This document shows, in pieces, positions 1 through 64,000 of a DNA stretch of 64,000 nt; position 1 is the stretch's first letter; each line of letters opens with the position of its first letter. The notes below the pieces were generated by a model. It saw only the letters and a list, made by a program, of their open reading frames with translations. It was not told the origin of the DNA and did not search any database. The position numbers and the translations under genes were made by a program. The stretch is from Pachysolen tannophilus NRRL Y-2460. Lineage: Eukaryota. The DNA lies in NCBI GenBank assembly GCA_001661245.1, contig KV454016.1, positions 165,868 to 229,867 on the forward strand, in the 5' to 3' direction.

Positions 1-489
1 AAAAAAAAAAAAAAAAAACTCAGGAAATCGTCTCCGTCTCCGTTTCGCTATTTTTTTTTTTTTTTTTGCTTTTTTGATTTATTTTTGTCTTCTGTATTTT
101 TGTAATTACGCTTTTGGGAAGAGTATGTCTGATTTAAAAATTTGGTCATTTTTTTTTCTGTTTTTTTTGTTTTACTTTATAATTATTATTATTATTATTA
201 TTATTATTACGTAACGTAAATTTAAATTAAATAATAAAACAATAAAACAATAATGATACTTGTTTACGTAACTAGTTTGTAGGGATTAATTTTATGTTTG
301 TGTTCTTTTTTTTTTTTTTTTTTTTTTTGGTTGGTTGGGGGAGGGGGATGGGAATGTTTGAATTTGATATTCTCGTTTTTGTGTAATAATAATTAATTAA
401 TTATTTAATAAATGAATGACGTCAATTTTTCAATTGTCAAATGTCTATTGTCAATAGACAATTATAGAAACTTTTCAACTTAATTTTTT

Positions 490-3317
490 TTAATGATAAC
501 TTGTTTTAGCTCTTGGTATAGAAATGGGATTTAAAAAATCATTGCTTTGCATTAGATTAAATCTTGGTTCCCTGGTTACAAATCCGTTACCATCAACACT
601 ATAGGTATAATCCCGGTCGTGTAATAACACGACGCTATTATTATTATTATTATTATTATTATTGGGATTAAAATTTGAATTAGTGTTAAATCTTTGATTT
701 TTCTTTGTTTGTACAACATGTTCCAACTCTTTGAAAAAAATATCCGCTTCAATATTAGTATTATCAGTTGCACATGTAGTTACATTGACTTTATCTCTAA
801 TCACATTGGCAAGTGATGTGTTAGTACTGATTATTGTAGAAGATCTACTGGACAGCCTTGATTGTTTTGAATGTTTTGATTGTTTTAATTGTCTTGATTG
901 TCTTGAAGGTTTAGGATATTTTGGAGCATATGGATTATTATTACTGATATGTTTATAATCACCGAGATATGCTGTAGAATACCATTCCTTGTATGTTCTT
1001 GCACTCTTCAGTTTTCTCAACGATGATTCATAACCAACTTCTTCTTGGTTAACATAATCATCATTCTTGTCATGTTCTTGAACATGTTCTTCAACATGTT
1101 CTTCAACATGTTCTTCAGCATCGTAATCAGTTTTAAATTCTTTTGAAGTTTCTTTTGGAAACGCATAATCTTTCTTGGAAAAAATTCGAACCGCATATTC
1201 AGCTTTCTTTGGATCTTTTAAATGTCCCATGATAACTCCTAGAGCCCCGTCTTCTGCGGCTTTCACAACATCAATAAATGTCTTGTCAGAATAATCATAA
1301 TTATCAATATTATTATTATTTCCAAATGCTTTTTTCAAAGATCCAGTTGATTTTTTCTTGAAAAGTTTACTTTGTCTCTTCTTGTCTTCTTCTAAAATTT
1401 CTTGTAATAACTGCGTATCTGAAATTTCTTCAAATTCTTTATTCAAATTTGCAGGGTTGCATATATAAAGATACAGCGAATAAGGATTGACGTAAATACT
1501 ATTTGCTTCTCCTTCTTCTGGATCTGCATTAGCATTGGCATTAGAATTAGCATTGGCATTAGCATTAGCCAATGCCAAGGCTAAGGCTGTACCTGAACCT
1601 GAAACTGCATCTTTGCCCAGATCACCTTCAATGCCAACAGTGCCAACAGTACCATAAGTACCATCAGTGCATTCAATACCTTCAATTGCTTGTGTTGTCT
1701 TTACTTCCTTCTTCTTTAAATGAAAATCTCTAGCAAACTCTTTTATTGACCTTAAAGATTTTTGCTTAATTAATTCACGACGGCTAGTATGGAAATTAAC
1801 CAAGATTGATTCATCCTTTTTCCGATTTTCTAAAGCATTATCACAAGCTTCATAACGATAATAATGATCAGCTCGACTACGAATATATGAAATCTTACCA
1901 TCTTTTATATTTTCTTGATAAAATTTTTTCTCCAATTCTTCCAGATTCATTTCACTCAAATCTTTAACTAAATTCTTGAGAGTTTTTTCATTGAATTTAA
2001 TATTTTCTGAATTTTTTTTAACCGGTGATGGTACATTATAAGATTCCGTTTCTCCTCCTTCAGTTTCAATCTTTTGTGTATTAAAAGTGTTGTTAGCAAC
2101 TTCATCTTTATAACTAATTTGAGTGTTAGTTGTATTAACTCTACTCAACAATGGCTTATTTTCTTTTTCTCTACCATTTTCTAATTCTATTTCTATATCT
2201 TTCTCTATTTCCAAATCTTTTCCCTTATCTTTCAGTTTTTCATCTTTTTTCTGTCTTGTACTAAATTTTTTCTTAAAATTTTTAAATGTATTAGAAGTTT
2301 TTGGAGGTGTTGCAAAAAAATTTTCTGTTAAATCATTCTTATCTTGTAAACTTGCAACTGCATAAAATTTTTCCTCTTCTCTAGAATTAAAAGATAAAGG
2401 TGTCTCCTGATTATGTAAACCTGCTGTTGTTGCTCCCAAGCTAATTGCTGTTGACTGTATAGTTGAAATTGGTGTAATACCATCGGAAAATTCTTGATTT
2501 AAATTAAGAAATGAATAACCTGTTTTAGGTTTCTTGGTATAACAATTATCCATAATATCAATTTCCCCATCATCATTGTCATTACCAATAGTTAAACCTA
2601 AACTTCTGGTATCTTCTTCTTCCTCTTCTAAATCGCCATCTGTTTCTCTAACATTTGTTGAACAAGTATCAAAAATAGAAGTTACTGTAGGAGAATTTTC
2701 AGTAACCTTGTCTAGAATCTTGGTCTCTTTCTTTTTCCTGCAAAACCAACCTTTGATGCTCCAGGAACGATGGTGATGGTGGTGTTTTTTTCCTCCTTTT
2801 TTTCTTTAATTTCTGTTTCTTCTTCACCGCCACAATTTGCTGTTGCTCTTCCTCTTTCAATATTGCAGTCACCATTTCCCCTACCTTCAACCGGTGTTGG
2901 TGTTGGAATAAGATAGTTAGTACCCATATCTTCACCGTTATAGTTTACGTCAAACGATAATCTACCTCCTGAAGAAGACAGTTGATCCAAACGTTTTATG
3001 CTTTCTTGTCTAACAATTTCAACAACGTTAATAATATTCTTGTCCTTATCCAAATATTCAGGATGATTTTTTTCTAATAAATTAACATTTTTTGATTCGA
3101 TAGCTGCAGAAAGATAAGGATTGTAGTCATGCAACCTCTTCATGGTTTGGACCCGAGTTGCATCTGATGGTGATAACGATGAAGATAATGGGGGTGGAAC
3201 TCTAGTACAGTAATTCAAATATGAATTATAATCATTCATAGACTTTTCTGAAGCTGAGCAAGACTGGTTGTTTTTTATTGCTGTAAGCAAGTCTGTTTGA
3301 GCTCTAATAAAACCCAT
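490..3317 (-). CDS. Uncharacterised low-complexity protein, probably one ~940-aa gene split by a -1 frame change near 2784-2803 (ORFs 2712..3317 + 490..2553)
   Basis: The frame of the 687-aa ORF stays open and protein-like upstream of its ATG to 2805 (…KKHHHHRSWSIKGWFCRKKKETKILDKV…EEEEED…) and overlaps the end of the 201-aa ORF. The junction lies on two A7 runs. No family recognised. Confidence 0.6.
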
Positions 3318-4092
3318 AATGGTTTTTTTTTTAAAAAAAATTTCCGTCTTTTATTACTCTTAGTTTATTTTATAGCTAATTTAAATTAGGATAAAAGTGG
3401 GTGTGTGGGTGCTGTTTTTTTTTTTTTTTGGTTTTTTAGCTTAATATTAGCTATTTGGCTTTATTTTATTTTTATTTTATTTTTTTTTTTATTTCAGTAA
3501 AGTTTTGCAAATTATTAACTGATAAAAGTTCTTTTTAGTTAGCTTTTTAAGTTGTTGAAAGAAATGAAAAGATATTAAAGCATGGAAAATGAGGTCCTCT
3601 GTTTTTTATAATTTTTTACAAAAAGAAACTTTCAGCATTCAGCCTTTCTCAAACTTTTGTTACCATTGTTACTTTTTGCACCATCTGTGAGTTTTGTGTT
3701 ATTTTGAACTTTAAGTTTTGTTCTTTTTGTTTCTTTCAATCTCTTTGTTTTGTGTAACTTTCTGTTAACATTCAAAAAAAAATACAAAAATACAAAAACC
3801 AAAACAAAAAAAAACAAGCCGTGCATTATTATGCATGTGCATATGTCCTGAATCGCATAAGATTGCATAACGGTTTTTTGTGTTTTAAATCACGACCAAA
3901 ATTTTCAACACAGATAAACTAACTAACAAAATAACAAAAACAAAAGATTAAATTATTAACGTTTTTTTTTATTTTATTTTTTTTTTGGTTAGATCAAATT
4001 ACAGTACATGGTGGTGTATCTGAAGATATTTAGAGGTGATTAGGAAGAAGATTATCAGATAGTTGAAGGATTTGGTTGAATTTTTTTAAAAA

Positions 4093-5371
4093 ATGAAAAG
4101 TATATCGGATACACTAAAGCAATTGGCACTTCAGAAAAAATTAACAAATAATGTGTTGATGTCAATATGTAGGAACTGTGGATTTCGTAAGTAATGCATG
4201 CTAATACAAAAATACAAAATGAATTTTTTTTTTTCTCTTCTTTTTGAAAATTGTTGATTATGTATACTAACTAGAATTGGGGTTCATAGAAATATCGACA
4301 CTGGCATCGAAAGCAAGATTAATTGAGAACGTTGCGTCAAGTTTAGAGACGAAATCACTTATATTCAATCCTTTAAAATCCGTAAAGAATAATGGTCATG
4401 GTGATGATAATTTTAAGATTTTGTCGATTGATATGGGGATAAAACATTTTGCTTATTGCAAAATTTCAATAAAGAAATCACAATCATTTAAAGGGAAACC
4501 AGTTATTGATGAATGGAACAAGATGAATTTAATAAATTGGTCGTCATCGGTTATACCCAGTGGTGCAACTGGAACTTTAGAATTTACACCGTTGAATTAT
4601 TCTAAATTGTCTAATGAATTAATATTTGAATTGATTTATAGTAATGGGTATAACCCTGATTTGATACTAATTGAAAGACAAAGATTTAGAACTATGGGTA
4701 ATAGTAATGTATTAGAAAATATTCTCAAATCAAACATCTTGGAGAATATGCTTTTTTCAAGTTTGACAACTTTGAATAGATATGATAGTACCAAATTTCA
4801 AAGTTTGTTGGTTTCATCTTCACCTTTAACAATGACAAACTATTGGGTTAATTATAAAACAATGCTGGTTAACAATGGGAAAAAAATTGATGAGAATATA
4901 AATTCTCCTCCAAATAATGCTGAAAATTCTAAAAAAATTAGAATAAAGTTGGTTTCTAATTGGATAACCAATAATATTAACAAAGATTTTGATAGAACTC
5001 CTATTACGTTAAATAATAAAAATTTAGAAAAAGAAACCCTGACAAGCAATATTCACCTACAAAAGATACTAGATATAAAAAGTGATTCAAGAAAATTGTA
5101 TGAGTTTATGAATTTTTTAAAGAAACCTCATTCTTCAATTACCAATGCTTCAAATAGCAATAGCAGAGTTGTACAGAAATTATTAGAAAAGGAAAAAGGT
5201 GATGACTTAGCTGACTGTTTACTTCATGGTTTAAGCTGGTTTAATTTTGAAAAAAATAAGGACACAATTTACAAAACTTTGACTGGAGATCCTGCTAGCT
5301 TGATTGAAGTTTTGAATCAAATAGAAAAAACCCATCTACGGGAAATTGAACTATCACTTCTTTCAAATTGA
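4093..5371 (+). CDS. CCE1: Mitochondrial cruciform-cutting endonuclease (Cce1/Ydc2, RuvC-like); exons 4093-4186 and 4290-5371
   Basis: Motifs ILSIDMGIKHFAY, IERQRFR and KGDDLADCLL. GTAAGT donor at 4187, TACTAAC at 4265, CATAG acceptor ending 4289. Splicing gives an in-frame SAP-like N-terminus. Confidence 0.8.
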
Positions 5372-5608
5372 ATAAAACTTTTCAAAATTGAACAAATCTT
5401 ATGGTCGTGTTTTGAAATATCAATTACTTTGTATTGGTATTTAATATTCATAAATGTTGGAATGGAATCCATTAACAATAAAACAACTCTCTCTTTTCAT
5501 TGATAATTACTATTTAATCATTATTAAAAGAAGGAATTACTTATTGAATCGGGTCAGGAATCAATTTTTTGATTTTTGTTTTGTTTTTTTTTTTTTTTGT
5601 ATTTGGAG

Positions 5609-6220
5609 ATGAAGACCAATGTTCGTTGTAATTTACTTCAATTGTCCAACATATTGTTGGCAATATCGTCTGCATTTATGTTTTGGAAAACGCTATCGGT
5701 AGTTGCAAATTCACCTTCTCCAATAGTAGTGGTATTATCAGGATCTATGGAACCGGCTTTCCAAAGAGGAGATATATTGTTTTTATGGAATAGGGATAAA
5801 TACGTTGATGTAGGAGATATAGTGGTTTACAATATGGATCATAGAGATATTCCAATTGTTCATAGAGTCTTGAGAGAGCATAAGGTAATTCCTACAGATG
5901 AAGAAATTGAAAAATTTAATAAGAAACAAGGATTAAAGAAAGATAAAAATTCAAATCTTAAAATTCCAAAAAATAAAAAAATTAAAGAATTAAAACCAAG
6001 TCAAAAAATATTGACTAAAGGTGATAATAACCCTTCTGATGATTTACCCTTATATGGATACAAACAAATGTATATAGATCGGGATAATGATCTTATTGGT
6101 TCAGTTAAAGGTTATATACCTTTGGCCGGATACGTGACCATTTTGATTTCAGAAAATATTTACTTTAAATACATCTTAATTGGGTTGATTTGTTTGTCAT
6201 CATTGTTTTCCAATGAATGA
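5609..6220 (+). CDS. SEC11: Signal peptidase catalytic subunit
   Basis: [37 protein letters not shown]. First ATG at 5609. Confidence 0.95.
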
Positions 6221-6630
6221 TTATATTTCACAATATTCTCAACACACAAATTCATTCCATTTGAATGATCCCATTATATAGTTAGATAGAATTTTTTTTT
6301 TTTGAAAAAAAACCAAGGCTAAGTTCTTACCACAGATGGATCAATTCTTATATGTTCTTTACCTTATTATGCCATTTCAACAAAATTTTAAATATCCAAA
6401 TTAATTTTTACACCAAATCTTTAATGAAATTGAAGAAAGAAAGCATTTTTTTTTTTTTGTTTAATATTAATTTTTGAAAATAGACTGAATTAAAATCATA
6501 AGGATTGTCTTCTTGTCTGTTGTTCGTTATTCGTTATTCATTATTCATTCGTTGTTTGTAGTTATTTGATCTCTCGTCGTTGAACATTTTAAACGATAAT
6601 CAATTTTTACAAATTTATTTTATTTTTATA

Positions 6631-6671
<41 letters not shown>

Positions 6672-6855
6672 TGTTCTGTGGTAATAATAGACGGTTATTA
6701 ATTACCAACAACATTTGATAAAAAACATCAATTCTCGGGAATATCATATCAATCTCTCAGTAGAGGTTCTTGGTTTTAGAACTTTTGTTGTTTTTTTTTG
6801 TTTTTTTATTATTATTATTATTATTTGGTGGTTTTAATTGTAAGGTTGATCAAGA

Positions 6856-7596
6856 ATGTCACTGTCAGAGAAACAGCATAGTTACTTTTGTAAAGAGTGT
6901 AATAAAGAAATTAGAATCAAATCGGTGAAAGATCATAAGTATAATGTACATAATAAGAGGAACCAATTAAAGAAGTTGAATAGTAAATTACAAACATATC
7001 GTGATATAGTTGACAAGTTGGATAAAGAGAGAAGAAAATTGGAAGAAATTATCGATGCGGAATCGGGATTTTCTTCAAAGAAAGGAAACTATGTTGAGAA
7101 AATTGATAATGATAATGAACCGGATTTGAAAGCTGATGATAGGTATAATGAGTTAAAAGATGGACAAACACGAAAAGATGATGAAGATAAAGATCAAGAT
7201 AAACAACAGACAAATTTTGAAATTAGCCCATCTTCTATAACAACTTTAACAAAACCTTTATATTCATTAACCTCTCATCAACAAATCAAAAACCTTAATA
7301 AAGATAGTGATAACAAAAAAAAGGAAACCAACAACCAACGGAGCAAAGAATTAGTAAAACCACAAACCTCATCAGTGCGAACAACTAATTACGAACATAT
7401 GATACAAAATAAAGAAATAGATGAAAATCTGGAAACTCTCATTAATAAAAATTCTGTAGTTCCAATATCATCATTAACACTGATTGTTGAAAAAAATGAA
7501 TCGAATAGATATGTTGACTCTAATACCAGTGATGAAATACTTAAAAAAGAGGACATAGTTGTTGGTAGAAGTAAACGCAAAAGACCAGTACGCTAG
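6856..7596 (+). CDS. Hypothetical protein with N-terminal C2H2-like zinc finger, coiled coil and basic C-terminus
   Basis: 246-aa ATG ORF; CKEC-x12-HKYNVH; C-terminal RSKRKRPVR. Confidence 0.6.
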   Translation: MSLSEKQHSYFCKECNKEIRIKSVKDHKYNVHNKRNQLKKLNSKLQTYRDIVDKLDKERRKLEEIIDAESGFSSKKGNYVEKIDNDNEPDLKADDRYNELKDGQTRKDDEDKDQDKQQTNFEISPSSITTLTKPLYSLTSHQQIKNLNKDSDNKKKETNNQRSKELVKPQTSSVRTTNYEHMIQNKEIDENLETLINKNSVVPISSLTLIVEKNESNRYVDSNTSDEILKKEDIVVGRSKRKRPVR

Positions 7597-7634
7597 AGAC
7601 TCTAAATAAACTTTAGTTTGTAATTATTATATAA

Positions 7635-7671
<37 letters not shown>

Positions 7672-7835
7672 GTCAAGACAATTTATTTTTATTAAACTCA
7701 ATTTTGGTTTTCCTTTTTTTTCTTTCTTTAAATAAAAGAAAAAAGAGTAAAGAATAAAAGAAGAATAATCAAGAACAAAAAAAAAGGTTAAAAAGAATTG
7801 AAAGCAAAGAAATAAAGAATTAAAATTAAAAATAT

Positions 7836-9032
7836 TTAGCTGTTACCTTTCCAAACATTTTCAAAATAGTGTTTAACAAATGCTAATGGATGATCATCAT
7901 TTTGAGAACCCATAGTACCAATTCCTGGAGAGAAACTTGTAATTGGTAAGATTAAAACATCACTGACTAATTTTGGAACATCTAATTTGGTAAAATCTTT
8001 CCATGTTACTTTTGAATAAATACCACTTTGAACATAATCATTAAAATAAGTAAAGATAACATCTGTCCAAACACCAGCGCCTGTCCATTCCATTATATCC
8101 AAATTTTTAGTTCTTGTTGTTTTTGAAGGATCATTTGTTTGAGATAATTTTAAATCATTATTTTCTGCTTTTTTCAAAGTGAGTTCAGTTACTTTTGCCA
8201 CGATTTCTCTTAATATTGGATGACCTGGTTTAGATTGTAAAACCCAATTTGCAAATTGAAGTCTTCTTGCATAATGTTGTCTCCAATCTGGAGAATCTGG
8301 ATCTGAAGAAATTCCAATAATCATTCCAATCTCTGATGGAGCAACATTTTCAGGAATCCAATTTGGTACTGGTTGTAAAGGTAAAGTATCAACATCCAGA
8401 TAAACACCACCTTTTGCAAATAAAATTAAATAACGGAAAAAATCCATTTTTAAAATAATATCTGGTAATAATTCATAAGCTTTAACAACATCTGGAATTT
8501 GCATATATAAATAATGAATTATAGCACTTGCAGTATCATCATTAAATAATTCATGTACAAAACCTGGATTTTTTAAAGCCCATTGAGTTTCACCTTCTTT
8601 AAATTTTTCACCAAATCTTTCATCATTTAATCCATATTTCCAAGATTGCCAAATATAAGCAGGAAATTTTTTATTTTGATCATAAGGAAATAAAAATGCT
8701 AAAGTTTCTCTTAATGTTGAACCCAGTGGAGGTCTTCTTAATTCTTTTAATTGTTTTTCTAATTTTTGTCTTTCTTTTTCTAATTTACTTAATCTTTCAT
8801 CTTGTTGTTTTAATAAATCTTCTGTTATTTTTTCTAATTTTTGAGTAAATTCTTCTTGTTGCTTTTTAGCATTATTACTATTTATAAAATCTGGAGGTAT
8901 AATATTAGCACTTTGCTTTAAAACTTCTTGTAAATCCGAAGATTTATTAGAAGTAATTTTAATAACTGTTGTTATCACAATAATAATAGAAACTGCTATA
9001 AGAAGCAATTTCCTCAACGTCACAGGTTTCAT
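7836..9032 (-). CDS. HOC1: Golgi alpha-1,6-mannosyltransferase (GT32, Och1/Hoc1 family)
   Basis: N-terminal TM, DFFRYLILFAKGGVY[CTG=A]DVDT with DXD motif, WTGAGVWTD. Adjacent to MOG1 and OPI3, as in S. cerevisiae. Confidence 0.85.
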   Translation of the reverse strand: MKPVTLRKLLLIAVSIIIVITTVIKITSNKSSDLQEVLKQSANIIPPDFINSNNAKKQQEEFTQKLEKITEDLLKQQDERLSKLEKERQKLEKQLKELRRPPLGSTLRETLAFLFPYDQNKKFPAYIWQSWKYGLNDERFGEKFKEGETQWALKNPGFVHELFNDDTASAIIHYLYMQIPDVVKAYELLPDIILKMDFFRYLILFAKGGVYLDVDTLPLQPVPNWIPENVAPSEIGMIIGISSDPDSPDWRQHYARRLQFANWVLQSKPGHPILREIVAKVTELTLKKAENNDLKLSQTNDPSKTTRTKNLDIMEWTGAGVWTDVIFTYFNDYVQSGIYSKVTWKDFTKLDVPKLVSDVLILPITSFSPGIGTMGSQNDDHPLAFVKHYFENVWKGNS

Positions 9033-9719
9033 AATATTCTCCAAAAAAAACCAAAAAAAAAAATGAAAAAAAAGGTTTATACTTCAACCGAATTAAATCT
9101 ATCTCTATTTGAATTTTAATAAACTTTTAATATAGTTGAAAACTTTATGAAATTCGTAAAATCAAAAATGAAATTTTCCATTTAAATAAAAAAATAAAAA
9201 AATAAAAAAATAAAAAAATAAAAGAAAAAAAAACTCCCCAATAACCAAATGAAGTAGAAATTCACTAGCAATCAACTCAACCAATCTACAAACAATTAAC
9301 AATAAAAAAAAAAAGAAAAAAGAAAAAAAATTTTAATTGATTAGATTTCACCACATATAATTAATTAATTAATTATAGATAAAAAGTGAAGTATTAATTA
9401 TATTAGTTTAAAGGTATTAATTATTATGGTGAAAAAAAAAAAATTCCAAAAAAAAATTAACAGAATAAAAAAATTACCCGAATTGGACATTTGCATATTT
9501 CAAGCACGACTTTTGTTTTGAAGAAAATAATTAAATTTTTAGGGGCTGAATGAATGACGTAATCAAATATGTATTTTTTACACTACCTTCGAGATGCATT
9601 TTTTTGTTATGAGCTCACTACCTTTTATAGTGCACTACTTTTTACCTTTTTGTAAAATCTGAACTACCTTAGCTATCTGTACATCCTGCACCATCTCTTG
9701 AACTACCTTTTTGTATTAG

Positions 9720-10434
9720 TTAATTAGTAAATATTGACCAATCTTCGATTTTAACTGATTGTAAAAAATGGTTTAAAACTTTTGAAGCTAAATTAATTCT
9801 TTGTGATGCCTTGTTATGATTCTCATTATCTCCTTGATCTAATGTAAATAAATCGTCTAATTCTTCTTCACTTACTATGGGGACATTTATGGTACATAAT
9901 AAATCAGTTGAAATTTTTTCAATTCTGATTAATCCTAATAATATAACTAATGTTGGTTGATTTGATCCCTTAGTTGTACGCCCCCATTTTTTAGCTGGCT
10001 CAATACAAACTGCAGTAAAGATATTATCATTTCTAAATAATGAAAAAAAAAATTAATTAGTACTATATACATGTAAAATCAAGCGTTTTTTTTTTATATT
10101 ATACTTACGGGAAATTTTGTGATTTAAAATTTTCTATTTTTTGTAATTTCCATTCATTTTCTCCTCCATTATTGTTTAAACTTGAAATTTCCTTAGCATG
10201 TGTATAAATTGATTCAATATCATCCTTACCTGGATCAACAATTACTCTTTCCATTAAATCTATAACAATTGAATCATCTTTATTTAATTCTGAATAATTT
10301 AATGTATTTGAATCTGCAACTAAAAAAACTTCTTGAGTATCTGGTATTTGTCTTAATTGTGATGCATCAACTAAATTTTTTGGTAACTCTGCTGTAATAG
10401 CACCCCCATATAAGTGATGTTTTTCAAATATCAT
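9720..10434 (-). CDS. MOG1: Ran-binding nuclear import factor; exons 10434-10109 and 10032-9720
   Basis: LYGGAIT…DASQLRQIPDTQEVF. GTAAGT donor at 10108, TACTAAT branch, TAG acceptor ending 10033. Exon 2 continues in frame (LIRIEKFSTDLLCTINVP…IEDWSIFTN*). Confidence 0.9.
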
Positions 10435-10833
10435 TTCAAAAAATTTTTTTTTTGCTTTTATTAATAAAATATATATCTAATAATATCTATCTCATTCTCT
10501 ATAACTTTTAACTAAATAATATTATCGGAAAGAAGTCTAGTTAAGGGCGGTTAATTGAAAAATCAAAAATTTTTGAAGCAAAAAAAAAAAAAATTGCCAA
10601 TTTGAGTTTTTAATTTTTTTTTCTCTTTCTTTCTTTATTAATAGAATTAATTTATTTTGTAACAATTTTTTTATTTTTGCTTAATTTATTTGATTGTCTT
10701 AATGGTTTTTAATTTAATTGCTAAATACAAAATTGTTTTAAAATTAAATATATAAATAATTATAGTTATTTTTTATCCTATTTGATTCAGGGCCAATCTT
10801 GAAGCAAATTTTGATTTTTATCGCATTGTGTTT

Positions 10834-10905
10834 GCCTCTTTGGCCCAGTGGTAAGGCACCTCACTCGTAATGAGGCGATCGTCGGTTCGATTCCGACAAG
10901 AGGCA
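10834..10905 (+). tRNA. tRNA-Thr(CGT)
   Basis: Acceptor GCCTCTT/AAGAGGC+A; anticodon arm CCTCA-CT CGT AA-TGAGG; GTTCGATTC T-arm. Confidence 0.95.
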
Positions 10906-10984
10906 AAAAAAAATTAAAAAATTAAAAAAATTAAAATTTTCAAAAGATACTTTTTTTATTTATTCTATTTAGTTAGGTTGCTAT

Positions 10985-11742
10985 TTATCTTTTTTTAGTA
11001 GCTTCCTTATCAGCATAGATTTTTGCAGTATAAGGTTCTTCAAATAATAAAGCTAATTGGTATTGTGAAAAGACAACAAGAGTTGCCAATAATCCAGCAG
11101 GTTTACCATACCATAAAGCAGTTCCTAAAAAACATAATGAAGAACCATTATACATTGGATTACTGCAAACGTTAAATGGGAAACTTACGACTCTTTTTGA
11201 CATTAATATTCCAAAATAATCTCCAAGATAAGTACCTGTAATACCTAATTTATACATTGAAGAAACAACTAATATACTTCCAATAGAAAATATTATTAAC
11301 CCTAAAGATTTAATTAAATTTTCATACTCTGGTTGTAAAAATAATGAAAATGTTGGTTGTTCACTTAAAGCTTTATTATAAAAATCATCTCTAATTAAAC
11401 CTAAACTGAAAATTGTAAAAGCTAAAAAATAACATCCATTTTTAGCTGATCCAAAAATTTTGGTTAAAAAATGTGTCTTGTGTTCTAATCTTGCCATTAT
11501 ATTCCAGTAAATAGGATTGAATAAGATTAAACCAATAGCAACTAAATAAAACACACAGAAAAAATTTCTAGTTAGTTTTAAAACAACAAAAGAAAAAGAA
11601 AATTTTTTTTTATTTTTCTTTAATACTTACTCTGTAAATTTCTATTAGTAAAATCAATATCATTTATCAATTCAAAGAAAAATTTATTAGCCGCAGAAAC
11701 CAATTCTTCAATTTTAAATTGATCCATTTTAAATTGATCCAT
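10985..11742 (-). CDS. OPI3: Phospholipid N-methyltransferase; exons 11742-11631 and 11541-10985
   Basis: FNPIYWNIMARLE, LGITGTYLGDYFGILM, FEEPYTAKIY. GTAAGT at 11630 and TTTAG ending 11542 join as NLQIAIGLILFNP. Two in-frame ATGs (11742, 11727) come from a 15-bp duplication. Confidence 0.92.
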
Positions 11743-11812
11743 TTTCAACAAAGCAAATCAAACCAAAGAAAAATAAAATAAATAAATAAAAAAAAATCCT
11801 TGAAATTTTAGT

Positions 11813-11843
<31 letters not shown>

Positions 11844-12063
11844 CCAACTTTACAATTTCTCCCCAACAACTCGGGTTGGTTATACCATGGGGAAAAGGTA
11901 CTTGATTTCAATCACTCCCCGAAGCATGTGATAATTAACCACTTGCTTCTTACCAAACGTGCACGACCTTTGTTATGCATGTTTTTTTGTTTTTTGTTTT
12001 TAAATCGTGCGGCTGTTTTTATTATTAAAAAACGAAAAATAATTTGGTCCTGCTTCTAAGTTG

Positions 12064-12088
12064 CATTGTCTTTTCCCGATTTGGTAAT
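12064..12088 (+). promoter_or_regulatory. a-specific gene element: MATa2 site (CATTGTC) + 4 bp + Mcm1 site (CCCGATTTGG)
   Basis: CATTGTC TTTT CCCGATTTGG TAAT about 270 bp upstream of STE6; matches the ancestral a2-Mcm1 arrangement. Confidence 0.7.
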
Positions 12089-12244
12089 AATGGAATGGGT
12101 ATTATTCATTTGGAATATAGATGAGTTTGTGAATTATGTTCTTTTTCTTTTTTATTGAGGCATTCAATTTGTTAATCTGGTATTGATTTTTTATGAAAAA
12201 AATGTTTTGAGGCTCTTTTAAAACTTGGACTTTGCTAAAAGAAA

Positions 12245-12281
<37 letters not shown>

Positions 12282-12353
12282 AAGATTGCAGGTTTTTTAT
12301 TCAAAAATTCTTTTTTTCTTTTTTTTGCTTTTCCATTTTACTTTAAGTTCGTG

Positions 12354-15300
12354 ATGCAGCCTTGTAAGAACTTTAGCAATGAAATGAGTGCTTTGGGTGA
12401 TGATGTTGAAGAAAACATGGCAAAAAGTTTTAGGATTCATATGTATATGTTTCTTGATTTGAAAAAAGACTTGTTGTTGTTAGGATGTTGCTTGGTTGTT
12501 ACCATTATAGCTTCACTATCTCCTACTGCTATGACCATATTGTTGGGGAAAGTATTTGGTGTTTTATCCAGTTATGTAGATGGGGAATATGATACTTTTG
12601 GAGATTTTATAAATCATTTGAGACTTAATTGTTTCAGTATTTTGGCATTAGGTGCTCTTACTTTGATTTTTTCTTGGATAATGATTACTCAATGGATGAA
12701 ATTAGGTGAAATTCAACAAAGAAGAGCAAGAAAATTATTATATGCATCTTTTTTCAAAAAAAAAATCTCTTGGTTTGAAGAAAATTTAGAATTAAATGGT
12801 GATATTGTTCAAGTTAATAGATGTTTTGAAGAATTAAGATGTGGACTTAGTGAATGCAGTGCATTGTGTTTACAATGCATCTTTTCAATAATTGCATTGA
12901 TTTTAACAAGTTTTATATATTCTTGGTCATTAACCTTGATAATATTAAGTTCAACCCCTTTGATTTCTTTTATTGCTTATTTTTTCACTAGATTAATAGA
13001 AAAACATACAGTTTTAGAAAATTTACAAACAACAAATTCAGCAAAGATTTTAGATAAATATTTAACATCTCCAAAGATAATCAAAATTTTTGGTACAGAA
13101 AGTAAAGAATTGCAAAAATTTATTATTTCAAATGGAAATTCTAAAAAAGAATTTGAAAAATTATGTTTATATTCTTCATTAAATTTAGGTATCTTGAGAG
13201 CATTACTTTTAACAATGTTTGTCCAAGGTTTTTGGTATGGATCATATTTAGTTAACAATAAAAAATTATCAAGTGGAACCGTATTAACATGTTTTACTTG
13301 TTGTTTAATGATTGCAGAAACTTTTAATGGAATCACAGAACAATTATTAATTTTCCAAAAAGCAAACATTGCTTTAAAGAAAATTGTTAAATTTATTGGA
13401 ATTGAAAATTTGAATTCATCACAACATGGAAATATAAAAGATACAATTTCATTATACCCAAGACAAGTTGAATTTAATATTATTTTTGAAGATATTAATT
13501 TTTCATATGAATCAAGACCAGAAGTAATGGTTTTAAAAAATTTAAACATCTTTATACAAGAAAATCAAACAACTTTTATTGTTGGTAAATCAGGATCAGG
13601 GAAATCAACATTGGCATCACTATTAATGAAATTTTATAAATTACAAACAGGTAATATCTTTATAGGTGGTTTTAACATTAAATATTTAGATTCAGATTGG
13701 ATTTCTGATTTTATTACATTAGTTCAACAAGATGTCACTTTATTCAAAGATACAATTAAAAATAATATTGCTTTAGGGCTTGCTTCAAGACAAGAAATTA
13801 ATAAAGTACCAGAAAGTACATTAGACGAAGCTATTCAAATGTGTTTATTACAAAAAATGATTAACGATTTTCCTGAAGGTTTAAATACAGAAATTGGTGT
13901 AAATACTGGAGTTACACTTAGCAATGGTCAACAGCAAAGAATCGCTTTAGCTAGAGCCAGAATAAGAGATACTCCGATATTAATACTTGACGAGTTTGTT
14001 AGTGCTTTGGATATTGCTTCTAGAGAATTATTGGTTAAAGCTGTTAAGGCTTGGAGAAGGGGTAAAACTACAATCATAATGACTCATGAATATTCCCAGA
14101 TAGATGATGATGATTATATTTATGTGATGGAAAATGGATCTGTTATTGAATCCGGATACAAAAAAGAATTATCTTGTTATGATAATGGAGAGTTTAACAA
14201 ACTTTCAAATTGTGAACAACAAAATGTGGTCAGCAATGAAAATAATGAAAATAATGAAAATAATGAAAATAATGAAATGGAAAATCCTTTTGAAGATGAA
14301 TACAAGAGTGAACTTTATTATAATGAAAGCGAATATGAGACTCTTGCTTCACCTTCAGAGCAAGTTCAAAACAAAAATGAAAATCCATTCTGTGATACAG
14401 AGTCCTTAAAGATTTACAATAGTAGGACCACTGCAATTAATACAATTGAAATTGAAAATGATGAAATATACAATAAAGAAAAAGAATTCATTTTGACTAC
14501 CGTAGGAAGAAGATTGTCATCAAGCATTTTGAGAGCTTCAAATTCATTTTTTGCTTCAACACTGAACCACGAAACTCAGGATGATTCATATGATATTGAA
14601 AAATTGGCTCTAAAAATGACTAATCAACAACTTGAGCCTACATTTGCTAGATCAATGAAGCAAAAAAATAAAACTATCCTCAATAATACACAAGAAGTTA
14701 AAATCTGCAATGAATCAGAAGCAAACGAAGAAAACAAAGAAAACTTGATGAGTTTATTAGAAATTTTCAAATTTATGAATAAACGCATAAAGTCAAAAGG
14801 ACTCATTTTCCTTGGAATCTTGTTCTCTATAGCTAATGGTGTAATAAATCCTATGTTTTCCTGGGCTTTTAGCCGGTTACTAGTTGGGATTATTCCAACA
14901 AGTGGGAATAACTATGACAGCCTGTACTTATTAAAATGGGCTTTAATAGTTGTATTATTTGCTGTTCTTGATGGCTTAACTTCTTTTTTGAAAAGATTTT
15001 TGTTAGGTATTGCAACGGAAAATTGGATATTTCAAATAAGAAACGAAGTCTATGAGAAGTTATTACAACAGGACCTAACTTGGTTCTCGCAACAACTGAC
15101 CAAACCGGCCGAAATCTCTGCCTTAGTATTAAATGATGCAAGAGATTTGAGAAACTTGATTTCCGAATTTTTGAACATTTCCGTAACTGTTGTAGTTATG
15201 ACATTACTAGGTCTAATCTGGTCAATTGTAGAAGGTTGGAAGCTATCACTTGTTGGAATTTCATTGATACCAACGTTTATCTTAATCACTTTGTGCTATG

Positions 15301-16553
15301 GAGGTATTTTACTGTCAGCAGAGAATAAGTACAAATCTGCAATAGCTGCATTAGAAAATCTCATGCATGAAACAATTGTTGGTGTTAAAACTATCAAATG
15401 TCTTCGATTGAACTCTTATTTTTGGGCTAAGTTTGATGAAAGGTTCTTCGAGTTGGCTAAAACCGGAAATAGAAGAGCAATTGGTACTGGATTTGGAGTT
15501 TCGGTTTTTGTGTTATTATGCTATCTGGCTCAATCCATCTTATTATACTACGGGATGAGGTTAGTTGGTTTGGGAGAATATTCATCTTCACAGTTGATGA
15601 AAATCTATACATTGCTCTTATTTACCATTATGAGTGCCTCTCAGTTGATTAATCAAGTTCCTGATGTTGCTAGGGGTAAACGAGCAGGAAGTCATTTGAT
15701 TAAATTGTTATCTTTGGAACTGTCAGTTACAGAATTTTCAGGGAAATCAAAACCTGAATTTAATAGCATTAAACATGATTGCACAATCATTAGGTTTAAC
15801 GAAGTCAATTTCTCGTATCCTTCCAAGCCAACAGTTCCAATATTGAAGAAAATGGATTTTCAAATAAAAGTTGGAGAAACTGTTGGAATCATTGGGGAAT
15901 CAGGTTCTGGTAAATCTACAATTTTAGCTTTATTAGCAAAGTTATTTTCAACAGATCTGAATGAAATATATATCGGGGATTCAGATATAAATGATATAGA
16001 CACAAAATATTTAAGAAGAATGATTTCTGTGGTTTCGGCTAACGCAATGTTTTTTGAAGGTTCTGTTGAATCTAATTTAACATATGGGTTGTTGCTGGAA
16101 GAATATACTCAAGAAGATATTGTCAAAGCTTTAAAATCAGCAAACATTTACGATTTTGTGATATCTTTACCTCAAGGGTTAGAGACAATAATTGGAGATT
16201 CTGCAAACTTGTTGATTTCAGGAGGACAAGCGCAGAGACTAGCTATTGCAAGAGCGTTATTAAGGAATCCAAAAATTTTAATCCTAGACGAATGTACTTC
16301 TGCGCTCGATGCTCATAGTACTACGAAAATAGCTGAATTAATTAGGGACAATCTAAGTTTCAACAAGAACATTACCACTTTAATCATCACTCATTCTGAA
16401 TTTTTAATGAAAACTGCAAATAGAATTTTATGTCTAAAGGAAGGGGAGATTTGTGAAGAAGGTTCATTTAATGAATTATACAGATCACGGGGGGAATTAT
16501 ACCGCATTGTTTCTGCTGGCAAGAACAGTACCATCACTGACATAACCACCTAG
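12354..16553 (+). CDS. STE6: a-factor exporting ABC transporter (ABCB, full size)
   Basis: Two TMD-NBD halves; Walker A GKSGSGKST and GESGSGKST; ISGGQAQRLAIARALLRNPKILILDECTSALD. Next to UBA1, as in S. cerevisiae. Start ATG uncertain (12354 or 12384). Confidence 0.9.
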   Translation: MQPCKNFSNEMSALGDDVEENMAKSFRIHMYMFLDLKKDLLLLGCCLVVTIIASLSPTAMTILLGKVFGVLSSYVDGEYDTFGDFINHLRLNCFSILALGALTLIFSWIMITQWMKLGEIQQRRARKLLYASFFKKKISWFEENLELNGDIVQVNRCFEELRCGLSECSALCLQCIFSIIALILTSFIYSWSLTLIILSSTPLISFIAYFFTRLIEKHTVLENLQTTNSAKILDKYLTSPKIIKIFGTESKELQKFIISNGNSKKEFEKLCLYSSLNLGILRALLLTMFVQGFWYGSYLVNNKKLSSGTVLTCFTCCLMIAETFNGITEQLLIFQKANIALKKIVKFIGIENLNSSQHGNIKDTISLYPRQVEFNIIFEDINFSYESRPEVMVLKNLNIFIQENQTTFIVGKSGSGKSTLASLLMKFYKLQTGNIFIGGFNIKYLDSDWISDFITLVQQDVTLFKDTIKNNIALGLASRQEINKVPESTLDEAIQMCLLQKMINDFPEGLNTEIGVNTGVTLSNGQQQRIALARARIRDTPILILDEFVSALDIASRELLVKAVKAWRRGKTTIIMTHEYSQIDDDDYIYVMENGSVIESGYKKELSCYDNGEFNKLSNCEQQNVVSNENNENNENNENNEMENPFEDEYKSELYYNESEYETLASPSEQVQNKNENPFCDTESLKIYNSRTTAINTIEIENDEIYNKEKEFILTTVGRRLSSSILRASNSFFASTLNHETQDDSYDIEKLALKMTNQQLEPTFARSMKQKNKTILNNTQEVKICNESEANEENKENLMSLLEIFKFMNKRIKSKGLIFLGILFSIANGVINPMFSWAFSRLLVGIIPTSGNNYDSLYLLKWALIVVLFAVLDGLTSFLKRFLLGIATENWIFQIRNEVYEKLLQQDLTWFSQQLTKPAEISALVLNDARDLRNLISEFLNISVTVVVMTLLGLIWSIVEGWKLSLVGISLIPTFILITLCYGGILLSAENKYKSAIAALENLMHETIVGVKTIKCLRLNSYFWAKFDERFFELAKTGNRRAIGTGFGVSVFVLLCYLAQSILLYYGMRLVGLGEYSSSQLMKIYTLLLFTIMSASQLINQVPDVARGKRAGSHLIKLLSLELSVTEFSGKSKPEFNSIKHDCTIIRFNEVNFSYPSKPTVPILKKMDFQIKVGETVGIIGESGSGKSTILALLAKLFSTDLNEIYIGDSDINDIDTKYLRRMISVVSANAMFFEGSVESNLTYGLLLEEYTQEDIVKALKSANIYDFVISLPQGLETIIGDSANLLISGGQAQRLAIARALLRNPKILILDECTSALDAHSTTKIAELIRDNLSFNKNITTLIITHSEFLMKTANRILCLKEGEICEEGSFNELYRSRGELYRIVSAGKNSTITDITT

Positions 16554-16823
16554 TAAATAGTTATATATGTTTTTTTTTCTTTTTTCTTTTTAGAGTCTTG
16601 ATTTACGGTTTGTTCATGATTTAGAAGTTTCTTTCCATTATTTTTATCTTCATATTAAAAAATTTGAACCAATGTATAACACATAAACATAGATATATAA
16701 GGAAGTAAATTCAAACATTTTAGCAACTTTACACAAAGCAAAAAAAAAAAAAAAAAAAAAAGAAAAATCAAATAGCTGCAAAAACAGAAGTCCCAAAAAC
16801 TAAGTTATAGCTCGATATTGGGT

Positions 16824-19800
16824 TTATAAATGAACACAGATATAAGGAACTTCTACATCCTCACCTTCTTTATCATCTGTACAAATTTCAAAAATTAATG
16901 TCTTTTCGTGTTCCAGAATATCTTTCTTTGAAACCTCTTTAATTAATTCAGTTAATTTTAAAGGGTATCTATCGTTTAATTTTTTCTTTGGAAAGAAAGA
17001 AGCATATAATAATGAAACCCCATACGATAACATTGTTATTTCTAATCCTTCCTCTTGTTGAAATTTATCTAATAATTCTTTCAAAGTGATATTACCCTTG
17101 ATATCAAATCTATCCCAAATTTTATCAAATTTCTTTCCATTATATTCACCTTGAGGAGATTTGATTGGTTCTGAAAATCCAATAAATGGTAAAGCCAAAT
17201 TAACAAATCCATTTTTATATTGTTCAATATCATCTTTTCCAGCAACTACTTTATATAATTCCAAGCAAACTAAACCTGTGACCAATGCAGTTGTTGTTGC
17301 AATTGCAGGTATAATTCTTCCTGCAATGAATTTTGTCTTTTGTTTATCTGCTGTTTGTATAGAATAATTCAAAGCTCTACAATTAGATGCAGCAGCAATA
17401 AATTCAATGTGATGATTTGTATCATCATCTTTTTCAAAACTGACCGGATTTAATCTATAACCAGCTAATGTTGAAGGTGAAGGTAATGAAGCTGCCAAAT
17501 TCTTAAGTTCAGCAGAATCCAAGTCTGAGGAATTACTCGAAGGATCTGGTTCATTATCATTTGTTTGAATTTTAATATCACTTCTAGGGGAAAATGGTTT
17601 AATTTCAATTTCTGAAACAACTTTATTATAAAAACTTCTATCAGGTTCACCTTGATCACCTTTTAAACCATATATATATGCCAATAAATTAGCACCACCA
17701 ACAACAAAATGGAAATGGTCATCATTATTAATATCAAATTCTAAAGGTTCAGGAGCTCTTTTTGGGCCTGACCAAAAAGGTGCACCAGTTGATGTTGTTG
17801 CATCCTTTGGGAAGTTATATAACAATTGTTTAATTTCATAATTAAATTTTTCTTGAAATTCTAATCTAGCCCAACGAATACATTCTTCAAATGTATAAGG
17901 TCTATTTTTCAAATATTTAAAAATTGTTTCCAAAATACCTTTAACATCACCACTTTGTTTTAAAGTACTTTCAACAAAATTTGGTTGTGAAAGGTATAAA
18001 TTAACATTTTCAGCAGCATCTGCAAAATAACCTTGAAATAAAGATTTTGCCCAAGCAATTGTATGATCAATTTTATTTGGGAAAGATCTTAAAGTACATA
18101 AAGGTATAGATTTTTCTGGAGGATCTTGTGATGAAGAATATGATTCTGTTAAATTTGGAATAACAACTTGAGTATTTCCCTTAGTACCTAAAGTACCTGA
18201 TTCCAATAAAGGTTTCTTAAAAAAGACACAACGACGATCAACATAAGTTCTTGCATCAACATTATCCAATGCATTAGTAACAAAATCCAAACTTTCCCAA
18301 AAATCGTTATTAAAAATATGTTCAGTATCTGAACCCACTTTTTCTAATCTTGATTCAATATGACCAATTAATTCAGGGTTCATTTCAATAACTGCAGAAG
18401 CTGCACATTCTGATTTATTTTTACCAACATCTTTTGGCCTAAATAAGAATTGTCTATTTAAATTAGATTTTTCAATTGAATCCATATCTGTTATAATAAT
18501 TTTACCTTGTGGTCCTGAACCAAGTCCCATCATTGCCCAATTTTTCAACATTTCACAACCAATTGCACCTGAACCAACCAAGAAAACTTTAACATTTGCA
18601 ATTTTTCTTTGAAAATCCAAACCAAATACTGCTATTTGATTATCATAACGGGATCCAATTGGTTTACAAGTTTCTTCATTTCTTAAATATAAATCATTTG
18701 GAGGTAATGATTCTAATGAATCAAAATATAACCATTGTTTAATTGGAGAAAATTTCCCCGAGCAAGCTTTTAATACTTCTTGTGCAACAAGACCACCAAA
18801 GAATGCGACAACACCTGGTATATCACCTCTTGCTTGATATGATAATTCTTTAATTAAATTTTCATCAATTTTTAAATCCAGAGTAATTTGATTTTTTTTT
18901 GCTAAATTTTGAGTTAATTTCACCAATTCAATTGCATCATTTTCATTATGTGGTCTTGGTAAAATTCCATTATTATTTGTTATAAAATGATGTAAAGCTT
19001 GAAATCCTAAATGTAATTGAGGTGGTCTATCAAATTTTGCATAATCAGAATAAAGAAATTCTGGATTAATAAGTTGTTTTGATAATGATTCAAATGAAAT
19101 TGTTTTTGGAACTTTAACTTGTGTAAAAATTCCACCTTTTTCATAACTACCTATTGAATTATCAAATTTAATTTTAAATGCATATGGACCTAATACTTCA
19201 ACTTGATATAAAGTACCATCATTTAATTTTTCCAAACCTTGAACTTCAGAAAATTTGACGAAATCACCATCTTCAAGACCATGACGATTATCATCCAACA
19301 TTGTTACAGTTCCATCTGATTCTATATCTGAAACAATTCCTTGATGAGGTTCTTCACCAGTTGGATCCAATATAACAAATTTATCACCAAAATCTACAAA
19401 GACATTTCCAAATAAACCTCTAACTTCTGTAGAAATAAATTTAATTCCATTTTTATGAGAAAATTCATTAATTGTTAATTGTTGTTGTAATGGTAAATCT
19501 GTAATAACTATAACTTGGAAATTTTTTAAAGTTGTCTCAGATAATTCTGAGATAACAGAAATTGGAACATAAGAATTTAATTCAGCTAATTTAGTCGCTG
19601 TTGATAATGCTCTTGGTTTACCAATATCTGATTCTGATAAAAAAAATTGACAAGATATATCTTCAAGTACTACATCATTTGGATCATATAAAGTTAAAGA
19701 TTTAACTCCGGCTAAGGCCACATTTTTGGCAATTTCAACACCTAAACCTTTTAATCCAATAATTAAAACACTTGATTTTTGCATTTGAAGCATAGCTTCT

Positions 19801-20006
19801 TTACCCAAAACATACAATTGTCTAGAATATAAACCTTCATCCATCTTATTATCTTCAGGTAAATCTACTTGCATCGTATTAGAGTCCTAAATTATTAAAA
19901 AAAAAATAATTTCCCTAAATATTATCAATTTGTTAGTACCAAATCAAACAAAGACCTAAAAAAATTAAAAAGCAAAAAAAAAAAAAAAACAATTACTTAC
20001 ACTCAT
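16824..20006 (-). CDS. UBA1: Ubiquitin-activating enzyme E1; micro-exon 20006-20001 (ATG AGT), intron 20000-19887
   Basis: [25 protein letters not shown], active site [17 protein letters not shown] at 20000, TACTAAC at 19938-19932. An alternative in-frame ATG lies at 20012. Confidence 0.96.
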
Positions 20007-20406
20007 CTTCATCAATCAATCTGATTAAAATAGAAATTGAATAGAGATAAAAACACTTTACAAATTATCAAGTTAAAATTTTTTTTTCTCAATTGTAAAA
20101 GTATATTTTAAATAAAATAAAGCTTACTAAACCTCTTTTACCAATTGCTTCAATTATTATTAATATTTAATACGAGCCAGCAAAGGAAACAGAGCTTCAA
20201 AAAAGAAGAAAAAAATCATTTTTGGAAGTGTTTTGAAAACTCAAAAAGCCCAAAAGGGTAATTTGTAGTGCTGATAAATACAAAAAAGGTGAAAAGGTCG
20301 TTTGGTTTTAGTACAAAAAGTACAGAAAAGAGGAAATAATACTGTTTCTGAGCCACTTTTTCTACAATAGGAAATCTGCAAAAAAGAAAAACGAAAAAGG
20401 CAAAAA

Positions 20407-20436
20407 AAGTCACGTGTAAATATTTACACGTGACTT
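20407..20436. promoter_or_regulatory. Perfect 30-bp palindrome carrying two inverted GTCACGTG (Cbf1/bHLH) sites
   Basis: AAGTCACGTGTAAAT|ATTTACACGTGACTT in the UBA1-MAS1 divergent promoter. Confidence 0.7.
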
Positions 20437-20775
20437 ATGCACACACGCCCACACCTTCACATTCACGTTCATTTTTTTTAAATTAAAAGAGGCGTGGATA
20501 TAGTTACCATTAAACCCCAAATTAGTAATTTTATTTTTTTTGCCCGCAATAGGGGTTTTTGACTTCCCAAAATAACTAAAAATTAAAAAAGTTTCCGGTT
20601 TTGGTTTTTTCCCCTTTTAAATTTTTTTTTTTTTTTTTTTTTTCCGCTTTCTCTTCTAGAACAGTTTATTTTTTGTAATAAGTAAAAGAAGTAGTATTAA
20701 ATATAAATATAACTAATAATAAATTTATTTTGCTAAGTTGATTGATTCTTTTTTATTATTATTATTATTATTATT

Positions 20776-22194
20776 ATGATCATGTTAAGGAGATTGGCTT
20801 TATCTAGGAACGTTTTTGGAAGTGGTTGTTTAAGTTTTCGTAGGGGACTTGCTTCTGTTTCTACAGCAGTTCCTAATACTAGAACTTCAGTTTTACCAAA
20901 TGGATTAACTGTGGCAACTGAGTTTATACCCAATACATCAAGTGCAACTGTTGGAGTTTGGATTGATGCTGGTTCGAGAGCAGATGTAGGAGATAATACG
21001 AGTGGGACTGCTCATTTTTTGGAGCATTTGGCTTTTAAAGGTACTCTGAATAGATCTCAATATAATTTAGAATTAGAAATTGAAAATATTGGTGCACATT
21101 TAAATGCTTATACTTCAAGAGAAAATACTGTTTATTATGCAAAAACTTTAAAAGATGATATTCCAAGAGCTGTTGATATTTTATCGGATATTTTAACAAG
21201 ATCAACTTTAGAAAAAATGGCTGTTGAAAAAGAAAGACCAGTTATAATAAGAGAAAGTGAAGAAGTTGATAAAATGTATGATGAAGTAGTTTTTGATAGA
21301 TTACATGAAGTTTGTTTTAAAAAACAACCTTTAGGAAGAACAATTTTAGGTCCAATTGAAAATATAAAATCTATAAATAGAGATGATTTAAAAAATTATA
21401 TAACAACAAATTATAAAGGTGATCGTATGGTTTTAGTTGGTGCTGGATGTGTTGATCATGAAGAATTAGTTAATTTTGCTCAACAATCTTTTGGTCATGT
21501 TCCAAAATCAACTCAACTGGCTCCATTAGGTACTCCTAGAGGGAAATTACCTGTTTTTTATGGTGATGAAGTTAAAATTAATGATTTATCATTACCAACA
21601 TCTCATGTTGTATTAGCAGTTGAAGGTGTATCTTGGAATGCACCTGATTATTTTACCGCTTTAGTAACCCAAGCTATAGTTGGTAATTGGGATAGAGCCA
21701 TGAATTATGGAAGTAATTCACCTTCTCCATTAGCATCGTCTGTATCAAACAATGGTAATCCTTTAGCTAATTCTTATATGTCATTTTCAACTTCATATTC
21801 AGATATTGGTTTATGGGGGATTTATTTGGTTACAGATAAAAATGCAAATTTAAAACCTTTAATTGATTCTGTTCTTCAAGAATGGCAAAGAATTAGAAAT
21901 GGAAATATTTCAAATGATGAAGTAGAAACTGCAAAATCTCAATTAAAAGGTTCTTTATTATTATCATTAGATGGTTCTACAGCTATTGCTGAAGATATTG
22001 GAAGACAAATTGTTACAACAGGTCATAGATTATCACCAGAAGAAGTTTTCCAAAGAGTAAACAAAATTAATAAAGATGATGTAATTGCTTGGGCAAATTG
22101 GAAATTAACAAATAAACCAATTGCTATTGCTGCTTTAGGCAATGTAGAAAGTTTACCTTCACATGAGTATATTACTAAAGGTTTACGTTCTTGA
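20776..22194 (+). CDS. MAS1: Mitochondrial processing peptidase beta subunit
   Basis: HFLEH inverted zinc motif, LNAYTSRENTVYYAK, Arg-rich presequence. Confidence 0.96.
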   Translation: MIMLRRLALSRNVFGSGCLSFRRGLASVSTAVPNTRTSVLPNGLTVATEFIPNTSSATVGVWIDAGSRADVGDNTSGTAHFLEHLAFKGTLNRSQYNLELEIENIGAHLNAYTSRENTVYYAKTLKDDIPRAVDILSDILTRSTLEKMAVEKERPVIIRESEEVDKMYDEVVFDRLHEVCFKKQPLGRTILGPIENIKSINRDDLKNYITTNYKGDRMVLVGAGCVDHEELVNFAQQSFGHVPKSTQLAPLGTPRGKLPVFYGDEVKINDLSLPTSHVVLAVEGVSWNAPDYFTALVTQAIVGNWDRAMNYGSNSPSPLASSVSNNGNPLANSYMSFSTSYSDIGLWGIYLVTDKNANLKPLIDSVLQEWQRIRNGNISNDEVETAKSQLKGSLLLSLDGSTAIAEDIGRQIVTTGHRLSPEEVFQRVNKINKDDVIAWANWKLTNKPIAIAALGNVESLPSHEYITKGLRS

Positions 22195-22350
22195 AAATTT
22201 TTTTAATATATAAAATTTAAATCATGTATATACTAAATAAAATACTATATAAAAATATATATATATATTTATATAGTAAAAAAAATTTAAAAAAATTAAA
22301 AATTAAAAAATTATTATATTATATATTCATTAATAATAATGTTATAGATC

Positions 22351-23358
22351 ATGTCTTCTAGTATTAATATTGATTCAATCATTGAAGATAAAGTGAATCT
22401 ATATGAGTTATTAGAACTTGATGGTTTAAATTATAGAAATATAACTGAAAAAGAAGTACGAAGGCAATTTAGAAAAAAAGCATTAATATATCATCCAGAT
22501 AAGGATCCATCAATAGAGGCAAGAAAGAAATTTGAATTAATTTCTATAGCATTAAATATATTAGTTGATCCTAATTTAAAATCAAAATATGATAATTTTT
22601 TAGAGAAAGAGAAACAACAACTGGGTAAAGATGAAAAATTAAGTAAAGAATTATATGATTTAAAAATTGAATTACAAAAAAATGAACAATTTTTTAAAAA
22701 AAATTTATTTGAGAAAACACAAAGATTACAAAAAATTGAAAGATTAAAAGAAGATGGACTTAATAAAAGGAAACTTAAAGAAAAAGATCTTTTATTTATA
22801 AGAACAAATAATGATGATAATATAGATAAAGGAATCGAAAATAATGATCTTCCATTAAGACCAAATAAAAATTTTCAACAAGTTAATACTACTACTACTA
22901 GTACTAGAGGTACTATACCTTTAATAAAATTAAAATGGAAAAGAAAACCAGATTTGGTTGACCATATCAATGAAGAAACTATTATAGCAATAATGTCAAT
23001 ATTTGGTAAAATTGATTCTGTAAATTTATTAACTTTTAATAATAAATCAGAAAATATTAGGTATGATTATTGTTTGATACAATATCATGATTTATCATCA
23101 GTTCACGCTGCTTTAAATCATGATTATTCAAAAACTTCAAATATTTGGGATAATTCTGGTTTAAGAAAATTAAGCAGTTTACTACGAAATTGTGAAATTT
23201 ATAACGATAATGACCACAAAATTAATAAAGAAACTAATAGTTTAAATTTAAATACAAAAATTTCTAAAATTGATAAAAAAAATCTTTATTATGAAGATTA
23301 TTTTGAAAAAACTATTTCTAAAATGTCATTTTTTGAAAGAAATAAAAATTTCATCTAA
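22351..23358 (+). CDS. CWC23: J-domain spliceosome protein with a C-terminal RRM-like region
   Basis: N-terminal J domain with HPD (YHPDKD), coiled coil, then LKWKR…MSIFGKID RRM-like segment. Confidence 0.7.
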   Translation: MSSSINIDSIIEDKVNLYELLELDGLNYRNITEKEVRRQFRKKALIYHPDKDPSIEARKKFELISIALNILVDPNLKSKYDNFLEKEKQQLGKDEKLSKELYDLKIELQKNEQFFKKNLFEKTQRLQKIERLKEDGLNKRKLKEKDLLFIRTNNDDNIDKGIENNDLPLRPNKNFQQVNTTTTSTRGTIPLIKLKWKRKPDLVDHINEETIIAIMSIFGKIDSVNLLTFNNKSENIRYDYCLIQYHDLSSVHAALNHDYSKTSNIWDNSGLRKLSSLLRNCEIYNDNDHKINKETNSLNLNTKISKIDKKNLYYEDYFEKTISKMSFFERNKNFI

Positions 23359-23943
23359 CATATATATATATTTATATGATTAAATTTCTTAACCTAGATG
23401 GAAAACTAAATATTCATATTATTTCTAGTAATTCATCATCATTATCAAATAATACTTGATTCTATTTTCAATTAGGTTAATAAAATCGTACTAAAAAAAG
23501 AGCGATACGCATCATAGCCGATTTTTTGCGCTTATAGTTATACGCACTCAGCGTACGCGTATATACACGATATCAGCGATACGCTAGTTACGTTTTATAT
23601 GCTTATCAAATGCGTGCGCACATAAAGCTGTTAGCGTACCGCAACGGTATACCACAACCAGTGCACCGCAGATGCCCTTTTAATGCGCACCGCACAAATG
23701 GTTTGTTTGTTTTCATTTTTACGAAAACAGTTTTAAAAAAAAAACATCTCTCTTTTATATAATTGTTAAAAGTAAAATAAATAGGTTTATATATTTATAT
23801 AATTCATTCATTCATTTAGTTATAGTTTAACAAATCAGTCATTTGGGGGGTTTAGGAAAAGAAAGAAAAAAAATATAAAGATTAGAAATAAGGGAATTTT
23901 ACGTTTAATAGCTATAGTAAATATATATGTATAAACAACAAAA

Positions 23944-24882
23944 ATGTCATTCTTTCAGAATTTGTAAGTTTTAAACTCTAAGAATTTTAAAGGCAAAAAA
24001 AAAAAAACAACAAAAAAACAAATAAAAGGTAAACAAGATTGATTACTAACAAAGTGTACAATTGTACACCGATTTTATAGGCATTTGAACAATAATACGA
24101 ACGGTCATACGATAAAGACAAATAGAGGGTTTAAGAAAGCTGGGGGTCAAGCTATAGGTAGTCTTTCACCAGAACAACAGCTGCTATCGTCACCTACATA
24201 TCCACATCAACAACAACAACAACAACAGCAGCAGCAGCAACAGCAATCGAATACGAATACGAATACGAATACGAATATAACCAGTCATAAAGATATTAGG
24301 AATTATGCCGAGTCTACATTAGGTTCCGGCAGTGCTCTTGCGCAAGCAGTTAAATTGCCATTGGATGAAGATGTTAATGAATGGATTGCAGTACACGTTG
24401 TAGATTTTTATAATCAAATCAATATGTTATATGGTACAATCACAGAGTTTTGTTCTCCAACAACTTGTCCCAGAATGATTGCAACACCTGAATATGAATA
24501 TTTATGGCAAGATTCTACTTCTAGAGATAAAAAACCTGTTTCTTTAAGTGCGCCAATGTATGTCGAGTCATTAATGCGTTGGATTCAAGGGTTTTTCGAT
24601 GATGATAATGTTTTCCCTTCAAAGATTGGTGCACCATTTCCACCAAGGTTCCAAACTCTTGTTAAAACTATAATGAAGAGATTATTTAGAATTTATGCAC
24701 ATATTTATTGTCACCATTTTGATGAAATTACTGAATTGGGCTTACAAACCCATTTAAATACTTCTTTAAAACATTTCATATTGTTTTCAAAAGAATTTGA
24801 TTTGGTTCAAGATAAGGATTTTGGACCTTTAAGAGAATTACTTCAAGCAATGTTACAAGATGATAAAAAAACTCCCATCTAA
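23944..24882 (+). CDS. MOB1: Mitotic exit network kinase activator; exons 23944-23963 and 24081-24882
   Basis: MSFFQN start, GTAAGT at 23964, TACTAAC, TAG ending 24080; [17 protein letters not shown]…[14 protein letters not shown]. Confidence 0.95.
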
Positions 24883-25928
24883 ATTTTTTCCAATATGTTT
24901 GTATTTCTTCTTCTTCTTCTTTATACTGCTATTTCTTTTTCTTTTTTCTTTATATATATAAATTCTTGTTCAACTAACTAGATAATAATAGTAGTAGTAG
25001 TCGTCGTTGTCATTATCGTCATCGTTATCATTACCGCCATTGCCCATTACAATATAACGGTACGCCCAGGTCCGGGTAACCCCACCTTACCTTTCTTTTC
25101 CTCGAGAAGCCACCGGAAGTCACGTCGGAAATCCTGAAAATTCTTTCATATTTTTATATTTTTTATATTTTTTGCCGCCAGACATTTGGCGGGGGATGAA
25201 AAAAAAGATTTACATTTTACCCGCACTGCTTTGAGTCCGTCCACCCAACAACCGCAACTGCATCATCCTCACTCGCGCCTATCTTCCCATAAGTTTGAAC
25301 CCTCGGAAACTATTCACTTATTTTGGACTTTACCAGCAAAACACTGAAAACACTCAAAAGCAATCAATGTAATTAAAGTGCTAGGAATTTTTTTTCTCGA
25401 AACTTTTCCCCGAAAAGTCCGGAACTTGTAAAAACGGACCGAGGATTTGCGGCCGGAAGTGCAATTTAGGTTTCTTTGCAGCGACTTTTCTGTTCTGTCC
25501 AGCCTTTTTATGGCCTTTTTATTAGTGGATTAAAAAAAGATGATATAATTCTATACATTTTTGCAAATATATATAGTTAAATTATAATTCTCGTATTCAT
25601 CAAAGGTTGAAGAGTGGAAGCCATAGATTTGAATTATATTAATAACGAGAGGAAGTTAAGTGAAGGAAAAAAAAAAATTATATATATATATATATATATA
25701 AAAGAAAACGAAAGAGGACAGAATATTAAGAGGTTAGAAGTTGCCTAAAAGTCATCATTATCTTTTTGGTAAAGAAAGATATATAATATATATATAATAT
25801 ATAATATATGAAAGTAAGAAAATAAGTTGAAAGAGGTTTTTGCAAAAAAAAAATAGATAAGTTTTTTTTTCTTTTGGAGACGGATTTTAAAATAGTTTTA
25901 TTGATAAAATATATATTAGGTTTGAAAA

Positions 25929-27974
25929 ATGTCAAAAAATCATACAATGGATTCGAATATAACGAATCCGACAATGTCTATATTGTCTCAGAGTCAACAG
26001 TTGCAGAATCAGTTGCAATTACAACAATTGTTGAATACACAGCAAAATCAGCAACAACAAATACAGCAGCAGACGAGGTCGTTTAACTCTGCGAAATCTT
26101 TAGAATCAGCAGCTAGTTTAGTAAAAAGTTCTTCACAAGGTGCTGGTCAACAACAATTACAACAAAAAAATTCATTACATAAAGATCCAAGAGATCCATT
26201 ATCTATTCAAATTCCAACAACTGCAAATCCTACAGAAGTTTTAGCAACAAGATTTTCAACATGGAGATCCATTATTAAGGCATTGATTGTTTATTTAAAA
26301 GAAATATCAGCAGTTCACGAAGAAATTGTCAGGCAACAAATTAGATTACAGCATGCTTTAAGTTTCCCATTTAACATGCAAGGGGTGAATGGTGAATTAT
26401 TTCAACCTTTTCAACAGCAACCAACTTCAAATCAACCAGATGAAGTAAATATGGCTTCTAAATTTTTCTTACCATTAGGAAATGGATCAATTCAAGATTT
26501 ACCTTCTGTACTTTTCCAATTCCATACTACAAATGCTTCAATGGCTTCCAAAATTGCTAAAGAATTATCAGGTTCAACTATACCAAGATTAGAAGAATTA
26601 AAAAGAGATTTATTGGTAAAAATTAAAGAAATTAGAAGTTTACAATCAGATTTTAAAAATAATGTAACAAAAGAACAACAACAATCAAAACAAGAATTAA
26701 CAAATTTTCTTAATGCTATAGATATGTGTAAATCAAGTCCATCACTGTTACAACCAAGACATGATCCATATCTTTTAAAAATTTCTTTAGATAGACAAAT
26801 TAGGAAACAACTAACAGAAGAAAATTTCTTACATGAAGCATATTTAAATTTACAAGGTTCTGGTAAAGAATTAGAAAAAGTTGTTGTTATTGAAATTCAA
26901 AATGCATTAACTGTATTTGCTAAATTATTGGGTGAAGAAGCACAAACTGTTTTTGATATTTTGATCACTAAATTAGATTCTGGATTTTTAACAAAAGATC
27001 CAACTTTTGAATGGGATGATTTTATCTTAAAAGATGCAAATTTTGTTGATCCTAATTTACCAATGAGGCATAGTAGTGATATTGTATACAGTCATCAAAA
27101 TGATCCATTATCTTTTGAAATTAGATCAGGTTATTTAGAAAGAAAATCGAAATTTTTAAAATCATATTCAAGAGGTTGGTATGTTTTAACTCCAACTTTT
27201 ATACATGAATTCAAATCACCAGATAGAAAGAAAGATCCATACCCAGTGATGACATTATCAGTGGATGATTGTCAAGTTGCAGAGCATTCAAAGAAAGATA
27301 ATAGTGGTGATAGTTGGAGTAAATTTGTATTACATACAAAACAAAATGGATTAATTCATAGAGGTCATAATTGGGTCTTTAGAGCAGACTCTTATGAATC
27401 AATGATTAGTTGGTATAATGATATAAAGAAATTAACATCATTACCTACACCAGTTTCAAGAGCTCAAATAGTTGCTTCAAAGAAAAATCCTTCTGTTAAA
27501 AAATCTTCAATAACTTCAAAGATTTCAGCTCCATCCTCTATGCAAAGTAAAAAAGGTGATACTGTGCTATCTATTCCTGTATCTAATGCCCATTTACCAA
27601 ATAAAGCTTCTTCACCAATTCCTAAAAATATGGTTGGTCAGGATGCTGTTATTACTATAGATCAGGAAAGTAATAGCAGCAACAATAATAACATTAATGA
27701 AAATAATTCAACTAATATTAATGGTCAGCAGACACAGCCATCATCTAGTGGATTTCAAACTATAGAAGCCGAACCACATACACAAAAAGAAGAAGGAAAT
27801 GGACATTTTTCTAGAATTTCACAAGACTATTCAAGAAATAATAATATAAACAGCACGACGTCCAACTCCCCACCAGAGAATTCATTGAATATGGGAATGT
27901 CCGTGACAACAGTAAGTTCAGACGTTGATCGCAGTACTTTATCGGACATTGATATCCGTAAAGGAGGAAAATAG
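25929..27974 (+). CDS. SLM1: Phosphoinositide-binding BAR/PH-domain TORC2 effector (Slm1/Slm2)
   Basis: PTTANPTEVLATRF and PH domain RSGYLERKSKFLKSYSRGWYVL. Lies between MOB1 and ALG11, matching the SLM1/SLM2 neighbourhoods. Confidence 0.88.
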   Translation: MSKNHTMDSNITNPTMSILSQSQQLQNQLQLQQLLNTQQNQQQQIQQQTRSFNSAKSLESAASLVKSSSQGAGQQQLQQKNSLHKDPRDPLSIQIPTTANPTEVLATRFSTWRSIIKALIVYLKEISAVHEEIVRQQIRLQHALSFPFNMQGVNGELFQPFQQQPTSNQPDEVNMASKFFLPLGNGSIQDLPSVLFQFHTTNASMASKIAKELSGSTIPRLEELKRDLLVKIKEIRSLQSDFKNNVTKEQQQSKQELTNFLNAIDMCKSSPSLLQPRHDPYLLKISLDRQIRKQLTEENFLHEAYLNLQGSGKELEKVVVIEIQNALTVFAKLLGEEAQTVFDILITKLDSGFLTKDPTFEWDDFILKDANFVDPNLPMRHSSDIVYSHQNDPLSFEIRSGYLERKSKFLKSYSRGWYVLTPTFIHEFKSPDRKKDPYPVMTLSVDDCQVAEHSKKDNSGDSWSKFVLHTKQNGLIHRGHNWVFRADSYESMISWYNDIKKLTSLPTPVSRAQIVASKKNPSVKKSSITSKISAPSSMQSKKGDTVLSIPVSNAHLPNKASSPIPKNMVGQDAVITIDQESNSSNNNNINENNSTNINGQQTQPSSSGFQTIEAEPHTQKEEGNGHFSRISQDYSRNNNINSTTSNSPPENSLNMGMSVTTVSSDVDRSTLSDIDIRKGGK

Positions 27975-28634
27975 ATGATCGCATTTGATTAATCTGATCT
28001 GATCTGATCTGAAGCATTTCAATAAACCAATACCTCTATTTTTTTGAGATACAGAAATATTGTCGTTGCGATTTGGCTGGTGTCTATCAAATTTAAGAGT
28101 TTAGCATTTTAATGGTATTTTTTTTTTTTTTTTTTTTTAAAACCTTGGTAGAATTGTTTGAAGCTGCTTTTTTTTTGCCTTTTTTTTTTTATTTAAAACT
28201 AAATTATAGAGTACTTTCTTATTGTTTCATCTTTATTTCTTTTTCATTGTGGAGGGGTTTTTGTCGCTGATTTTGGTTAATTTTTCAATATCTGTCGCCA
28301 TTTGTATTCTTTTCTTTTCTTTTCTTTTTTTGTCTTTTTGCCTTTTGATATCGTTTTATTTTTCTGTTTCTTAATCGTATAATATTACCATCGATATCTT
28401 AGTGTTATTACTACTCTAATATTTATCGCTGTTTGTACTGAAATTCCAATTCCAATTTGTATTATCAATCGATTCTTTTCAATAGTGAAAGTGAAAAATG
28501 GTGAAAAATGGTGAAAAAAAAAAATTTTTTTTTTTTTTTTTTTTTAGATAAGAAAATAGGCCTTATCAAAAAGAAGACAACGATATTGATTTGATACTTG
28601 TTCAATTCAATCTATAGTGAATTGTGAGTTTAGT

Positions 28635-30458
28635 ATGTCATCATTTTCGTTTGATTCTGAATTATATTCAAAGCTGGATAGTGCTAGCACTAAAAAGAAT
28701 GGATGGGTTAATTATATAAAATCTCAATTTTTGAATCAGCCTGTATGGTTTACCACTGTTTTAGCAATTGCTTTAATTATTTATGTATTCTATTCAGTGA
28801 TAAAAAAAGTCTTGGGGAAATTGTTTTTAGTTCCTCCTTACAATTGGTTGGAGAAAGTGGATAAAGCTTTAAAGTCAAAGAGTTTGAAAATTGCTAATAC
28901 TAATAAGACAGGTTCATATCGTAGAAGGTTTATATTAGGTTCGACGAATCCTGCATTATATTCTACTACTAAAACCATTCAAACTTTGAGAATTGCACAG
29001 GTTGATAAGGAAAATGAAGTGGAATTCAAAGAAAATATCAAGATTAAGTATCCGGATGATGCAACAAGAAAGAGAATTTATGGGTTTTTCCATCCTTATT
29101 GTAATGCTGGTGGAGGTGGTGAAAAAGTCTTGTGGAAAGCAGTGGAGACTACTTTAAATTTCAACTCTAAAAATATTGTTTTAATTTATACTGGTGATGA
29201 GGAATCTCCTAAAGATATTTTGATAAATGTTGAGAGACGGTTTGGATATAAGTTTAATCCAAAGAGAATTGTCTTTATTTATCTTTATAAGAGATATTTG
29301 ATTGAACCCAGTACTTGGCCCTATTTCACATTGATTGGACAAGCAATTGGAACTTTATTACTCTGTTATGAGGCATTGTCAAATGTTTGCCCTGATGTTT
29401 GGGTTGATACCATGGGGTTGCCATTTTCATATCCATTGGTGGCATTAAGTGTTAAGATTCCTATAATTACATATACACATTTCCCAATTATATCCGGTGA
29501 TATGTTGGGTAAATTGAATGTTTGGAGTCCAAGAGGTTTATTTAAATATTGCTATTGGAGTTTATTCATGTATTTATATACTTTATGTGGATCTTTTGTT
29601 GATGTTACAATGGCTAACTCTACTTGGACTTATAATCATTTAAAAGAAATTTGGCGTTTTAATAGCGAAGCAAGTATGGAAAAAGTTTACCCACCTTGTT
29701 CTACTGATAACTTACTTAAAGTTAGGAAAAATGATAATGAGGAAAAAGAGAAAGTAATAGTTTCATTATCACAATTTAGACCAGAGAAAAGACATGATTT
29801 AATTTTAGAAGAATTTAGTGATTATTTACAAAAAACCGAATCAACTGAAAAATACAAGTTAATTTTAATAGGATCAATTAGATCAAAGGATGATGAAAAG
29901 ATGGTAAAGCATTTAAAAGAGATGGCAGACACTCTAAAAATCTCATCCCATGTTGAATTTGTATTGGATTGTGGATACGATTTATTGAAAGATTATTTGA
30001 CTAAATCTGAAATTGGTTTAAATGCAATGTGGAATGAACATTTTGGAATTGTTGTGGTTGAGTATATGGCAGCAGGACTAATTCCTTTAGTTCATGCAAG
30101 TGCTGGACCTTACCTTGATATTGTAGTTCCTTGGGATTTGAATCAAAATGAACAAGTTGATACGTATAATGAAGAAACTAGATCAGGTTTTTATTTTAAA
30201 TCGAAAAAAGATCCAGATTATGGTAATGACCCAATTAAAAATTCTAAATTTCCTGGTCTATCACAATGTATATTACAAATTGAAAAATTATCACAAATTG
30301 AAAAGACAAAAATTTTAACCAGAGGTAAGGAAATTGTCTTGAATAAATTTAGTGATGTTGAATTTGATAATCAATTTGAAAAAGTTTTGGAATATTCAGA
30401 GAAATCAGAGACTTTTAAAAGAGTTGATTTGAGAGATAAGGTTGAGCAGCTTTATTGA
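28635..30458 (+). CDS. ALG11: Alpha-1,2-mannosyltransferase of N-glycan precursor synthesis
   Basis: GFFHPYCNAGGGGEKVLW, QFRPEKRH, NAMWNEHFGIVVVEYMAAGL. Confidence 0.96.
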   Translation: MSSFSFDSELYSKLDSASTKKNGWVNYIKSQFLNQPVWFTTVLAIALIIYVFYSVIKKVLGKLFLVPPYNWLEKVDKALKSKSLKIANTNKTGSYRRRFILGSTNPALYSTTKTIQTLRIAQVDKENEVEFKENIKIKYPDDATRKRIYGFFHPYCNAGGGGEKVLWKAVETTLNFNSKNIVLIYTGDEESPKDILINVERRFGYKFNPKRIVFIYLYKRYLIEPSTWPYFTLIGQAIGTLLLCYEALSNVCPDVWVDTMGLPFSYPLVALSVKIPIITYTHFPIISGDMLGKLNVWSPRGLFKYCYWSLFMYLYTLCGSFVDVTMANSTWTYNHLKEIWRFNSEASMEKVYPPCSTDNLLKVRKNDNEEKEKVIVSLSQFRPEKRHDLILEEFSDYLQKTESTEKYKLILIGSIRSKDDEKMVKHLKEMADTLKISSHVEFVLDCGYDLLKDYLTKSEIGLNAMWNEHFGIVVVEYMAAGLIPLVHASAGPYLDIVVPWDLNQNEQVDTYNEETRSGFYFKSKKDPDYGNDPIKNSKFPGLSQCILQIEKLSQIEKTKILTRGKEIVLNKFSDVEFDNQFEKVLEYSEKSETFKRVDLRDKVEQLY

Positions 30459-30729
30459 AGAAATAAAATTGTTTATTTTCAAGAAATGAAAAAGAAAATG
30501 AAAAATTTATACATTTTAAAAAACTATATATATAATTTTTTATCAATTTCAATGCTCAAGATATATGAATAGTTCTTAAAAAGAAAATTTGTAAAACCAA
30601 GAAGAAAGAATGTAAAATTATCATTATTATTATTAATATTATTATTCTCTCTATTCTATTACTATAAGTATTTCTTTTTATTCTTTTTTATTTTTTTTTT
30701 TATTTTTCATCTATACGTATACTTCTTAA

Positions 30730-31836
30730 TCATTCATCTGGATTAGCAATCCTTAGTCGATTACCAGTTTCCTGAGAGGCATCGGGCAAACTTCCAATGC
30801 TTAATCTTTTAGTTCCTCTTTCCAGTGCAGCTCTTTCTTCATTAGACATAAACACATAATCATTTGCTGTGGAATCATCATCTGTTGATGAATTTGAATG
30901 GAAATTTTTCCTATTCAATGCATTTTCTGTAACAAAATCTGTTATTATTTGTTTTGTTGATTTTTCTAAATCTTCATTTTCTTTTTGTTTTTGAGATTTC
31001 TTTCTATAGTAATAGAACAAGAACAGCAGAATCAGTATTAACAGCAGACCTACAACGGATCCAACCACTATTCCTGCAATTGACCCTCCACTTAAACTTT
31101 TCTTTGAAGATGAAGTTGACTTATTTGAATCCAATGATGATGATGGAGATGTTGCCTGTGCGGTTTCTGTCACCACAGACTCAGATGCAGAATTGGATTC
31201 AGTGACAACCACTAAGGAACTTGAGCTTGAGCTTGAGCTTGATGACGTTGATATCGAAGAAGAGGATGTGGTTGTTGGGGTCAGTGAAGATGATGATGAC
31301 GACGATGATGACGATGACGATGATGAACTTGAAGAAGAGGAGGATGAGCTTGAAGATGATGTGGAAGTTGAGGATGACGATGACGATGAACTTGACGAGC
31401 TCGATGAACTTGATGAACTTGACGAACTTGATGATGAGCTACTTTCGCTGGTGCTGCTACTACTACTGCTGCTGCTATCAGATGAATCCGAGTCATCACC
31501 CGTTGTGTAAACTGAAAAATAATCTGACCCACCACATTTTTCATATGGCCAGCCGGCACAATCCGTGCTACAATTACTATCATCATCTGCCGAACCCGAA
31601 GGAGAAGTGTTACCGCAATAACAGTCTGTACCGTTAATCATTGCGGCAACAGAGTAATCGGAACATTTCTCTTCACAATATGACGGCGATTGATATGTAT
31701 ACTCGTCATTATAAGTTAACGATGATTCAATAGAGGAAGCTTCATAACATCCCAAATATGAAAAAGTTGCTCCTGATATTAATGGCGAGTGAATTAAAAG
31801 TATTCCTAATAAATTTCTTATTTTAGCACAATGCAT
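30730..31836 (-). CDS. WSC-family cell-wall stress sensor
   Basis: Signal peptide, Cys-rich WSC domain (YLGCY…CYCGN…CAGWPYEKCGG), Ser/Thr stalk, one TM, C-terminal LRIANPD. Confidence 0.9.
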   Translation of the reverse strand: MHCAKIRNLLGILLIHSPLISGATFSYLGCYEASSIESSLTYNDEYTYQSPSYCEEKCSDYSVAAMINGTDCYCGNTSPSGSADDDSNCSTDCAGWPYEKCGGSDYFSVYTTGDDSDSSDSSSSSSSSTSESSSSSSSSSSSSSSSSSSSSSSSSSTSTSSSSSSSSSSSSSSSSSSSSSSSSSLTPTTTSSSSISTSSSSSSSSSSLVVVTESNSASESVVTETAQATSPSSSLDSNKSTSSSKKSLSGGSIAGIVVGSVVGLLLILILLFLFYYYRKKSQKQKENEDLEKSTKQIITDFVTENALNRKNFHSNSSTDDDSTANDYVFMSNEERAALERGTKRLSIGSLPDASQETGNRLRIANPDE

Positions 31837-32255
31837 ATCAAATCAAGTATTCTGGGCATAAAAGAAAAAAGAAAAAAGAAAAAAAAAATTGAAATTGAAA
31901 TGAAATTGAAATGATTTCAAAATTATCAGTAAATGGATAAATAAAACACCTTTGGAAAATGCTTGAGACTTTTATTCTCTTTATTCTATCCTGTAAACAA
32001 TAAAGGATACAAATTTAAAAATAAATAAACGTAAACGAAATTGGTATAAAAATAAAAAGAAAATAAAAAAAAAAAAAAAAGGATATATAAATATATCACT
32101 TCAGAGAAAATGGAATGTTGCAAAATGCGAGCGAATGAATCAGTCAATAGGACCTAAAAAATGAAAATGAATGAACGAAAAAACTAAAGCGATTGTCTAT
32201 TAATATCTTGAGCCAATTGATACAACAACAAATTCCAATTCAATATGATAGATTA

Positions 32256-32290
<35 letters not shown>

Positions 32291-33143
32291 TTATTTATTT
32301 ATTCAATTAGAAGAAAGAAAATTAAAAAGAAGAAAAAAAAAACTCCAGCCAAAAAGCCGATTTTTTTAGCAATCAAAGCAATCAATATCTAATTAATATA
32401 ACTATTACTACCTCTAAAACTACTTTTCTTTTCAACTCTTTTATTTCACCATGATTTAAAACCTTCTTATTAAAATGGTAAACAAATATGCATGCATGTA
32501 CACGCTTATTGTACCTTGCATGCGTCTCCCTGCTTTTGGCTTTGAAAATTTTTTTGGAATTTTTTTTCTTTTTGGCCAGGATTCTGGGCTTTTTCTTAGT
32601 TCTCCCGGGGGAGCTGGTGGGCGGTAGATGGCGGGAATTGTGAGAACGGCGGGAACGGTAGGGGGGGGAATCTTGGGAAGGAAAACCGTATTTTTGATTT
32701 CTTACTTCTGGCTCTGGCTCTGGCCAGATTATCATTCTCCCTTGGAAGCCCCCCTTATTGTTGTGTTATTATTCCCTTTAGCGTATATAGAATTACCTAG
32801 TCAACCAAACCAACCCAGCCCCCTTATACGTTTGATTTAATTTGGTTTGGGTTGTTTTTTTTTTTGGTTTTCTTTTTGACGTGTCTTGACATGTATTTCT
32901 ATCGTTTCCGGCGCGAAAATCCTTCTACTTAGCATTTTTGGTTGGGCTAGCCTTTGTATTTGTACCAATGTCAGCTTGTTGCTTAATGCTTGATGTTTTT
33001 TAAGCCAGTTTCAAGATGGTCGGAACTCCAGTAACTGAGAAAATCATCTATGCCGTGCCTGGATCGATAATCAATTAATCTCTAATTGTAAATATATCCA
33101 TACCATACCAACTGCTGACACAATAGACAACAATGTGGCTCTC

Positions 33144-33201
33144 TGTCGCTTTGTGTCGCTTTACGTCGCTTTATGTCACTTTATGTCACGTTTGTCGCTT
33201 T
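33144..33201. repeat. Six degenerate 10-bp tandem units (TGTCGCTTTA-like)
   Basis: tgtcgctttg tgtcgcttta cgtcgcttta tgtcacttta tgtcacgtt tgtcgcttt, upstream of BCS1. Confidence 0.75.
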
Positions 33202-33340
33202 TTTTAGTCGTGTGATATTTGCTCAAGTTCTTTTGATGAGGACATAAACATTTCAGAGAATTTTTCAACCACGGGAAGAACAAGAGCATAATTTGGTGGT
33301 TGAAAAATTTTGATTCACCAAGAATAGGTAGATAAGTGGT

Positions 33341-34819
33341 ATGAGTGAAGGAGATCAGCAGAGGCAATTGCATGGACAAGGTATTCCTGGTTTGCAAAAT
33401 GAGTCTGCTGGGGCTGTGGGTGCCAGTTATGGTTCTAGTGGTATTAATGGTTCTAATGGTATTAATGGTTCCAGCGGTATTAATGGTCCAAGTCCTGCAT
33501 CAGTAGATATAAGTAAGATTGTTAGTGAGAGTGATGGATCTGTTTCAGGTATTTCTAAAAACTTGTTTGATCAAGCAGTTCTAGGTAATCCTTATTTTGC
33601 AGCAGGTGGTGGATTAATGTTTCTTGGTGGTGCATTGGCTTTAATGAAATCTTCAATTACAAGAGGTGCAGGTTTTGCATATAGACAAATGATTGTTGAT
33701 TTGGAAATTTCTTCAAAAGATAGATCTTATAATTGGTTCTTAGCTTGGATGTCACAATTTGAAGGTAGAATGTCAAGACATTTGGCAGTAGAAACAAATT
33801 ATGCACAACGTAAAAATGGATCTGTAGAAACTGATTTTTCATTAGTACCAGGTCCTGGAAATCATCTTTTAAAATATAAAGGTGCTTATATGTTTGTTAA
33901 AAGAGAAAGGTCTGGGAAATTATTAGATATGCATAGTGGATCTCCATTTGAAACAGTAACATTAACAACTTTATATAGAGATCGAAATTTATTTAAAGAA
34001 ATTTTAAATGAATCAAAAAGATTAGCTTTAAAAGCAAGTGAAGGTAAAACTGTTATTTATACACCATGGAATAAAGATTGGTTACCCTTTGGACAACCAA
34101 GAAGTAAAAGATTGATTGATTCCGTGGTTTTAGATAAAGGAATTAAAGAACAAATTTTAGAAGATGTTAAAAGTTTTCTTAAAAATGGTAAATGGTATCA
34201 TGAAAGAGGTATACCATATAGAAGAGGTTATTTATTATATGGTCCTCCTGGAAGTGGTAAGACAAGTTTTATACAAGCATTAGCAGGTGAATTAGATTAT
34301 GATATTTGCCTTTTAAATTTATCTGAGGCAAATTTAACCGATGATAGATTAAATTATATAATTAATCATATTCCAGCTCGTAGTATCTTATTATTGGAAG
34401 ATATCGATGCTCTGTTTAATCAAAGACTGCTGACTTCTGAGCAAGGTTATACTTCAAAAGTAACATTCAGTGGTTTATTAAATGCATTAGATGGTGTTAC
34501 ATCTGCAGAAGAAATAATGACTTTTATGACTACAAATCATCCAGAAAAATTGGATCCTGCTTTATTAAGACCTGGAAGAGTGGATTTTAAAGTGTTGATT
34601 GATAATGCAAGTGAATATCAAGTTCAACAATTATTCATGAGATTTTATCCCGGTGAAATTGAAAAATGTAATGAATTTATGAAAAAATATAGAGCATTAC
34701 ATTTAGAAACACCAATTAGTACTGCTCTGTTACAAGGCTTATTTGTATACAATAAACATAACCCTGATGGTGCAGTTAAAATGATTGAAGTTTTAACTGA
34801 TCCTAATCATAGTTTTTAA
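33341..34819 (+). CDS. BCS1: Mitochondrial AAA chaperone for Rieske protein insertion
   Basis: [33 protein letters not shown][CTG=A][24 protein letters not shown]. Confidence 0.97.
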
Positions 34820-34910
34820 ATCCTGCTAAATATTGTACATTTTTTCCATTTTTTGTTTATAGATTAATTTTATTATACAATACAAAATAATAAAATAAAA
34901 ATAAAAAAAA

Positions 34911-35153
34911 TCATCCTCTAAATTCCCTAAATACCTTTAATTTCAGATCGTTTAAATGTTTCAGTAGTATCTCACTAGACCCATCTCTAATTGCCGATTC
35001 TTTAGATTTTTCTAATAATCTATGATAAAAATTCAAATAGTTGAGATAAATCAATAAATCACTAGAATCATTCTTAATATTCATCTGTGTCTTTGACCTT
35101 ATAATCTTCTTAAATTTAGTTCTTGGATATTGATTAGTCTTCCCCATGTCCAC
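34911..35153 (-). CDS. WIP1: Small histone-fold kinetochore protein, CENP-W/Wip1 family
   Basis: YPRTKFKKII…DLLIYLNY…F…L…S…A…I…H…FRG pattern typical of CENP-W. Adjacent to BCS1, as WIP1 is in S. cerevisiae. Confidence 0.7.
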   Translation of the reverse strand: MDMGKTNQYPRTKFKKIIRSKTQMNIKNDSSDLLIYLNYLNFYHRLLEKSKESAIRDGSSEILLKHLNDLKLKVFREFRG

Positions 35154-35449
35154 CCTCTATATGATTATCCCTTATTCACCTTATTCCTCTTATTTTATCA
35201 AATCACTGATGGTGATGTCGTTGTCGTTTTAATCACTTTGTTTTTGTTTTTGTTTTATTTTATTTTGTTTACAAAAAATATTAAGAAAAAAAGTATTTTA
35301 ATTTTTTTATATAATAATAATACAAAAGTTTGAAAACAAACATTACGAGAAAAGTTTTAAAACTAATTACAATTACTATAATATAAGTTCAATATAAAAT
35401 CATATAATTTTAGTAGTAGTATATATGAATATATACATTTATATATAGT

Positions 35450-36547
35450 TTAAGCTAAAATTTCTTTAAGAGCTTTAGCAACAGCGTCACCGACTTCACT
35501 TGTTGAATTTTGACCACCCAAATCTCCAGTTCTTATTCCAGCGTCCAAGACTTTCTTAACAGCTTCTTCAAGAGCATCGGCTTCTTTAACTAAATTTAAT
35601 GATAATCTTAACATCATTGCAGCAGATAAGATTGTAGCAATTGGGTTTACTTTCCCCTTTGGTAAGTCTGGAGCAGAGCCATGACAAGGTTCATATAAAC
35701 CAAAAGCTGTATTTTTATCAGGTAATGAAGCTAAAGATGCAGATGGTAATAATCCTAATGAACCTGGAATGACAGAAGCTTCATCTGAAATGATATCACC
35801 AAACATGTTAGAAGTAATAACTATTCCATTTAATTTGGTTGGAGATTTAACCAAAATCATTGCAGCTGAATCAATTAATTGATGTTGAACAGATAATTGA
35901 GGAAATTCTTTTTCAATTGTTTCTTGAACAGTTTTTCTCCATAATCTTGATGAAGCTAATACATTTGCCTTATCTAAAGACCAAATTGGTAAAGGAGGAT
36001 TATTTTGTAAAGCTAAAAATGCAGCCATTCTTGTAATTCTTTGAACTTCTGGAATTGAATAAGCTTCAGTATCAGAAGCAAAACCTGAACCATCATCTTC
36101 TTTTCTTTCACCAAAATAAATACCACCAACTAATTCTCTAACAACTGTAAAATTTGTTCCTTTAACAATTTCTGCTTTTAATGGAGATAATTCTAATAAA
36201 GATTCTGAAGCAAAATTACATGGTCTTAAATTTGCATATAAATTTAATTCTTTTCTAATTTTTAATAAACCTTGTTCTGGTCTAACATCACCTGTCCCCC
36301 ATTTTGGACCTCCAACAGCACCCAAGAGAACAGCATCTGCATTTTTTGAAGCTTCAAGAGCCTCATCGGTTAATGGAACTCCAGCAGCATCAATAGCAGC
36401 ACCACCAATCAAATGACGTTGAAAATCAAATACGATTGTAGGATTAACTTCAGTAATTGCATTCAATACTTTTAAAGCTTCATCAATTACCTCTGTACCA
36501 ACATGATCACCAGGTAATACAACAACAGATTTCTTTGATATTGACAT
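35450..36547 (-). CDS. LEU2: 3-isopropylmalate dehydrogenase
   Basis: [40 protein letters not shown]. Confidence 0.98.
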
Positions 36548-36769
36548 ATTTATTTATTTTTTTTTTTCTATTCCTTCTTAATTAAAAAACAATAAAAATC
36601 TTTTATTTCAAAAAAATTATTTATATAATTAATAATAATCGTTCAACAAACAAACAAACTCTATATAGTTAGTTAGATGGTTAGTTAGTTAGTTGGTTCG
36701 TTGGTCACCAACCGGCACCAACTCCGTTAAAGGCCCTTAATAAAATCATTTTTTAAATGAAAAAAACAA

Positions 36770-36896
36770 AATTACTTAAAAAGGAAATACTCTAAAATTA
36801 CCTAAAAAGGGCAATACACAGAAATTACCTTTTTTAGGAAAATACATTTTGATTACCATTTTAGGAAATAATTTAAAACTACTTAAAAAGGAAATT
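36770..36896. repeat. Five tandem degenerate TTACY-W-rich-AGG(A/G) units resembling Mcm1/CArG boxes
   Basis: ttacttaaaaaggaaatac, ttacctaaaaagggcaatac, ttaccttttttaggaaaatac, ttaccattttaggaaata, ctacttaaaaaggaaat. Confidence 0.65.
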
Positions 36897-36995
36897 TTTA
36901 TCGATATTTTTTTTCAGTTTTAAGGCAGAAAAGTAAAAAGAAAGAAAGAAAGAAAGCTAGTTTAGCTATATATGAAATGAATAATAATTGTCTAT

Positions 36996-37841
36996 TTATA
37001 TTTGTTCAGCTATAAAAGTATCGATATCAACTTCGGGTAAGGCGGCGTTTCCGGCTAATGAGACTTGTTGTTGAGCTTTCAGTTCTCTTAACTGCATTCT
37101 CTTTAATTTGCTTAAAGGTCCCCATCCTTGAACTGGAGGTGTTAATTGGAAAGGTTTTAAAAAACTTATAATTGTTTTAAAATTTTGACCCATTGTAACA
37201 ATTTCATGAATTAAATCTTCAACACAAACTAATCCCAAATCTCCAAATTTTTCTTCAATTAAATTATTATCATTTAAAGAAACTTCCTTCTTAGTTGTAT
37301 TATCATTTTCTGTATTTTCTATTAAAACTTTTGCTCTTTTTTGAATTAAATTTCTTATAGTTGATAATGATGGTTTCCCTGTGACAATATATGGAGAACA
37401 AAGTCTTAATAATGGTTTGATTGTTGGGGTTAATTTAACAAAAATAGCCGAATAATTATGATTTAATCTTAATAATGATAAAATTTTTTTAGTCTTGGAT
37501 GGAATCTTTGCTCCATGTGGACCAGGAATTCTAACTATAAATAATAATCTTGGTTTTTCATCATTTTCAATCTTGGAAATTTTCACCAGTTCTTGAATTT
37601 TCAACTTATCTTGTTCATTTTTAACAACTCTTTTAATTCTATAATTTTCTCTTTCAGATGCCCTACGTTTAGAAATAAGTGATTCTAATCTATTAAATTT
37701 TTGCTTTTTCTGATTTTTTTTCAACTGTTGTTCTTCAGCTTTCTTCCTAGCAGCTTCTTGTTTTTCAATTCTTAATCTATCTGCATTCTTTCTTTTCTTT
37801 AACAAAATCTCTGGATTTGAATTCAAAGGCTGGGATGACAT
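36996..37841 (-). CDS. RLP7: Nucleolar ribosomal-L7-like 60S biogenesis protein
   Basis: LNSNPEILLKKRKNADR, LNDNNLIEEKFG…VEDLIHEI. A PAC-like GAGATGAG lies at 37947-37954 upstream. Confidence 0.93.
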   Translation of the reverse strand: MSSQPLNSNPEILLKKRKNADRLRIEKQEAARKKAEEQQLKKNQKKQKFNRLESLISKRRASERENYRIKRVVKNEQDKLKIQELVKISKIENDEKPRLLFIVRIPGPHGAKIPSKTKKILSLLRLNHNYSAIFVKLTPTIKPLLRLCSPYIVTGKPSLSTIRNLIQKRAKVLIENTENDNTTKKEVSLNDNNLIEEKFGDLGLVCVEDLIHEIVTMGQNFKTIISFLKPFQLTPPVQGWGPLSKLKRMQLRELKAQQQVSLAGNAALPEVDIDTFIAEQI

Positions 37842-37966
37842 GATCTTGGGACTAAATGTTTCTTTAATAATAATAATACCTAGACTTTATTTAATTTTCT
37901 TTTAAAAATAAAAAGAAAAAAAAATTTTTTTAAATTTTTCTTTTATCTCATCTCAAAAATGAAAAA

Positions 37967-38001
<35 letters not shown>

Positions 38002-38276
38002 CCAAAAACGGAATTTTGTTACACTTTTCCACGATACTTGTCTATATGAACTACAACAATACAGTTATTTAAAAGTTAGTTAAAAACGATATATTTATAT
38101 ATAAACCATATAAAATAAAAGCTAACTCAGTATGAATAAGTAATATATAAAACAGAGTTGAAAAGCACATTTTTCCCCAATAAAAAAAAAAAAAAAAAAA
38201 AAAACAAAATTAAAAAAAGAAAATTAGACCCAATCAGTAGTTATTAAATAAAAAATAGTTCAGTTAATTAAACATT

Positions 38277-39734
38277 TCAATGGCCAGACCATTCAATAGA
38301 GTTTAAATCAATACCTTCTTTAACCATTTCCCATAATGGAGAAAGTTCTCTCAAGAATGTGACTCTATGGTTTATTGCAGAGATGACATAATCGATTTCT
38401 TCTTCGGTGGTGAATCTACCAATACCAAATCTAATTGAAGAATGAGCTAAAGCATCATCTGCACCTAAAGCATGTAAGACATAACTTGGTTCTAAAGAAG
38501 CTGAAGTACATGCGGAACCAGAACTTAATGCTATATCTTTTAAAGCCATCAATAAGGATTCACCTTCTATATAGGCAAATGAAATATTAACACAACCTGG
38601 ATAACGATGAATTGGAGAACCATTTAATTGAGTATGTTCAATTGATAATAAACCATTAATCAATTTATTTGATAATTTTTCAATATGTTTTTTATCTCTT
38701 TCACTTTCAGCCATTGTTAATCTTGCAGCTTCACCAAATCCACAAACCAGAGCTGGAGCTAAAGTACCTGATCTAAGACCTCTTTCTTGACCACCACCAT
38801 TTATAATTGGTTCCAATCTAACTCTTGGTCTTCTTCTAACAAAACATGCACCAACACCTTTTGGACCATAAATCTTATGTGAAGAAATTGACATCAAATC
38901 AATATTATATTTATTAACATCTAATGGAATTTTCCCATATGCTTGAGCACCATCTGTATGGAAAAAAACTTTATGTTTTCTACAAATTTTACCAATTTCT
39001 TCCAATGGTTGAATAACACCAATTTCATTATTTACAGCCATTATAGATACTAAACAAGTATCTTTTCTTATTGCTTTTTCTAATTGATCCAATTCAATTA
39101 AACCATTAGAATTAACTGGTAAATATGTAACATCAAAACCTTCATCTTGTAAATGCCTAGCAGAATCTAAAACACATTTATGTTCAGTTTGAGCAGTAAT
39201 TATATGTTTTTTAGTTTTTTTATAAAATCTTGGAACACCTTTAATACACATATTATTTGTTTCAGTTGCACCTGAAGTGAAAATAATTTCTTTTGGATCA
39301 GCTCCAATAACTTTAGCTATATTTTCTCTAGCTTTTTCAACTTCTTTCTCTGTTTCCCAACCATAAGCATGTGTTGATGAATGAGGATTACCATATAATC
39401 CAGTATAAAATTGTAACATTTTATCCAAAACTCTTGGATCAACAGGAGTTGTTGCTTGCATATCCAAATAAATTGGTCTTGTTCCATACAAATTATCATC
39501 TCTTTCAGCATTCTTTAAACTAATAGGTGATCCATCAGGAGCAGTCGGTGTTGTATTAACAGTAGCATTATTTATATTTGTTGGAGATGGTTTAAAATCA
39601 ACACTTGTACTTGAAAAAAACCTTGTGGCGGCTAAAATTTTTATATCTTTTCTTCCTATAATTTGACTTGGAAAATATTTTTGACATACATCTAAAGATA
39701 ACTTTTTAATCATATTATTCTTTCCTATCATCAT
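38277..39734 (-). CDS. NFS1: Mitochondrial cysteine desulfurase
   Basis: [20 protein letters not shown] (PLP Lys), [18 protein letters not shown]-terminal IEWSGH. Exact start ATG uncertain. Confidence 0.97.
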
Positions 39735-40412
39735 CGTCAAAATCAATAAAACAAAATAATAATAAAAAAAGATTAAAACAATTGATTAAACCAATATCAA
39801 TCAATTAACTTTAACGTAAAATTTGAATCAAATAATAGAATAAAAATAAATAATAATAATAATAATATAATTATTTAGATATGAGTTATATTATTTTTTT
39901 CTTTTTTACATATTTAGTTTAGTCACAGTGTCACAGTTTTTTAATTTAATTTTTTTAATTTTTTTCGCCTTGTCCTGAAATTAGAGGGGAAAGCCGAAAA
40001 GAATGGCTGGAAAAAGTAAAAAAAATTTTAATTTAGGTGTAAACCCTTTTGTTTTCGGACAGACTGCTGCTGATTATTAATACCGATGAATTCTCGGAAA
40101 CCGAAATTTGCTGCTGCAAGCTCCTGTTAACCAGAAGGCACAAGGCAAAAAAGAAAAAAAAAAGACTCTGCAGCACCCCGTATTAACCGGGGAAAGAAAA
40201 AAGAAGAAGAAGTTTTTTTTTGGTCGTTTGCCTTACCCTTTTCGGAAATAAAAAGAATTAATACCGCTAACATTCTTTGCACGTGGAACTTATATTTGCC
40301 GTTAAATGGCAGACTTTTTCTTTTTTGATATTTTGTACACGCACTTATAAATGCGCCTTTTCAATTATGAGTGTGTGCGCACTTGCCTATGTTTTTTCAG
40401 CTGGTGCTTGCT

Positions 40413-40422
40413 ATCACGTGAC
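40413..40422. promoter_or_regulatory. Cbf1-type site ATCACGTGAC in the NFS1-PET8 divergent promoter
   Basis: Exact RTCACGTG on both strands. Confidence 0.5.
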
Positions 40423-40596
40423 TGATTTCTATTTTCTCTTTTGCACATGATCGAGCCAGGTAAAAGGGAAAAAAAAAGAAACTGTTCTTTCCACCTTTAT
40501 CTTTATGTCCATGAAATATACAAATATACATATATATATTTTACAATAGCCGTGATTTAGTCATATATATTGGCATTGATCCCAGATTTTAATAAT

Positions 40597-41531
40597 ATGG
40601 AGAAAGATCAAGTTATTGTTTCATTAATTGTATGTAATGACTTGAATTGAAATTTTTCAAAAAAGAAAAAATTAATTTATTTATTAACCTTCTTTTTTTT
40701 GTTTGGTATTAGAGTGGTGGAGCCGCTGGAACAGCTACAGATATTGCATTTTTCCCCATTGATACCTTGAAGACTAGGCTTCAGGCAAAAGGCGGGTTTT
40801 TCCAAAATGGTGGCTGGAAGGGGGTATATCGTGGTTTAGGATCTGCTGTGGTGGCATCTGCTCCATCAAGTGCTTTATTTTTCGTTACTTATGATTCTTG
40901 TAAAGTTTTTTTCAAAGGATATTTGAAACCATATTTCCATAATGAAGATAATTTATTACACGTTACTCATATAATTAGTGGTTCATTAGGTGAAATAATG
41001 GCTTGTCTTTTCAGAGTTCCTGCTGAAGTTGTAAAACAAAGAACTCAAGCATCACATTTTAAATCATCTTTAGAAGCCTTTAAATTTTTATTAAAAGATC
41101 AAAATAATGAAGGTTTAATAAGAGGTTTCTATAGAGGTTGGAATACTACAATTTTAAGAGAAATTCCATTTACTTCAATTCAATATCCATTATATGAATT
41201 TTTGAAAAAAAAATGGGCTTTTTATGAAGAAAATAATAAAATATCACCATTACAAGGTGCTACATGTGGATCAATTGCAGGAGGTACTGCAGCTGCTTTA
41301 ACAACACCATTGGACGTTTTGAAAACAAGAATCATGTTACATAAGGAAAGAATTGGTTTAGTAGCATTAACAAAAAATTTAATAAAAGAAGAAGGTTTTA
41401 AATCTTTATTAAATGGAATGGTACCTAGAATCTTATGGATAAGTGCTGGTGGATTCATATATTTAGGAATGTACGAAACTGTGCACTTTATATTAACTGA
41501 GAGAAATGAAATAAATAAAAAATTACAATAA
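40597..41531 (+). CDS. PET8: Mitochondrial S-adenosylmethionine carrier; exons 40597-40629 and 40713-41531
   Basis: Spliced N-terminus VSLISGGAAGTATDIAFFPIDTLKTRLQAKGGFF; three carrier motifs. GTATGT donor, TATTAAC branch, TAG acceptor. Confidence 0.93.
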
Positions 41532-41645
41532 CTTTATAGATATACTAATAGACTAACATTTCATAGATAGATAGATAGTAGTAGATAGATAGTAGTAGTA
41601 ATAAAAAAAAAAATTTTAGAGTGTAGAAAAAAAAAAAAAATAGGA

Positions 41646-41749
41646 CTCCTCATCAGGGGCTCGAACCCTGGACATTTCGGTCGACTTCTTTGTCTCGAAA
41701 TGAAACAATCCTTAAAAGCCGAACGCTCTACCAACTGAGCTAATAAGGA
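41646..41749 (-). tRNA. tRNA-Lys(TTT) with ~31-nt intron
   Basis: TCCTTATTAGCTCAGTTGGTAGAGCGTTCGG-CT TTT A…intron…CCGAAATGTCCAGGGTTCGAGCCCCTGATGAGGAG. Confidence 0.95.
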
Positions 41750-41955
41750 TAGTCCGTTGATGTAGCAAATAAATTTTTCCTGCTTTGATGTTTAAGTTCC
41801 AGATTTTTCAGTTCCAGTATTAGTAATATTAATTATTTACTATATGAAATTGATCATCTTTATTACCTACACAGTACTGAAAAAAAAGCAAAAAAGCAAA
41901 AATAAAAAAAAAACTCGGATATATATTTCTTAAGGATAGTTAGTTAAGAAGAAAT

Positions 41956-43020
41956 TTATTTGTAAACAACAAGTTGCTTTAATTTTTTAGAATCGGTAAA
42001 AGCATTCTTGTAAATTTGTAAAAATTCCTCATCTGTAAGGTTATCCAAATGAACAACTTTTTCTTCAACATCAATATCACCAATGACACCATCATGCATT
42101 AATTTTAATGCTTCATGAACGGATTTAATCTTACCATTAATATCCTTTTTAGCATTTTCAGTAACCCAGTATCCAACACATTTAACATTTTCAAAAGTTA
42201 ATTTATGAATTGGAATTTTAACTGGACCTAAAATCATTGCACCATAAGTTACAAAGACACCTTCTGGTGAAACTTTTGAAACAACACCTGTTGCCGAGTC
42301 ACCACCAATACAATTTAATCCTAATTTAATAATTGAACCTTTTGTCCATTCTTTAATTGTTGATTCAAATTCAGGTGAAGTATTTTCATCTTCTGTAATA
42401 ACTTTTGTTGCACCTAAATCATATAATTTTTTTTTCAATTCTTCAATATTTGGTCTATTTCTAACAACATTAAGAGTTTTAATACCCATTTTTTTCGCAA
42501 TTTGAATAACAAATTTACCAACAACAGAATTAGACCCATTTTGAATAACCCATTCACCTGGTTTAACATCAGTTAAAGTAGTTAAAAGTTGTAAAGCAGT
42601 ACAACCATTAACTGAAACAGTAGTTGCTTGAGCCATTGAAACATAATTTTTAGGAATTTTAATCAATTGATCTTCAGCTGTCTTTGAATAAGTTCTCCAA
42701 GTACCAGTATTAACATGAAGTGGAATACACCAATCACCAATCTTAAAATCTTTAACTTTTGAACCAACTTTAATAATTTTAAATAAACCTTCATTACCAG
42801 CAACAGCACTTGGTTCCTTAGTACCCAAAGAAGTATCCATTGGAGGCCTTGAAGGATAAATACCCAGAATTTGAATCAAATCAGATGGGTTAATTGGCAG
42901 TGCTACCGATTGTAATAAAACTTCATCATCAACCGGATCAGAAATTGTATATTGATGAACCTTAATCTCACTAAGTGGATCACCATAATTGGAATAAATA
43001 ATTGCCCTAGAAGTAACCAT
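41956..43020 (-). CDS. ETR1: 2-enoyl thioester reductase (Etr1/MECR family, MDR fold)
   Basis: VA[CTG=A]PINPSDL…GIYPSRP, AGNEG, GTWRTY, IQNGSNSVVG, TYGAM. Confidence 0.82.
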   Translation of the reverse strand: MVTSRAIIYSNYGDPLSEIKVHQYTISDPVDDEVLLQSVALPINPSDLIQILGIYPSRPPMDTSLGTKEPSAVAGNEGLFKIIKVGSKVKDFKIGDWCIPLHVNTGTWRTYSKTAEDQLIKIPKNYVSMAQATTVSVNGCTALQLLTTLTDVKPGEWVIQNGSNSVVGKFVIQIAKKMGIKTLNVVRNRPNIEELKKKLYDLGATKVITEDENTSPEFESTIKEWTKGSIIKLGLNCIGGDSATGVVSKVSPEGVFVTYGAMILGPVKIPIHKLTFENVKCVGYWVTENAKKDINGKIKSVHEALKLMHDGVIGDIDVEEKVVHLDNLTDEEFLQIYKNAFTDSKKLKQLVVYK

Positions 43021-43333
43021 TTTTTCTATACCTTTTTTTTAAAACCTTTTTTTTTACTTCTGTTAAAAAAATCAATTATTTTTTTAAATTTATATATTAT
43101 TCTTAATTATGTTAAATCAGCAATTAGCAAATATATATATATATATATATATATACTTCTTTTCTTTTGTAAGAAATTCCGATCAATTGAATTCCTAAAA
43201 ATTAATTACCAATTATGCAAGATGAGCGTTTTCCTCTTTAAAAAAAAATTTTTTTACCGTTTTTCTATTGCTAAATAAAGTTTCTAGAATATGTATGTAT
43301 TTAGTACTATAAAAAGTATAATTAGTGCATCGG

Positions 43334-45142
43334 TTAATCAGAATCATTTTCTTCATTAAAATAGAACCCAAATCCAAATTTTTTTTCAGTTTGATTTTCA
43401 TCTTTTTTAGTTATGATGTTATGTAATAAAGAGTTATTATTCAGATTAGTTAAGTTAGACCATTTTTTTTTATTATTTTTCTGTTGTTGTAATTCTAATT
43501 CTGAATTTTGTAATTCTTTTTCGTACCCATTTTGGATTAATAGTTCTTTAAACATTGAATAAATTGGTAATTTCAAATTATGATTTATTTTTTGAATTAA
43601 TAACTCTCCTATATCTTCATCTGGATTTGTTAGATTTTCATTTCTATAATAATTTTCTATAAATTTTTTAAATTCTAGTATATTTTCATTTTTAGTTTCT
43701 GTTCTTTTCACTAAAATTTTTAATGATTCTATAATTTTCTTTGGATAAAATCCAGAAATTTGTAAATCTTTATTTTTGAAAAAATTTAAAACTGTAGGTA
43801 ATTTGATTAGTGGAACAAAATTTTGTGTTAGAGCAACACAATCATCAATATTAATAACAGCATGCCACCAACAAGATGGAACATAAAGACATTCACCAGG
43901 AAAAGTAATAGCAACTACGCATTTACCTTCTTTTGCCATCTTTAAAGCATCATTGTAAAAACCTGAAATACACCATTCTGCAATCCCTATTGGGGAAGTA
44001 ACTTCATCTTCTTTTAAATCAGTACTTACTCCAGGTGGAACAACATTTGGAGGAGTCATTACCCATAATTTCTTACCGCTTAATGTGGTATTCCATGCAG
44101 ATGTATGATTGGGATCTTTATGAAATGTTGATCCACTTCTCTTGGGTCCTACTATTAACCATGCATGATCTGGTCTACATTCAACAAGTTCTAATTTCCC
44201 CGATTTTTTAATAGATGATTCATCAAATACTTTAAATAAATCATCTTGGAAACAATCGGGAACTTTATACTCTTTTATTAATTGTTTCATGGCATCACTT
44301 CTCGCATCAAAAAGATATAATGGAGATTCATCTTGATTTTTGTCAAAATATTCAGAATATAAAGATAAAGGCCATTTAACTGCTTCTTGTCTAAATTTTA
44401 CATTGGGAAATCTTTCCAATAATGAATCAATTGTCCAATTAGGCCACCTTTTAGAAAAACTATTAGTCAATATAAATGGTCTACCATGCCAAACATTTCT
44501 AAAGTTTTCAAGTGACATTTCACTTTCATTTAATCTAGGTATTCTACCAGGTAATTCATCAATTATATCTGTTGTAACACCTTTTAAATGATAAGAATAT
44601 TCTTCTGCTATTAATTTTGAAAAAAGTTCTTCATAATTAACCTGAGAACACTGATATGGTCTATATAGTAAATCCGAACATAAAAGATCTCCAGAGCACT
44701 TAACTTTGGCTTCTATATTTTCTGGCAAGTTCAATAAACTTCTTCTCCATGAACCTTGCCATTTCAAAAAATCTAATGGGTTATTCATATAAATTTGTCT
44801 CCAAAGTTCTTCACTCCAACAATATGCATAAATAACTCTTGAACAGTGACTTAAATTCATCAAATCTTTTGGATCATTTAAATATGATAACACTTCCAAC
44901 AATACATCTTCTGGGAAAACACTTAATGTTCCCATCTGTAAATTTTTGTTAATTTGATATTTTGAATCTGCTAATAATGAATTCCCCAAAGGTTTAACAC
45001 CTAAAGGATGCTTAGGAGTAAAAGTATAGTTTGGTATTGGTAAATGATGAACATCCCTTTTAAATCCTTCTATACGTTGTCTCTTGCTATTTCTTTCTTC
45101 AAAAGACTCCTTGGAGTCTATAGACTTTATTATGGTCAGCAT
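43334..45142 (-). CDS. F-box + JmjC-domain protein (JMJD6-like hydroxylase)
   Basis: HPLGVKPLGN, F-box-like FPEDVLLEVLSYL, JmjC GPKRSGSTFHKDPN…WWHAVINID with intact H-x-D…H triad. Confidence 0.85.
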   Translation of the reverse strand: MLTIIKSIDSKESFEERNSKRQRIEGFKRDVHHLPIPNYTFTPKHPLGVKPLGNSLLADSKYQINKNLQMGTLSVFPEDVLLEVLSYLNDPKDLMNLSHCSRVIYAYCWSEELWRQIYMNNPLDFLKWQGSWRRSLLNLPENIEAKVKCSGDLLCSDLLYRPYQCSQVNYEELFSKLIAEEYSYHLKGVTTDIIDELPGRIPRLNESEMSLENFRNVWHGRPFILTNSFSKRWPNWTIDSLLERFPNVKFRQEAVKWPLSLYSEYFDKNQDESPLYLFDARSDAMKQLIKEYKVPDCFQDDLFKVFDESSIKKSGKLELVECRPDHAWLIVGPKRSGSTFHKDPNHTSAWNTTLSGKKLWVMTPPNVVPPGVSTDLKEDEVTSPIGIAEWCISGFYNDALKMAKEGKCVVAITFPGECLYVPSCWWHAVINIDDCVALTQNFVPLIKLPTVLNFFKNKDLQISGFYPKKIIESLKILVKRTETKNENILEFKKFIENYYRNENLTNPDEDIGELLIQKINHNLKLPIYSMFKELLIQNGYEKELQNSELELQQQKNNKKKWSNLTNLNNNSLLHNIITKKDENQTEKKFGFGFYFNEENDSD

Positions 45143-45437
45143 TACCGTTGATATATATCAAGAAGAAGATAGATAGAGATTTTATATGTATGTGAAAATT
45201 TTTAGATTTAAATAATGTAGTGTAGTGTGCATGAAAACGAAGAGGTATTAAATATTTAATACCGAAAAGTGAATGAGTGAGTGTTAGTGAGTAAGTACAA
45301 TAGATTTACAATTATAGAATTAATAAAAGATTTAACCAACTAAAAGGAATTAATCGAATAATACTAGAAAATCTAGCTAATCTTTTTAAAAAGATGATAA
45401 TGAATTTGAGGTAAGTATATACAAAAAAGATTAATTA

Positions 45438-45468
<31 letters not shown>

Positions 45469-45489
45469 TTGTTTTATGTGTTGTGTTGC

Positions 45490-46062
45490 TTAATCATGTT
45501 CAACAGGTAAGCTCTTTGGACGTTTTTGTAAATATTCCTTCTTCCTAAGTATTTTTTCTTCTTCACTTTCTTTCTTCCCAGGATATAAAATTTTTGAATC
45601 TATTTCATTACTAAATTCTTCTTCATAAGGTTTTGGTTTAAAACTAAGTTCAACATCTTTCCAATACCTTTTAATTTGACCAACACAATGCATACACAAG
45701 AAATGAGACCTTTTATAATTCCCACAAGTTGGACATCTATTTAAATTATGCAAAAATTTAATTTGTTTATCACCTGGAGCTAATAATTTTTGTCTTTTCT
45801 TTTGATGAGAAACTTTCTTCTTTGGTGCAGCTTTCAATAATCCATTATCTATGAAAAATGGAGATTTCTCAGAGCTCCCATTTTGAGATAATTCTTCTCC
45901 CAATTCAATCAATCTTGGATCAATATTACCATTATCATTTTCAGAAAATCCCTTTTTCAACCCAATTTGAATTTCTATACTAGGTATTCTCGGTAAAAAA
46001 TTTGAAACCCTGCCTATAACCGCTCCAACAGCAATCACGGCCTCTCTCAGAACAAACAGCAT
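45490..46062 (-). CDS. MRPL32: Mitochondrial ribosomal protein bL32m precursor
   Basis: LLKAAPKKKVSHQKKRQK, CPTCGNYKRSHFLCMHC. First ATG at 46062 (reads MAFVAR… with CUG=Ala). Confidence 0.93.
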   Translation of the reverse strand: MLFVLREAVIAVGAVIGRVSNFLPRIPSIEIQIGLKKGFSENDNGNIDPRLIELGEELSQNGSSEKSPFFIDNGLLKAAPKKKVSHQKKRQKLLAPGDKQIKFLHNLNRCPTCGNYKRSHFLCMHCVGQIKRYWKDVELSFKPKPYEEEFSNEIDSKILYPGKKESEEEKILRKKEYLQKRPKSLPVEHD

Positions 46063-46715
46063 TATAAACAGAGAAACCAAACACTATGAAATAAATATAT
46101 ACATATATATATATATAAATATAATTCAAAGTCAATAATAAAAAAAAAAAAAAAAAAAAAAAAAAGAAAAAAGTGAAAAATTACTTATTACAATGAGCAA
46201 AATCGTAAATGAGTGAACAAAATGCATTTAACTTAAAAAAACGTTTTGCGCTTTTTTATGCAAAAACAAAAAAACAAAAAAAAACGTAAAGTCGTTTGAT
46301 TTAGCTCAAATTACCAAAAATGGATACAGCCCCGGAGTTATTCTAATTTTTTTGCTTTTCTGGTCGTGTTTGTATATTCAAAATTACCAAAACGGAAGTG
46401 TCTTTTTTTTTTTGCTGTCTCTTTTCTGTGACACTATTTTTATGACACGTCACTACTTTCATTTTCGAATTTTTTTTTGTTTTTTTTTTGTTTTGTGCTT
46501 CTTTTTTTTTTTTTTTTTGTTTTTTTGTAACAAAGGGGGAATTTTAAACGCGTTGAAACGTTTATATATAATATATAATATATATATAATATAATATATA
46601 TATGATCAATCTATTTTTTTAAATAATCAATCATTATTGGAATTAGGGGCAAATCAACTGGAACTGGTTTTTGAAAATTATTGAAAATCAGGAGGGGAAA
46701 GAAAAAATAAGAAAG

Positions 46716-47711
46716 ATGACAACTGCTACTACTTCAACAACTGCGGCGGTTAGTTCCACGATTCAACCAAAGAGTTATGTTGGTTTTGATACAATTACTT
46801 CACAAATTGAGAATAGATTGTTGAAAAGAGGTTTTCAATTTAATGTTATGTGTGTTGGTCATTCTGGTTTAGGTAAATCAACTTTAGTTAATACATTATT
46901 TTCATCACATCTTGTTGATTCTAATGGTAGAAAAAATGTTTATGAACCAATTGAAAAAACTTCAGAAATTAAAGTTAGCTCACATAATTTAATGGAAAGT
47001 AATGTTAATTTAAAAATTAATATTATTGATACTCCTGGTTTTGGAGATCAAATTAATAATGATAGATGTTGGGAACCTATTGTTAAATACATTAAAGAAC
47101 AACATTCACAATATTTAAGAAAAGAATTAACTGCACAACGTGAAAGATATATTGTTGATAATAGAGTTCATTGTGTATTATACTTTATTACACCAAATAA
47201 TAAAGGTTTAAAAAATTTAGATAAAATTGTTTTAAAAAAATTGTGTGATATTGCTAATGTGGTTCCAATTATTGCTAAATCAGATTCATTAACTATAGAA
47301 GAAAGATTAAATTTTAAAAAAACATTACAAGAAGAATTTGCTGCAAATGATTTTAAAATTTATCCTTATGATACAGAAGATTTATATGATGAAGAATTAC
47401 AATTAAATAAAGATATTAGATCTTTAATTCCATTTGCAGTTGTTGGTTCTGAAAAGGAAATTACAACAGAAAAAGGTGAAATTGTTAGAGGTAGAAAGAC
47501 AAGATGGGGATCAATTAATATTGAAGATATTCAACAATGTGAATTTGTTTATTTAAGAGATTTTTTAACAAGAACACATTTACAAGATTTAATTGAAACT
47601 ACTGCTTCAATCCATTATGAAGGTTTCCGTTCAAAACAATTATTAGCTTTGAAAAACAATGCAAATTCAGGTAATAGAGCTTCTTCAACAACACAAAATG
47701 GATTCCATTAA
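46716..47711 (+). CDS. CDC10: Septin
   Basis: YVGFDTITSQIENRLLKRGFQFN, GHSGLGKSTL, DTPGFGD, AKSD. Confidence 0.96.
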   Translation: MTTATTSTTAAVSSTIQPKSYVGFDTITSQIENRLLKRGFQFNVMCVGHSGLGKSTLVNTLFSSHLVDSNGRKNVYEPIEKTSEIKVSSHNLMESNVNLKINIIDTPGFGDQINNDRCWEPIVKYIKEQHSQYLRKELTAQRERYIVDNRVHCVLYFITPNNKGLKNLDKIVLKKLCDIANVVPIIAKSDSLTIEERLNFKKTLQEEFAANDFKIYPYDTEDLYDEELQLNKDIRSLIPFAVVGSEKEITTEKGEIVRGRKTRWGSINIEDIQQCEFVYLRDFLTRTHLQDLIETTASIHYEGFRSKQLLALKNNANSGNRASSTTQNGFH

Positions 47712-47813
47712 ATTTAATAAACATATAGACTAAACCCAAAAGCAAACGTTTTCTCCCCTTATTCTTATTCGGTTTTTTTTTTTCTTTTTTTTTTTTTTNT
47801 TTTTTTTTGTTTT

Positions 47814-48145
47814 NNNNNNNNNNNNNNNNNNNNNNNNNNNNNNNNNNNNNNNNNNNNNNNNNNNNNNNNNNNNNNNNNNNNNNNNNNNNNNNNNNNNNNN
47901 NNNNNNNNNNNNNNNNNNNNNNNNNNNNNNNNNNNNNNNNNNNNNNNNNNNNNNNNNNNNNNNNNNNNNNNNNNNNNNNNNNNNNNNNNNNNNNNNNNNN
48001 NNNNNNNNNNNNNNNNNNNNNNNNNNNNNNNNNNNNNNNNNNNNNNNNNNNNNNNNNNNNNNNNNNNNNNNNNNNNNNNNNNNNNNNNNNNNNNNNNNNN
48101 NNNNNNNNNNNNNNNNNNNNNNNNNNNNNNNNNNNNNNNNNNNNN
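47814..48145. other. Assembly gap (N run) bounded by poly-T and poly-A
   Basis: Continuous Ns. Confidence 0.99.
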
Positions 48146-48242
48146 AAAAAAAAAAAAAAAAAAAAAATTAAATAAAAATAAATAAGTACTAAAACAAAAA
48201 AAGAACGAATGTAAAATTAAGTCTAAATTAAATTTAATCTAA

Positions 48243-49373
48243 TCAGTCATCTTCAAGATTTAATTGTTCCATGTCAAAATCTCCTTTTAACACTTCTGGA
48301 ATTTCGGTAAATACCCTTGTTGGATCTCTACGATAAGCTTCCCATGGGAAAATAGGAGGAGGCAATTCTTCATTTATAACTTCATCAGATAAAATAGGTT
48401 CATTATTTTGTTCCTCAATATCAAGATCCCAAGTATTCACTAATTTTTCTTCAGCCAAATTTGGCAGTTGTGGCTCTTTGCCATATTTGTCTTGTAAAGA
48501 TGAAGAAGATTCTCCTGGAATGGTGATAACTGGTGGAGTAATTCCCGATGAAGCTTCAAAAATTTTACCAGCTTCATAACCAAAATAATTTTTATCAAAT
48601 TCTTCCCACCATAATTTATGGAAATTTTTCAAATTTCCTGTAAAATAATTTTCTATATCTCTTGAAAACCAAGGTTTTTTATTACCAATGAAATGTAATA
48701 CTTTAATATCTTGATGAAATCTATTGTATGCAGGTAAATATTCATAAGAATTTTCCAATGTAATTAAATTAGTATTAACTGTGACATTGTTTATATATGG
48801 TAACCTTAGCCATTTATTTAAAAAAAATTCATTTAATAACCCTTGATCAGCTCCATCAAATGAAGAGTCTAATTCTTGAGATTTAATTAAAAGTTTTTCA
48901 AAAATTTCTTTACTTGGTCTTAAAACTAAAACCCCTGAATTAAAAATATCCGGCCAACTAGATTCCAGACAAGCTGCAATATCATAATTTGATCCTTTTA
49001 AAATATTAAATAATCCATTTAAGTTTTTCAAAGGTAAAACATCACAATCTAGATAAATTAAAAAATCATAATCAGTTTGATCAAATATCAGAATTTTAGT
49101 CAATGTCTTAAATAAATCTGGTCTGTTCAAAATTCTTAAATTTTTCTCTGATGTAGAAATTATAGGTTCAATTTCAATAATCTTATCAAATTCTTCTGAA
49201 ACTAATTCAAGTGTCTTCTCAGAAAGCCCTGTTGCATCAATTAATAGTATCACGTCATTTTCAGTGGTCTTTTTCAATGTTTTCAGTAACAATAAAGCAC
49301 CTGGCAAATAATCGTCATTCAATAAAATAGTGATATATGCATCTTTTGAATGTTGCTCCGATATTGAAGACAT
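48243..49373 (-). CDS. Glycogenin (GT8 self-glucosylating initiator, Glg1/Glg2 family)
   Basis: AYITILLNDDYLPGALLL[CTG=A], YLDCD, WPDIFNSG, SFDGADQGLLNEFF, HFIGNKKPW, PIFPWE…PTRVF. Confidence 0.92.
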   Translation of the reverse strand: MSSISEQHSKDAYITILLNDDYLPGALLLLKTLKKTTENDVILLIDATGLSEKTLELVSEEFDKIIEIEPIISTSEKNLRILNRPDLFKTLTKILIFDQTDYDFLIYLDCDVLPLKNLNGLFNILKGSNYDIAACLESSWPDIFNSGVLVLRPSKEIFEKLLIKSQELDSSFDGADQGLLNEFFLNKWLRLPYINNVTVNTNLITLENSYEYLPAYNRFHQDIKVLHFIGNKKPWFSRDIENYFTGNLKNFHKLWWEEFDKNYFGYEAGKIFEASSGITPPVITIPGESSSSLQDKYGKEPQLPNLAEEKLVNTWDLDIEEQNNEPILSDEVINEELPPPIFPWEAYRRDPTRVFTEIPEVLKGDFDMEQLNLEDD

Positions 49374-49815
49374 TATGATATGACTATGAAATAAAGAGAA
49401 TGGAGATCTACATTTGAATAGTATTGATTAATTGTTAATTCAATCGTTTGTTTTAATACTTGATTCATTTTTTTTTTTTTTTATTTTTTATTTTTTTTCT
49501 TTAAAAAGAATAAAAAATAATAATAATTATTTTTCGTTAGACGCAGGACGTACAACTATAATTATTACAAGGAATATTAATTACCTATTAATTATATTCT
49601 TATCAAAAAAAGAAAAAGGAAAAAAAAAAAGAAAGATGAATAAAAACATAGTAAAGTAAAGGTTCTAATCCGTATCTCCTAATTGTTTCATTTATGCTTC
49701 TGTCTGCAAACCGATAAGAAAAACAATAGATTAATACACTACTTTCAATTTAAACATCTCATTTTACCATAGTATATATAATTTTTTTCTATGAAACATC
49801 CATAAAAATTACAAA

Positions 49816-51047
49816 TTACTCAAATCTGTAATTTTGTGGTTGTTGCTGCCCATAGCTGTTGCTCATATCCTGATAGCTGCGGTTGTAATTTCCGTAATAT
49901 TCCTGACCGAATGGTTGTTGAGGGAGTCCTCCACCAAACGCAGATGGGTTATATTTGTTATATTGAAGCCCCGAAAACTGCAGCAGAGGTTGAGGGATCA
50001 TCTGAGGAAGTCTCAGCTGCAGTTGTTGCTGTAGTTGTTGTAGTTGCAGCTGCTGTTGTTGTTGTTGTTGCAGCTGTTGTTGTTGATGTTGATGTTGTTG
50101 TTGACGTGGTACGAGTTGATGATGCGATGGCAGCACTTGCTGTTGCACTTGTTGTACTTGTTGTTGTAGTTGTGTGTTTGATTGCTGCTGTTGTAAGCTC
50201 ACCGATGTATTTGTAGACAACACCCTTTGAGTTGAGACTGGAGTTGACTTACTGTTGGATCTTAATTTCATATACTCTTTGTAATACTCTTCAGTAACAC
50301 CAAAAGATTCAGGATCTCTTAAAAATAATATTTTAATAATTTCTTTACATTGTTTATCGGTAAAATGTTTACCAGTTGATTTTAATAATTCTTTTGCTAA
50401 GAATCTCCATTTCTCAACTTCTCCTTCGTCTACTAAACTCTGAAGGGTGGCAATATCTTCCGCGTTACATTCAGATGTACCTCCTCCTTGTTGACCGATT
50501 AAAACCTGATATCTATTTCTAGCAGCTAAGAAACTTCCAACTCCAGTTATATCTGCTACGTCAACCCATGATTTACCAGCTTTTTTCAATTGAACAATCA
50601 TTTGATCTTGTTCTTTCGAATATTTGGAACGTCTTCTTGCCCTACGAGGATGGTTTTCTTGTAATAATGACTCTGGATTAATAGGAGCAATTGATAGAGG
50701 AGGATGTGGTAATACTTTGGCTAAATTTTCAACCAAAGGACTAACTGGTGCATTGTGGTTAACAATCTGTTGTTGCAGAACTTTTGGTTGAGTATAATAG
50801 ATCGGATTGGCAATGCTAGGACCCCCAACACTAGTTACTGTACTATTCTTAGCATAAGTTTGAAATTGTTGTTGTTGTTGTTGTTGTTGTTCCCTATAAT
50901 ATTGGTGATGTGGATGCTGTAAATCTGCTTCATATGACAACTTGTTATCTCCAAGTTTGGTGTTATTATTATCACTACTATTATTATTATTATTATTAAT
51001 ATTATTATTATTATTATTATTAATATTATTAATATTATTATTATTAC

Positions 51048-51101
<54 letters not shown>

Positions 51102-51105
51102 TCAT
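49816..51105 (-). CDS. Myb/SANT-like domain protein with poly-Asn N-terminus and poly-Gln C-terminus (putative regulator)
   Basis: RRRSKYSKEQDQMIVQLKKAGKSWVDVA…ARNRYQVL is Myb-like; long (AAT)n and (CAA/CAG)n tracts. Confidence 0.75.
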
Positions 51106-51963
51106 TGTTCATGCAAGTAAAAACTATTCTTTGACTAACTTCAATCAACAATATTGTTATTGAAAAATATTATATATGTTATATTCTGTTATGATATTAT
51201 TATCAAAAAAATATTGTTCATTCAAATATATAAAAAATAATTATAGTCAAATGCTCCAAAAAAATTCTTAAATACTTCAAAATAACTAGTATTAAACAAA
51301 TTGTTTAAAAAAAAAGTACATATTATTAAAAGTATCAGACAAATTATTCATCGAAGATTTAAAAAAACTTCTGTAATAAATAATAACCTGATATTTTTTT
51401 CTACATAAATCTTCATGTTCCTTACGGTAGCTCCACTTATTTGGTACTTCTGCTGCGCATATATTGGCTAAATTTAATTTCACTAGAAAAACTCTGGTGA
51501 TTTATTCTAATGCGCATACTGAAAAAAAAAAAAAAAAAAACAAAAAAAAAAAATCTAACTTCGAGAATCCATGATAAAGTACTTCAATTTATGCGGTATA
51601 TCGTATTCTATACTTAATCTGTGATCTTTATAGTGAAAGTTTTAAAATTAAAACCTTTCATATCTTGCTAGATTTCTGTTATCAACTGCCACCATTTTCT
51701 ATTATTAACCTTTTATTGATAAGAGATATGACTATTATTTAAAAATGCACAAAAGCCAAAAACGTCCATCCACACTTTTCTTTACGTATGCGAACACCGA
51801 TGGGACTATTGTTAGCTAGCTACAAATCTGACTTTTCTTTTCGGCCTCGAAAAATAGAAAATTTACTAGTAAAATAACTCTCTTCGAGAAAAGCTATTTC
51901 CTTAATAGGAAAAAAAAAACTACTGAAAACGATAAAAAAAAAAATTGTTTTTATTTCAAGATC

Positions 51964-52035
51964 TGGACGTGCCCGGGTTCGAACTGGGGTCTTTTTCACC
52001 TGAAGAAAACGCGCTAACCACTGCGCCACACGCCC
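51964..52035 (-). tRNA. tRNA-Ala with CAG anticodon (decodes CUG as Ala)
   Basis: GGGCGTG TG GCGC AGTGGTTA GCGC G TTTTC TT-CAG-GT GAAAA AGAC CCCAG TTCGAAC CCGGG CACGTCC A. G3:U70, A73, short variable loop, downstream T-run terminator. Confidence 0.93.
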
Positions 52036-55000
52036 TTAAATACTAACTTTTAATGACAAAATTATCTATATTTATTGATAAAACTAAATTTAAATAGTTT
52101 TAAATCCACATTGATATAATGCTTCAACTAGCAAAATATACTTAGCCTAACGGAAATTATGTAGATATAATCGCTACAAATTTTTTAAAAACCCGTTTTT
52201 ACTATCTTTATAGCTACAATATAAATAAAATAATCTCTTCAACTCGTATTCGACACTTTAGCCTAAACGATTCAAATCAATTAAGAAGTTCTTGATTTTT
52301 CTCCTTTGGGATTCTAAATCTTAAAACGAACACAGTACCAAAAATACTATATTAAATAAATCAAAAATGAAAACACAATCATTAAGTGCCCTCAAAAATA
52401 AGGCTAGATATTGATTGAGATCAATAACTATTTACATCAAATGATGTTTGTTAAACAATAAATTGAGGCTACAAGACAACTCAAACGATTGATAATCTGA
52501 AAAGATTTATCCTAATTAGAGATATAGACTTGTTTTCGCTTAGCTTCACCATTATGTGTCCAAGTGCTCATTATTTTAAATGACAATGATTTTTAAATAA
52601 TAATTGTTTACTGAACAAGTAATTTTTTTTTCAAAAAGAGACGAAGAGAAACTAAAATAACCTTACACCTCAAACCCTTATATATTTTCCCGTTACATTT
52701 TTCTTCATTGAGACCTATTACTACTGTCATGAAAAATTCAAATACTAAAGACTGCTTCCAATAAATCTTGAAAGAAAACTTGTTACAAAACTCAAACAAA
52801 GTAATTAGTATCGAAGGATTACATCGTTCCTTTACATGCAAACTTGAAAAAATACACTTTATCTCAAATTAGGGAAACAAAAAAAGAGTTCAGCATTACG
52901 TTGAATTTTTATGAAAGTTAAGGGCTTACTTCCTTATCTTTGTAACTACAATTCTTTGAGTATGAGTGCACTGCAGCTCCAATTCGAATTTCAACTAACC
53001 GGTTAGTAGCCCAGACAATAACTGCGAAAGAGACTATACACAATAAAAGACATCTAATATCAGATTTTCTCTTTGTGATTTGAAAGCAAATATCAAAAGA
53101 AATCAAATGAAATATCCAGTAAAAGCGAAAGCCTATTTCAAAAACAGTGAAATAAAACGTTTTGAAATCTATTCTGTTTTCATAAACTTCATACATTTGT
53201 CTAATACATGAAACCACTTTGTTTTTTTTTGTTTTTTTTTAATTAATCTTTCTGTTTAGCAATATCCTTCATTAGCTATGGAAAAAATTTCGGCTCGAAA
53301 AAAATTTCAGCATCCAAACTATATTTGAATTAAAATAAATTTCACTGAGCTGTATCTTCACCAACTTCACCTTCAGCTAATTGAAGAAACTAATACATAT
53401 TTTAAAAGTAAACGCTACAGCTAGGTCAATGAGTAAACATACTCTTCTCCATTGACTCGATAAACAGCGAAATATCAAAACTCAATTTTATCAAAAAGTA
53501 AACTTGGACCTTACTCGCTAGATAGGATCAATGGATTTTGTTGCTCGTTTGTAAAACGCAAAAGCGACTACAGGTTTATAAAGGTGTTTCTTCAAAACTT
53601 TGATCTCGCAGAACATTAAGAAAGTTATATATTCAACAACTAAAAAACTTCAAAGTAAGAGTAAAACAAATACAATAGGGTTCTGTTAGTTAATAGTAAA
53701 TTTTAGTTGATATAACTTAATTTAGATTAACCGAAATTTAGAGAGATTTCTAAATCAAATTTTTTTCTTACTGATTTAATTTCTTTAACCAAATTGTATT
53801 AATGTATATTTGGAAACCCATTACTCAATCAATATACACCGTCGTTTGCATTCCATGAAAAAAAAAAAAAGAATTAAAATTCAGGTTTCAGAGATTGACT
53901 AATTAAAAACTTTTAGATATTACTGTGAACGCCAAGAACCTACTGAACAACCCCCAAGAGACTATGGACATTACCATTCTATTTTCATCATATTGGTTCG
54001 TTTCAAATAACAGTTCTGAAGTCCTATTACAAATCAACAACTACAATATAATATCAAGTCCCCTTTGACAAGTTTGTCCTCCGAGAAGAAGAGAGTTGAT
54101 CATTGAAGAAGCCAAACAAGGACCAATATCTATTTAAAGGTAGATTTGTAGGAAAAAAAACATTGATGGGCTTCTATTTTCTTTACCCTCTATTTTCGAA
54201 CTTGTTATTTTTGAATATTAACTTTCTTTATGTAATTGAAGTACGAAGTTCACTGTTAAGCTTTGACTTAACCAGTTGGACTAATGGTCTCAGTTTACTT
54301 AAAATGTAAGGCACTCACTCGCTCATATCTGAGATTCCTAATGTTCTGAAGTTGTTACCCCTGTTTAGCAGGATAGTGTAGCCGATACCGTTATACAGTC
54401 CTCCATATTCTCGCAACACCTTAAACTTACATTGTAATGAGATGTAATACTTATCAAAAGTAATTGATTGTTACAAGGCAAAATAAAATTAAAATACTAA
54501 ACTTTTCAAAATAAGAATCTGGAAGCAGAAAACACTATTCGTTTGCTCCGATGCGATTAAAATATATCTAATACCTTGGGTTCGTTAATTTTTATTTCAG
54601 ACTTTAATGAGATTCAAAACAAAACACTAATTTTGCTAGCTATACGTTTAGTCTGTAGCCTAGCGCTGATGGGGGGCAATTTATATGGAAAGTCAATTGC
54701 AAAGTTTTAAAGAAAAGAGATAAAAAATAACGCTTTTCCGATTCTGTATGTTGTCCTCATTCTAAAAATCTCAATTTTTATCTCTAAGAACTGTTCTCAG
54801 TGGAGCTTTTAGTTTTCCGAGTAATTAACCTGTTGGATAATAAATTTGCTTTTGGGATGAAATCCATTGAACCTACCTACTATTGTATGTGGATATAGAA
54901 GAATGCTGATATTTCCATATACTGAACAAGAGAATTGGATTCACGTATTTTTTTGAAAATACTTCTTCTCTCTTTCCTTATTACTTGCGAAGCAGCACCG

Positions 55001-58000
55001 AATTTGCTATTTGAACTTAAAAGAAGATGCAGGGACTTCAGAAGCTCTTTTAATCGTTTGCTTTCATTTGAACTTGAGTTTCTCTAGCAACATAAATGCT
55101 CCCCAACAGTTCTAGTTATGATGCAATAATTTATATAGTATAGATTTAGAACGATATAAGCAAATAGCATTGGGCCACTCACAACCTAAAGGTGAAAAAA
55201 AAAAGTCCATATGCAAAATCTCAAGATGGATCCGTCAGGGTATGAACAGTTTGGATCAGTTACTAACCTTTAAATCTTGAAAATAAATATGATGCATTGC
55301 GTATCAAGGGAATATCAATATCATTCCTTTACTTCGTTAGTGACTAATTGATCACGACCATTTTTCAGAGCCCTCTTCCTGTTCACTTCTTATCTCTCAT
55401 CTATTATTTAAAATTCACCCTGAAGAGTTTCTGAACTAAGTTATTTGGATTTGCATTTAGACATAGGGGAGAAGATCATATTTTTAGGATCGATTGTTGA
55501 TAAGTCATAAACCTCTAAATCCATACTAACTGACAATTATTTGAGTGTTTTGTTTAATTTGCTTGTATTCTTTTTCGTGCCACAATTTCCTTTACCTTAG
55601 TAATAAATCATTTATTATTTATATCCCAACTGTAGAAGTGGTTCAATCGAAGCAAATTCCAAAAGAAAAACAATCTGCTAACGACGATGCAAGATATTTA
55701 ACGGTTATCTAAAACTAAGTTGATTGCAGCGAAAAACGAAGAAGTCAGAAGTGAGTTCTGTGATCAAAACTTAGATTTCCAGAATAATTGCTCCTAACCT
55801 TAAAAATCACGATTCGTTTATACACGAGAGCGCTCACTCAAAGTTCTGATTACACCTTCAGAAATACTTAGATAAGGCAAAACCAGAACCTGGAAATTTG
55901 TTAGTTTTAGAGAATTCAATTTAAATAAGGATATCATTACAACGTGTTTCTTTCAGGATATTGAATTCTCATCTCAAAAATGTAAAACTCATCAATGGAA
56001 TCTTAAACGAATTTACTTCATTTTAGTCGTAGAAACAACCAGAATCAGAAGCTTTAATTGGTTTTGTTTAGTTACTTATCCTGAGGAATTTATGGAGAGA
56101 GATAGTCGGAATAGAAAATCAGCAAAAATTATAACACATCTTCGTTCAGCTGACATCAATTTTTTTCTACTTTTTTATTAGTTACTTAGTAAACATTTTT
56201 AGTTTCCCCCAATGCAGAATGGGAAGCTTGTGCTAAAGCTTCGAGTCTAGATGTGAATTCTAGTTAATATGAGCTGTGTGCGAAAATTTATTTAGTGCCT
56301 TAAAAATAAAAAGTATTCCGAGTGCTGTATTTGATGTTTCATTTGCATTTGTGTTTTCGGAAGATGTCAGGAAGAATAACTTTAAAGCATTTTTTCTACA
56401 AGATCAGGGACAATAACTTCAACAAATCGAACATAATCTACGGGTTTCGTGAAAGAACTTGAGTTCAGACAAAAGTTAAGTTAAGGAATAATTGAATCTG
56501 ATTTGTAATATCAAAAACTTGTGATCAATTAAATGGATTTTTAGTTCAGATTCTTCTTTTAGCTAGTATGAGGTACCTTCTCTAATACTTTTGAAGTATA
56601 CTAATATCCTTAATATTTTCTATTTAGCAAAGAATGTTTACTGTAAGAGCAAAACAAAGATTAGGAGCTCTGTTGTTTTTTAATTTTTTCACGCTTTTTT
56701 ATGGATGTTTTTTTAATTTTCTGCAAAATAAAAGTAAAAGAGAAACTAACTTAGGATTGTCTCTTGAATCTTTTGTATCTTATTGAAAGATACAGGCCAT
56801 ATTTTTGTTTACGAGTTGCCTTTCATTTTACAGTTTATGAGGTTAGTAACTTCAACGTTAGGTATTCCCTGAATGTATCGATTGACCAGGCAGGTATAGG
56901 TAAGTTCCTTCGCAAGTGATGTAGCAGTTTTTTTCGAAGAAAATAACTTAATTATTGTTTCGTCACTATATTCTACGTTGACTGAAATAGTTTGAAAACA
57001 GTAAAGTGATTTATAGAACTCTTTAATAGAGAACTAGTTTTTTATTCTAAACTGGTGAGATAGAAAATACCTGGCAAATAAGAAGCTATTACTAGATTTT
57101 GCTAATTTTTATTTCTAAAGAAAAAATTCGAGCTCGCAATACATCGAAGCTATCTATGTACTACATCTATTTCTCTTAGGACATTCATTGATTGCAAGGC
57201 CCAAACGGATTGTTATTTCTTTAGGATCACTTACTAAATATTTGAAATGCGTTCTCTGTCTGGTGCATGAGTTTCGTTATACTGTTTATCTCCTTGTATG
57301 CTGTTGTTTCGAATAGTATCGTAATAACAAATACTTTTATTTAGTTTTTAGAATAATTTTTTGAAATAATGTGTTACCGACAGCAAATGTTTTATTTGAA
57401 GGCAGGATTCGTTTTTCGGTGCCTTTCAATTAAACATTTCCTTACATACATAGAGGATTAGTGATTCTGGTATTTTGCCCTTGATTTTTTACCTTCTTCA
57501 ATTTTAAGAATATAGAAATTACATTGATAAGGCAAATAAATTTCTTCTACTTTGTATTTCCAAAAGGCTCAAAAGTCACTTTTTGCGGAACGTGAAATCA
57601 AGTTTCAGTGCAGTAAAGGCAATTCATAATATGATTACAATTAGAAATAACAGTAAGTCATAGCTATTGTTATAGAGACCAATAAAACCTGGCAAAGTTG
57701 AATTTTTATTTTGTAACTAGACTCTAATTCGTAATAAATATTCTTCCTAGAAAATGTATCTCAATTATAGAAAAGATTGATATTTGGTATAGGATTGAGA
57801 TCGGAAGGTCGCTGTTAGATAAAAACAATGTTCTGTTTTGATGAAAAATAAAACGATGGATGCGAATTGGATATGGTCCTCAAGTTTCAAAAGAATGTGT
57901 TTTTCTGGAGGACGTAGTCTTAGATCATCAGATTTTAAAAAATAAGGTAGTCTTCTAGAAAGAAACTTTAAAGATAAATTCAAGTAATACCAACTTATGA

Positions 58001-58261
58001 AGATGATAAAAATCATAATGAAGAATTTGTGAAAAAGTTATGAATTTTGTTGGTTACAACTTTTAAGCATAGGTAATTAGTTTATCCGAATATCGTCAAT
58101 TTGGATATTAGCGACCATTGTCGTTAGATAGAAATAATTAAATCTTGTATTGATAGTTAGATCATATTTTTACACTAAACTCGGGCATGTTGAATTACGT
58201 TTTGTAAGTTCAAAAAGAAAAAAAGTTCTATTGTCTATTCAATGTGAAATAAAATCAATAG
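52036..58261. other. 6.2-kb gene-free block, candidate regional centromere
   Basis: No ORF of 100 aa or more; by far the longest intergenic region; flanked by orthologues of centromere-linked genes. Confidence 0.6.
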
Positions 58262-60637
58262 CTATGCTAAATAATTATAAACGTTCCGATCGTCACTCGA
58301 CCTTGCTAAATACTCTCTTTCCAATAAAGCTTCAATCCTTTGTTTTATTAGGCTAGGAGGAGGTTTAAACCTGTTTTGAAGCTGTCTAATGGTTTCATTC
58401 ATTAGTTCATTATGCGTTGCCGTCTTCCTTGCCTTCATTATTCTCACAATAGCGGCATCTGTTTCATACTTTCTCGACCTATCGACACTTTCTATAGTTT
58501 TACCACGTTCAGAATCATCTTCTGGTTTATTGGATAAAGAAACGGCGCTAACTTTTACCTTCGTCAAATTTGAATGAAAATTTTCATTTATCTTAAAAAC
58601 ATCATCGTGCTTTACGTCTCTAGACATTGGTTTTTTAATCAATAATCTTGTTCTTGGGGCCACGGATATGGATTGTAATTGTCTTTTCAATTCTTGCTTA
58701 GGAATATTCGTTAATTCATAAATTTCATCAAATGTGTATTTTTTGTCAGAAGTTTGGTTATCAAAAAGCATTATTATCGCCCCAGAATAAGTTGGCATAT
58801 TGATTTCATATAATTTTTTTTTAAATCGCATTCTGATATCAACGGTACCAAAATTTGGAGCCCAAATTAATATTCTAGCATTGTGCTTTGATAAATAAAA
58901 ATTTTCATATTTTTCTTTCAAAGTGTGAAGACTTTCAGGGAATTTAAAATTATTATCTTTGGTGAGAGGCAATGGCCAAAAAGTGGTAGTTAAAATATTC
59001 ACATCAACCTCTAACTTTTTTTTAGATAGTTCCTTCTGATTATTAGGAGCAACTTCTGCCGCCTCTTTCAATTGCAAAGTTTTAAATTCCGAGGACAAAT
59101 CTTTTGATATCTTAATATCTCTAAACATACCTTCCAATTTGGAAGTAAAAGATGCACCGAGTTCCTGTTTAATCTTACTGATCATACTCCGTTCGAGTTC
59201 ATTTGAAATGGATTTTTGTTGTAATAATCTTTTTGCCAAATGTTTTTTATAATATTTTTCAAACAAATCTTTATCCTTTATATGTCTGAAGATAACAATT
59301 GATTTATCTAAGATGGCTTCACATTCTTCTTCTGTTCTGTTTTTAAATGCACGTTTAATACAGTCATCAATAAACAATGACAAGTATTCACATACGTTAT
59401 TTGATGTGTTCAATAATTGGGAGATTGATGAGTTTATAGCTTTAGCAAGTTGCTGATTGTATGCAAAACTTTTTTTCAAAATTTCTTCATATTTGTCCAT
59501 TAATTCCAAAATATTTTCAACCCATTTTACGGCAAATTGAGTTGTATTTTCCTTTCCAGTTGATTTTGATTGCTTATTGGAATTTGTTAAATTATTTATT
59601 GGTGATACTAGTTCCTTAGTTTTTTTCATTAAATCATCTCCTTCATTTAATATGATTTCATGAAATAAAATTTTCAAGATTGAGAGTTCAGTATCACATC
59701 TTAAAACAAGCTTATAAATCAAATTTAGTTGAGGTAATTTGATATTATCTACCAAATTTTTCAAACCTTCATTTTCAAATCTTAAGATAATATTTAAATT
59801 TTTATCAATTAAGACATTATTCATTAAATCAACCAATTTTGGGAAAGTGGTTTGTGGTAAGTATAATATATTTCTCTGTTCTTCATCTTTGATCAATTGA
59901 TCAATCTTATTAATATATACTAATCCATTTTGGAAAGCTATAATTTCATTGGATATCTTGTTATAAAATTCTAAAGATGCATCCAAAAATACAGGTTCAA
60001 AATATTTCACATAATAATTTTCACCATCATCTTTTTCTCCTGGTAAAGTTTCTAACATATAAATAATTGATTTTATTAAAAATTTATCAATAATTTCACC
60101 AGTATCTCTATTTTTATTAACTTCATTAATCACTATTCTTATGATTCTATCTCCAATTTCATTATTATTATATTTAATAATATAATCTCTGAATAATTCT
60201 AAACCAACATCATAAATTAACAACAAATGATTTTGTTTTGAATAAACTCTATTGAGATACATCAATACATCACTTATCATTCTTGTTGAAAGTAAATTTT
60301 CTTGCCATTGTTTATTAACTTCCAACAAAAATTTTTTATCATCTTCTGTGGTACTTAAAATTTTAGATCTAATATCACAAAGTAAATGTGTCTTTATAGA
60401 TTCCAAGACATTATTATATAAAGATTTCCCAAACTTTCTTAAAACTAAATTATATGAAATTCTATAAAGCTCTTCAAATGATAAACTTGAAGAATTTTTT
60501 GATTGGATTTGCTTGATTGCAAATGATAATACTTCCCATGATTTGTTGAAATCAACTTCAGAACCAGATAACGTTTTCTTGGGAGGCCTGATTTTCGTTC
60601 TTTTCAAACTATGAGCAGAAGAATCATTGATAGACAT
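58262..60637 (-). CDS. CUL3: Cullin 3
   Basis: KIRPPKK, LSFEELYRISYNLVL, DKDLFEKYYKKHLAKRLL, neddylation site DAAIVRIMKARK. First ATG at 60637. Confidence 0.93.
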   Translation of the reverse strand: MSINDSSAHSLKRTKIRPPKKTLSGSEVDFNKSWEVLSFAIKQIQSKNSSSLSFEELYRISYNLVLRKFGKSLYNNVLESIKTHLLCDIRSKILSTTEDDKKFLLEVNKQWQENLLSTRMISDVLMYLNRVYSKQNHLLLIYDVGLELFRDYIIKYNNNEIGDRIIRIVINEVNKNRDTGEIIDKFLIKSIIYMLETLPGEKDDGENYYVKYFEPVFLDASLEFYNKISNEIIAFQNGLVYINKIDQLIKDEEQRNILYLPQTTFPKLVDLMNNVLIDKNLNIILRFENEGLKNLVDNIKLPQLNLIYKLVLRCDTELSILKILFHEIILNEGDDLMKKTKELVSPINNLTNSNKQSKSTGKENTTQFAVKWVENILELMDKYEEILKKSFAYNQQLAKAINSSISQLLNTSNNVCEYLSLFIDDCIKRAFKNRTEEECEAILDKSIVIFRHIKDKDLFEKYYKKHLAKRLLQQKSISNELERSMISKIKQELGASFTSKLEGMFRDIKISKDLSSEFKTLQLKEAAEVAPNNQKELSKKKLEVDVNILTTTFWPLPLTKDNNFKFPESLHTLKEKYENFYLSKHNARILIWAPNFGTVDIRMRFKKKLYEINMPTYSGAIIMLFDNQTSDKKYTFDEIYELTNIPKQELKRQLQSISVAPRTRLLIKKPMSRDVKHDDVFKINENFHSNLTKVKVSAVSLSNKPEDDSERGKTIESVDRSRKYETDAAIVRIMKARKTATHNELMNETIRQLQNRFKPPPSLIKQRIEALLEREYLARSSDDRNVYNYLA

Positions 60638-61099
60638 CCCCAAATATCTTGGAACTTGCAATAGAAAAGAAACAAAAACAAAATGAAATACTTTATCCAA
60701 TTACTACTACCACTACTACTATTATACTAAACTTCTTAAAAACATATCTAGTTAGCATTTTATTTCACTAGTAGTAATAAACCATACCAGCAAAAACAAA
60801 GCAGCCCCAATAATTTACATTCCCTAAATAAACAGCCCTTAAATCAATAGAAAAAAAATAAAAAAAAACACAAAATTAAACGTGTCAACAGAGAAAAAAA
60901 ATAAATGACAGAAAAATAGTCGTTCTCAAAGTATCAAAAAATAGTTTGTGTTATTGAATTTGAATTTGGATTTTTGGTGGTGGGTTTGGTCTACAAGGTC
61001 TACAAGGACTTTTTTTCTTTTTTTCTGCTAATACTGTTTATATTAAATATATTAAATATTTAATAATATCACGATTTAGTGTGATATCAAACAGTAATC

Positions 61100-62706
61100 A
61101 TGTCTTCTTCGTCGGATATATTGGATGTATTGAATATCACAAAAGATGAACATCTGGCTAATAAGGTTACGAGGAAAAATCAGCTTTCTGTTAAGAATAA
61201 TAAGAAAGCAAGACGTAAGTTAATTTTTTTTTCTTGTTCTTTTCTTTTAACGTTATACTGACAAAATGATTTGTAGAAAATGGTATGAATCGTGAATTGT
61301 TTAACTTGATTGGGTCGAATATTCCTCCTGTTATGTTGACGAATAAAAAAAGTAATAAGTTTAAGCAGAGATTGAATTCGAATAATAAGCCAACACCTTG
61401 GACATGGTGTGAATTTAAAAATAATGCAAGAGGTGATAATTTGAAGTTATATCATTGGGTTAAAGGCTCTGCTGATTTGAATAAAGACAAAGTTTATATT
61501 TTTGAAAAATTTAATAGTCATTTAGTTCTTCCAAAAATTGAAAGTGAAAGTGATTATAACGAAAAAAATTTACAAGATGATGATTGGAGTTATGAAGAAA
61601 CCAAATATTTATTTGAATTATGTAGTGATTATGATTTAAGATGGATTGTAATTCATGATAGGTATCAATTTGATGATAGAAGTATTGAGGATTTGAAAGA
61701 AAGATTTTATAAAGTATCTGAAAAACTTTTAAGTTCATCAGATATAATACCAGATGAAAAAACTAGAAATATAATTAATTCATTACAATCATTTGATAAA
61801 CAAAAAGAAATTGAAAGAAAAGAATATTTAGTTAAATTGTTGAAAAGAAGTCCAGCTGAAATTGCTGAAGAAGAAAGTTTGGTGATAGAATCAAGAAAAT
61901 TCGAATTAGCTGCTAAAAAAATGCTTACAGAAAGAGCTTCGTTATTAAGAATATTAGATTCTCCACAGGCAACAGCTTCAATACAACAGTATCAAACTTC
62001 ACATGGCTTAACACAATTATATAATGCTTTAATGATTAGCGATAAGCACAAGAAGCGCAAGGTTGAAACTCCAATTCCCCCTCAAATACCGCCTGCTGCT
62101 GCGACTCCTTCTGCACTCATAGCGGAAGCTCAAGCCCAAAATAAACAACAACAACAACAACAACAACTACAACAACAACAGCAACAGCAGCAGCTGCAAT
62201 TACAACAAGCTCATGGCCACCACCATCATCATAAAATGTCCCAATCTGGTTCACAACAACAACAACAACAACAACTATCGCAGCAACTGTCACCGCAACT
62301 GTCACAACAACAGCAGAAGAGAAAATTTTCAGTCAGTTCGTTATTGCCTCCTGAAAAGCAACATAAGAAAAATTCAAATTCACAAATTGCAAATTTATTA
62401 GCAAAAAAATTGACACCAGAAGAACAAATGTTATATGGCATAAGCTATCACTCAGAAAAATTGACTCCCGGTGTTTCATTAAGGTCAGCAAAGATTACTT
62501 CGTTTAGGCCAGCTGTTCAAACAAGAATTAATAGTGTCTTGAATGAATTGGGTATTGCACCAAAACCAACAATACCAACTGCTAAGGTTTGTGAAAAGTT
62601 TGAAATTTTATTACACACCATTAATTTATTATTAGATGCAAAGAGGCAAACTGATAAATTGGAAACAGAAATAAAAATAATTGCGTCACAAAGGCAAAAG
62701 CAATAA
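61100..62706 (+). CDS. SWC4: SWR1/NuA4 subunit (DMAP1 family); exons 61100-61214 and 61277-62706
   Basis: MSSSSDILDVLNI exon 1, GTAAGT at 61215, TACTGAC branch, TAG ending 61276; GMNRELFNL, SANT WSYEETKYLFELC…DLRW. Confidence 0.93.
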
Positions 62707-63009
62707 TTTTTTAAAGAAACATATTTATATATGTATAATTGTATAATAATGAAGTTTTAAGTGGATGATTTCTATTGTATTTTCAAGTTTGATTTGTAAA
62801 AATAAAATTAATATATGCATTTATATAGACAAAGAAGTAAAGTAAAAACTGGAAATTAAAAACAAAAAGTTACAATGTCAGTTTTAAAGTGTTGAATAAA
62901 TAACAAAAGCAGCTGCAACTACAGCTTATGGAAGTAAAGTTTAGTTAAATATAAGGCAACTAAAACCAAAAATTAATAAAAAAAAAAAAAAATGCAAAAA
63001 AAAGTCTGT

Positions 63010-64000
63010 TTAATTAATAATCAAATCAGTATTGTCTTTATTACTTTCAATGCTAAGTCCATTCTCATTTGCTAAATGTAACAAACAAATAAAACAAAAA
63101 CTCGTTGATAAATCTGAGCGTTCTTCTTTTGAATATTTCCCACTTAGTTCGTGAACAACCTCTGTAAATCTCAACGGGCTTTTTGAATCTGGATTAATAT
63201 TCAGCTTCTCAACACCGTATTTCAAATGATCATTTTCATCTCCAGTAACCGAAGTCAGTGAATGGTCAGGAGTTACGAAAGAACTACTGCCACCAAGTTC
63301 ACCATTATCTGTATTTATTTTTAATTTTTTTATTTTGTTAAAAGCATCCCATAAATTTTCTTTCAATAACTTGACGTCAACTCTTTTAGCAATTCTTGCA
63401 AAATTTATCGTATTTGGTCGGAACTTTGTTTGTGAAGTTATCAATTGAGAACCATAACCTAGATTGAGATTTATATTGTTTTCTGCAACGTTAAAATTGT
63501 CATTATCAGGTGCTGCATTGATGTCAAAATCGGGCCCTCCTGAATTTACAAGTCCAATGCTATTACTATAATGATCATCAAATGATTGGTGAATCTCTTG
63601 AATATCTTGTTGAATAATATCGTTTATTCTGCTATGTCTTGATATTGAGTTATTGGGGAGTTGTTTATCTCTTTGTTCATACTTATCAGCATAATAATTT
63701 TTATCTATTGGTTGATTTTCATCATCATCATCATTATCTCCATAGCCGTCATTATTGAAATTTTCTCCGTAACTCCTTTGTTGTAAAACTTTTTTCTTAG
63801 TTTTAAATAGTGATGTGTTTATTAATCGAGAAGGTTTTAAAGAAAGATAGATAAAGTTTTTGGTTGTAAAATTTTGATCATCAGGTAATAAATGGTTAGT
63901 TTCTGATATCCACTGGGTCCTAGGTAATAACGTATTTTCATCCTGTTTAAATAAATTTTTCTCATTAGTGACATTGTTTGACAAGAAGTCGATCTTGAAC
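63010..64000 (-). CDS. BRN1: Condensin kleisin subunit, C-terminal part (gene runs off the window)
   Basis: LLPDDQNF, FARIAKRVDVKLLKENLW, STSFCFICLLHLANENGL. Confidence 0.9.
   Translation of the reverse strand, partial: FKIDFLSNNVTNEKNLFKQDENTLLPRTQWISETNHLLPDDQNFTTKNFIYLSLKPSRLINTSLFKTKKKVLQQRSYGENFNNDGYGDNDDDDENQPIDKNYYADKYEQRDKQLPNNSISRHSRINDIIQQDIQEIHQSFDDHYSNSIGLVNSGGPDFDINAAPDNDNFNVAENNINLNLGYGSQLITSQTKFRPNTINFARIAKRVDVKLLKENLWDAFNKIKKLKINTDNGELGGSSSFVTPDHSLTSVTGDENDHLKYGVEKLNINPDSKSPLRFTEVVHELSGKYSKEERSDLSTSFCFICLLHLANENGLSIESNKDNTDLIIN

Follow-up and report, generated by a model that had tools for sequence, protein, structure and literature searches.

Reassignment of a sense codon in a nuclear genetic code is, to our knowledge, very rare: only three cases are known, all of them in budding yeasts, and the change of CUG to alanine in Pachysolen is one of them. 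This case gave its name to the order Alaninales and has an NCBI code table of its own. In Pachysolen tannophilus, LC-MS/MS placed alanine at 97.2% of 907 fully supported CUG positions, and deviations at CUG were no commoner than at AUG (Muhlhausen et al. 2016, PMC4937558). According to the available sections of the same source, the responsible tRNA carries (i) the 5' sequence G1GGC4, (ii) the G3:U70 pair, (iii) the discriminator A73, and (iv) a leucine-like anticodon followed by G37, and it has no extended variable loop. The clade that reads CUG as alanine comprises Pachysolen, Nakazawaea and Peterozyma (Krassowski et al. 2018, PMC5951914).

We analysed a 64,000-nt stretch of yeast DNA (hereafter the window) and read the minus-strand gene at 51964–52035 as the putative tRNA-Ala(CAG) of P. 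tannophilus (Alaninales), the molecule behind NCBI code 26; we put the probability of this reading at about 0.95. The tRNA-Ala(CAG) of P. tannophilus is an already known element that was published in 2016: a real gene, and no new discovery. The coordinates of the gene, of its parts and of the other tRNAs in the window are collected in Table 1.

Table 1. Positions of the tRNA-Ala(CAG) gene, its diagnostic parts, its presumed terminator and the two other tRNA genes of the window.
Feature	Position	Strand	Basis and remarks
tRNA-Ala(CAG) gene (putative identity)	51964–52035	−	72 nt, without intron and without encoded CCA; ARAGORN and Rfam RF00005
G3 of the G3:U70 wobble pair	52033 (partner U70 at 51967)	−	Read from the sequence and the Rfam match
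Discriminator A73	51964	−	Read from the sequence and the Rfam match
Anticodon CAG, positions 34–36	52000–52002	−	Sequence and ARAGORN
T-arm segment, canonical positions 52–62, A52 opposite C62	51975–51985	−	Rfam non-standard pair
Eleven consecutive T (tRNA strand), presumed RNA polymerase III terminator	51934–51944	−	Putative role
tRNA-Thr(CGU)	10833–10906	+	ARAGORN; Rfam 68.1 bits
tRNA with a 32-nt intron, anticodon UUU (Lys) by eye	41646–41749	−	Rfam 54.1 bits; missed by ARAGORN

The origin of the window was established from its protein-coding genes. The open reading frame (ORF) of a STE6-like ABC transporter (12354–16553, plus strand) has as its top match PACTADRAFT_86333 of Pachysolen tannophilus NRRL Y-2460, with 99% identity. 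Across 1323 aligned residues, this record differs from the standard-code translation at nine positions: eight are all eight CTG codons of the ORF (L in the translation, A in the record) and one lies at a gene-model junction. For a glycogenin-like ORF, the translation and the database twin disagree at the four CTG codons and nowhere else; for the NFS1 ORF, the one CTG codon is likewise the sole difference from the database protein. All 13 CTG codons of the three ORFs are therefore written as A (8/8, 4/4 and 1/1), which shows the identity of the organism and not the decoding of the codon, because the database proteins were themselves translated under the published code. Since the three ORFs equal the database proteins apart from L or A at CTG and one junction residue, the window is P. 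tannophilus DNA, the records of which use NCBI table 26 ('Pachysolen tannophilus nuclei: CTG=A'). In the NCBI taxonomy, P. tannophilus belongs to the order Alaninales, and the match to PACTADRAFT_86333 together with this lineage puts the organism inside the Pachysolen, Nakazawaea and Peterozyma clade. A first-pass annotation, made from the sequence alone, had remarked that the code is already described in the Pachysolen and Nakazawaea lineage; it had also held that the tRNA would be novel only if the organism lay outside this clade, and as the organism is P. tannophilus itself, that claim to novelty falls away.

The window has a G+C content of 25–32% and contains compact yeast genes, including UBA1, the STE6-like ABC transporter, MAS1, ALG11, BCS1, an isopropylmalate or isocitrate dehydrogenase, NFS1, a septin and a cullin. 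ARAGORN and Rfam together identify only three tRNAs in it, namely the Thr(CGU), Lys(UUU) and CAG tRNAs, and a long T run also lies downstream of the lysine tRNA gene. The STE6-like frame is open over 1399 codons, and its 1323-aa database model lacks residues 1–10, 69–83 and 620–670; the annotated introns of this model may be gene-prediction artefacts, because the reading frame continues through the omitted stretches without a stop. Between the genes for the septin and the glycogenin-like protein, letters are masked at 47799 (1 N) and 47814–48145 (332 N). The ∼6.2 kb adjoining the CAG tRNA (52036–58261) contain no ORF longer than 106 codons from stop to stop, no RNA family and no repeat of 40 nt or more, and six tested of the nine short ORFs within this stretch gave no Pfam match. 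It is unusually empty for so compact a genome.

Within the window, the 21 ORFs that reach 250 codons or more comprise 11,275 codons, 58 of them CTG. The standard code would mistranslate these 58 codons, and CTG in all genes of the window should be translated with table 26. A WSC-domain ORF (30730–31836) has five CTG within eight codons (codons 264–271, at 31024–31047 on the minus strand); they lie in a hydrophobic, probably membrane-spanning segment that becomes alanine-rich rather than leucine-rich under code 26. At 49816–51105 (minus strand) and 61285–62706 (plus strand), several CTG codons are scattered in glutamine-rich tracts, as expected if these codons derive from CAG by single mutations; read with code 26, the tracts are interspersed with alanine.

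ARAGORN, run on the window, reports the CAG tRNA with its anticodon at position 34 and labels it Leu, a label derived from the anticodon alone. The Rfam model RF00005 matches the gene over model positions 1–71 of 71 with 57.6 bits, the gathering score being 29; in the search of the whole window with 4227 families, this corresponds to E = 8.3e-10. Read letter by letter, the acceptor stem consists of G1-C72, G2-C71, G3.U70, C4-G69, G5-C68, U6-A67 and G7-C66; with 5' GGGC, G3:U70 and A73, the alanine-identity set is present. The D loop comprises 8 nt. The anticodon stem (UUUUC/GAAAA) has five Watson–Crick pairs and closes the loop UUCAGGU, in which G37 stands at 51999. The variable loop is AGAC, and at 4 nt it is not the long variable arm of class II (leucine and serine) tRNAs; a serine-tRNA reading of the gene was rejected for the lack of this arm. 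In the T stem (CCCAG/CCGGG), A52 (51985) faces C62 (51975), and this is exactly the one non-standard pair that Rfam marks. The first-pass annotation had listed the CAG anticodon at 52002–52000, G3:U70, A73 and the 4-nt variable loop, and as odd details the AU-rich anticodon stem, G37 and the A52/C62 mismatch; all of these were found again at the same places.

The thermodynamic fold of the tRNA (MFE −23.5 kcal/mol, z = −0.59) is no stabler than those of shuffled sequences; of the cloverleaf it shows the acceptor and D arms but lacks the canonical anticodon and T arms. We do not take it as evidence against a tRNA because the covariance model fits well.

These features suggest how the molecule may work. 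Alanyl-tRNA synthetase recognizes the acceptor stem of its tRNAs and disregards the anticodon. On this established knowledge, the enzyme is predicted to charge the tRNA with alanine through G3:U70, A73 and the 5' GGGC, irrespective of its CAG anticodon. The anticodon would pair with CUG, and alanine would be inserted where the standard code has leucine; the short variable loop would set the molecule apart from leucine and serine tRNAs. G37, where ordinary alanine tRNAs have A, fits an anticodon that ends in G36 and is probably methylated to m1G37, which would hold the reading frame.

We compared the gene with other tRNAs by scanning metagenome contigs with its first 26 nt, four positions of which were left open, and running ARAGORN on the hits. 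The pattern occurs at no fewer than 112 loci; ARAGORN made at least 122 tRNA calls on the loci listed and none at seven loci. Among the matches listed, 105 calls bear the pattern, and because the set was picked by its 5' half, it tests which anticodons accompany that half rather than serving as a full tRNA phylogeny: 104 are tRNA-Ala (81 AGC, 21 UGC and 2 CGC), one is tRNA-Arg(UCU) and none is tRNA-Leu or tRNA-Ser. The remaining 17 calls listed are neighbouring tRNA-Ile genes. The first-pass annotation had likened the 5' half to that of yeast tRNA-Ala(AGC); our comparison was with these environmental tRNA-Ala genes, which have the half in common with the window's tRNA. The 105 calls reduce to 22 distinct sequences (21 Ala and 1 Arg), and U70, A73, A37 and a 5-nt variable loop are present in all 21 of these distinct tRNA-Ala. 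In the tRNA-Arg that shares the 5' half, position 70 is C and position 73 is U, so this half alone does not bring the alanine determinants along. Our tRNA is 63.0–76.7% identical to the 21 distinct tRNA-Ala listed, the two best of which have the anticodon UGC. These values are close to the published identity of 62.1–77.0% between the Pachysolen tRNA and 752 yeast GCN-decoding tRNAs, and the UGC matches to the origin from a tRNA(UGC) that has been proposed for it (PMC4937558). On this comparison, the body of the tRNA is of the alanine kind rather than of the leucine or serine kind.

We then considered the codon that this tRNA would read. Columns of homologue alignments were scored at the codons of the STE6-like gene, glycogenin, BCS1 and NFS1 (116–142 homologues aligned for each gene); a column was usable if at least half of the homologues were present, which left 15 of the 17 CTG codons. 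Leucine is the commonest residue in two of the 15 CTG columns, against 202 of the 293 columns of the other five leucine codons in the same genes (Fisher p = 2.3e-5). The behaviour of CTG in these alignments is not that of a leucine codon. A Codetta-like sum of column log-odds ranks alanine first for CTG (−5.2), serine second (−8.6) and leucine seventh (−17.6). Every sum is below zero, since the majority of the CTG codons fall in variable columns, and the lead of alanine over serine by 3.4 log units, with alanine dominating 2/15 columns, is a weak preference when taken from the window alone; what decides for alanine is the published proteomics (PMC4937558). As a control for the method (three genes), the standard meaning was recovered for 37/37 codons, and with only 14 columns it was recovered in 93.5–100% of 200 draws.

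Two CTG codons occupy columns dominated by alanine, which is found in 73 of 118 homologues at glycogenin codon 30 and in 80 of 136 at BCS1 codon 358, beside the Walker B aspartates. Glycogenin codon 95 has leucine in 62 of 119 homologues (52%), and NFS1 codon 329 (38748–38750, minus strand; ORF 38277–39734), inside the conserved stretch SGTLAP-LV-GFGEA, has leucine in all 119 budding-yeast homologues; P. tannophilus Nfs1 probably carries alanine at this otherwise invariant leucine. Aligned by eye with S. cerevisiae Uba1, UBA1 codon 332 lies in a variable stretch and falls on a leucine, and no such match is seen at codon 987. At the MAS1 CTG codons 91 and 248, the S. cerevisiae and Yarrowia proteins have Q/D and P/P, respectively. 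The most frequent residue in 8/15 CTG columns is one of P, Q, V and L, whose codons a single mutation can turn into CTG. Recent point mutation may thus be the source of many CTG codons, which would also explain CTG at a former leucine site without ambiguous decoding. CUG codons in the reassigned clades have been described as rare and mostly located at poorly conserved sites (Krassowski et al. 2018, PMC5951914).

The alternative that survives best, although we consider it improbable, is that the tRNA has a mainly alanine identity with low-level leucine charging via A35, G37 and A73, by which CUG would be slightly ambiguous, as with the tRNA-Ser(CAG) of Candida. G37 takes the place of the A37 that all 21 distinct tRNA-Ala among the matches listed possess; A35 together with m1G37 is highly conserved in leucine tRNAs, and m1G37 causes partial leucine mischarging of the Candida tRNA-Ser(CAG) (PMC4937558). 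CTG also occupies the invariant NFS1 leucine and the glycogenin column with 52% leucine, and 8 ambiguous and 18 non-alanine CUG positions have been published (PMC4937558). However, the same source reports such rare cases to be equally frequent at AUG, an unambiguous codon, and its authors argue that mischarging is prevented by the absence of a long variable arm. Moreover, 13 of the 15 CTG columns are not dominated by leucine, and a single mutation from TTG, or from another CTN codon, to CTG accounts for CTG at a former leucine site with no need of ambiguity. Leucine charging at a low or condition-dependent level, in a molecule that combines the alanyl-tRNA synthetase determinants (G3:U70 and A73) with the leucine-typical A35, G37 and A73, is improbable. 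If it did occur, some leucine-containing protein would still be made from a few genes with CUG at an essential leucine site, NFS1 codon 329 being an example, and the reassignment of CUG in Pachysolen would be slightly ambiguous and not clean.

A second, still less probable alternative is that the gene is a decaying or silent copy, its T stem being weak and its B box deviant, and that CUG is read by another copy or by a tRNA encoded elsewhere. By the consensus of such promoters, 52018–52028 (minus strand, tRNA positions 8–18) is presumed to be the internal A-box of RNA polymerase III and 51975–51985 (minus strand) the internal B-box, which has A in place of G as its first letter. RNA polymerase III would transcribe the gene from these internal promoters and stop at the downstream T run, which begins 20 nt past the 3' end of the tRNA (51944 to 51934). 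Contigs from three public runs (two studies), one of which is possibly the source of the window, span 51800–52200 with zero letter changes inside the tRNA gene. They differ only beyond the gene, where two homopolymer runs are each longer by one A; the 11-T run is one letter longer in the contigs of two of the three runs. As the gene is identical in all three, the A52/C62 mismatch is not a one-off assembly error. This mismatch and the T arm that the thermodynamic fold does not recover could be signs of decay, but the Rfam score is well over the gathering score, the anticodon stem, although altered on both sides in comparison with the nearest tRNA-Ala, still has its five pairs, a presumed terminator lies downstream and the gene is unchanged in three assemblies. 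In addition, the 58 CTG codons of the 21 long ORFs need a decoder, and the literature, in the parts available, describes one tRNA(CAG) type for P. tannophilus. We regard a silent copy as very improbable.

An ordinary tRNA-Leu(CAG) reading CUG as leucine, to which the CAG anticodon, the ARAGORN label and a G37 and A73 common to leucine tRNAs might point, is already contradicted by the 4-nt variable loop in place of a long arm, the G3:U70 pair, a 5' half found in 104 tRNA-Ala and 0 tRNA-Leu among the 105 pattern-bearing matches listed, the 2/15 against 202/293 leucine-dominated columns and the published proteomics, which give alanine (PMC4937558), and its probability is practically negligible.

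In brief, the proposal of the first-pass annotation that an alanine-identity tRNA turns CUG into an alanine codon is supported by the tRNA features, by the alanine type of the 5' half (104/105 among the matches listed) and by CTG columns that are not those of leucine. The tRNA-Ala(CAG) would be the molecular cause of the CUG-to-alanine change in Pachysolen. That a recoding tRNA was spotted in raw sequence indicates that such reading can find recoding tRNAs. Occasional leucine charging of a tRNA that bears A35, G37 and A73 we judge unlikely.

The tRNA may be placed among known systems as follows. It has in common with ordinary fungal tRNA-Ala (AGC, UGC or CGC) the 5' half up to position 26 except for the D loop, G3:U70, A73 and the overall arms. 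In contrast to the nearest tRNA-Ala, it has (i) the anticodon CAG instead of NGC; (ii) G37 instead of A37; (iii) a variable loop of four instead of five nucleotides; (iv) two U-A pairs in the anticodon stem where the latter has C-G and G-C, with both sides altered and pairing kept; and (v) A instead of G at position 52. The changes on both sides of the anticodon stem fit a duplicated tRNA-Ala that stayed functional.

The published tRNA-Ala(CAG) of P. tannophilus comes from the same organism and has the same features (GGGC, G3:U70, A73, CAG, G37 and the variable loop), and we detected no difference in a comparison of described features rather than of single letters (PMC4937558). The available sections of this source contain no mention that we could find of the A52/C62 mismatch or of the AU-only part of the anticodon stem. 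The tRNA-Ala(CAG) of Nakazawaea and Peterozyma, compared by description, belong to other genera of the same clade and represent the same kind of reassignment through a tRNA-Ala with a mutated anticodon (PMC5951914). The tRNA-Ser(CAG) of the CUG-Ser1 (Candida) and CUG-Ser2 (Saccharomycopsis/Ascoidea) yeasts captured the same codon with a synthetase that also ignores the anticodon, and most Candida examples have G37 beside the CAG anticodon, as does the Pachysolen tRNA (PMC4937558). However, tRNA-Ser(CAG) has a long variable arm and inserts serine, whereas the Pachysolen tRNA has a 4-nt variable loop and G3:U70.

Follow-up and report, generated by a model that had tools for sequence, protein, structure and literature searches.

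A gene-free block of 6226 bp in the AT-rich yeast Pachysolen tannophilus NRRL Y-2460 may well serve as the centromere of its chromosome, one of the short regional, repeat-free kind found in Candida albicans. The block lies within a window of 64,000 nucleotides of contig KV454016.1, the whole stretch of DNA that was analyzed. We consider it probably centromeric because it is unique and gene-free, sits amid genes that neighbor centromeres in other yeasts, and has a C. albicans-like base composition. A sequence-only reading had proposed a unique-sequence regional centromere here, and that proposal is partly supported, in that the sequence evidence at this one locus fits the C. albicans type.

Extent and content of the gene-free block

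The block and the gene that forms its left border are as follows:

52036..58261, no strand, gene-free, unique, non-coding block and candidate centromere (ORF, codon, Pfam, repeat, k-mer and contig evidence)
51964..52035, minus strand, tRNA gene of 72 nt with anticodon CAG (ARAGORN; Rfam tRNA, 57.6 bits)

The block begins where the tRNA gene ends and extends rightward as far as the stop codon of a cullin gene; it measures 7156 bp (51106–58261) once the tRNA is ignored. The other internal spacers of the window (n = 28) have a median length of 548 bp and a maximum of 1263 bp, and the block is about five times longer than any of them (log-scale z = 4.3). No ATG-initiated ORF of at least 100 aa occurs within 51106–58261, in agreement with the sequence-only reading, which had described 6.2 kb free of such ORFs and far longer than other spacers. 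Unbroken contigs of runs X1 and X5, from two studies, read through positions 51562–62134 with 0 substitutions, and thus the block is real and single-copy. Judged from unbroken k = 31 contigs, no 31-nt word is common to the block and the rest of the genome, and by gene coordinates no protein-gene promoter directly faces it. The tRNA gene turns its 5′ flank towards the block, and the G3:U70 pair of its acceptor stem specifies alanine identity. The presence of this tRNA-Ala(CAG) gene suggests that the yeast belongs to the order Alaninales, the CUG-Ala yeasts.

ORFs within the block are of the lengths expected by chance. The two longest ATG-ORFs measure 92 and 83 aa, the two longest stop-to-stop frames 106 and 101 aa, and a maximum of at least 106 aa arose in 26% of 300 Markov simulations. 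Between 51.5 and 58.0 kb the codon-usage log-likelihood stays below zero in every one of the six frames, whereas its 500-nt bin maxima across the flanking genes range from +17 to +59. A Pfam scan of 68 stop-to-stop pieces and six read-through frames found nothing significant in the block. Its sole, weak match, a 33-residue L31e-like stretch on the plus strand at about 53816–53914 (Pfam E 7e-4 as a piece and 0.058 in the frame; PDB E 0.03), is not significant after counting the six-frame scan. The Rfam scan matched the tRNA and no other family; the best snoRNA-like match scored 27 bits, where the gathering score is 45, and lacked box C.

Repeats are likewise absent from the block. No long inverted repeats were found (the best pair with an arm in the block matches at 70% over 37 nt), and all longer inverted pairs of the whole window consist of low-complexity sequence or N runs. 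The block contains no LTR-like direct repeats or tandem arrays, no k-mer of 9–14 nt is commoner in it than in Markov simulations, and the 20 low-complexity repeat families listed for the window have 0 copies inside 52036–58261. These computed searches confirm what had been judged by eye, namely that inverted repeats and LTRs are missing, and the hidden repeats or decayed insertion considered at that stage did not emerge from the repeat searches or, as retroelement Pfam domains, from the six read-through frames.

These results bear on whether the block could be a very old decayed insertion or a set of dead genes, either an LTR retrotransposon inserted upstream of the tRNA or a group of pseudogenes eroded past recognition. 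Retrotransposons classically target the sequence 5′ of tRNA genes, and the block begins at such a flank; moreover, its 6.2 kb are element-sized, its G+C is gene-like, and the L31e-like stretch might be a relic. However, matches to reverse transcriptase, integrase, protease, and gag are missing from the six read-through frames, as are LTR-like direct repeats, ORF lengths are random with a negative codon score in every frame, the unbroken contigs share no 31-nt word with the rest of the genome, and the L31e match does not survive the correction for the scan. A dead element would also not yield a GC skew that switches symmetrically while AT skew runs the other way, as described below, and we regard a decayed insertion as quite unlikely.

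Base composition and strand asymmetry

The G+C content of the block (0.30) equals that of the pooled genes (0.302) and lies above the spacer median of 0.229, with 5 of the 28 spacers reaching 0.299. An AT-trough centromere, marked by a local G+C minimum as in Clavispora lusitaniae and the Candida auris group, was therefore rejected, since 23 of the 28 spacers have a lower G+C than the block. A/T runs of at least 7 cover 18 bases per kb of the block, whereas the spacers have a median of 78 per kb, and the lowest cover among spacers of at least 500 bp (n = 16), 30 per kb, is still above the block. With (TA)n absent and promoter-type poly(dA:dT) tracts scarce, the depletion in simple A/T tracts claimed by the sequence-only reading is borne out.

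The block also carries a strand asymmetry that changes sign at one point:

55900..56200, no strand, interval in which the GC skew and the keto skew change sign (their cumulative curves reach a minimum at 56040 and 56050, respectively)

GC skew rises along the block from negative to positive (Spearman rho 0.77, p 4e-7), and AT skew runs in the opposite direction and is weaker (rho -0.41). The V-depth of the skew has a permutation p of 2e-4, the trend holds after 500–1000 bp are cut off each edge, and the proportions of G and C differ on the two sides of 56040 (chi-square p 1e-6). The GC-skew jump at the switch (+0.178) is only the eighth largest in the window, which weighs against the centromere reading. 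The seven larger jumps all fall at gene boundaries, with a positive AT change in 6 of 7, and the window's genes show GC and AT skews of equal sign on their coding strand (+0.119 and +0.095). The skew pattern of the block is therefore not gene-like. All eight C. albicans centromeres are described as having a GC-skew switch from negative to positive, an AT skew that is weaker and runs the other way, and elevated G+C, and the same account uses these features to predict the centromeres of other yeasts (Koren et al., 2010; PMC2924309). The switch at about 56.0 kb would then mark the site of a long-standing bidirectional replication origin.

A skew switch signals an origin, which need not be a centromere, and the C. 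albicans account also describes the skews at two internal origins and several telomeric sites (PMC2924309). The block might thus be a non-centromeric gene desert of neutral or origin-bearing DNA, with a constitutive origin and no kinetochore, and the centromere would lie elsewhere on the chromosome. Neutral DNA, however, is expected to drift to the A/T-tract-rich composition of the spacers, which the block has not done, and a gene desert leaves unexplained why neighbor orthologs from two ancestral centromeres meet exactly here. We consider it unlikely.

Long non-coding transcription could also produce an asymmetry, for example if two divergent ncRNAs started at about 56 kb and transcription-coupled mutation left a G+T excess on their non-template strands. 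The keto skew (G+T over A+C) flips at 56050, a shape also expected from divergent transcription, and keto skew of this origin is established for mammalian genes. Transcription of this kind has little probability in our view: the snoRNA-like match is sub-threshold and no Rfam family is present, promoter-type tracts are scarce, a 6-kb unit would be unusual for so compact a genome, and the synteny would be left unexplained.

Neighboring genes and ancestral centromere positions

The genes around the candidate centromere that carry the synteny argument are:

35450–36547, minus strand, LEU2 ortholog (3-isopropylmalate dehydrogenase)
36996–37841, minus strand, RLP7 ortholog (RLP7 244 bits vs RPL7 121 bits)
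38277–39734, minus strand, NFS1 ortholog (mitochondrial cysteine desulfurase)
45490..46062, minus strand, MRPL32 ortholog, bL32m (best PDB match yeast mitochondrial L32, E 9e-40)
46716..47711, plus strand, CDC10 ortholog, septin (best PDB match yeast Cdc10, 462 bits vs Cdc12 228; Pfam Septin)
58262..60637, minus strand, CUL3 ortholog, cullin-3 (Cullin-3 468 bits vs Cullin-4B 347; Pfam Cullin)
61285..62706, plus strand, SWC4 ortholog, divergent from CUL3 (PDB SWR1-complex protein 4, E 9e-127; Pfam SANT_DAMP1_like)

CDC10 and MRPL32 lie 4.3–6.5 kb to the left of the block, CUL3, whose 3′ end adjoins it, and SWC4 lie 0–4.4 kb to the right. Farther out on the left, at 12–17 kb, are RLP7, NFS1, and LEU2 (all within 22 kb). 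In Saccharomycetales, CDC10-MRPL32 and CUL3-SWC4 are immediate neighbors of centromeres, and LEU2, RLP7, and NFS1 are further genes linked to S. cerevisiae CEN3 and CEN14. The centromere-linked neighbors named by the sequence-only reading are thus orthologs as claimed, except that PET8 is supported at the family level only. Its wording that SWC4 and CUL3 flank CEN7, and RLP7 and PET8 flank CEN14, was loose: systematic names, YGR002C for SWC4 and YGR003W for CUL3 among them, place each pair on one side of its centromere.

In published descriptions, the ancestral position Anc_CEN1 has DOM34 on one side and MRPL32 on the other, and centromere locations are kept across yeast orders, with arm exchanges (PMC12711049). 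Genes that are centromere-linked in Saccharomycetales are described as remaining so in Pichiomycetes (PMC13017519), and EFM5, given as the first ORF beside CEN7, serves others as a centromere marker (PMC6692504). The neighborhood of Saccharomycetales Anc_CEN1 (S. cerevisiae CEN3/CEN14) is recognizable here in MRPL32, CDC10, RLP7, NFS1, and LEU2. The Anc_CEN1 junction itself, from the RLP7/PET8 side to MRPL32, is filled by two genes with short spacers. A centromere in the block would thus have moved several kb from that junction, by a shift or a rearrangement, which counts against this reading. The CDC10-MRPL32 and CUL3-SWC4 pairs stand on opposite sides of the block, as expected from arm exchange at centromeres.

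A centromere might instead lie nearby but outside the block, as a short AT-rich or motif-defined element hidden in a scaffold gap beside CDC10 (47814–48145, 332 N, an estimated size). This gap lies immediately 3′ of CDC10 between long poly-T and poly-A runs, at the place closest to the ancestral Anc_CEN1, and the centromere is described as adjoining the MRPL32-CDC10 pair in Saccharomycetales and Hanseniaspora. We think this very unlikely, as the gap is estimated at just 332 bases, the 6-kb block with its skew and composition would stay unexplained, and short genetic centromeres depend on CBF3/Ctf13. The latter, needed by point or proto-point centromeres, is reported only for Saccharomycetales and Saccharomycodales (PMC13017519). 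The point centromere of Saccharomycetales also differs from the block in structure. No CDEI-II-III arrangement exists anywhere in the window, as the sequence-only reading had judged, and the sole CDEI...CCGAA pair (40241–40422) encloses sequence of 65% A+T. A point or proto-point centromere would require CDEI and CDEIII around a core of 80–200 bp with more than 85–90% A+T; it was rejected, as the most A+T-rich 80 nt of the block have a fraction of 0.85 and no 80-nt stretch reaches 90%.

Comparison with known centromeres and implications

The C. albicans type of centromere carries Cse4/CENP-A over about 3–5 kb at one site per chromosome. The block resembles the centromeres of C. albicans and C. 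dubliniensis in its gene-free size, which falls within the 4–18 kb range given for them (PMC2924309, PMC12711049), in having no visible repeats or shared motif, as far as one locus can be compared, and in its GC-skew switch, weaker opposite AT skew, and G+C above that of surrounding non-coding DNA. Its location is also syntenic with the centromeres of related lineages, with the exact ancestral junction rearranged. It differs in the probable order of its host, Alaninales rather than Serinales, and in its modest skew jump; for the block, binding of Cse4, early replication, and epigenetic inheritance are predictions.

Centromeres of the Phaffomycetales Wickerhamomyces anomalus, W. canadensis, and Starmera quercuum, and of Kuraishia capsulata, are described as single large intergenic regions of 2–9 kb at a syntenic location, like the block, but also as containing a motif of 17–200 bp common to the chromosomes (PMC12711049). 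The block, examined in one window, has no internally repeated motif, and long, near-identical motifs common to it and elsewhere are made unlikely by contigs that remain unbroken at k = 31. The Ty5-cluster centromeres of Ogataea polymorpha, Scheffersomyces stipitis, and Cyberlindnera are likewise placed at a conserved site near centromere-linked genes, and are said in the same source to occur in Alaninales (PMC13017519), which counts against a Ty5-free block being the centromere. Yet the block is single-copy and without retroelement domains or LTRs, and this type was rejected, since neither the 68 pieces nor the six read-through frames match RVT, rve, gag, or protease and LTR-like direct repeats are absent, although degenerate solo LTRs from an unfamiliar family might have escaped these searches. 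An inverted-repeat centromere with a kb-scale pair around a core, as in Komagataella phaffii, Candida tropicalis, and Pichia kudriavzevii, was also rejected, since the best pair here is 37 nt at 70%.

If the block is a centromere of the C. albicans kind, a few kb of it would be packaged in Cse4 (CENP-A) nucleosomes. This domain, maintained epigenetically on featureless, promoter-poor DNA, would be bounded to the left by the tRNA gene and to the right by the CUL3 3′ end, and would assemble one kinetochore. A constitutive early replication origin would fire at the same place, near 56.0 kb, and over evolutionary time could have produced the excess of G over C and of T over A as well as the elevated G+C. 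The block would descend from ancestral pericentromeric DNA, with the CDC10-MRPL32 neighborhood of Saccharomycetales Anc_CEN1 on one side and the CUL3-SWC4 neighborhood of S. cerevisiae CEN7 on the other. Together these steps describe a first Alaninales centromere that is featureless, Ty5-free, repeat-free, and epigenetic, about 6 kb long, doubling as a constitutive origin and formed by an arm exchange that joined the Anc_CEN1 and CEN7-side pericentromeres. We advance this full account tentatively, as slightly more apt to fail than to hold. The centromere is a prediction and not a new kind of element.

A literature search found no published centromere map for Alaninales, and the introduction of one study names, for orders other than Saccharomycetales, characterized centromeres in Serinales and Pichiales alone (PMC12711049). 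Two recent studies debate the ancestral structure of budding-yeast centromeres (PMC12711049, PMC13017519), which change fast in structure and seem stable in location. As a centromere, the block would offer a concrete 6-kb target for stable plasmids in this xylose- and glycerol-fermenting yeast. If the prediction is true, a repeat-free, Ty5-free syntenic centromere in Alaninales would be a useful data point for the debate on ancestral structure, a C. albicans-type centromere with origin-linked skew would have arisen or persisted outside Serinales, and the conservation of centromere location would extend to one more order.

Gene neighbourhood of the block

The block at window positions 52036-58261, which a sequence-only reading had proposed as a gene-free candidate centromere, extends from the end of a tRNA gene to the stop codon of a cullin gene. 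Outward on its left lie the tRNA gene, a Q/N-rich ORF, a GT8 glycosyltransferase gene, the 332-N gap, CDC10 and MRPL32, followed beyond MRPL32 by a JmjC/F-box gene, an ADH-like gene, an intron-containing tRNA gene, a mitochondrial-carrier ORF, NFS1, RLP7 and LEU2.

Features around the block (window numbering; genes without coordinates are placed by position)
41646-41749, minus strand: third tRNA gene, missed by ARAGORN (Rfam tRNA, 54 bits; 104 nt with intron; anticodon UUU (Lys) by eye)
46716-47711: CDC10 (yeast Cdc10 462 bits versus Cdc12 228 bits)
47799 and 47814-48145: scaffold gap directly 3' of CDC10 (one N and 332 N)
49816-51105, minus strand: Q/N-rich ORF, 429 aa, no Pfam match
51964-52035, minus strand: tRNA-Ala(CAG), 72-nt class I, G3:U70 in the acceptor stem; labelled Leu by ARAGORN from the anticodon only
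Left of CDC10: MRPL32 (yeast bL32m match, E 9e-40)
Far left: RLP7 (244 bits versus RPL7 121 bits)
Right of the block, 3' end abutting it: CUL3 (cullin-3 468 bits versus cullin-4B 347 bits)
Right of CUL3 and divergent from it: SWC4

The sequence-only reading had described this neighbourhood as centromere-linked, and best-match scores for CDC10, MRPL32, RLP7 and CUL3 support these gene identities. Its identifications of CDC10, MRPL32, LEU2, NFS1, RLP7, SWC4 and CUL3 stand, and PET8, for which the mitochondrial-carrier ORF is the candidate, is assigned only at the level of the mitochondrial-carrier family. Going by their systematic names, SWC4 comes second and CUL3 third among the ORFs to the right of S. 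cerevisiae CEN7. The first of these ORFs, EFM5, has served to mark centromeres in Pichiaceae (PMC6692504). Anc_CEN1, the ancestral centromere corresponding to S. cerevisiae CEN3/CEN14, is placed between DOM34 and MRPL32 in the pre-duplication ancestor of Saccharomycetales (PMC12711049), and in Hanseniaspora uvarum the gene numbers are g2228 for MRPL32, g2229 for CDC10, g2231 for DOM34 and g2235 for RLP7 (PMC13017519). Centromere sites are described as conserved across orders while their structures change, the usual rearrangements being arm exchanges and small inversions (PMC12711049), and centromere-linked genes of Saccharomycetales as remaining so in Pichiomycetes (PMC13017519).

With CDC10 and MRPL32 on its left and CUL3 and SWC4 on its right, the block therefore lies exactly where two ancestral pericentromeric neighbourhoods meet, which is the strongest argument for reading it as a centromere. 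RLP7/NFS1/LEU2 and MRPL32/CDC10, on opposite sides of Anc_CEN1 in the ancestor, are on the same side of the block here, and because two genes with short spacers fill the junction between these groups, a local rearrangement must be assumed. The reading in which the centromere lies close by, for example in the gap beside CDC10, and not in the block would draw on the location of that gap (47814-48145), the position closest to ancestral Anc_CEN1; we regard it as very unlikely.

Several further features of the surroundings were observed. More than 30 nt of poly-T adjoin the gap on its left and poly-A adjoins it on its right, which marks it as a hard-to-sequence AT-rich, possibly palindromic spot. 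The neighbours of the intron-containing tRNA gene are the mitochondrial-carrier ORF and the ADH-like gene, and it falls where the two ancestral Anc_CEN1 arms join. About 46 (AAT)n codons open the Q/N-rich ORF (on the plus strand, a TTA array at 50963-51100), and the ORF also has long CAA/CAG stretches; an extremely Asn/Gln-rich protein therefore adjoins the tRNA gene.

The tRNA gene bordering the block had been called a recoding tRNA; it is more precisely a tRNA-Ala(CAG), the gene by which the CUG-Ala clade is recognised. Its short variable arm rules out a Leu or Ser tRNA, and G3:U70 is the alanine identity pair. Translation of CUG as alanine is the defining trait of the order Alaninales (Pachysolen, Nakazawaea, Peterozyma; PMC11182611), and from this gene we infer that the host is a CUG-Ala yeast. 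TFIIIC B-box sites that could serve as boundaries were absent from inside the block; matches in the window comprised the tRNA genes and three one-mismatch sites at 20971, 41658 and 49661. A metagenome scan with the cullin protein for DNA of relatives matched 150 pattern stretches, none encoding a relative.

Coding content, composition and assembly

Between the ORF end at 51105 and the start of the cullin gene at 58262, no ATG-ORF reaches 100 aa; within the block, ATG-ORFs extend to at most 92 and 83 aa and stop-to-stop frames to at most 106 and 101 aa. The 28 other internal spacers of the window have a median length of 548 bp and a maximum of 1263 bp, placing the block 4.3 standard deviations above them on a log scale. 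The whole window is strongly AT-biased (20-38% G+C per kb), a low G+C that we take to be usual for Pachysolen tannophilus. At 0.30, the G+C of the block is the same as in the pooled genes (0.302), while the spacer median is 0.229 and only 5/28 spacers reach 0.299 or more, several of which probably hide exons. Runs of A or T of at least 7 nt contribute 18 bases per kb in the block versus a spacer median of 78 (minimum 30 among the 16 spacers of at least 500 bp), and no member of the 20 low-complexity repeat families listed for the window falls within the block. Thus the claims that the block is long and gene-free (z 4.3 against 28 spacers) and depleted in the tracts that fill other spacers both hold.

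Elsewhere in the window, the Pfam profile of the Mob1 ORF (24424-24882, plus strand) is matched only from position 38, the mitochondrial-carrier ORF (40998-41531, plus strand) carries two of the usual three repeats, and the spacers upstream of both have an unusually high G+C of 0.31, which suggests 5' exons split off by introns. A positive codon-usage score in one frame of 63001-64000 (minus strand) points to one more gene that continues past the right end.

The ORF-length distribution of the block matches that of 300 second-order Markov simulations, 26% of which have a longest frame of at least 106 aa; frames of at least 60, 80 and 100 aa number 8, 4 and 2, versus simulated means of 9.6, 2.1 and 0.45. 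A codon-usage log-likelihood scan trained on the window's 30 ORFs is negative in 6/6 frames from 51.5 to 58.0 kb, while flanking genes score +17 to +59 (500-nt bin maxima). Neither the 68 stop-to-stop pieces nor the six read-through frames, in which stops were written as X, gave a significant Pfam match, and reverse transcriptase, integrase, protease and gag were absent from both. Inverted repeats in the block do not exceed 37 nt at 70%, LTR-like direct repeats and tandem arrays are absent, k-mers of 9-14 nt occur no more often than simulated, and Rfam returned the tRNA alone. The block is featureless non-coding DNA. These results agree with the by-eye report of no inverted repeats or LTRs, and searches for hidden repeats and, by Pfam in six read-through frames, for retroelement domains returned neither. 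That the block is a long-decayed insertion upstream of the tRNA gene is quite unlikely, given the lack of retroelement domains and LTR-like repeats and the random ORF lengths.

Two weak matches were rejected. The sole weak Pfam match, to Ribosomal_L31e at about 53816-53914 (plus strand; Pfam E 7e-4 for the piece), covers 33 residues resembling the N-terminal part of eL31 (PDB E 0.03-0.08) and is interrupted by a stop; as an RPL31 pseudogene it is insignificant after a six-frame scan and has no downstream continuation, and it may be a chance similarity or the remnant of a very old pseudogene. Apart from the tRNA, the best Rfam hit is a snoRNA candidate (snoR64) at 55946-56036, whose 27 bits fall short of the gathering score of 45 and whose alignment has no box C.

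The block is assembled correctly. The stretch is present in five public sequencing runs from two studies, and among the 7 runs listed none that contains it is an RNA run. A single contig spans 51562-62134 in each of runs X1 and X5, and in run X2 two contigs cover 51562-56688 and 56709-58215. Contigs of the three runs differ from the window by 0 substitutions over 15.9 kb, and thus probably come from the same strain; homopolymer lengths alone differ, by one base at 51306, 51909, 51933, 53857-53858, 55195, 56708, 58814, 61223 and 61562. Unbroken k=31 contigs imply that the block shares no long exact words with the remaining genome.

Skew signature and comparison with centromere types

GC skew climbs steadily across the block (Spearman rho 0.77, p 4e-7, 31 windows of 200 nt), with a cumulative minimum at 56040 whose V depth exceeds that of shuffled 100-nt blocks (p 2e-4). 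AT skew shows a weaker trend in the opposite direction (rho -0.41, p 0.02). Each trend persists after trimming 500 or 1000 bp per edge, and composition differs left and right of 56040 for G versus C (chi-square p 1e-6) and A versus T (p 0.006). Genes of the window have GC skew (+0.119) and AT skew (+0.095) of the same sign on their coding strand, and the seven larger GC-skew jumps all fall at gene boundaries, 6/7 with a positive AT change; the opposite signs in the block are therefore no footprint of genes. Divergent non-coding transcription could produce a similar G+T asymmetry, and a non-coding transcription unit is, on our assessment, an improbable reading of the block.

Koren et al. (PMC2924309) describe 8/8 C. 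albicans centromeres as long intergenic regions in which GC skew passes from negative to positive, with a weaker AT skew that flips the other way at that point and a G+C above surrounding non-coding DNA. The block shows the same combination, although its jump is modest and a single locus is compared. Koren et al. attributed the skew to an origin at the centromere that is constitutive and the earliest to fire, and predicted centromeres of other yeasts from it (PMC2924309). A non-centromeric origin or gene desert, which would lack the centromere itself, is unlikely.

Four other centromere types do not fit. First, the block contains no CDEI-CDEII-CDEIII arrangement, as the sequence-only reading had noted, and no 80-nt stretch of at least 90% A+T, as point or proto-point centromeres would. 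Second, the 37-nt, 70% limit on inverted repeats speaks against the inverted-repeat type, and the absence of retroelement domains and LTR-like direct repeats, with unbroken k=31 contigs, against the Ty5-cluster type. Third, the block is no AT trough, its G+C being above that of most spacers. The motif-defined centromeres of Kuraishia, Wickerhamomyces and Starmera are recognised by comparison among chromosomes; within this one locus, no motif is iterated. Size, skew and G+C correspond to the C. albicans type, as does the lack of repeats within the block. The proposal of a unique-sequence regional centromere is thus supported in part, by size, skew, G+C and synteny and by unique sequence at this one locus; Cse4 occupancy and one such block per chromosome are predictions.

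Prior literature and significance

Full-text literature searches, including CUL3/SWC4, MRPL32/CDC10 and EFM5 with "centromere", turned up no centromere map published for Pachysolen or any other member of Alaninales. Ty5-cluster centromeres are said, in a single mention, to occur in Alaninales (PMC13017519); the main text and 8 supplementary files of that paper name no Alaninales species, and its large supplementary figure file may name one. We give somewhat better than even chances to the block being a repeat-free, short regional centromere and, at the same time, a long-standing origin of replication. The prediction is directly testable by Cse4 ChIP-seq or Hi-C. If true, it would add a new centromere case of a known type, in an order for which no characterised centromere was found in the literature.
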